DNA of 32,000 bases from an uncultured archaeon (GCA_964565725.1 CAZMGA010000003.1:1-32000); one strand, 5' to 3'. Counted from the first letter of the stretch, positions 1 through 32,000 are shown. Numbers and translations: made by a program. The notes: a model not told the origin generated them from the sequence alone.

Positions 1-66
1 AAGTTATGCAAAAGGAAATGCAAAAGAAGATGAAAAAGAAATTTAAATTAAAATAATTGGGATTAA

Positions 67-873
67 ATGATTTCTATAATAAAATTTATTATTGTATTAA
101 TTGCTAGTTTAATTGCAGCATATACAGATTATAAAACAGGTTATATTTATGATTGGTTAACTTATCCTTTTATTGCAATAGGGTTTATTTTTTTATTTAT
201 TTCAAATAATATACTTATAGGTTTAATTCAATTTACAATAATTTTTGTTTTAGGGTTATTATTTTACAAATTTGGTAAAATTGGGGGAGGAGATTTAAAA
301 TATTTATTAGGAATTCCCTTATATTTTCCATTATATAACGGTTATCCTTTAATTTTATTTTTATTATTGTTTGCTTGTTTATTTTCAATAATTTTTTATG
401 GTATTTATTATTTAATATTTTTAATAAAAAATAAAGATAAAGAAATATTTAAAATAATTTTAATATGTTTATTTTTAGCAATATTATTTTCAGTAGGCAT
501 TTTATTTTTATTTAATTGGATTGTATCAGTTATATCTTTATTTTTATTATTTATATTTTTCTTTGTAATTTTATCTAAAGATAAAATATTAAATAAAGTT
601 TATAAACAAAAAATAAAGTTTTCAAAAGTTTTAAATGACGATTTAATAGATTTGAATTCAATAATAGTTAAACATAAAAATTTAAAAATTAAGAATGCTA
701 ATGATATGTATCCTTTAGACAAAAAAACATATGCTCTTTTAAAAGATAATTTAAACGCAAATGAATTAGTTTTTGTTTATAAAAATTTACCTATATTTGC
801 ACCATTTTTATTTTTTGGTTTTATAGCTAGTGTTTTATTTTTAAATTATTTTCATTTGCTTATTTTGGTTTAA
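67..873 (+). CDS. A24-family prepilin/preflagellin signal peptidase (FlaK/PibD-like), polytopic membrane protein
   Basis: 268-aa ORF made of hydrophobic spans. Candidate catalytic Asp contexts are AAYTDYKTGYIYD and GKIGGGDLKYLLGI (GxGD type). A soluble insertion lies before the last TM, as in FlaK-type enzymes. GGGAT at 59-63 sits 3 nt before the ATG. Confidence 0.75.
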   Translation: MISIIKFIIVLIASLIAAYTDYKTGYIYDWLTYPFIAIGFIFLFISNNILIGLIQFTIIFVLGLLFYKFGKIGGGDLKYLLGIPLYFPLYNGYPLILFLLLFACLFSIIFYGIYYLIFLIKNKDKEIFKIILICLFLAILFSVGILFLFNWIVSVISLFLLFIFFFVILSKDKILNKVYKQKIKFSKVLNDDLIDLNSIIVKHKNLKIKNANDMYPLDKKTYALLKDNLNANELVFVYKNLPIFAPFLFFGFIASVLFLNYFHLLILV

Positions 874-2470
874 ACATAAAGTAAATTATAAATCCTAAAA
901 TAATGACTATTCCAATTATTATAGTCCAAGTATAATTAAAATTAGATTTTAAATTTGTGGATGCAATACTAGTTTGTTCGTTATAATATATTTTACAACT
1001 TGCTTGTCCTCCATTATATCCTACATTTAATTCTTTATTATAATTTGTAGATTCATTAGGATTTAAAGCTGTATTAATTGTTTCATTACTATAAATTACA
1101 TTATTTAATGTGATAATTATATTGTAATTGTTCATAGTTGTGTTTCCAATATTTGAATAATTACAAGTTATATTGGCATTATGACCTTCACGACTATTTA
1201 TTATTATAGAATTCATTTTAGGAATTGCTTTTTTTAATTCTATGCTTGTGTTATTTGTTATTTTTGTAGTATTATTATAGGTTTTATTTTCTTGATTCAT
1301 AATGTAATATGAGGTTTGTTTTGAATTGTCAGAAGTGTTTGTTTCTACACTATTATAAATTACATTACATTTAATTAAATGATAACCAGTGGTTAAAAAA
1401 GTATATGTGGTTTCGTAAGTATAAGTGTTAAATGGTGCTAAAGATTCAGATATTATTTTAGAGTCAATTTTTAAACTATCTACGTAGGTTTCTATAGTGT
1501 AATTTCCTATCGTTGCTTTTTGACCAGTATTTTGAATTACACATTTTATTTTATTACTTTGATTTACTATTGGAGGTACTGAATTTAATGTTGCTAAATC
1601 TAATTTTAAATTAGGATAATTCAAATTATTAATATAATTAGTAATATTTACTTCTTCATATATATTTGTAGTATCTACTTCTATTTCTATTGTTTTTTTA
1701 TCATTATCATTTTCAGTATCTTCATCATCTGAATCGTCTGGATCCCAATTAATTTTACAACCAACTTCTAATTCGTCATTGTCATAACTTAATGGTATAG
1801 TATATAAATATTTTTTTGTTTTTTTTGATCCCGAATCAATACTGCTTATTTTAGTAGTATCTACTTTTTTACCATCTATATACCAGTATAAATCAATATC
1901 TCCATCATCATTATCAGCATCATCATTTCCATAATTGATGTATGTACAAGTAATCTCTATTTCTTGTCCTAATAATGGTTCATCATCATCTACTGATACT
2001 TTTGAAATGCCCAAATCTATTCCTTTGCTATCATAATCTGCATCAGTCTCTACAGTAATGTATGAACTATCGTTATCTTCATTTTTATCTGTCATTTCAT
2101 CATAATCAGCATCTAAATCATAATCTGTAATTTCGCACCCAAATTCAATTTCAGTATCATCTTCATCAGTTTCAAATTCAAAAGAATATGTTTCTTTATC
2201 TCCTTTATCTAATGATTCATCATCATAGCTTTCAGTTTCATCTTCTTCATGTTCCCCATTCATATAAAAAGTAATTTCTAATTCATCAAATTCTACATCC
2301 TCACCTAAATTTTCTACAACACATTTTACTTTTACAATATCTCCAGAATCAGGAGAGCTAGGGGAAATACTAACAATAGTTTTTAAATCAAAATCTTCAG
2401 CAAAACTAAAATTTGTTAAAAATATTGTAAAAAACAAAAAAAGAATACCAAAAAACATTTTTTTATACAT
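860..2470 (-). CDS. Secreted, C-terminally anchored surface protein with four CARDB/Ig-like repeats
   Basis: Signal-like N-terminus MYKKMFFGILFLFFTIFLTNFSFA. Four roughly 80-aa repeats are each bracketed by a Cys pair (KCVVEN..GCEI, TCTYIN..GCKI, KCVIQN..KCNV, TCNYSN..SCKI). C-terminal TM plus basic tail WTIIIGIVIILGFIIYFMFKPK. Start moved from the track's TTG (2482) to ATG 2470 because GAGG lies inside the TTG-AGG-CTT-AAC leader. Confidence 0.6.
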   Translation of the reverse strand: MYKKMFFGILFLFFTIFLTNFSFAEDFDLKTIVSISPSSPDSGDIVKVKCVVENLGEDVEFDELEITFYMNGEHEEDETESYDDESLDKGDKETYSFEFETDEDDTEIEFGCEITDYDLDADYDEMTDKNEDNDSSYITVETDADYDSKGIDLGISKVSVDDDEPLLGQEIEITCTYINYGNDDADNDDGDIDLYWYIDGKKVDTTKISSIDSGSKKTKKYLYTIPLSYDNDELEVGCKINWDPDDSDDEDTENDNDKKTIEIEVDTTNIYEEVNITNYINNLNYPNLKLDLATLNSVPPIVNQSNKIKCVIQNTGQKATIGNYTIETYVDSLKIDSKIISESLAPFNTYTYETTYTFLTTGYHLIKCNVIYNSVETNTSDNSKQTSYYIMNQENKTYNNTTKITNNTSIELKKAIPKMNSIIINSREGHNANITCNYSNIGNTTMNNYNIIITLNNVIYSNETINTALNPNESTNYNKELNVGYNGGQASCKIYYNEQTSIASTNLKSNFNYTWTIIIGIVIILGFIIYFMFKPK

Positions 2471-2525
2471 GTTAAGCCTCAAATATTTAATATAAATATA
2501 TATTTAAAGTTATATAAATTGGTTT

Positions 2526-2936
2526 CTATTTTACTTTATATTCATCCCATTTAATTTTTTTTGATAAAATGGTTTCTTTTAAGTTTTTTTCTTGTTTGTT
2601 TAATTTAGAATTTCCTGATTTTATTTCTAAAAATATAACTTCTTTAATGTTATTTTCATCGGCACCTTTAAAAACAATAAAATCTATCGGTTTGCCTAAA
2701 AATTTACATTCTGTTGGAGAATAAGGAAAATTTGGAAAATAAGGTGCAATATTTTCTGAAAATTGGCCTGTTAATATCGCTCTTGAACGTTTAATTGCAT
2801 CTTCTCTTTCAGTTTTTAAAATTAATTCTAATTTTTTCTCAAATTTGTTTTTTAAAAATAAAATACCTATAATTAAACCTAAAATTAAAGCAATTATTCC
2901 TATAATAAATATCAAGACAATTGTTAATAAATTCAT
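2526..2936 (-). CDS. Membrane-tethered PD-(D/E)xK nuclease related to archaeal Holliday-junction resolvase (COG4741-like)
   Basis: N-terminal TM (LLTIVLIFIIGIIALILGLIIGILFL) followed by KNKFEKK. The C-terminal domain carries KPIDFIVF ... VIFLEIKSG, a D...ExK arrangement. The overall pattern matches my recollection of the COG4741 / Endonuc_Holl family. Confidence 0.55.
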   Translation of the reverse strand: MNLLTIVLIFIIGIIALILGLIIGILFLKNKFEKKLELILKTEREDAIKRSRAILTGQFSENIAPYFPNFPYSPTECKFLGKPIDFIVFKGADENNIKEVIFLEIKSGNSKLNKQEKNLKETILSKKIKWDEYKVK

Positions 2937-3007
2937 ATATAAACTAATTTGTACTCTTTTAAAATCTTTTCTCCTTTTATATATATTATTTTTATTATTT
3001 TATAATT

Positions 3008-3014
3008 AGGTGAT
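3008..3014 (+). promoter_or_regulatory. Shine-Dalgarno-like AGGTGAT, 3 nt before the tyrS ATG
   Basis: AGGTGAT-TTT-ATG. It is complementary to the conserved archaeal 16S 3' end (..GAUCACCUCC). Confidence 0.6.
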
Positions 3015-3017
3015 TTT

Positions 3018-4055
3018 ATGAATACAGAGCAAAAATATGATTTAATAGTTAGAAATTTACAAGAAGTAATGGATGAAAAACAATTAAAAGAAATATTAGA
3101 AAAAAGGGATTTATCTTTATATTGGGGAACTGCCCCAACAGGTAAAATTCATATTGGTTATTTAATTCCTTTTACAAAATTAGCTGATTTTTTAGAAGCT
3201 GGTTGTGAAGTTAAAATATTATTGGCTGATTTACATGCTTTTTTAGATTCTCAAAAAACACCTTGGGAATTATTAGATGCAAGAACTTTATATTACGAAC
3301 AAGTAATTAAAGAAACTTTGAAAGCATTGAAAGTTGATATAACAAAATTAAAATTTTTTAAAGGTACTGAATATCAATTAACAAAGGAATTTAGTTTAGA
3401 TTTATATAGATTTACAAGTATAACTACAGTTTCAGAAGGTATAAAAGCAGGTGCTGAAGTTGTAAAACAAAGTGAAAATCCGAGATTGGCGCCAGTATTA
3501 TATCCTTTATTACAATCTTTGGATGAAGAATATTTAAAAGTTGACGCTCAGTTTGGGGGTACAGACCAAAGAAAAATATTTGTTTTGGCTCATGAATTTT
3601 TGCCAAAGTTAGGGTATAAAAAAAGAATACATTTAATGAATCCAATGCTTCCTGGGTTGCAAGGTTCAAAAATGAGTTCAAGTGATGCAAATTCAAAAAT
3701 CGATTTGTTAGATTCTCCAGAAATAATAAAAAAGAAATTAAATAATGCTTTTTGTCCTGAAGGTATAATTGAAGATAATGGTGTATTAACATTTATTAAA
3801 TATGCTTTATTTCCTTATTTAAATAGAGTAAATGAAACTTTTGATGTTGAAAGACCAGAAAAATTTGGTGGAAATATATCTTTCAAAAATTATGAGGAAT
3901 TAGAACAAACATTTATCTCTAAAAAAATACATCCTTTAGATGTTAAAAATACAATGTCTAAATATTTAACACAGATTTTAGAGCCTGTTAGAAAAGCATT
4001 TGATGATTCAAATTATAAAGATAATTTGGAAAAAGCATATTCTAATGAAAAATAA
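3018..4055 (+). CDS. tyrS: Tyrosyl-tRNA synthetase (archaeal/eukaryotic type)
   Basis: HIGH-type motif PTGKIHIGY and KMSKS-type motif GSKMSSS. Collinear with recalled M. jannaschii and human TyrRS catalytic and anticodon-binding domains (e.g. KAGAEVVKQ, LDEEYLKVDAQFGG, RPEKFGG). Confidence 0.93.
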   Translation: MNTEQKYDLIVRNLQEVMDEKQLKEILEKRDLSLYWGTAPTGKIHIGYLIPFTKLADFLEAGCEVKILLADLHAFLDSQKTPWELLDARTLYYEQVIKETLKALKVDITKLKFFKGTEYQLTKEFSLDLYRFTSITTVSEGIKAGAEVVKQSENPRLAPVLYPLLQSLDEEYLKVDAQFGGTDQRKIFVLAHEFLPKLGYKKRIHLMNPMLPGLQGSKMSSSDANSKIDLLDSPEIIKKKLNNAFCPEGIIEDNGVLTFIKYALFPYLNRVNETFDVERPEKFGGNISFKNYEELEQTFISKKIHPLDVKNTMSKYLTQILEPVRKAFDDSNYKDNLEKAYSNEK

Positions 4056-4082
4056 AAAGTAGAACTATTATGAAAAGTTTTT

Positions 4083-4087
4083 AAAAA
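4083..4087 (-). terminator. Oligo-T tract directly after the tRNA discriminator base
   Basis: The minus strand reads ..CUUGGCA-TTTTT. Oligo-T is the usual archaeal termination signal. No CCA is encoded. Confidence 0.4.
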
Positions 4088-4259
4088 TGCCAAGAGGGAG
4101 ACTCGAACACCCGACCTCCAGATTTCCCACGATATTTTTCCTTTTTAAAAGAAAAAGTCAATAATCTATTTTAATCATTGTATGTAAAGACATACTCATC
4201 ATTCATAACGATATAATATGTTATGAGTCTGGCACTCTAACCAACTGAGCTACCTTGGC
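4088..4259 (-). tRNA. tRNA with anticodon CAU (elongator Met or Ile2), interrupted by a 98-nt intron at 37/38
   Basis: Hand-folded cloverleaf. Acceptor GCCAAGG/UCUUGGC (one G-U), D arm GCUC-AGUUGGUUA-GAGU, anticodon stem CCAGA/UCUGG, loop CUCAUA|A, variable AGGUC, T arm GGGUG-UUCGAGU-CUCCC (one U-U), discriminator A. Exons are 4222-4259 and 4088-4123. This is the only GC-rich island in the window. Confidence 0.9.
4124..4221 (-). other. tRNA intron (98 nt) with a bulge-helix-bulge-compatible junction
   Basis: C32-A35 (CUCA) can pair with the intron 3' UGGG. This leaves 3-nt bulges UA|A and AA|A separated by 4 bp. Internal perfect hairpin GUAUGU-CUUU-ACAUAC (4180-4195) and an A/U hairpin (4135-4156). 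Confidence 0.75.
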
Positions 4260-4385
4260 ATTATCCTTTTCTTTTTTAAAAGAAAGGTTTAAATTTGTCT
4301 AAAGAAAACATATAACTTAAAGTTGTATTCTTTTTAGCAGTTAATATTAAAATAATTTGAATGGAAACTATTATAAAGTATACTT

Positions 4386-5399
4386 TTATTTGGATTTTAA
4401 CAAATAATCCTTTTCTCTTTCTTCTAAATTGTATTTTGTATTGTAAAATAATTCACAAATATATAAACAATCATTAATTCTGGTGTCTTTTTTTGGCACA
4501 ATCATATTAAAGTTTTTATTTTCTTTACAAAGAATAGGTAAAATCATATTTGTACAATTTAAATCTAAAGGGGTTTCTCTTTCATATAAACTTATTAATT
4601 TATCTGCTAATTCTTTACCTAATTGAGTTGGTTGCTTTTTTGAAGAAGATAAATTTGTACCCATAAGTGTATTTTCATATCTAATTATTACATCAGCCCC
4701 AAATCCTTTGTTTTTATCTCTATTTTCTACAAAAGTATTCAAAAATTCATTAACTTTTATTTCTTTTGGATTTAATGTGTTTTTTATACCTTCTAATATA
4801 TATTCATTTATTATTTCTTTATGACCATATGAATGTATATCTATAGTAATATGTTCTAAGTCTCCTTTTTCTAATAATTCAAAATTTTTTATTTTACTTG
4901 ATTTTTTTATATGTAGAATAATTTTACCTTGATCTTTATCATATCCTCTTTTTGTAATTTCAATTTTAAAATTTAATCCTATTTTTGAGAACATAGGACA
5001 AATTATATTTTTAAAATAATCAGCACTTAATTTGTTTTCAGAATTTGTTGGTCCTAATAAACCAATATTCATATCTTCATTATAATAAAGTATAAATAAA
5101 TACGGTAATAAAACTGTTAATAAGGAAGGATATTTAAATGAAATTAATGGAGCTTTTCTTATTATTTTTGGAGAAAAAGTATATTCTGTTGATCCTTCTT
5201 TTATACCATTAACTTCTGCGTTTGAAATCTGTTTTAAAATTTCTAAATAAATGGTATCTTCATAGGTTAAGCCAGGTTTTTCATCATTAATTCGTATATT
5301 TTTTACTTGAATTGCTTTATTTTCACATATAGCCAATGTTGTTGCTAATCTCATTGTAAATCCTGAATGATTTTTATTTGCGTCAATTTCTAAAAACAT
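4386..5399 (-). CDS. RNA 3'-terminal phosphate cyclase-fold protein (RtcA/Rcl1 family), probably non-catalytic
   Basis: Typical length of 337 aa and collinear with recalled E. coli RtcA (VKNIRINDEKPGL vs ITSIRAGRAKPGL; MILPILC vs LVLPMAL). The GGGQ motif and the C-terminal His-containing motif (SCHLLTN) are not recognisable. GTGAT at 5403-5407 lies 3 nt before the ATG. Confidence 0.6.
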   Translation of the reverse strand: MFLEIDANKNHSGFTMRLATTLAICENKAIQVKNIRINDEKPGLTYEDTIYLEILKQISNAEVNGIKEGSTEYTFSPKIIRKAPLISFKYPSLLTVLLPYLFILYYNEDMNIGLLGPTNSENKLSADYFKNIICPMFSKIGLNFKIEITKRGYDKDQGKIILHIKKSSKIKNFELLEKGDLEHITIDIHSYGHKEIINEYILEGIKNTLNPKEIKVNEFLNTFVENRDKNKGFGADVIIRYENTLMGTNLSSSKKQPTQLGKELADKLISLYERETPLDLNCTNMILPILCKENKNFNMIVPKKDTRINDCLYICELFYNTKYNLEEREKDYLLKSK

Positions 5400-5509
5400 G
5401 TTATCACTGTGTTAACCGTTATATAATAATATACTTTGGCTTTATAAATATAATCCTAATTTAATAAATAAATATTTAAATATGATTAGAATTGTATATA
5501 TACGATAGT

Positions 5510-6529
5510 ATGAGCTTTTTAATAATTGGAAATAAATTGGAGTCTTTATTGTTGGCTGATTATTTATACGAACGTGGTTGGCCTGTAACATTAATATCTA
5601 GGTTTAAATTTGAATACTCTACATTAACTGAATTAGCAGATCCTAAAGAATTAGAAGAAATAGGATTTAATTATTCTTCAGGAGTTTTGTGTGAAATTAA
5701 AAAAATGAAGATTATAGATATAGATAATAATATACGAGAACAAGAAACAAATACAGTTTTATTAGATACTTCTGTTTATTGCAAACTTTTATATAATAAA
5801 TTAAAATCTAAATGTGTTTTTATAGAGGATTCAAATTATATAGATAAAAATAATGAAAATGTTTTTATTCAACAAGGTGTTCATGGCACATTATTAAAAT
5901 TAAAATATGTTTTTTCTCTTAATGATTATAATGTAATATCAAAAAAAGAAAATAAAAAATGTATAAAAGCAAGTTTATGTATGCCTGGAAAAATTGGAGA
6001 ATTAGTATTGAAATTTTTACCAACTGGTTATATGTGGTATGTAAATTATACTGAAAATGTTGCTGAATTGTGTATTATTTCTGAAGACCCTGAAAAAGAA
6101 TTTAATTTGTTTTTAGAAACTAGCAAAGCAAAATTAATAAGTCATAAAGGTTTATTATTACCAATATACAAAAATGAAAGAATATTGGATAATAATTCTT
6201 TATATTATGGTGGGGATTGTGCTTTAATAAATAATAATTTTAATTTTTATAATTTTGTTTTTAAGATAAGATTTAATAAATTAACTTGTAATTATGCACA
6301 TGAATTAATGTTTAAAAAAAATATAAGTTATTATTTAATTACAAAAGATATAGATTCTGAATTGCATTATTTAGAAAAAGAAGGAAACATTTTTTGGAAT
6401 TTAAATGATAAAAAGAAAAATGAAATTATTAAAAAAATGGACTTTAAAAGATTTGCATTAGATTTTAGTTCGGGTTTTAAAAATTCATCTAAATTATCAA
6501 AAATAAATTTGAAATTATTATTTAAATGA
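5510..6529 (+). CDS. Geranylgeranyl-reductase/FAD-oxidoreductase-like protein with degenerate dinucleotide-binding motif
   Basis: MSFLIIGNKLESLLLADYLYERGWPVTLI aligns with the Rossmann beta-alpha-beta but has GNKLES in place of GxGxxG. LPTGYMWYV and YYGGDCALI resemble GGR-family PGGYxWxFP and GDAAG motifs. Start moved from TTG 5492 to ATG 5510; a TATA-like ATATTTAAATAT lies at 5472-5483. Confidence 0.4.
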   Translation: MSFLIIGNKLESLLLADYLYERGWPVTLISRFKFEYSTLTELADPKELEEIGFNYSSGVLCEIKKMKIIDIDNNIREQETNTVLLDTSVYCKLLYNKLKSKCVFIEDSNYIDKNNENVFIQQGVHGTLLKLKYVFSLNDYNVISKKENKKCIKASLCMPGKIGELVLKFLPTGYMWYVNYTENVAELCIISEDPEKEFNLFLETSKAKLISHKGLLLPIYKNERILDNNSLYYGGDCALINNNFNFYNFVFKIRFNKLTCNYAHELMFKKNISYYLITKDIDSELHYLEKEGNIFWNLNDKKKNEIIKKMDFKRFALDFSSGFKNSSKLSKINLKLLFK

Positions 6530-7794
6530 TTGTTATGAGTTTCTTTATAAAAACTTTTGGTTGCGCTTCAAATATTGCAGATAGTGAATATGTTAAGAAC
6601 GAATTAAAACTGGCTGGATTAAAAGAAACTAATGAAATCGATGCTGAATTTATAATAGTAAATACTTGTGTAGTTAAAGGCCCTACAATAAACAAAATAA
6701 AAAATTATATTTTTAATCTAAAAAACCCAAAATACAACATAATAATTATGGGCTGTATGCCTTCTGATAAAAAAACAATTATAGAGTTCAAAAAATATTC
6801 TATATTAACGCCTTATAACTTAGACGAAATTCTTAGTTTAATTTTTTATATAAAAGCTAATAAAAAATCAAAACATATTTTAAGTCCTAAAAAATTAGAT
6901 AAAACCCAATTTTCTTTTGAAAATAAAGATTATGCTATAATTCAACCATTAATAGGTTGTTTAGGTAATTGTAATTATTGTAGAACTAAATTAGCAAAAC
7001 CCTTATTTTATAGTTATCCTTTGGAAAATATTTTAAATAGAATTGATTATTATATAAAAAAAGGAGTAAAAGAAATTTGGATTAGTTCTGAAGATAATGC
7101 AGCATATGGGTTAGATATAGGTTTGAATTATATGATTTTATTAAATGCAATTGAAAATAAGTTTGCGGGCAAAGCTATGTTTAGATTTGGAATGGCAAAT
7201 CCTTGGTTATTAAAAACTTATGCTAAAGAATTGGTAAATTTTATTAAAAATTCTAAAGCATTTTATAAATTTTTACATATACCTATACAAAGTGCATCTA
7301 CAAATGTATTAAAAGCAATGAATAGACCTTATACTAATAAAGATTTACATGCTTTTTTTAAAATTTTAAGAAAATTAAATTACAAGGAATTGACTTTATC
7401 AACAGATATAATTTTAGGTTATTATAATGAAACAGAGTATGATTTTAAAAAAACTTTAAAATTTATTAATAAATATGATTTTTTAATAGTAAATATTTCT
7501 CAATTGTGGGTTTTGCCAAATACAGAAGTTGCAACACATAAACAATTACCTACAGAAATAAAAAAAGAAAGGAGTAGAATTTCAACAATGAATGTTGAAA
7601 ACAAGTCAAAAAAATTGTTAACTAGTTTTTTGGGTAAAAAAGTAGAAGTTTATTTTAATAAAATAGATTCTGATAATAATTATTTAGGTAGAACGAGAAA
7701 TTATATATCTGTAATTAGTAAATCGAAACAAGAATTAAATGTTTGGAAAGAAGTAAAAATAAATAGTGTTGAAAATTTTCATTTATTATGTTAA
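6526..7794 (+). CDS. MiaB-like radical-SAM tRNA methylthiotransferase (archaeal/eukaryotic MtaB-CDKAL1 type)
   Basis: N-terminal MTTase cysteines (FGCASNIADSE, NTCVVK, MGCMP), radical-SAM CLGNCNYC, and a C-terminal TRAM-like segment GKKVEVYF. The ATGA overlaps the upstream stop; the alternative start is ATG 6535. Confidence 0.85.
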   Translation: MIVMSFFIKTFGCASNIADSEYVKNELKLAGLKETNEIDAEFIIVNTCVVKGPTINKIKNYIFNLKNPKYNIIIMGCMPSDKKTIIEFKKYSILTPYNLDEILSLIFYIKANKKSKHILSPKKLDKTQFSFENKDYAIIQPLIGCLGNCNYCRTKLAKPLFYSYPLENILNRIDYYIKKGVKEIWISSEDNAAYGLDIGLNYMILLNAIENKFAGKAMFRFGMANPWLLKTYAKELVNFIKNSKAFYKFLHIPIQSASTNVLKAMNRPYTNKDLHAFFKILRKLNYKELTLSTDIILGYYNETEYDFKKTLKFINKYDFLIVNISQLWVLPNTEVATHKQLPTEIKKERSRISTMNVENKSKKLLTSFLGKKVEVYFNKIDSDNNYLGRTRNYISVISKSKQELNVWKEVKINSVENFHLLC

Positions 7795-7831
7795 ATAGTT
7801 AAAAAGAAAAATATATATATGTTATTGAAAT

Positions 7832-7849
7832 ATTATATTATAATATAAT
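7832..7849. promoter_or_regulatory. Perfect 18-bp palindrome ATTATATTATAATATAAT upstream of the surface-protein cluster
   Basis: All nine base pairs checked by hand. It lies between A/T-rich TATA-like sequence (7808-7820) and the AGAGGT SD (7853-7858), 15 nt before ATG 7865. Confidence 0.35.
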
Positions 7850-7864
7850 TATAGAGGTCTATTT

Positions 7865-8848
7865 ATGAAAAATATTTTTGAATTAGGTGTTTTATTTTTA
7901 GGAGTAATGATTTTAGTAATAAGTTTAAATAATATTTATGCAGGTAATTCAGAAAATGTAGATGTAGGTGTAAATGTTTCAAATGCTTTACCACAAATAT
8001 TAGATGTAAATATTTGTGAATCAGGCGTTTGTAGCAAATATTTAGGTAATATAACTCCAGGAGCAAGTAGCTTTTATTTACAAATAAATGCATACGATCC
8101 TAATGGTTATTCTGATATTAATTGGGCTGCAACTCAAATTCATATTTTTAAATCGGATTTTAGTTTAGATACTAATGAAGAATTTGATGGAAATATAGAT
8201 TATAAAAAATTAACTTTAAATACTACTCCTTTACCTTTAGGCGAAGGTGATTCATATAATGGATTTATAGAAGAAGATGGTCAAGGTTGTGTTTCTAATC
8301 AAGATTTTACAGAAGAAATAAATTGTTATCTAGTTAATGAAGATGTTTTTACTGCAGGATTTGCAGTAGGTGGCGCAAATGTATATATTAAAATATTTGA
8401 TATTAATGGAGAATCTGCAACTTATTTATTAAATTATTTGGCTGATACTAATGGTTTAAATATTATTCAAACATTAGATTTTTCATTAAGTGTTGATGAT
8501 ATGTATGGAATTGTTTATAGTGGTGCAACAGGAGATGAAAACGTTCCATTTTTCAATTACGAAACAGATTCAAATTATATTTCTATTGTAAATGAAAGTA
8601 ATGTTAGTGTAGATTTAAATTTTTCTCACACTAATTTAGTAGACGATTCTAATGTTGATAATATAATTGATAAAAAATATATCCATGCAGATAATTCAAA
8701 AGATATAAATTTTGAATCAGGATCTGTTATTGGGGGTAGTTTAGATAGACAAGAAGGAATGAATTTAAGAACTGTATTGGACATTCCTGAAGGAACTCAT
8801 TCTGGTAGTTATTCTGGAACTATGGGTATAGGTATATCTGCAAATTAG
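7865..8848 (+). CDS. Secreted protein, stand-alone copy of the module found at the C-terminus of the LamG protein
   Basis: Signal-like MKNIFELGVLFLGVMILVISLNNIYA|GN with no C-terminal anchor. Residues from about 36 onward are paralogous to residues from about 605 of ORF 10849-13482. SD AGAGGT lies 6 nt upstream. Confidence 0.6.
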   Translation: MKNIFELGVLFLGVMILVISLNNIYAGNSENVDVGVNVSNALPQILDVNICESGVCSKYLGNITPGASSFYLQINAYDPNGYSDINWAATQIHIFKSDFSLDTNEEFDGNIDYKKLTLNTTPLPLGEGDSYNGFIEEDGQGCVSNQDFTEEINCYLVNEDVFTAGFAVGGANVYIKIFDINGESATYLLNYLADTNGLNIIQTLDFSLSVDDMYGIVYSGATGDENVPFFNYETDSNYISIVNESNVSVDLNFSHTNLVDDSNVDNIIDKKYIHADNSKDINFESGSVIGGSLDRQEGMNLRTVLDIPEGTHSGSYSGTMGIGISAN

Positions 8849-8856
8849 GTAATTTT

Positions 8857-9462
8857 ATGAATAAATATTTTTCATTATTAATAGGATTAATAATTTTAAG
8901 TTCATGTGTTTCAGCATTAGCGTGTGTTGGTTTAGGTGGTGGAGGCTATACTGTATTGGCTGCAAAAGAACAACCCTCTTTTATAACCTATACTGTTTTT
9001 AACAATGATTCTGAAAATACTTGTGATGCTGGGAAATATTTTTTAGAATTATCTATAGATAATGAAGATATCCAAAAAGTATTTGATTATAAAATTTCTG
9101 ATGAAGATTTTGTATTAAAAGATGGAGAATCAAAAAGAGTATTAATAACTATAATTCCTAAATTAAAATCAGGAGAATACACAGTTAGAGTTTCAGCATT
9201 AAGAAAAGGATTAATTAATGCAAAAGATGCTACAACTGTTATGCCTAAAACAGTTAGTTCTTTTAAATTAAATATTGTAGAAGATTCAAATTTAGTTTTT
9301 CAAGAATTACCTCAATGGTATTTATATAAAAAAGAACAACAAAAAAATTTAATAATTAAAATTATTTTGTATTCTGTAATAGGAATTATTATATTGGCTT
9401 TAATTATTTATTTAGCTTTACGTTTTAAATCAAAATTTTTTAATGGCTTTAAATATAAGTGA
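8857..9462 (+). CDS. Small Ig-like surface protein, signal peptide plus C-terminal TM anchor
   Basis: MNKYFSLLIGLIILSSCVSALA (possible lipobox LSSC). Beta-sandwich-like core (GESKRVLITIIPKLKSGEYTVRVSA). C-terminal IIKIILYSVIGIIILALIIYLALRFKSK. AGGTAAT-TTT-ATG upstream. Confidence 0.55.
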   Translation: MNKYFSLLIGLIILSSCVSALACVGLGGGGYTVLAAKEQPSFITYTVFNNDSENTCDAGKYFLELSIDNEDIQKVFDYKISDEDFVLKDGESKRVLITIIPKLKSGEYTVRVSALRKGLINAKDATTVMPKTVSSFKLNIVEDSNLVFQELPQWYLYKKEQQKNLIIKIILYSVIGIIILALIIYLALRFKSKFFNGFKYK

Positions 9463-10844
9463 TATTTCTGAATAAAAAAATTTTAGTTTTATTTTGTTTT
9501 TTTTGTTTATTATCTAATTTAGGGTTTTCCGAAAAAACAATTAATGTGGGTTTAATAATTTCTAATGAACCTCCTTCCAAACCAAATATTGTGAACATAA
9601 ACGATCTTTATGGCATTAATAATATTACTTTAAGTTGGTCTAGTTATGATTATGAAAACGACGATATTAAATATTTTTTACAAATGGGTTCTTTAAAAGA
9701 TTTAAATGATATTTTAGATATAAATTTAGACTCAAATTATTATAATTTAACTTTAAATATAGGTAAAGAATATTTTTATAAAATAAAAGCTTGCGACAAT
9801 TATTATGGAGATTATAACAATTGTAGTGTTTGGGCTTATGATTCATTTTATTTGTTAAGTATTATTATTAATCCTCCGTCAAGTAGAGGTGGAGGTAATA
9901 ATAAAATTATAACTAATGTATCTATTTTTGGTTGTAAAGATTTAAATGGTTTTGAATGCAATGCTAATGAAGTATGTTATGATAGCACAATAAATACTTA
10001 TGATTCGCAAAATTGTTGCTTTTCAAAATGTATTAATAAAGAATTAATTGGTAAATTATATGATTTAAATTATAATTTTCAAGATTTAAATTTAAATTCT
10101 AATTTGAATATAACTATTCCTATCTATTCCAATGAAAAAATAGATTTTATTAATAAAAGAATATTAACTGATTACGAGATAGAATATAAATTAATGTTAA
10201 AAAGGTATGGTATTTATGGTTTAAAAAATAATTATAAATATAGAAATTATGTATTTGTATCTATTACTAATATTTCTAATTTTAATTTTCAAGATGTAGA
10301 TTTAATAATAAATATACCTGAAGAATATTTATTAAATTCTGAAAATATTTCTAGTAATAATTTGTTTTCTTTTTTAGACAATAAAAATTTAAAATATATT
10401 TTAGGGGATGTAGATACAAAACAAACAAAAACAGTAAATTATTATTTTGATTCAGACCTAAATGATTCTTTTATTTATGATGTTTTTTTAAAAATGAAAC
10501 CTCCTATAGCATTAACAAAAATGGATAAAGAAGATTTATGTTTAGGTGTTAAATGTAATGATTTAAATCCTTGCACCACTGATTTTTGTATGGAGGGTTT
10601 ATGTTATTTTAGTAATTTGCCTTCTAATTATGAATGTGAAAATGGTTTTTGTAGTGAAGGTAAATGTATTCCTCAAATAGAAGAATCTAAACAATCAAGT
10701 CCAAAGTATTTAAAATACATTTTATGGGGTTTATTATTTATATTTATATTTGTAATTATTATACTATTATTTTTTAGATTATTTAAAAGAAAAAAGGAAG
10801 AACATAAATGGTATTTATTAAATAATATTAGAATTTTTAAGTGA
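9459..10844 (+). CDS. FN3-like / cysteine-rich surface protein with C-terminal TM anchor
   Basis: Signal-like KKILVLFCFFCLLSNLGFS. FN3-like PPSKPNIV..ITLSWSS..YFYKIKACD. Cys-rich modules CKDLNGFECNANEVC..CCFSKC and CLGVKCNDLNPCTTDFCMEGLC..CENGFCSEGKC. C-terminal YILWGLLFIFIFVIIILLFFRLFKRKK. No in-frame ATG near the 5' end; the start is either GTG 9459 (GTGA overlap with the upstream stop) or CTG 9468. Confidence 0.55.
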   Translation: MIFLNKKILVLFCFFCLLSNLGFSEKTINVGLIISNEPPSKPNIVNINDLYGINNITLSWSSYDYENDDIKYFLQMGSLKDLNDILDINLDSNYYNLTLNIGKEYFYKIKACDNYYGDYNNCSVWAYDSFYLLSIIINPPSSRGGGNNKIITNVSIFGCKDLNGFECNANEVCYDSTINTYDSQNCCFSKCINKELIGKLYDLNYNFQDLNLNSNLNITIPIYSNEKIDFINKRILTDYEIEYKLMLKRYGIYGLKNNYKYRNYVFVSITNISNFNFQDVDLIINIPEEYLLNSENISSNNLFSFLDNKNLKYILGDVDTKQTKTVNYYFDSDLNDSFIYDVFLKMKPPIALTKMDKEDLCLGVKCNDLNPCTTDFCMEGLCYFSNLPSNYECENGFCSEGKCIPQIEESKQSSPKYLKYILWGLLFIFIFVIIILLFFRLFKRKKEEHKWYLLNNIRIFK

Positions 10845-10845
10845 T
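10841..10845 (+). promoter_or_regulatory. Shine-Dalgarno-like GTGAT, 3 nt before ATG 10849
   Basis: AAGTGATATT-ATG. The same AGTGATATT string recurs at 9457, 15591 and 22785. Confidence 0.55.
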
Positions 10846-10848
10846 ATT

Positions 10849-13482
10849 ATGAAGTATATTTGTCTATTATTTTTATTTTTATTTTTATTTTTATTTTTGG
10901 GTTTTGTTTATTCTGGAACAATTGTAAATACTACAAAAGAGGATTTTGATTTAGGTGAATATGACAATACAATTTCTACTTCTGATGGTAATGTTTTATT
11001 AGATTCGTCAAGTAATGTTTATTATAATACTGGAGAATATTTATCACAAATCTTTAATTTAAACGAATCATCTAATTTAGTAAATTTAATTTTTTCTACT
11101 CCTGTTTTTTATAAACAAGATTTACCTAATGATGGAGATGTAGTAAAAGACATAAACATGAATGGAAATGTTTTTTTAATGCATGTTGATGATGACGCAT
11201 TAATAAAAAATGAATCTGAATTATATGGTTTAGGCCTACGTGGTGATATAACATCAACAACAGGTAAATTTGGCGATGCTTTAATTTTTGATGGTAGCAA
11301 TGATATCGCTTTTACTGATTACCTTATTCCTACAAATGAATATACTTTTTCATTATGGGTAAAAACAACAACAAATAATAGAACAATATTTTCTTTTGCA
11401 AATGACACCCCTACTGGTAGTACATATGATAGAAGGTTAGGAATTGACGGTTCTAATAAGCTAGTATATTATATTTATCCAAATTCATCAGTATCTTTAA
11501 TAGGTGCTGCTACAACAATTACTAATAATAATTGGCATCATATTGTAATTATATCTAAATTAAATAGTTCCACATCAAAATATGATCTTAATGTTTATTT
11601 GGATGGTGTTTTAGATTCTAATAAAACAGAGGTAAATTTTGGTGGTTATAATTCTTATACAAATCCTAGACTAAATATAGGTTATCAAGCAACTTATTTT
11701 TTAGGAGCTATAGATGATTTTGCATATTATAATAGAGCATTAACTATTGATGAAATTTCTTATTTATATAATTCAGGAACAGGAAACGAATTTTTAACTG
11801 ATAATAGTTTAGTTGTTGGTTGGCATTTTAATGAAACTATTAACTCTATGACTTTACAAGATACATCTCCTACTCCAAAAACTTTTGTGTATCCTAGTGC
11901 TGCAAATAATTATACAGGAATATCTTATGAAGTTATAAATAATAGTTTATTTTCTCAAAATGTCACCAATTCTACTGATTATTTTATTAAAACATCACAA
12001 TTTTATCCTCCTGCCGGAGCTATGAGTATAAGCTTTTGGTTTAAAAGCATTTTAGATAGGAAAAGTTTTTTAGGTTGGGTAGGGGGTTCTCCAAATAATA
12101 GTGTTTTTATTGAAGGTGGCTACATAAAATGGTATTATTCCAATGCATCTACTTATTTTGCTACAACTAAAACAGTTAATGATGGGAAATGGCATCATGT
12201 AGTATTTACTAGAAATAGCAGTAATTCTAGAAAAGTTTATTTAGATGGTGTTTTAAATAACAGTTCTACAACTTCTTTTACTATTAATAATGATTTTACT
12301 ACTGCGGTAATATTATATTTATTTCATAGTGCGGTATATTATGGAGGGTCTGGTTCTTTAGATGAATTGGCTATTTGGGATAGAGAAATTAGTAGTGACG
12401 AAGCATTAAATATATATAAAAGAGGAATTAGTGATTTAAAAGTTCAAATTAGAGCTTGTGATGATTCTAGTTGTTCTTCTGATGAAGATTTTGAAGGTTC
12501 ATCCGGTGAAAATTCTTATTTTAATTTGAGTGATAATAATTATGATTTATCTAGTTTTACGAATTTACAATATTTACAATATAAAGTATTTTTTGAAACT
12601 TTAGATTTGGATGCATTAAAAAATATTTCTCCTCAATTTTTAGATGTAAATATTAATTATGTAAGTAATGTACCTCAAAATGAAAAACCAGAAATATTAG
12701 ATATGAATATATGTAAAGAAAATTGTAAAAAAACGCAAATGATAGTTCCTGGAATTGATTCTTTTGTTTTGCAAATTGAGATTAATGATCCTAATGGTAA
12801 TTCAGATATAAATTGGGAATCTGCGACATTACAAATTTATACTGCTAGTGATAATAATGAAGATTCAGATGATTGGGATCATATTACTTTGAACGAATTT
12901 ACATCTTCAGAAACAGAGGGCTGTGAAATAATTTCTGATATTAATTGTATTTTAATAAATGCTAATGATTTGTCTACAAAGTTTTTGAAAGGTGGTGCAG
13001 ATATTTATTTTAAAATTTCAGATTATTCTGGAGAATCTGTAACTTATGAATTAAATTATTTTAAAGATGAAAACAATTTGGATATAAATGGTTTAAATAT
13101 ACAAAATACAACTAGTATAAGCATAGATGTTAGTCAAGGTTATTTTTCAGGAGACCCTGGTGAAGAAAATATTCCTATAATTACAGATAAAGAAACAAAT
13201 TATATAGTAGTAGTTAACAATAGTAATAGTGATGTTAATTTATTTTTTTTAATTAATGATTTTATAGGTATAAGCGATTTTCCAATAACTGGTTTTGAAT
13301 GGAATAATTCAAATTTAGCTGTAGGCAATAATTTTGAAAATGAAAGAAACATATTAATTGAAAATTGGAATAGGGGTGCATATCCTGATTCTAATTCTCA
13401 AAATATTTATTTATGGTTAGATATGCCTCCAGTTTCTTCTGGGGAATACACTGGTAGTTTTTCTTTTGAAATTGAAAATTAG
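10849..13482 (+). CDS. Large secreted protein with two LamG/concanavalin-A-like domains and a C-terminal module paralogous to ORF 7865-8848
   Basis: Signal MKYICLLFLFLFLFLFLGFVYS. LamG-1: GKFGDALIFDGSND..YTFSLWVKT..WHHIVII..VYLDGV..GAIDDFAYYNRALTIDEISYLY. LamG-2: MSISFWFKS..GKWHHVVFT..VYLDGV..GSLDELAIWDREISSDEALNIY. No C-terminal TM. Confidence 0.75.
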   Translation: MKYICLLFLFLFLFLFLGFVYSGTIVNTTKEDFDLGEYDNTISTSDGNVLLDSSSNVYYNTGEYLSQIFNLNESSNLVNLIFSTPVFYKQDLPNDGDVVKDINMNGNVFLMHVDDDALIKNESELYGLGLRGDITSTTGKFGDALIFDGSNDIAFTDYLIPTNEYTFSLWVKTTTNNRTIFSFANDTPTGSTYDRRLGIDGSNKLVYYIYPNSSVSLIGAATTITNNNWHHIVIISKLNSSTSKYDLNVYLDGVLDSNKTEVNFGGYNSYTNPRLNIGYQATYFLGAIDDFAYYNRALTIDEISYLYNSGTGNEFLTDNSLVVGWHFNETINSMTLQDTSPTPKTFVYPSAANNYTGISYEVINNSLFSQNVTNSTDYFIKTSQFYPPAGAMSISFWFKSILDRKSFLGWVGGSPNNSVFIEGGYIKWYYSNASTYFATTKTVNDGKWHHVVFTRNSSNSRKVYLDGVLNNSSTTSFTINNDFTTAVILYLFHSAVYYGGSGSLDELAIWDREISSDEALNIYKRGISDLKVQIRACDDSSCSSDEDFEGSSGENSYFNLSDNNYDLSSFTNLQYLQYKVFFETLDLDALKNISPQFLDVNINYVSNVPQNEKPEILDMNICKENCKKTQMIVPGIDSFVLQIEINDPNGNSDINWESATLQIYTASDNNEDSDDWDHITLNEFTSSETEGCEIISDINCILINANDLSTKFLKGGADIYFKISDYSGESVTYELNYFKDENNLDINGLNIQNTTSISIDVSQGYFSGDPGEENIPIITDKETNYIVVVNNSNSDVNLFFLINDFIGISDFPITGFEWNNSNLAVGNNFENERNILIENWNRGAYPDSNSQNIYLWLDMPPVSSGEYTGSFSFEIEN
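10867..10896 (+). repeat. (TTATTT)x5 perfect hexanucleotide tandem repeat encoding (LF)5 in the signal-peptide core
   Basis: tta ttt repeated five times in frame at 10867-10896. Confidence 0.9.
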
Positions 13483-13490
13483 TTTATAAA
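13483..13490 (+). promoter_or_regulatory. TATA-box-like TTTATAAA about 25 nt before the herA ATG (leaderless-type promoter geometry)
   Basis: TTTATAAA starts 28 nt before ATG 13511 and no SD-like motif intervenes. Caveat: TATA-like strings are common in DNA this A/T-rich. Confidence 0.4.
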
Positions 13491-13510
13491 TTCTTTTACT
13501 TTATTTTAAT

Positions 13511-15010
13511 ATGAATTATATAGGAACTGTTTTAACATATCAAAATACCCCTTCTATTGAAAAAATATATTTTAAATTAGAAAAAGAAGAAGTGAGAGTG
13601 GGTCAATTTATAACAATTAAACATAAAGATTTGAAAATATTTGGAACTATTGTAGAAATATTTAGAGAAAATCCTTTTTTTGAACAAGTTACTTCTAATT
13701 ACGATGATTTATTATCTAAATTTCCTACAGATCAATGGCACAACACAATTATAGAAGTTAAATTGTTAGGTCAAATTTTAAATAATAAATGTGATAGAAT
13801 ACATAACCCTCCATTTTCGGGTTCAAAAGTTTATTTTGCAAAAGCAGAAGAAATAAAATTGTTCTTGGGATTAAATAATGATGGGCTTTATTTAGGTAAT
13901 ATTGAAGGGCAAGAAAATATAGATATTAAAATAAATATGTCTAAATTAATTCAAAAACATTTGGCAATATTGGCTATGTCTGGGGCTGGTAAATCTTATA
14001 CTGTTTCAGTATTGTTAGAGGAATTATTAGATATTCCTAAAAATAAAGGTCCTGTGGGTATTATTTTATTTGATATTCATGGAGAATATAAAAGTTTTGC
14101 AGAAGTTTCTGATAAAGATCATAAAAGTTATCATAACCTTACAAAGTATTTTGATGCCGCAAATATGAAATTTGGGGTGCATTCTTTAGATTCTTTGTTG
14201 TTTAAATTTATTGGTAATTTAAGTGAAGTACAACAAAGAGAATTAAATTTAGTAATTAAAGAGTTTAAAAGTGGAGACGATTTTAAAGTATTTGATTTTA
14301 AAGATTTGATAAAATTTATAGATGAAAAAGAAATTAAAAAAAATGTAAAAGATCCTTTATTGGACACACTTTGTCAAATTGAAGAAACAAAGTTATTTGC
14401 AAAAACAAGTACATTTAATATTTTAAATTTAGTAGAACCAGGAAAACTTACAATAGTTGATTTATCAAATGTTTTAAATATGAGTCATAAGCAAATGATT
14501 GTAGCTTATATTTCTAACAAATTATTTGATTTGAGAAGATTAAATAAAATAAGTCCTTTTTTAATTGTTTTAGAAGAGGCACATAATTTTATTCCTCAAA
14601 CAGGTTCTAGTGAATATATGAAAGCTAGGCCTATATTTGAAACAATAGCTAGAGAAGGTAGAAAATTTGGAGCTTCACTATGTTTGGTATCTCAAAGACC
14701 TGTTAATTTATATACTTCTGTTTTAAGTCAATGTAATACTCATTTGTTATTAAGAATAATTAATCCTAATGATTTAAAACACATTTTAGAATCTTCAGAA
14801 GGTTTAGATAATAATAATATAAAATTAATTACAGGTTTGAATGTAGGAGAGGCATTAATGGTGGGTTCTGCTGTAAAATACCCTGTTTTTTTTAAAGTGA
14901 GGCCTAAAAAATCAGCAGATAATAAATATGAAAAAGATTTAGAAACTATGTCTTTAGAATTTATTGAAAAACAAGAAAATAATGACAAAGATTTAGATTT
15001 GTACATGTGA
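13511..15010 (+). CDS. herA: HerA-type (COG0433/DUF87) FtsK-HerA superfamily ATPase
   Basis: N-terminal HAS-barrel-like region (VRVGQFITIKHKDLKIFGTIVEI). Walker A AMSGAGKSYTVSVLLEELL, FDIHGEY, Walker B LIVLEEAHNFIP, EGRKFGASLCLVSQRP, VLSQCNTHLLLRIINPND. Confidence 0.8.
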   Translation: MNYIGTVLTYQNTPSIEKIYFKLEKEEVRVGQFITIKHKDLKIFGTIVEIFRENPFFEQVTSNYDDLLSKFPTDQWHNTIIEVKLLGQILNNKCDRIHNPPFSGSKVYFAKAEEIKLFLGLNNDGLYLGNIEGQENIDIKINMSKLIQKHLAILAMSGAGKSYTVSVLLEELLDIPKNKGPVGIILFDIHGEYKSFAEVSDKDHKSYHNLTKYFDAANMKFGVHSLDSLLFKFIGNLSEVQQRELNLVIKEFKSGDDFKVFDFKDLIKFIDEKEIKKNVKDPLLDTLCQIEETKLFAKTSTFNILNLVEPGKLTIVDLSNVLNMSHKQMIVAYISNKLFDLRRLNKISPFLIVLEEAHNFIPQTGSSEYMKARPIFETIAREGRKFGASLCLVSQRPVNLYTSVLSQCNTHLLLRIINPNDLKHILESSEGLDNNNIKLITGLNVGEALMVGSAVKYPVFFKVRPKKSADNKYEKDLETMSLEFIEKQENNDKDLDLYM

Positions 15011-15014
15011 TGTT

Positions 15015-15539
15015 ATGAAAATATTAATTACAGGAATTCCAGGTGTTGGAAAGACAACAATTGCTAAAAATTTATCTAAACATTTGAAATTAAAATATTT
15101 TTGTGATAAACAATTTATAAATAAAAACAATTCTATTAAAAGTAAAGAATATGGTTTAGAAATAAAAACAGTTGATTTAGAAAATTTTTGTAAAGATTTT
15201 AATAAGTTTAAAAAAGGTAAAGATTTTATTATAGAAGGGTTATTATTGCCTTATTGTTTATCGGGGTTAAAAATTAATTTTGACTATATTTTTATTTTAA
15301 ATTTAAATAATAAGGAGTTAATTAAGAGATTAAAAAAAAGAAAATACCCTTTATTAAAAATTGAAGACAATCTATTTATTCAAGATAATGATTTAATATT
15401 AAAAGAAATTGCAAATCAAATAAAAGCATTAAATCCTAAGCAAAAGCCTATAATTATAAATATAGATTTAAAAGGTAATCTAAAAGAAGATAAAATTCCT
15501 ATTTATTGGTTTTTTGACGCTCTAAATCCTAAAAAATAG
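15015..15539 (+). CDS. Fap7/AK6-like adenylate kinase-type NTPase
   Basis: MKILITGIPGVGKTTIAKNL P-loop at the extreme N-terminus, IIEGLLLPY, and a LID-like LIKRLKKRKYPLLKIEDNLF. GTGATG overlaps the herA stop 2-3 nt before the ATG. Confidence 0.6.
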   Translation: MKILITGIPGVGKTTIAKNLSKHLKLKYFCDKQFINKNNSIKSKEYGLEIKTVDLENFCKDFNKFKKGKDFIIEGLLLPYCLSGLKINFDYIFILNLNNKELIKRLKKRKYPLLKIEDNLFIQDNDLILKEIANQIKALNPKQKPIIINIDLKGNLKEDKIPIYWFFDALNPKK

Positions 15540-15601
15540 CAAAGAATATATATATTTAATTATGATATTTATTATAATAGAAATGCTTTAGAGTGATATT
15601 T

Positions 15602-16771
15602 GTGCGTAGATTTATATTTTTATTATTATCTTTATTTGTTTTTTCAGGTATTTCCGCATTAGAATTCCCTGGTTTGATTTACAATTTTGATGAATTAGGC
15701 GTACCTTTAGAATTTAATCAGGGTCTTTGTTATAACTTTGTAGATTTAAATTATGATGCTATAAATGATTATGAGGGTATTTTAGGTTTAATTTTACATT
15801 TTAAAACAATATCAAAAGATAGTGCTATTTATTTTAAAGATGGAAATGAAATAATAACTTACAACAATATTTTTGGGTCTAATATTAGTACAAAATATTT
15901 TGTAGAGGATTCTCAAGAAAAATATTTATATGTAGATTTGGAATCAGTTAGGGATTTAGAATATTTGACAATGTGTAGTGTATCTCAAAATAAAATTTAC
16001 TTTTTAGGAGATTCACAAATAGGTAGTTATAAAATACCTTATTTTGGATCTAACTTTAAAAAAGAATTTGTGAATAAATCTTATAAATTAAATGAAAAAA
16101 CACCTGTTAAAATTACTCTGAAAAATACAGGTTATGATACTGCCAAAGTTTTTGTTTTTTATGATAATGAATTATTTAAGGATTGGTTTAAATTAAAAAA
16201 TGGAACTCCTTCTTTAAATGAAAATATTTTGCCAAATGTAGAGAGATCTATAACATATAATGTAGTACCATTAACTGATAAAATGTTTACTGTATCTCCT
16301 GCTGTTTTACATTATAATTATAATGGTTATAATTTTGAAATTTATTCTAATTCATTAATTTCAAATGCTCGTTTATATTTAGATGAAATATTTGTAGATT
16401 TATCAGTAAGCAAAGAAAGTTTTGATATTAATGAAGCAGGTTTAATAGATTTAGATATTATTAATGATAGTAATAATTCTAAAATGGTAAGAATGGAAAT
16501 TAAAGGATTATCTAATTTTGGGTTAAATGAATATCAAGATTTAAATTTAGGTCCTTTCGAAGAAAAGAGAATTCAATATACTATTACTAGTAATGAAAGC
16601 AAAATTGTTAATTTAGATGTTTATTTACATGCTAATGATTCAAATAAAGAATATGCTTATAAAACAATTTATTTTGGAAAAAATATTCAAAACTATAATA
16701 TAATTTATGTTATTTTTGCAATAGTATTAATTTTAGGAATTATAGTTTATTATAGATATGGATTAAAATAA
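15602..16771 (+). CDS. Surface protein with Ig-like (CARDB/TRAP-beta-like) domains, signal peptide and C-terminal TM anchor
   Basis: With GTG 15602 as start the N-terminus is MRRFIFLLLSLFVFSGISA|LEF. The track's GTG 15593 is itself the GTGAT SD-like motif. Beta-sandwich signatures KTPVKITLKNTGYDTAKVFVFYD..RSITYNVVPL. C-terminal IIYVIFAIVLILGIIVYYRYGLK. Confidence 0.55.
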   Translation: MRRFIFLLLSLFVFSGISALEFPGLIYNFDELGVPLEFNQGLCYNFVDLNYDAINDYEGILGLILHFKTISKDSAIYFKDGNEIITYNNIFGSNISTKYFVEDSQEKYLYVDLESVRDLEYLTMCSVSQNKIYFLGDSQIGSYKIPYFGSNFKKEFVNKSYKLNEKTPVKITLKNTGYDTAKVFVFYDNELFKDWFKLKNGTPSLNENILPNVERSITYNVVPLTDKMFTVSPAVLHYNYNGYNFEIYSNSLISNARLYLDEIFVDLSVSKESFDINEAGLIDLDIINDSNNSKMVRMEIKGLSNFGLNEYQDLNLGPFEEKRIQYTITSNESKIVNLDVYLHANDSNKEYAYKTIYFGKNIQNYNIIYVIFAIVLILGIIVYYRYGLK

Positions 16772-16775
16772 AAAA

Positions 16776-17444
16776 TTAAATTTTTTCACAAATTATTGCC
16801 TGTAATTTTTCATAATATTTACAATTTTTAAATCCAACTTGTTTTAATCGTTTTATAATTTCTAAATCAAATCTTCTATTTTTATTTTTGCCAATTGTGC
16901 CTATATAATGAAATAATTTGCCATTATTATTTAAAGTTCTATAAAATTCTTTATATAAATTTAAAGAATATAATTCTCCAGCTATACTAAATGTTGGGGG
17001 ATCATGCATTATTATATTTATTTCTTTATCTTTAAATTTTAATATTTGATTTAAACAACTATCTTTTATTATATTAATTTTTTTATTATTAAAAAAATCA
17101 TTACTATAAGGATTTAATTTACCCAATTCTAATATTTCCTTTCTTAATTCTGTAGAAATTACTTTTTTTGCAAATTTGGCTTCCTCTATTGCCAAATATC
17201 CTAAACCTGAACAAGTGTCATAAACTAAGTCTTGACTATTTATTTTAATTGTATTTAAAACTAATTTAGCATAATCTAAAGGAGTATCAAAGTCTTTTAT
17301 TAAGTGCATTCTTATACCATTTATTTCTAATATGGGTATTCCATTGTAAGGTTTTAATGTATAATAATTATCTGTAAACATTCCTAGTTTTTCTAATTTG
17401 TCTTTTTTTTTAATATAATATTTATTATCTTTTTCAATAAGCAT
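16776..17444 (-). CDS. SAM-dependent methyltransferase (predicted archaeal methyltransferase, COG2521-like)
   Basis: Motif I VYDTCSGLGYLAIE and motif IV IIMHDPPTFSIAGELYS, followed by GKLFHYIG, matching my recollection of the COG2521 family. Confidence 0.6.
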   Translation of the reverse strand: MLIEKDNKYYIKKKDKLEKLGMFTDNYYTLKPYNGIPILEINGIRMHLIKDFDTPLDYAKLVLNTIKINSQDLVYDTCSGLGYLAIEEAKFAKKVISTELRKEILELGKLNPYSNDFFNNKKINIIKDSCLNQILKFKDKEINIIMHDPPTFSIAGELYSLNLYKEFYRTLNNNGKLFHYIGTIGKNKNRRFDLEIIKRLKQVGFKNCKYYEKLQAIICEKI

Positions 17445-17491
17445 AAATATAAATAGAACTATTGTTTATTTAATATTATTTGAGTGAGATT

Positions 17492-18124
17492 ATGGTCAAT
17501 AAGTTAATTGTTTGGGATGAATTAAAGTCTGAAAAATATTTGGAAAAACACTTAAATGTGGTAAAATCTTATGTTTATTCTGTGGATGAATTTAATAAAT
17601 TAAATAAACTAAATCTTAACTATCCTTTATTTATAAAAATTATTTCGGATAATGCAATACACAAAGTAAAAGCAAAAGCTATAAATGAAATATTAAACGA
17701 ACAAAAATTTTTAAAGGAAAAAATAAATATTGTAAAAAGAGCAAAAGAGTTAAATGCAAAAAAAATAATTATTCAAGAAAAAATATACGGTAATGAATTA
17801 ATTATTGGTGTAAAAGAAGATTTAAAATTTGGTAAAATTTTGATGATAGGTATAGGTGGAAAACATGCAGAACAAATAAAAGATGTATCTATAAGAGCAT
17901 TACCTATTAAAAAACAAGATTTAACATTAATGATTTCTAATTTAAAAAGTAAAGTAATAACTTTAGATATAGATATTGATAACTTATGGTTATTTATATC
18001 AAAATTATTAAAATTTTTGAAAACAAAAGAAGGTAAAAATATAAAATTTATGGATTTAAATCCAGTTATTTTAGATTATAATTCTAAAAAGCCAATAATT
18101 GTTGATGCTAGAATATATGTCTAA
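17492..18124 (+). CDS. Stand-alone ATP-grasp domain protein related to the beta region of ADP-forming acetyl-CoA synthetase
   Basis: YPLFIKIISDNAIHKVKAKAI, NELIIGVKEDLKFGKILMIGIGGKHAEQIKDVSIRALP and MDLNPVIL...IVDARI are collinear with ATP-grasp_5-type domains. Start set to ATG 17492, preceded by GTGAG-ATT. Confidence 0.55.
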   Translation: MVNKLIVWDELKSEKYLEKHLNVVKSYVYSVDEFNKLNKLNLNYPLFIKIISDNAIHKVKAKAINEILNEQKFLKEKINIVKRAKELNAKKIIIQEKIYGNELIIGVKEDLKFGKILMIGIGGKHAEQIKDVSIRALPIKKQDLTLMISNLKSKVITLDIDIDNLWLFISKLLKFLKTKEGKNIKFMDLNPVILDYNSKKPIIVDARIYV

Positions 18125-19020
18125 TAATCGATATTAGGAAAAACTCGCACTATATTTTCCTTATCTATGTATATTGTTTTTTCATGTTGTGAAATTAAAG
18201 CTTTAGGATCTCTTTCAATTAATACTGGATAATCTGTTAATATTTTTGCATTTAATAAATTTTGAATTGCCATTCTTTTTTTTAAAGGCAAAACGTTTTT
18301 TCCAAACCACCTTTCTGAAAAAGGTAAACCATTAAAATTTTTGATTTCTGGAATTATACTTACATCTCTATGATTGCCTTCATTATAATTATAAATACTA
18401 CAAAAATTGCCTTCTTTTATTAATCCTGTACCGTTTGTTGCAAAAGGCTCTATTGCAAATATTCCTGTACCTATTTTATTTTTATTATCTGTTTTATAAT
18501 TATAAAATGATTTTCCTGAATGTAAATCATATTGGTTCATACTGTGCCCTGTTAAATTATATATTGGTTTAAAACCAAATTTTTTAATTTCGTTTTCTAT
18601 TATTTCACCTAAAATATCAAATTTAGAATTTTCTTTTTCTTCTTTTATATATTTTATTGCAGATTCTAAGGCTATTTTAGATGCGTTTTTCAATTCCAAA
18701 TTTTTATTACTTAAATCAATAGTGTACGCGGCATCTACTATATACCCATTGCTATGACATCCAAAATCAATTTTTACAATTTCATCGTTATATATTCTTG
18801 TATCATTACTAGTAGGAGAGTAATGTGCTGCTTCGTTGTTAAAAGAAATATTTACTGGAAATGCAACTTCACATTTTTTTTTAATTTCTTCTTCTATTTT
18901 ATTAGCTGTATCTAAAATTAGATTTCCTTTTTTAATAGTTTCATCTGCAATTTTTTTTCCAGACAACCATGCTTTTTCTGCTTTTTCTAAATATTGTAAT
19001 ATTTCATCCATATTTATCAT
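18121..19020 (-). CDS. map: Methionine aminopeptidase, type 2 (archaeal)
   Basis: FPVNISFNNEAAHYSP, KIDFGCHSNGYIVDAAYT, LTGHSMNQYDLHSGKS and FAIEPFATNGTG match the metal-ligand segments of archaeal MetAP2. Confidence 0.88.
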   Translation of the reverse strand: MINMDEILQYLEKAEKAWLSGKKIADETIKKGNLILDTANKIEEEIKKKCEVAFPVNISFNNEAAHYSPTSNDTRIYNDEIVKIDFGCHSNGYIVDAAYTIDLSNKNLELKNASKIALESAIKYIKEEKENSKFDILGEIIENEIKKFGFKPIYNLTGHSMNQYDLHSGKSFYNYKTDNKNKIGTGIFAIEPFATNGTGLIKEGNFCSIYNYNEGNHRDVSIIPEIKNFNGLPFSERWFGKNVLPLKKRMAIQNLLNAKILTDYPVLIERDPKALISQHEKTIYIDKENIVRVFPNIDY

Positions 19021-19023
19021 TTA

Positions 19024-21417
19024 TTAAAATAATTTTTTTTGTGTAGGTTTATTCATTAATTGGTCTTCAGATATATTAAATACAATGAATATATTTTTAA
19101 CTGCTGGTATTATTTGGTTTTGAATATAATATTCTGAATCATAGTCTCCTTGTTTAACATATTCTACTAATTCAGATTTATCAGATATGGTTTTTCCATT
19201 ATTTGTTATAATATATCCTACAATAAATTCATTTATTTCTTTGCCTTTTGCAATAGCTTTTTTAACTGCTGAAACTGCTGGGCCAATAGAACTATATGTA
19301 TCTAAATCTTTTCTTATTTGGGTATAAATTATAAATTGATCATTTGAAATTTTATGTTCAAAAGTATCTTTAATTATTTTTTGAACATATTTTTTTGCAT
19401 CTTCAATTGCATTATCCTTTAATATTAATTCTAATACTTTTTTTTGTGTGTTTTTTGCAAGTAAAGACCAATCATGTCTTACATATTCAAAACCCACAAT
19501 TTTCATATTGTTATTTTCATCAATTAGGGCATATTTTTTTTTAGCTGGGTCGTCAGAAGATTTTTTTTGAATAAATAAACCTTGTGAATAAAATCCATCT
19601 AAAGATAATTCCATTATTCCTGGTAATTGAGTATTAATATGTTCTAAAAAATCAAAAATTTCTTTTTTATCTTTAGTATACTGTAAAAAACAAGAATCTG
19701 TATCCCCGTAAATTACTTTTAAACCTTTTTTTTCAGCTTCTTTAATTACTTCCAAAGTATGTACTCTGCTTGTTGATGCTACGCTTTGACCACAATCAAA
19801 ATTGTACCATCTAGCTCTAGGATAACCCATATATCCATAAGTACTGTTTAATATTGTTTTAAAAGACCATTGATGAGCAAATAATGTTTTGTATTCTAAA
19901 GAATCTTTAGGATAATTTTTCATATCGTGTTTTGCTTTTATTCTTTGATTAAAAACTTGATTTAACATTTTTGGCAATGTAGCCTCAATATCTTTTGAAA
20001 ATATATTTTTATTGTCATCAATAAATATATTTTTTGTTTTTTCATTAATTGTTTCTGGACTAATATTATATGTTATTATAACACTAGGATATAATGATTG
20101 AAAATCTAAAACAGCTATATTTTTATGTAATCCTAAAATTGGTTCTTTAACATATGCTCCTAAAAATCTTTTTTCATTTCTAACATCTATAATATTTCCT
20201 GATGGCATTGAAGGAATTATTTTTTTTTCTTGAATTGCTTTATGCATAAGTAATGATTCAACTATAGCACTGGAACTTGTTCGGGTTATTTCTTGTAAAG
20301 GTTTTCCAGTTAGTTGGGTTAATGCTATAAATTGATCTAAAAAATTCTCTCCTATTTCATAACATGCTATAGAATCTACTAAATTATATTCTACAAATTT
20401 TTCATATAATTTAATATTTTTATAATATTTTTCCATTTCATTATAAGGTAAATCTATTTTGTGTTTTCCAAATAAGTAATTGTATACCGAATCTAAATTT
20501 AATTTAAATAAATCTAAGGATCCTTTCATAGATAAGCTTTTAACAACTTTATATACATCAATATGTTGATAATTTTTTAAATTAAATTCTAAATTGTTGC
20601 CTCTAGATATAACCGGATTAAAAGTATTATTAAATTCAGATTCTAAATCATTTTTCTTACATCTTTCTTTAATAAATGGAAAATCATAAACATCTCCATT
20701 ATAACTATAAATTAAATCAGGATCAAATTTTTTTATTGTTTGTAAAAATTCTAATAATAACTCTTTTTCACTTTGAACTTGCGTATAATATTCTAAATCA
20801 CTTTTTAATGAGTTATAACCTATAACCTTTTTTAGTTCTGGATTTTTGCTGTAAAGTGAAATTAAAACTATTGCTTCTTTTTTTGGGTCTATACTTTTGC
20901 CTAAAGTTTCAATATCAAAAGCTATTTTTTTTAAATCTAGTCCAAAACTATTTAATTCTTGAAATTGAAAATCTTCAGAAATATTATAATATTTTAAACA
21001 ATATATATTTTTATCAATAATATAACGAAAGTCAAAAGGAATATCATATTCAAATTTACCAATATAAAATAATTCTTCTTTTATTCTATTTCTCGCATCT
21101 AACAAATGAGATATTTTTTCAAAATATATTTTGTATATTTTAATTTTTTTTAATTCTTCAATGTTTAATGCTTTTTCCTTAAAATGTGCAAATTTGCTTA
21201 TTTGTAATAAATCTTTATTTACTTTTTCTAAATTAATTATTTTATAATTTTCTAAATCATTTATTTTTAAATCTATATTTGACAATAAGTAAAAATAAGG
21301 TTTAAAAGAGTGATCTTCTAAAACTTTTTTACCATCTTTAGTTTTAACACATAATTTAATATAAGATTCTTCTTCATTGTTTACACTATAAACATATAAC
21401 AATAATCCTTTTATCAT
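19024..21417 (-). CDS. polB: Family-B DNA polymerase
   Basis: Exo I FDIET, Exo II YNGDVYDFPF, Pol A DFQSLYPS, Pol B KTILNSTYGY, Pol C YGDTDS; no intein. Start moved from 21456 to ATG 21417 (MIKGLLLYVYS). This start is preceded by GTGAG-AAT and begins 4 nt after the upstream stop. Confidence 0.93.
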   Translation of the reverse strand: MIKGLLLYVYSVNNEEESYIKLCVKTKDGKKVLEDHSFKPYFYLLSNIDLKINDLENYKIINLEKVNKDLLQISKFAHFKEKALNIEELKKIKIYKIYFEKISHLLDARNRIKEELFYIGKFEYDIPFDFRYIIDKNIYCLKYYNISEDFQFQELNSFGLDLKKIAFDIETLGKSIDPKKEAIVLISLYSKNPELKKVIGYNSLKSDLEYYTQVQSEKELLLEFLQTIKKFDPDLIYSYNGDVYDFPFIKERCKKNDLESEFNNTFNPVISRGNNLEFNLKNYQHIDVYKVVKSLSMKGSLDLFKLNLDSVYNYLFGKHKIDLPYNEMEKYYKNIKLYEKFVEYNLVDSIACYEIGENFLDQFIALTQLTGKPLQEITRTSSSAIVESLLMHKAIQEKKIIPSMPSGNIIDVRNEKRFLGAYVKEPILGLHKNIAVLDFQSLYPSVIITYNISPETINEKTKNIFIDDNKNIFSKDIEATLPKMLNQVFNQRIKAKHDMKNYPKDSLEYKTLFAHQWSFKTILNSTYGYMGYPRARWYNFDCGQSVASTSRVHTLEVIKEAEKKGLKVIYGDTDSCFLQYTKDKKEIFDFLEHINTQLPGIMELSLDGFYSQGLFIQKKSSDDPAKKKYALIDENNNMKIVGFEYVRHDWSLLAKNTQKKVLELILKDNAIEDAKKYVQKIIKDTFEHKISNDQFIIYTQIRKDLDTYSSIGPAVSAVKKAIAKGKEINEFIVGYIITNNGKTISDKSELVEYVKQGDYDSEYYIQNQIIPAVKNIFIVFNISEDQLMNKPTQKKLF

Positions 21418-21421
21418 ATTC

Positions 21422-21892
21422 TCACTTATTATCATAATTCCAAATATTGTCCCCAATATAGTGTAAAGTTTTTATTGTTTTCCCCTTTTTTAAGGATTTC
21501 ATAGTGTTTGAATCAAACAAAGTTATCCCTAAAGCTAAATTTTTTTTATGGGTTTCATCTTTAATTAAAATTAATTCATTTTCTTTAAAATCAGAAATAT
21601 ATTTAATTCCTGGAGCCATAATATCTGCTCCTTTTGTAACAAAAGATATTGCTCCAGTATCTATTAATATGTATGGTAAATTCAAATTTGTATTTATTAT
21701 TAGTTTAAGATTAGGTACAAAAAAATCATTATATAAACAACCAATTATTTCTTTATTTAGTCTAATTAAATCGAGACTTTTTTCATTTTCAATAATTTCT
21801 AAGTTTTTACTTAAGTCTAGATTTAAATTATATTTTGAAATTTTATCTATAATTTCCTTGCTTTCTTTTTTATTTAATTGTTTAATTTTCAT
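21422..21892 (-). CDS. PUA-domain RNA-binding protein (COG2016 / MCTS1-Tma20-like)
   Basis: C-terminal PUA signature IDTGAISFVTKGADIMAPGI..ELILIKDETHKKNLALGITLF..KGKTIKTLHYIGDNIW. Confidence 0.7.
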   Translation of the reverse strand: MKIKQLNKKESKEIIDKISKYNLNLDLSKNLEIIENEKSLDLIRLNKEIIGCLYNDFFVPNLKLIINTNLNLPYILIDTGAISFVTKGADIMAPGIKYISDFKENELILIKDETHKKNLALGITLFDSNTMKSLKKGKTIKTLHYIGDNIWNYDNK

Positions 21893-21999
21893 AATAAAAT
21901 ATAGTCTAAAAGTATATAAATGGACTATATCTTAAGTTTATATTTAAAAGGAGATACTATTATATAATATATATTATAAAATATATATATAGGGATGAT

Positions 22000-22467
22000 A
22001 TGGTAACTAAAAAGAAAGTAAATGATGTTGAAAAAAATATTGAAAAAGTAGAAGATTTGTCTTTAGATTATGATTTTTTATTAAATAGAGCTAAAGAACA
22101 ATTAGATAAAATTAATGTTGTTCAAGAAAGATTTACAATACCTGAAATTGATAGCCAAATACAAGGTAAAAAAACATTATTAAGAAATGCTGGTTTAATT
22201 TCTAAAGAAATAAAAAGAGATATCCAACATATTTTAAAATATTTTGTTAAAGAAACTGGTTTACCAGCTACAACAGATAATTCAAAAATAATTTTAAATG
22301 GTGTTGTTAATACTTTTAAGGTTTCTCAAATATACAAAAAATATATTTCTGAATTTTTAATATGTAAACAATGTGGTAAACCAGAAACAAGAATAATTTC
22401 TGAAAAAGGAATTGTTGTAATGAAATGTGATGCGTGTGGAGCTATAACTCCAATAAGAAAAATTTGA
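22000..22467 (+). CDS. eif2b: Translation initiation factor aIF2 beta subunit
   Basis: 155 aa. Central eIF2beta/eIF5 fold segments and a C-terminal C4 zinc ribbon [27 protein letters not shown] upstream. Confidence 0.85.
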
Positions 22468-22468
22468 G

Positions 22469-22786
22469 GTGGTATATATTTATAAAAGAACTGATTCACA
22501 AGAATTCAAGTTAAGATTGCCTAATAGAGCAGAAGGAGAAGAATTTGCATTAGTAACTATATTAACTGGTGCAGAATACATAAAAGTTTTATGTGAAGAT
22601 GGAACTGAAAAAGCAGCAAGAATTACAGGAAAGTTGAGATATAAAGTTTTTATTAAAGAAAACGATATAATAATAGTTAGAAAAAGAGAATATGATGAAG
22701 GCAAAGTAGATGTTATTTGGAGATATTTACCTTTACAAGTTGCAAAATTAAAAAATATGGGTCAATTAGATAAATTTCCTATTTAG
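22469..22786 (+). CDS. eif1a: Translation initiation factor aIF1A
   Basis: S1/OB pattern RLPNRAEGEEFALVTILTGAEYIKVLCEDGTEKAARITGKLRYKVFIKENDIIIV. No in-frame ATG at the 5' end, so the start codon is uncertain (GTG 22469 or ATT 22478). Confidence 0.8.
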   Translation: MVYIYKRTDSQEFKLRLPNRAEGEEFALVTILTGAEYIKVLCEDGTEKAARITGKLRYKVFIKENDIIIVRKREYDEGKVDVIWRYLPLQVAKLKNMGQLDKFPI

Positions 22787-22793
22787 TGATATT

Positions 22794-24554
22794 ATGAAAA
22801 GATTTATTTCTAATTTAATTTTTTTGGCATTAGATTCAAAAATAGATAAATCTTTAATTGATAAAACTACTATGGAATCTAGATTAAAAGAATTTGATTT
22901 TGCATCATCTATTTTAATAGTAAATAAAAATATAGACAAAGATAAATTTATTACTAATTTAAAAGAATACGATTTATTTGAAAAAGTAGAAATTATAAAC
23001 AATTTTGTAAACATTTCTTTAAATAAAATTTATTTTTTAAATAATTCTTTTGAAGTTGTTAAAGAAGATAAAAAAATAATGATTGAGTTTTCATCCCCCA
23101 ATTCTAATAAACCTTTACATTTAGGACATATAAGAAATACTCTGTTGGGTAATTCTTTATCTAATTTATTGGCAAAAAAATATAATATAATAAAAGCAAA
23201 TTTAGTTAATGATAGAGGAATACATATTTGTAAATCTATGATTGGTTATTTAAAATTATCACAATTTAAAACTCCTGAAGAAGCAAAAATGAAATCTGAT
23301 TTCTTTGTAGGATATTGTTATGTTTTGTTTGCTCAAAAAGAAAAAGATGATCCTTCTTTAATTAAAGATGCTGAGGATATGTTAAAAAAATGGGAATCAG
23401 GGGATAAAGAAATTTTAAATTTATGGCATAAATTAAGAAATTGGTCTTTAGAAGGAATGAAAGAAACATATTCTAAATTAGGGGTTAATTTTGATGTTTG
23501 GTTTTATGAATCTGATATTTATAATAAAGGTAAAGAAATTATTTTAGATGCTTATAAAAATGGAAAAGTTAAATTAGAAGATTTGGGTTATGTTGTAAGG
23601 TTTGGAGATAAAGCTGAGGGTTATAAAGTAGTATTACGAAAAGATGAAACATCTATTTATATTACCCAAGATATTTATTTGGCTAAATTAAAGTTTGATG
23701 AATATAATTTAGATAAAAGTATATATGTAGTAGGTTCAGAACAAAAAGATTATTTTAGTAAATTAAAAAAAGTTTTAATAGAATTAGGTTATGAAAGATA
23801 TTCTAATGATTTGGAACATTATTGTTATGGTATGATTTATTTACCAGATGGTAAAATGAAAAGTCGTGAAGGTAATGTAGTTGATGCTGATAATTTAATT
23901 GACGATTTAAGAACAAAAGCAAAAACTATTTTATTAGAAAAAAATAAAGATTCTAATTTAAGCATAGAGGATGAAAGTAAAATTATTGCCGATGCTGCAT
24001 TAAAATATTTTATTTTAAAGTATGATTCAAAAAAAGACTTTACTTTTGATGTTCATTCTTCATTATCTTTTGAAGGTAATTCTGGGCCTTATTTATTATA
24101 TACATATGCGAGAATTAATTCTTTATTAAATAATATAAAGTCCTATTTAGAATCTGCAAAACAAAGAGATCCTAATTTATTTGATAAAAAAAATAATATT
24201 AAAAGTGATGATTTATTTGTATTAAATGAATTTGAAGAGTTTGTAATTAATCCTAATTCTGTTATTAAATATATTCCATCTGATTTGGAAAAGGAATTAT
24301 CTGCAATAATGATTAAATATAATGATAAGTTAGATGAAGCTATTGAAAAAAAAGAAGTTCATTTAATTTTAACATATATTACTGATTTAGCAAATAATTT
24401 TAATAGCTTATATGCTAATTTAAAAATTATAGATGAATCTAACAATAATTTATTAAATGATTTAGAAGTAAGATATCCTTTTTATAATAAATTAAAATTA
24501 ATTTTTGAAGACATTTTTAATATATTAGGTATAACTAAATTAGATAAAATGTAA
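22794..24554 (+). CDS. argS: Arginyl-tRNA synthetase
   Basis: SSPNSNKPLHLGHIRNTLLGN (HIGH), the DGKMKSREGN segment, and a C-terminal DALR-type anticodon-binding region. GTGAT-ATT-ATG upstream. Confidence 0.9.
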   Translation: MKRFISNLIFLALDSKIDKSLIDKTTMESRLKEFDFASSILIVNKNIDKDKFITNLKEYDLFEKVEIINNFVNISLNKIYFLNNSFEVVKEDKKIMIEFSSPNSNKPLHLGHIRNTLLGNSLSNLLAKKYNIIKANLVNDRGIHICKSMIGYLKLSQFKTPEEAKMKSDFFVGYCYVLFAQKEKDDPSLIKDAEDMLKKWESGDKEILNLWHKLRNWSLEGMKETYSKLGVNFDVWFYESDIYNKGKEIILDAYKNGKVKLEDLGYVVRFGDKAEGYKVVLRKDETSIYITQDIYLAKLKFDEYNLDKSIYVVGSEQKDYFSKLKKVLIELGYERYSNDLEHYCYGMIYLPDGKMKSREGNVVDADNLIDDLRTKAKTILLEKNKDSNLSIEDESKIIADAALKYFILKYDSKKDFTFDVHSSLSFEGNSGPYLLYTYARINSLLNNIKSYLESAKQRDPNLFDKKNNIKSDDLFVLNEFEEFVINPNSVIKYIPSDLEKELSAIMIKYNDKLDEAIEKKEVHLILTYITDLANNFNSLYANLKIIDESNNNLLNDLEVRYPFYNKLKLIFEDIFNILGITKLDKM

Positions 24555-24911
24555 TCATAATTTAATAAATAAATTTAATATACTTAATAACAATAAAATT
24601 ATACTCAAAACAATTCCAAATTTGGATATTTTATTATTTGCTTTTTTTATTTGCAATACACTTAAAATTATACTTAATATTCCAAAACTTATGATCAAAT
24701 ATTTGTTAAAAGTAATTTGAGTTATTTTACTTAATATGTCCATTATAATATAAGCTATAAAAACTAAAGGAATTATAACTCCTATTATGCCAAAATTGTT
24801 AGTTATTGGTTTCTCATTTCTATAGGAATATATTTTTTCATAATTAGGTAATTCAGGTGTTTTTAATCTATCTTCTATTTCTTTTATTGGATTTTTATCA
24901 TTAAACATCAA
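24555..24911 (-). CDS. Small membrane protein (three predicted TM spans), function unknown
   Basis: 118 aa with a soluble N-terminus then three hydrophobic stretches. It abuts the argS stop with zero spacer. No recognisable motif. Confidence 0.4.
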   Translation of the reverse strand: MMFNDKNPIKEIEDRLKTPELPNYEKIYSYRNEKPITNNFGIIGVIIPLVFIAYIIMDILSKITQITFNKYLIISFGILSIILSVLQIKKANNKISKFGIVLSIILLLLSILNLFIKL

Positions 24912-24950
24912 ATCACAAATATACTATTATATAAAAGTTTATATATCTTT

Positions 24951-27239
24951 TTATTTTATGTTAATTTCTGTAGCACTATCTAAATCTTTATTTCTTTCAA
25001 CATAAATTATATTTTTTGCATTGTTTTCTAGATTTATGTCGTGAGTAATTACAAATATTTGTTCTACAAATTTAGGCAAATATTGTGAAAACAAATCTGA
25101 TAAAAAAGATATACTTTTTTTATCTAAGTTGTGGGTTGGTTCATCTAAAACTAATAGATTTAATTTATTTTGCATTACTAAAGACATAGCTATTCTTAAT
25201 GTTAATGCTATTGCACTTCTTTCGCCTCCAGAAATAAATTCATCTAATTCTCTTTTATAATTATTATCAAATTCTAATTCAATCTTATAATCTCCATTAG
25301 AAATATTAAAAGAGATTTTATTAAAATCTTTATATGGATATATGTTTTGCCATAGCTCCATAAAAACAGCGTTTACACTTTTTACTACTAATTCTCTAAC
25401 TTGTTCTTGTGTTTTTTTTGCAACATTAGAAAATATTATTAAATCTTCAACGTATTTTTTTATGATGTTAATTTGTTTTTCAGTTTTATTTTTATTTAAA
25501 TATATTTGATTATATTGTTCTAGCTTAAATAATTCTTCTTTGTGTTGTTTTTCTTTTTCCAAAATAATTTCTTTTTTATATTTTGTTTCTGTTATAATTT
25601 TTTGTAATTCACTTTTAATTACTGCAAATTCTTCAGGATTATATTCAATTTTAGATAATTTTTCATTATTTATTATCAATTCATTTTTTATTTTTTCTAA
25701 ATCTTTTTGTTTGTTTTCATAATCATTTATTATTCTCAATTTATTTTCATAATTTTTAACACTGATATCTATATCTTTTAGTTCGTTTTGTATTTTTTCT
25801 AAATTTTCTTTAAAGTTTATTTCTAGTTTAATATTATTTTCTATTTCTGTTTTAAATTTATCTAAATCATTTATTTCTAATTTTGTTTTTTCATATATTT
25901 CTATATTTCTATTATAAAACTCTCTTAATTTATTTTTAGTATCATATGTTTTTTTTAATATTGTATAATTTTCTTTTTCTTTAATTATGTCTATTTCTAA
26001 TTGTTCTTTATTGGTTTTCTTTTTTATAAGAACTTCATTTTTATGATTTAAATTCAATTCTTGATTACATAATGGGCAATTTGCATCACTTTTTTCTAAT
26101 ATTTTTAAATCATTTTCCAAAGATTTAATTAATGTTTCATTTTTAGTAATAATTGTTCGCGAGTTTTCAATTTCTAAAACTAATTTATTAACTATATCGT
26201 TGATATCTTTTGGAATTTCTTTTAATAATTCATCCATTGTTTTAAAATCATTTTTTTTATTGTTTAATTCATTTAATTTATTTTGTAAAAACATACTTTT
26301 ACTTTTTAAATTATTATAATCTTGTTCTATTTTTAATTTATTTTTTGTATTTTCTTCTTTTATTTTTTTTAAATTATTATAATCTTGTTCTATTTTTAAT
26401 TTGTTTTCTTTTACTTCAAAGGTTTTTAATTCATTTTCTAAATAATTTTGTTTTCCTTTTAAATTGTTTATAGAATTGTTTAATAATTCAAATTCTTGTT
26501 TTTCTTTATTGATTTTTATTTCTAATTCTTTTTTTATTTCTAATTCTTTTTCTGTTTTTTCTAAATGTGTTTTTATAGTTTTTATTTCTTCATTAATTGT
26601 TTTAATTTTTATTTCAATATTGTCTTTATTGTAATTTTCTAATAATTTAGAATATTCATTTATTTTAATTTTTAAATCATCATATTTTATTTTTAGTCTG
26701 TTGCTTATTTGTCGCGCATTAACACTAATAGTATCATAAAAAGAAATGTCAAATAAATTATCAAATAAAATTTTTCTTTCATTTGCAGGTAATTTCAAAA
26801 AATAATCTATTGCATTTTGTTCAGCATAATTTGCTTTCATAAACAAATCTATATTTATTTTTAAGATGTTTTCAATTTCATCATTTACATCAGAAGGTTT
26901 TGGGCCCCTTATCAAATTATTATTTTTATATAATTTGGCTTGGCTACTTTTATTTAAAAATATATTTCTTTCTATTTTGTATAAATCATTATCGACATTG
27001 AATTCTAAAATTACTGTTGCTTCATTTTGTTGTAATGGTTTGCTCATTATTATATCTTTTACAGGAATTTTTTTTGATTTAATGTTTGGGGTTGTACCAA
27101 ATAATGCAAAAACTATTGCATCAAATATGCTTGTTTTCCCAGAACCAATATTTCCTACAATTACATTATAACCCGAGTTAAATAATATTTCACTTTGTTT
27201 ATGACTCTTCCAGTTTATTAAAATTAGTTTATTTAGCAT
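24951..27239 (-). CDS. rad50: Rad50 (SMC-like DNA double-strand-break repair ATPase)
   Basis: Walker A GNIGSGKTSIFDAIVFALFG. Long coiled coil with a central zinc hook CPLC (Cys388/Cys391 by codon count). Signature ISGGERSAIALTLRIAM, Walker B LLVLDEPTHNLD, H-loop VITHD. Confidence 0.88.
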   Translation of the reverse strand: MLNKLILINWKSHKQSEILFNSGYNVIVGNIGSGKTSIFDAIVFALFGTTPNIKSKKIPVKDIIMSKPLQQNEATVILEFNVDNDLYKIERNIFLNKSSQAKLYKNNNLIRGPKPSDVNDEIENILKINIDLFMKANYAEQNAIDYFLKLPANERKILFDNLFDISFYDTISVNARQISNRLKIKYDDLKIKINEYSKLLENYNKDNIEIKIKTINEEIKTIKTHLEKTEKELEIKKELEIKINKEKQEFELLNNSINNLKGKQNYLENELKTFEVKENKLKIEQDYNNLKKIKEENTKNKLKIEQDYNNLKSKSMFLQNKLNELNNKKNDFKTMDELLKEIPKDINDIVNKLVLEIENSRTIITKNETLIKSLENDLKILEKSDANCPLCNQELNLNHKNEVLIKKKTNKEQLEIDIIKEKENYTILKKTYDTKNKLREFYNRNIEIYEKTKLEINDLDKFKTEIENNIKLEINFKENLEKIQNELKDIDISVKNYENKLRIINDYENKQKDLEKIKNELIINNEKLSKIEYNPEEFAVIKSELQKIITETKYKKEIILEKEKQHKEELFKLEQYNQIYLNKNKTEKQINIIKKYVEDLIIFSNVAKKTQEQVRELVVKSVNAVFMELWQNIYPYKDFNKISFNISNGDYKIELEFDNNYKRELDEFISGGERSAIALTLRIAMSLVMQNKLNLLVLDEPTHNLDKKSISFLSDLFSQYLPKFVEQIFVITHDINLENNAKNIIYVERNKDLDSATEINIK
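26303..26402. repeat. 37-nt perfect direct repeat at 63-bp spacing inside the rad50 coiled coil
   Basis: tttttaaattattataatcttgttctatttttaattt occurs at 26303-26339 and 26366-26402. It encodes KLKIEQDYNNLK twice, 21 residues apart. Confidence 0.9.
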
Positions 27240-27263
27240 ATATTATAAATATTAAAAGTGTTT

Positions 27264-28106
27264 TTAAATATTAATATTTAATATGCCAAAAGCATATGCT
27301 GCTGCTTGATTTGCTCTTAAAGGTTCTGAACTTTTAGGTCCTAAATATATAGTTATATTACAATTATCTAAAGTTTCTTTTAATAACCCTCTATTTTCAT
27401 TTCCAAATAATAACATTATTTTATTATTGTTTATTTTCAATAATGTTTTTTCATTATTTTGTCCCCACAAACTAAAGCCTATTAAATAATAATCTTTTAT
27501 TTCATTTAAATTTTTAATAATTTTGTATTTGATTTTATTTGATTTAAATAATTTTTTTGCAGATGTTATTTCTTTATCAATATTGTTTTCATTTTTGAAA
27601 AAAACATCGCAATTTAAAGCAACACCTAATCTTAAAAAATCAGCAATTTCTTGAACATTATTTGAATTTTCCAATAATATACTAATATTTTTATTTTCTT
27701 TTATTTCTGAGATTATTCTTCCAATTCTACAATATGTTTTATTTAACCTAAATTTAGATTCTAAATATAATATTATACCTTTATTATCAAAATTATTTTT
27801 TCTTAAAAATCTATCCTCTATTGCTTTTTTGTGAAAATTTAAATCCTTTTTTATTTTTGTATTTATTTGTTTTATTTTGTATTTACTGATTTTATCTATT
27901 ATGTTAGAAATGGTATCTACTTCAAATTCATCATATAATTCTATTATTTGTGAAATACCATTAAAAAAATTAGGTTTTGAATAAAATAAAATATTTTTGT
28001 AATTCCAATCATCTATTTTATATTTTATGTTTTTTTGTTTTAATTGTTTTAAAATATTTTGAAATTCTTCGTTGGAAATATTTCTATTAATAGTTACTAA
28101 AAACAT
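27264..28106 (-). CDS. SPOUT (SpoU/TrmH-like) RNA methyltransferase-like protein with N-terminal extension
   Basis: The C-terminal MLLFGNENRGLLKETLDNCNITIYLG..SEPLRANQAAAYAFGIL resembles TrmH motifs 2 and 3. The N-terminal roughly 130 aa are unassigned. Confidence 0.45.
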   Translation of the reverse strand: MFLVTINRNISNEEFQNILKQLKQKNIKYKIDDWNYKNILFYSKPNFFNGISQIIELYDEFEVDTISNIIDKISKYKIKQINTKIKKDLNFHKKAIEDRFLRKNNFDNKGIILYLESKFRLNKTYCRIGRIISEIKENKNISILLENSNNVQEIADFLRLGVALNCDVFFKNENNIDKEITSAKKLFKSNKIKYKIIKNLNEIKDYYLIGFSLWGQNNEKTLLKINNNKIMLLFGNENRGLLKETLDNCNITIYLGPKSSEPLRANQAAAYAFGILNINI

Positions 28107-28110
28107 TTTA

Positions 28111-28875
28111 TCATCTAATATATGTCGGTTTAATGTCTTCTATGATTTCATTTGTGGTTGCTTTTTTTAATTCTTCTACAACTTTTTTAAAAGCTTTAGA
28201 TATTTTTTTTGCTTCGTTTTCTAAATCTTTTAAATTTATTTTAAATTTAAACTGTTTTTGTAATATTAATATTATTTCTTTTGCACTTTCAAAATCTCCA
28301 TATATTTTTGAAGATGTTTCTCCTAATAAGCAAATTGAAGGTATTTTTAATTTTTCACAATCAATTAAAGTTAAGCCAGCAATTCCAGAAATAGTTGTAT
28401 TTTTTGAAGGGTTATTTAATGTTTTTTCAATATCTTTTTTTTGAAAATAAGAATTAATTACATAAGTTATTTTTGGTTTTTTTGTAATTCTTGAATCTCC
28501 TATATTCATTCCTGCAAATGTGTATACTTTTTTAGCATTTATACTTTTGCAAAATTCAGAAATTTCTTTAGAAAACTTATAATGACTTTTAAATGCGATA
28601 GCATCATCTAAATCTGGTTGAAAATCTCCAGCTATAAATACAAAATCATTATTTTTATTTTTGTATGTGTAAATTTCGTCTCCATATTCTTTTATATTTC
28701 CTTTTTCATCAACAAAAATCATTGGTGGAAAATAATCTCCAACTATAGTGCCAATTTTTTTTGCTTTAAGTTCTTTAATTAAAGTATCTATAGTTATTTT
28801 ACCAACTAAACCAATTCCGGGCAAACCTATAAATACAATAGGATTATTTAATTTAGTATTTTTTAAAGTAATCAT
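28111..28875 (-). CDS. PAC2-family (proteasome assembly chaperone-like) protein
   Basis: NPIVFIGLPGIGLVGKITIDTLI near the N-terminus and overall length fit the archaeal PAC2 family. Start moved to ATG 28875, preceded by GGGAT-AAA and 1 nt after the aIF2-alpha stop. Confidence 0.55.
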   Translation of the reverse strand: MITLKNTKLNNPIVFIGLPGIGLVGKITIDTLIKELKAKKIGTIVGDYFPPMIFVDEKGNIKEYGDEIYTYKNKNNDFVFIAGDFQPDLDDAIAFKSHYKFSKEISEFCKSINAKKVYTFAGMNIGDSRITKKPKITYVINSYFQKKDIEKTLNNPSKNTTISGIAGLTLIDCEKLKIPSICLLGETSSKIYGDFESAKEIILILQKQFKFKINLKDLENEAKKISKAFKKVVEELKKATTNEIIEDIKPTYIR

Positions 28876-28876
28876 T

Positions 28877-29644
28877 TTATCCCTTAGCATTTCTTTTAAT
28901 TTCTATTGTGCCAATTTTCTTAAAATATTTTTCTAAATATTCATTTATTTTTGTTAAATATTTTTCAATTGTTTTGTAATCTTTTCCATGAGATTTTATT
29001 AAATACTTTCCATTTCCTATATATGTTATTTCTGTTTCTATACTTTTATCTATAGGCATTTCTTTAAAACCAATTTTAATTAAATCTAATCCATTTTCTT
29101 TTTCTGTTTCTATTCTAACAACTTCCAATATGTTTTTGTCATTTATTGTTATATTTTTATCTATTATTTTATATAAAGCATCTCTATATTCTTCAGGAAT
29201 TTCAGGAATATAATCTTTACCATATCTCTTTAAATCTTGAAATGCTTCAAAAACTGAATTATATTTTTCTAAAATTGGGTCTGTGATTTTAGACCAAATA
29301 TTATCTAAATTTTTGTTTAATTCGTTTGCAACCAATGTTAACAATTGTTGTACTCTTTTAGTTTGTCGCCATTCCGATAATGTTTGTTCTTCTTTTTGTT
29401 TTTGAACCATGGCAAAAGAACAATTTATTTGATTTTTTTCTCTATTTAAATATATCACTTTTGCAACTCTAATTTGTCCTATTTTTACAAAATTTCTAAT
29501 GTTTTTTATCCATCTTGCTGCAACTTGTGCTAAAGGAACAAATCCTGTTTCTCCAGGATATTCTTCTAATTTTACTTCTACACCATAATCGTAAATTTTT
29601 TCAACAGTTACAACTATGAATTCATCTTTTTCGGGCATATTCAT
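28877..29644 (-). CDS. eif2a: Translation initiation factor aIF2 alpha subunit
   Basis: N-terminal S1 domain EFIVVTVEKIYDYGVEVKLEEYPGETGFVPLAQVAARWIKNIRNFVKIGQ, followed by helical and alpha-beta domains of typical length. Confidence 0.85.
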   Translation of the reverse strand: MNMPEKDEFIVVTVEKIYDYGVEVKLEEYPGETGFVPLAQVAARWIKNIRNFVKIGQIRVAKVIYLNREKNQINCSFAMVQKQKEEQTLSEWRQTKRVQQLLTLVANELNKNLDNIWSKITDPILEKYNSVFEAFQDLKRYGKDYIPEIPEEYRDALYKIIDKNITINDKNILEVVRIETEKENGLDLIKIGFKEMPIDKSIETEITYIGNGKYLIKSHGKDYKTIEKYLTKINEYLEKYFKKIGTIEIKRNAKG

Positions 29645-29647
29645 ATT

Positions 29648-29652
29648 ATCAC
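29648..29652 (-). promoter_or_regulatory. Shine-Dalgarno-like GTGAT, 3 nt before the aIF2-alpha ATG
   Basis: The minus strand reads TAA-GTGAT-AAT-ATG; the TAA is the stop of the upstream GINS-like gene. Confidence 0.55.
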
Positions 29653-30195
29653 TTATATTATTTCTTTTCCTATATTTTTTTTAATAAAAATTTTAGCAAT
29701 TGATTCTATTATTTCAATTTCTTCATCTTTAGAATAAGGGCCATATTCTTTCATATCTGTGCCTATAAATTTAGGAATGTCTTGTAAAATTTTTAATTTA
29801 ATATTTTTTTGTATTTCTTCAGTTATTTTTTCTTCAAATGAAGATTTTACTAATTGTTGATAATTATATAACAAATTTACTAATTTATAATATATTTTTT
29901 GTTCTTCTAAAGTCATATTTTTTAAATCATCTTCACCATTTTTTGTTTTTAATATTGCTTTATTTAATATTTTCTTCTCTCTAGAATAGATTATGTCATC
30001 TAACATAGTTTTGATATTATTTATGTTTCTTACAATTCTGTCATCTAAACTTTTTTTTATGTCTGTTAATTTTGATTTTTCTGTTTCTATAAATTCTGGT
30101 AATTCATTAAAAAAATCATCTTCTATTTTTACTAAGTTTGGGGAATCTTTTTCTTGTCTATGAATTTTTCGTATTAATTCATATGATAATTTCAT
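29653..30195 (-). CDS. GINS subunit (Gins51/Gins15-like)
   Basis: 180 aa, helical. The N-terminus YELIRKIHRQEKDSPNLVKIEDDFFNELPEFI resembles the Sld5/Gins51 A-domain. The position immediately downstream of priS matches known archaeal priS-gins linkage. Confidence 0.5.
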   Translation of the reverse strand: MKLSYELIRKIHRQEKDSPNLVKIEDDFFNELPEFIETEKSKLTDIKKSLDDRIVRNINNIKTMLDDIIYSREKKILNKAILKTKNGEDDLKNMTLEEQKIYYKLVNLLYNYQQLVKSSFEEKITEEIQKNIKLKILQDIPKFIGTDMKEYGPYSKDEEIEIIESIAKIFIKKNIGKEII

Positions 30196-31408
30196 CTGCA
30201 GCCCCCCTAGCTAAAAAATATAATGCAATTGTTATAGGTAATTCTACAATTTCATCATTATAAGGTCCATATTGTATCCTATTTAATAATAATCTTGGAA
30301 CTTTTTTTAAATGAATCTTTAAAGTTTCTTCCTTTAGGGGTAATTTTGCATCACTAAATGGTTGAAAAGTATTTAATTCTTCAAAAGTTAATGATTTTGA
30401 TATTAACATAGCCCCACCATGAATTGTTTCGGGACATCTAATTATTTTGTGCATATCTATTGATGTTTGTTTATCTATATATAATTTTTGCAAATCCTTG
30501 ATTTTCTCTAATAAGGCATACCACAATTCTTCAGATTCGCTTTTTAATTTATATAATTTATTTTTTTCTAAAAGTTGTAAAATTTCTTGTTTATTCTTCA
30601 AAATTTTATTAATTACTGTTTTGGATGCTAAACCATCAAAATAATTTAATAATGTTTCTTCATTTGAATTTTCAATAATGCTTTTTAAATAATTTAAATA
30701 TTTTTGGGATTTGCCAATATTTTTTCCATTAAAATCTATACTACCTTTTTTATTTGAGACAAATCCAATTTCTTTAAAGTTTAAGTTTTCTTCTATAAAA
30801 TAGTCTAAAAGATCTAATCTTTCTGATTTTTTTAAATAGGCTATTTTTTCAGAAACTATTTTTGTGTGATATCCTTTATGACCTGAAAAAGTAAATTTTA
30901 TTTCATTATCTTCAAAATTAAATTCATGTGTTAAAATATTGTATAATTTTATTGTTTGTTTTTTTGTTGCTTCTAAACATTTATCACAAATCCATTCACT
31001 TATTTTTGTTTGACTATTACATTTTGGACATCGTCTTATGTTTCCTTGTCCCGATTCATTACATTTATCACAATACCAACTATCATGTATTTTTTTGCAA
31101 GGTGTTGGAATATCATCTGCATCATATTCTAATAAAAAATCACTTTTTATAATTTTTTTTTCTATTGTAGGAGTTTTGTCTGGATATTCGTATTGTGCCA
31201 TAGAATAAGACAAATAAAATGGAACTTTGGTTCTTAAAAAAGTATTTAAATCATAATTATCTTTAAAAGAAATATTTCTATTTGCAATTTTTCTATTATA
31301 AATTCCATATCCTATTTCTCTTTTTTCTATGTTATCAATAGTTATAAAGTTGTTGTTATAATATTCTTGAATTTTGCTTTTAAGATAATTTTCTATATTT
31401 ACAGGCAT
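30179..31408 (-). CDS. priS: DNA primase small (catalytic) subunit PriS with zinc-binding insertion
   Basis: Catalytic acidic motif LLEYDADD, FSGHKGYH (SGxRGxH type) and RCPETIHGG. Zn cluster CDKC..CPKC..CDKC. TATA-like TTTTATATAT (31429-31438) about 25 nt upstream with no SD. Confidence 0.8.
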   Translation of the reverse strand: MPVNIENYLKSKIQEYYNNNFITIDNIEKREIGYGIYNRKIANRNISFKDNYDLNTFLRTKVPFYLSYSMAQYEYPDKTPTIEKKIIKSDFLLEYDADDIPTPCKKIHDSWYCDKCNESGQGNIRRCPKCNSQTKISEWICDKCLEATKKQTIKLYNILTHEFNFEDNEIKFTFSGHKGYHTKIVSEKIAYLKKSERLDLLDYFIEENLNFKEIGFVSNKKGSIDFNGKNIGKSQKYLNYLKSIIENSNEETLLNYFDGLASKTVINKILKNKQEILQLLEKNKLYKLKSESEELWYALLEKIKDLQKLYIDKQTSIDMHKIIRCPETIHGGAMLISKSLTFEELNTFQPFSDAKLPLKEETLKIHLKKVPRLLLNRIQYGPYNDEIVELPITIALYFLARGAADEIII

Positions 31409-31492
31409 ATTATATATAATACTTAATAATATATAAAATTTGTTGTGCCTATTTTGCTTACATATTTAAAAATAAATCTCTTTTATTATAAT

Positions 31493-32000
31493 ATGATTAA
31501 AATTATTGCGACAATTGGTCCAAGTACTTTAGATTACAATATTTTAAAAGAAATTATTAAATTAGGAGTAGATATTGTAAGAATTAATACAAAATATGGA
31601 GATTTTAAACAATATTATAATATAATAGAAAATGTGAAGAAAATAAATTTAGAATTAAAAAGAAAATGTAAAGTTTTAATTGATGTTAAAAAGAAAAAAT
31701 CTTTAACCTGTCTTCAAAATATAAAATTTGATTATTTGGCAATTGCTTTTACTGATTCTGTTATAAAAATAAATGAGTATAAAAATAAACTAAATAATCC
31801 AAAAGTAAAAATTGTTTCAAAAATAGAAAATAAAAAAGGTCTAATTAATTTAAATGATATAATATTAAATTCTGATGCTTTAATGGTTGCAAGAGGGGAT
31901 TTAGGGAAGCATACCCCCTTACAAAAATTGCCTTTGAGACAAAAAGAAATAATTAAATTATGTAAAAAAAATAATTGTTTTGTTATTGTCGCTACAGAAA
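31493..32000 (+). CDS. pyk: Pyruvate kinase, N-terminal part (runs off the window end; not in the supplied ORF track)
   Basis: ATG 31493 translates as MIKIIATIGPSTLDYNILKEIIKLGVDIVRINTKYGD ... KIVSKIENKKGL..ALMVARGDLGKH..KLCKKNNCFVIVATE. TTTAAAAATA at 31465-31474 fits a leaderless-type promoter. Confidence 0.8.
   Translation, partial: MIKIIATIGPSTLDYNILKEIIKLGVDIVRINTKYGDFKQYYNIIENVKKINLELKRKCKVLIDVKKKKSLTCLQNIKFDYLAIAFTDSVIKINEYKNKLNNPKVKIVSKIENKKGLINLNDIILNSDALMVARGDLGKHTPLQKLPLRQKEIIKLCKKNNCFVIVATE

Follow-up and report, generated by a model that had tools for sequence, protein, structure and literature searches.

A conserved four-gene set of DPANN-type archaea as a candidate membrane-tethered surface display or adhesin complex

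In the type 1 and P pili of the chaperone-usher class (FimH-FimG-FimF-FimA), the tip adhesin joins an N-terminal lectin domain to a C-terminal pilin-like domain, a paralogue of the shaft subunit. The SlaA and SlaB proteins of Sulfolobales are a soluble canopy and an anchored stalk, encoded side by side. In the haloarchaeal Tat-fimbriae, soluble pilins are combined with a minor subunit that bears LamG and with a terminator anchored by a TM segment (PMC11821415); their structure is described in PMC12337348. In archaeal filaments that assemble by donor-strand complementation (DSC), the donor strands are amphipathic and contain small residues, and assembly can be driven by Ca2+ sites (PMC12518558). 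LamG/concanavalin-A-like surface proteins of DPANN archaea (arCOG07813) have been proposed to be host-interaction adhesins (PMC7414124, PMC5498576), in agreement with what an earlier, sequence-only reading of the locus described here had stated.

The locus is a block of four genes in a 32,000-nucleotide stretch of DNA, hereafter the window, from an uncultured archaeon of DPANN type with a tiny genome. The sequence-only reading could match it to no named system, which was too strong a statement, since the haloarchaeal Tat-fimbriae have comparable parts (PMC11821415). We estimate at about 0.5 the probability that the block encodes a modular complex, conserved in DPANN-type archaea and tethered to the membrane, for display or adhesion at the cell surface.

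Gene layout and protein anatomy

The four ORFs are tightly spaced, with junctions of +8, -4 and +4 nt, and the coordinates first given for them (7865-13482, + strand) are exact. The features are as follows.

7795-7864, + strand: upstream intergenic region, 70 nt, AT-rich, with overlapping palindromes at 7830-7849
7865-8848, + strand: ORF1, 327 aa, unanchored, consisting only of the ORF1 module
8857-9462, + strand: ORF2, 201 aa, single-pass anchored protein
9459-10844, + strand: ORF3, 461 aa, GTG start, multi-domain anchored protein
10849-13482, + strand: ORF4, 877 aa, unanchored large subunit
11290-12426, + strand: two LamG/ConA-like jelly-roll domains of ORF4, the variable "head"
12640-13479, + strand: C-terminal ORF1 module of ORF4, aa 598-877
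67-873: prepilin peptidase (Peptidase_A24), outside the block
860-2482, - strand: CARDB protein, outside the block
15593-16771: TRAP_beta-like membrane protein, outside the block

The last three genes show that the remainder of the window, first read as almost entirely information-processing genes, is not restricted to these; the genome is archaeal, with PolB, GINS, aIF2 and Hjc genes. The upstream region is the sole sizeable non-coding gap at the borders of the block, and it contains an SD-like GAGGT 8-12 nt 5' of the ORF1 ATG. The SD-like signals ascribed to the block are present for ORF1 and ORF2 (upstream GAGGT/AGGT) and partially matched for ORF4, but ORF3 has none.

A hydropathy scan bears out the first description of the topology: all four proteins have hydrophobic N-terminal segments, and ORF2 (aa 162-192) and ORF3 (aa 416-445) alone have a C-terminal TM helix with a basic tail. 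By inspection, the N-termini show a hydrophobic core between a Lys-containing n-region and AxA-like sites, and the RR (twin-arginine) motif is absent from those of the subunits. No enzyme domain was found among the four proteins, as expected of a block read as having binding-type domains only. Their parts are these.

ORF1, aa 1-26: Sec-type signal
ORF1, aa 32-43: conserved strand-like motif, VDVGVNVSNALP
ORF1, aa 44-190: beta-sandwich 1, with conserved CxxxxC, a DPNGxSDIN motif (conserved form DPNGxxDxN) and a second Cys pair
ORF1, aa 196-326: beta-sandwich 2, with a C-terminal conserved LDIPxGxxSGxYxG hairpin
ORF3, N-terminus: signal peptide, then mature TINVGLIISNEPP with the ORF1-type motif
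ORF3, FN3-like domain: contains the invariant KACDNYYGDYNNCSxW
ORF3, aa ~159-191: Cys-rich module 1, followed by a middle beta domain
ORF3, aa 361-403: Cys-rich module 2, CNDLNPCTTDFC...
ORF3, aa 416-445: TM helix, followed by the basic tail
ORF4, aa 1-22: signal peptide
ORF4, aa 23-135: region without an assigned fold
ORF4, aa 148-304: LamG 1
ORF4, aa ~379-526: LamG 2
ORF4, aa 531-600: linker region

The paralogy of ORF1 and the C-terminus of ORF4 had been overlooked in the earlier reading.

ORF2, the most conserved of the four proteins, has a signal peptide, a beta-sandwich-like region, a conserved PxWY motif and its TM helix with the basic tail. Judged by sequence pattern, residues ~23-140 are probably a single beta-sandwich domain, and the joint presence or joint absence of C23 and C56 across homologues suggests a disulfide. 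The CxDxNxCTxDxC module recognised earlier in ORF3 has a motif that is invariant among orthologues, and its match to Pfam Dicty_CTDC is sub-threshold (23.2 bits against a cut-off of 27). The FN3-like assignment stands less firmly: the family profile weakly matches PDB 2yux, the FN3 domain of MyBP-C, over aa 29-110 (E 0.011), but there is no Pfam fn3 match. The sole NCBIfam matches of ORF2 and ORF3, one each, fall below threshold and concern unrelated models (E ~0.06; 12-13 bits, where the cut-offs are 500 and 55).

The two LamG domains of ORF4 are confirmed by Pfam PF13385, Laminin_G_3, in two stretches (120.3 bits against a cut-off of 27.6, E 1.1e-34), and they also match neurexin LNS and pentraxin domains in PDB. 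The NCBIfam TafC model matches only the second of them, scoring 44.9 bits where the cut-off is 410. The heads vary by lineage, being LamG, DUF2341 or none recognisable, while the C-terminal module is constant. As distant versions of the large protein lack LamG, the domain is, on this comparison, not a core part of the module set.

The ORF1 module and its N-terminal motif

The C-terminal 280 residues of ORF4 (aa 598-877) are paralogous to ORF1, with 34% identity and E 2e-35. AlphaFold2 models of ORF1 and the ORF4 C-terminus agree with the Ig-like sandwiches first proposed for the block: the module is modelled as two beta-sandwiches, with pLDDT >90 from aa 611 on in ORF4. It occurs either as stand-alone proteins of ~300 aa or at the C-terminus of proteins of 780-1263 aa, in 36 clusters among 1.84 billion representatives. 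No sequence match was found in Pfam, NCBIfam, PHROG or PDB, and the family profile, run against all PDB sequences, matched only a beta-hairpin of GH123 Ig-like domains. Judged by these searches, the ORF1 module is a new, rare and distinct family. By Foldseek, the ORF1 model falls among adhesin and matrix proteins with tandem Ig-like domains, such as RbmA, CfaE and MSCRAMMs, and an archaellin is also matched; because the TM-scores are low, these matches speak for fold class only.

The mature N-termini of ORF1 and ORF3 carry the same conserved, alternating, strand-like motif; in a related locus (L006) it reads DSVTVTATVGNASP in the ORF1-like and TDVTITAQIIETNSHP in the ORF3-like protein. The ORF1-like form (e.g. 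DVTITATVGN) presumably resembles the N-terminal extensions of chaperone-usher subunits. The motif is conserved on a par with the domain core (2.41 vs 2.20 bits). In AlphaFold2 monomer models, it is left unpaired beside domains of >90, at a pLDDT of ~60 in ORF1 and of ~46 in ORF4, the latter model being confounded by the upstream region left out of it.

The motif bears directly on an alternative, namely that the block encodes a fimbria that depends on Sec, needs no chaperone and is built by donor-strand complementation, working like the haloarchaeal Tat-fimbriae or bacterial type 1 pili. ORF1 would be the repeating subunit and ORF4 a LamG-bearing adhesin at the tip, its C-terminal module taking up a strand in a FimH-like layout; ORF3 would be a TafF-like terminator or base, anchored in the membrane and providing its N-terminal strand as donor, and ORF2 an anchored assembly factor or second base. 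A motif shared by ORF1-like and ORF3-like proteins, conserved like a core yet unpaired in the models, would suit such a fibre. The list of components parallels tafi, with its TafA/E pilins, a TafC that combines LamG with a pilin-like domain, and a TM-anchored TafF (PMC11821415, PMC12337348). The DPNGxxDxN motif of ORF1 is conserved, and Ca2+ sites can be drivers of archaeal DSC filament assembly (PMC12518558); the Foldseek matches of ORF1 with the CfaE tip adhesin and an archaellin point the same way.

Several findings weigh against the fimbria. Sequence or profile similarity to TasA, TafA/E, AbpA, thread and CanA proteins is lacking: ORF1 has no match in NCBIfam, Taf families included, its family profile retrieves no TasA-superfamily member (AbpA, thread, CanA) from all PDB sequences, and Pfam Peptidase_M73 matches none of the 24 members searched. 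No dedicated signal peptidase I was found: neither the window ORFs nor the neighbours annotated at related loci have a Peptidase_S24/S26 match (TafD/SipW-type). The subunit, with two domains and ~300 aa, differs from known DSC pilins; across 19.5 kb of L020 there is no stand-alone subunit of the ORF1 type; and the N-terminal motif is missing from the ORF3 homologues of type C. We regard the fimbria as a live alternative, although a rather unlikely one. An archaeal type IV pilin or archaellin was rejected by inspection: AxA-like sites follow the hydrophobic segment, the conserved mature domain starts beyond it, and KG motifs, where present, precede charged residues, not a hydrophobic helix.

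Recurrence of the gene set in relatives

The module is found in at least 12 distinct loci, ranging from 22% to 47% GC. The named relatives that bear it are MAGs of Ca. Diapherotrites and Ca. Iainarchaeum, which upholds the DPANN setting suggested before. Three gene orders are known, with differing flanking genes. The window, L001 and L002 have O1-O2-O3-O4. L005/L006 and L010 have O4'-O1-O2-O3 with different flanks, and L015, cut at its start, has the end of an ORF1-like gene and then O2-O3. L012 and L019 have O4''-O1a-O1b-O2-giant O3; L018 has O4''-O1b-O2-O3, its first module copy being part of the large protein by fusion. L020 contains three runs of LamG proteins ending in the module, each directly before an ORF2-like anchored protein, and there the module and ORF2-like genes have overlapping stop/start codons. 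O1 is also followed by O2 in L009, L021 and L023. In every case with downstream sequence, a run of ORF1-module proteins precedes an ORF2-like anchored protein. This invariant adjacency fits the logic of anchored scaffolds with soluble partners put forward by the sequence-only reading, as does the fate of its four-gene unit: it is syntenic in close relatives, and in distant ones it is kept with permuted order and other flanks.

Clustering of surface-protein genes is common, and the block might be four unrelated neighbouring surface proteins without a joint function. Synteny in L001 and L002 alone is uninformative because their flanks are conserved too. However, the set survives permutation of gene order, replacement of flanks, duplication, fusion and the range of GC, and this explanation, already disfavoured, is left with very little probability. 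Judged from these neighbourhoods, the four genes are a real conserved module of DPANN-type archaea. The four proteins are 48-57% identical to their L001 counterparts vs 60-84% for the neighbouring housekeeping genes, a faster divergence, as surface proteins typically show.

An IMG/VR contig (L019/L024) carries one of the type C loci, and downstream of type C loci there are many small ORFs without annotation as well as an endonuclease of the LAGLIDADG/HNH type. These observations would suit cargo of a virus or mobile element (envelope, entry or superinfection-exclusion proteins) that was domesticated in some genomes. We consider this highly improbable: in two scans this was the only viral-catalogue contig with the module; apart from the endonuclease, neither the module proteins nor their neighbours have a viral hallmark or PHROG match; core housekeeping genes flank the block in the window, L001, L002, L006 and L010; and the GC content of the block equals that of the surrounding window.

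Surface display and comparison with known systems

For the display or adhesin complex, we propose the following arrangement. All four proteins would be exported via the Sec pathway. ORF1 and ORF4, which have no anchor of their own, would be kept at the surface by their common two-beta-sandwich module, which would bind non-covalently between the two proteins and also to the ORF2 and ORF3 ectodomains; in ORF4 the module is C-terminal to two LamG lectin-like heads. Of the anchors, ORF2 would use a short stalk to present a single beta-sandwich; ORF3 would present its FN3-like, Cys-rich and beta domains. The variable heads would bind a ligand, a cell or a surface. The kit probably serves attachment; that these proteins contact or recognise a host is something we purely infer.

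The display reading is supported because ORF1 is paralogous to the ORF4 C-terminus, because the four-part set recurs in three arrangements, because heads vary on a constant module, and because TM anchors are confined to ORF2 and ORF3. It gains further from the distinctness and rarity of the module family, from the pairing of module genes with ORF2-like genes in L020, L009, L021 and L023, from the faster divergence of the four proteins than of neighbouring housekeeping genes and, for fold class only, from the Foldseek neighbours of ORF1. Two points count against it: the window has two module proteins vs one ORF2, and simple docking does not explain the N-terminal motif of ORF1 and ORF3, which fits a strand-exchange polymer better. 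The literature searched gave no report of LamG in partnership with the ORF1 module and ORF2/ORF3 anchors; we take the four-gene kit to be previously undescribed and the shared two-domain module to be new.

The pairing of soluble with anchored proteins, and the all-beta Ig-like folds, could also belong to an S-layer-like lattice in which ORF1 and ORF4 form an outer layer on membrane stalks of ORF2 and ORF3, following the SlaA/SlaB logic. Archaeal S-layers often consist of Ig-like domains with sequences diverged beyond recognition (bioRxiv 10.1101/2024.05.28.596244). Yet the module family is patchy as well as very rare, variable heads and multi-copy arrays such as that of L020 are adhesin-like rather than lattice-like, and it is uncommon for S-layers to have minor and major proteins that are paralogues. 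In addition, MSTP-like beta-sandwich S-layer proteins are already reported for four DPANN phyla, Altiarchaeota, Aenigmatarchaeota, Nanoarchaeota and Micrarchaeota, with no fold given for Iainarchaeota (bioRxiv 10.1101/2024.05.28.596244). The block proteins have no Pfam or PDB sequence match to S-layer proteins, and we think a lattice improbable. Homology to a known pilus or S-layer, which was to count against the sequence-only reading, was looked for and not found; on this comparison, the Tat-fimbriae and SlaA/SlaB are functional analogues only.

The display complex can be set beside the known systems as follows. Like tafi, it is encoded by a gene cluster with unanchored Ig-like subunits and a minor subunit that combines a subunit-like with a laminin-G-like domain (TafC; here ORF4), TafC being the only NCBIfam match of ORF4, far below the cut-off. 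Tafi also has a membrane-anchored protein whose N-terminal region is subunit-like and which is proposed as the anchor or terminator of the fibre; ORF3 may be its counterpart. In contrast to tafi, ORF1, ORF2 and ORF3 have no detectable homology to Taf proteins, the signals are Sec-type rather than Tat, a TafD-like signal peptidase, TafB and TafG are missing, the subunit has two domains (~300 aa) instead of one (~170 aa), and LamG is N-terminal in ORF4 but C-terminal in TafC. With the TasA-superfamily filaments (AbpA/AbpX bundling pili, Saci_0406 threads, CanA/CanX cannulae) the block shares Sec-secreted beta-sandwich subunits, a conserved amphipathic N-terminal strand and a possible Ca2+-binding motif, whereas none of those systems is described as having LamG tips or paired TM anchors (PMC12518558).

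ORF4 resembles the chaperone-usher adhesins in having N-terminal lectin-like heads and a C-terminal module paralogous to ORF1. Here, however, there is no usher, periplasmic chaperone (neither has a Pfam match), outer membrane or sequence relationship, and anchoring is by TM proteins. As in SlaA/SlaB, a soluble outer protein accompanies a partner with a C-terminal TM anchor, and the ectodomains are beta-sandwiches; the block differs in lacking homology and in its four components, variable lectin heads and rare distribution. ORF4, a genuine LamG protein of a DPANN-type genome, is in this respect like the DPANN LamG proteins of arCOG07813; those proteins are treated singly or beside type IV pilus loci (PMC7414124, PMC5498576), whereas here LamG belongs to a four-gene set.

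Anatomy of the block and its surroundings

The ORF listing reproduced exactly the four plus-strand genes, with the coordinates and junctions first read from the sequence. The block and the features around it are as follows.

Features of the block and its surroundings (window coordinates, strand, description)
67-873, +, prepilin peptidase Peptidase_A24 (PibD/FlaK-type), overlapping the CARDB gene tail to tail
860-2482, -, CARDB-domain protein, 540 aa, overlapping the Peptidase_A24 gene
4088-4259, -, tRNA, 172 nt (Rfam, 46.7 bits)
7865-8848, +, ORF1, 327 aa
8857-9462, +, ORF2, 201 aa
9459-10844, +, ORF3, 461 aa, GTG start
10849-13482, +, ORF4, 877 aa
13511-15010, +, HerA-like ATPase with DUF87 and a HAS barrel
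15593-16771, +, TRAP_beta-like (translocon-associated protein beta) domain protein, 392 aa

The junctions are +8, -4, and +4 nt, with a 70-nt AT-rich gap 5′ of the block and the HerA-like ATPase gene 28 nt 3′ of ORF4. The gap contains perfect AT-only palindromes, ATTATATTAT/ATAATATAAT, at 7830-7849, which could be a promoter/operator or low-complexity AT sequence only. A sigma-70 promoter and terminator scan was uninformative in this 22% GC archaeon (58 sites vs. 56 expected). SD-like signals, which the sequence-only reading had attributed to the block as a whole, are found 5′ of ORF1 and ORF2 (GAGGT/AGGT), with a partial match for ORF4 and none upstream of ORF3.

A Kyte-Doolittle scan identified a hydrophobic N-terminal segment in all four proteins. 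A C-terminal TM segment with a basic tail is found only in ORF2 (aa 162-192) and ORF3 (aa 416-445), in agreement with the earlier division into two anchored and two soluble proteins. The presence of the Peptidase_A24 gene (67-873) raised the question of type IV pilin status for the four block proteins. This was rejected because of the anatomy of their signal peptides, and they do not resemble substrates of this peptidase. The (LF)n core of the ORF4 signal peptide is encoded by a perfect (TTATTT)x5.3 repeat at 10867-10898. Two 99.8% identical strains have one TTATTT unit fewer, and their ORF4 has 875 residues instead of 877. The repeat varies in length while staying in-frame and thus is not a frameshift switch.

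In ORF2, Cys23, which directly follows the predicted signal cleavage site, and Cys56 are both invariant in seven homologues (window 8923-9027), and the two are jointly missing in the ORF2 versions of the distant locus L020. That is, the cysteines are present or missing together, which suggests a Cys23-Cys56 disulfide and not a lipobox cysteine. A lipobox reading was also rejected because V or I often occupies position -1.

GC content is about 22% across the whole window, which is archaeal and encodes PolB, primase, GINS, aIF1A, aIF2 alpha and beta, Hjc, PAC2, Rad50, and ArgRS. A DPANN affiliation is suggested by the record titles of relatives that bear the ORF1 module, described below, and by genome style. 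The sequence-only reading took nearly all of the window outside the block to be information-processing genes, which overstates the case: the Peptidase_A24 and CARDB pair makes a second surface-related spot, and the product of 15593-16771 is predicted to be another membrane/surface beta-sandwich protein close to the block. The tRNA at 4088-4259, where ARAGORN found no tRNA in the window, is presumably intron-containing.

Domain content and the ORF1 module

ORF4 contains the two LamG domains that had been read from motifs (Pfam Laminin_G_3, 120 bits, E 1e-34), the only true family membership among the families compared for the block. The domains proposed for ORF3 fared less evenly. The cysteines and D/T positions of its motif CNDLNPCTTDFC are invariant among orthologues, and the Dicty_CTDC match on this motif is below the Pfam threshold; the FN3 domain is weakly supported (profile vs. 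PDB 2yux, E 0.011). No enzyme domain was found in the four proteins, consistent with the binding-type content claimed earlier.

The feature overlooked in the sequence-only reading is a paralogy within the block. The C-terminal 280 residues of ORF4 are homologous to ORF1 along all of its mature length (34% identity, E 2e-35). The shared segment, the ORF1 module, has a conserved CxxxxC pair, a second Cys pair, a DPNGxSDIN motif, and a terminal LDIPxGxxSGxYxG hairpin. Its members are either stand-alone secreted proteins of ~300 aa or the C-termini of proteins of 780-1263 aa. Word-indexed searches reach few homologues (two for ORF1, three for ORF3, nine for the family alignment), and an exhaustive profile search was needed; it found the module in only 36 clusters among 1.84 billion representatives. 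The module has no sequence match in Pfam, NCBIfam, PHROGs, or PDB, and the ORF1-like and ORF2-like proteins are two new families without an entry in any of these. In profile-profile comparisons, ORF2 shares the TM segments alone with ORF3 and nothing with ORF1.

The AlphaFold2 model of ORF1, from a 24-sequence alignment, has two beta-sandwich domains, aa 44-190 and 196-326 (pLDDT 80.7, pTM 0.70). In the full-length ORF4 model, the module (aa 611-877) has a pLDDT >90, and aa 23-606 are uninformative (pLDDT <50) because the alignment is shallow in that stretch. Foldseek matches of the ORF1 model are to VesC, RbmA, the CfaE tip adhesin, MSCRAMMs, Fabs, and an archaellin, i.e., generic tandem Ig-like proteins; with TM-scores of 0.32 or less, they indicate fold class only.

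Related loci and gene order

An ORF3 alignment served to retrieve related loci. In all, contexts were recovered from at least 12 distinct loci, which fall into three gene-order types plus further arrangements. In what follows, O1 to O4 are homologues of ORF1 to ORF4, and O4′ and O4″ are the large-protein counterparts.

Gene order in related loci
Type A: the window and the 99.8% identical strains L003/L004; L001 (about 50% identity); L002 (30-42%). O1-O2-O3-O4, flanked by a MiaB-like gene and HerA
Type B: L005/L006; L010 (Ca. Iainarchaeum sp. STB_43). O4′-O1-O2-O3, large protein first
Type C: L012/L013, L018, L019, L022 (37-44% GC). O4″-O1a-O1b-O2-giant O3-small TM protein
Giant O3 with tandem FN3-like repeats: L012, 5734-10239; L018, 6663-10319; L019, 6213-9686
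L020 (JGI Ga0247841_10005317, 1-19549, 47% GC): four large proteins ending in the ORF1 module

The type B large protein has no recognisable LamG, and the type B flanks differ, with AspRS and YdjM upstream and fibrillarin and Nop5 downstream. Type B is also matched by three partial contigs: L009 (Ca. Diapherotrites) has O1-O2-O3, L015 starts inside an ORF1-like gene followed by O2-O3, and L016 starts inside O2, followed by O3. The type C giant O3 has 1157-1501 aa, with four to five repeats of an ACDN...NCSxW FN3-like unit and a C-terminal TM segment; in L012, L018, and L019, it is followed by a conserved protein of 168-175 aa with a signal peptide and a C-terminal TM segment. The first module copy of L018 is fused into the large protein, and the L019 large protein carries DUF2341.

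Three of the L020 large proteins (990, 1038, and 1263 aa) have LamG, and the fourth is incomplete at the contig start. Each module run is directly followed by an ORF2-like anchored protein (418, 412, or 1920 aa), whose start codon overlaps the preceding stop codon; the 1920-aa giant begins with an ORF2-like domain and includes LamG and FN3-like parts as well. The whole array resembles an enlarged set of adhesins. L021 and L023 have O1 then O2, and in L021 the next gene encodes a C-terminally anchored protein of 726 aa beginning with the ORF1-type N-terminal motif and containing a DPNG motif.

The synteny on which the sequence-only reading had staked its case is thus found in relatives, and the four genes form a real conserved unit. 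It follows from the recurrence that the invariant core is one to three ORF1-module proteins and then a membrane anchor with an ORF2 domain; this core is usually accompanied by an ORF3-type anchor and by a large protein whose head varies. That the genes are mere neighbours is, given this recurrence, very improbable. The block proteins are somewhat less conserved than their housekeeping neighbours (48-57% vs. 60-84% identity to L001).

The HerA-like ATPase has no adjoining NurA/Mre11, and Rad50 lies on the opposite strand at a distance of 10 kb. Its gene follows the block in L001 and L002 and is not found there in type B or C loci. HerA as a fifth component was rejected, since only the closest relatives have it after the block; fibrillarin/Nop5 take that position in L006 and L010.

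One contig catalogued as viral, IMGVR_UViG_3300035701_000031 (61 kb; L019/L024), carries a complete type C module. The module is followed by a gene for a LAGLIDADG/HNH-type endonuclease and by some 6 kb of tiny ORFs. The idea that the LAGLIDADG gene belongs to an rRNA intron was rejected, as there is no Rfam match, and neither rRNA nor a viral hallmark gene was found in the stretch read. A viral or mobile-element origin of the block, for which this one IMG/VR contig is the basis, is considered highly improbable.

A proposed display complex and its functional analogues

We propose, with a probability of about one half, that the block encodes a membrane-tethered display/docking complex. Three observations lead to this reading: the unanchored proteins share one module, the module is always encoded beside a dedicated anchor, and the heads are swapped while the module is constant. 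The ORF1 module would be the assembly or docking domain, ORF2 and ORF3 would hold it at the membrane, and binding of the target would fall to the LamG heads. Anchored scaffolds displaying soluble partners, as first suggested from the sequence, are the best-supported reading, with LamG as an exchangeable head and not the essence of the system. Gene anatomy, paralogy, topology, and co-occurrence are directly observed; from them, we infer physical contacts between the block proteins and an adhesive function. A role in host recognition is hypothetical.

A more specific alternative, rather unlikely in our estimate, is a donor-strand fibre. Mature ORF1-like N-termini have an alternating V-x-V-x-A-x-V-x-N-x-x-P motif, and type A and B ORF3-like proteins begin with the same motif (in L009, O1 TGLDVSANIGNNAP and O3 SNLSVNASIVGNNHP). 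The motif is as conserved as the domain core (2.41 vs. 2.20 bits per column), and it is unpaired, at low confidence, in the ORF1 and ORF4 models; in ORF4, the strand (aa 598-612) overlaps the uninformative part of the model. The haloarchaeal Tat-fimbriae are a close functional analogue in the literature. However, the block has no homology to Taf or other chaperone-free donor-strand filament families, no cluster-encoded signal peptidase was found, the ORF1 subunit has two domains, L020 is without a stand-alone ORF1-type subunit, and type C ORF3 homologues are without the motif. In such a fibre, interchangeable adhesin subunits would form the cap (two LamG domains here, DUF2341 or others elsewhere), and single-pass ORF3, possibly ORF2, would root the polymer in the membrane through the same donor-strand motif. 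It would be an attachment organelle of Iainarchaeota-like DPANN archaea that arose apart from the TasA/Taf and type IV pilin lineages. It is tempting, yet unlikely to be correct, to see here a previously unknown archaeal fibre class: a Sec-dependent, chaperone-free polymer of two-domain ORF1, assembled by N-terminal strand donation, adhesin-capped, membrane-rooted, and of independent origin.

To our knowledge, little has been established about the means by which DPANN archaea adhere to surfaces or to partner cells, and most present candidates are individual "LamG" or "Ig-like" proteins chosen for the name of their domain. The present analysis turns one such LamG protein into a defined, conserved multi-gene system with a shared assembly/docking module, dedicated membrane anchors, and swappable heads. 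The ORF1-like and ORF2-like families offer definite targets for the prediction of complexes, for heterologous expression, for antibodies, and for cryo-ET. If docking is the correct reading, the block would reveal a cohesin/dockerin-like surface-display principle in archaea; if strand exchange is, a new lineage of archaeal pili. LamG proteins are described in the literature as expanded in DPANN and suspected in host interaction.

As far as the literature searched and the database scans reach, the four-component surface module is undescribed. The sequence-only reading found no comparable named system, but functional analogues exist. In the Sulfolobales S-layer pair SlaA/SlaB, a soluble layer stands on an anchored stalk, and the block would be alike in this; an S-layer-like envelope role is improbable. 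Type 1 pili have a lectin-tipped adhesin paralogous to the subunit, as would the block, which is without usher or chaperone. Unlike type IV pilins, the block proteins are without class III signal peptides. A further resemblance in working is to the haloarchaeal Tat-fimbriae. Their Ig-like pilins, TafA and TafE, assemble by strand donation; TafC, at the fibre tip, combines a pilin-like with a laminin-G-like domain; and TM-anchored TafF, with a pilin-like N-terminal region, is the proposed fibre terminator and anchor (PMC11821415; cryo-EM, PMC12337348). Further archaeal chaperone-free donor-strand filaments, and Ca2+-driven assembly, have been described (PMC12518558). Like the fimbriae, the block would have a lectin-tipped, subunit-paralogous adhesin, but its signals are Sec-type, not Tat, and it is without the TafD/SipW peptidase of tafi/TasA-type systems. 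No profile match links the block to the tafi, type 1 pilus, or SlaA/SlaB families, the kind of homology to a characterised pilus or S-layer that would have told against the earlier reading.
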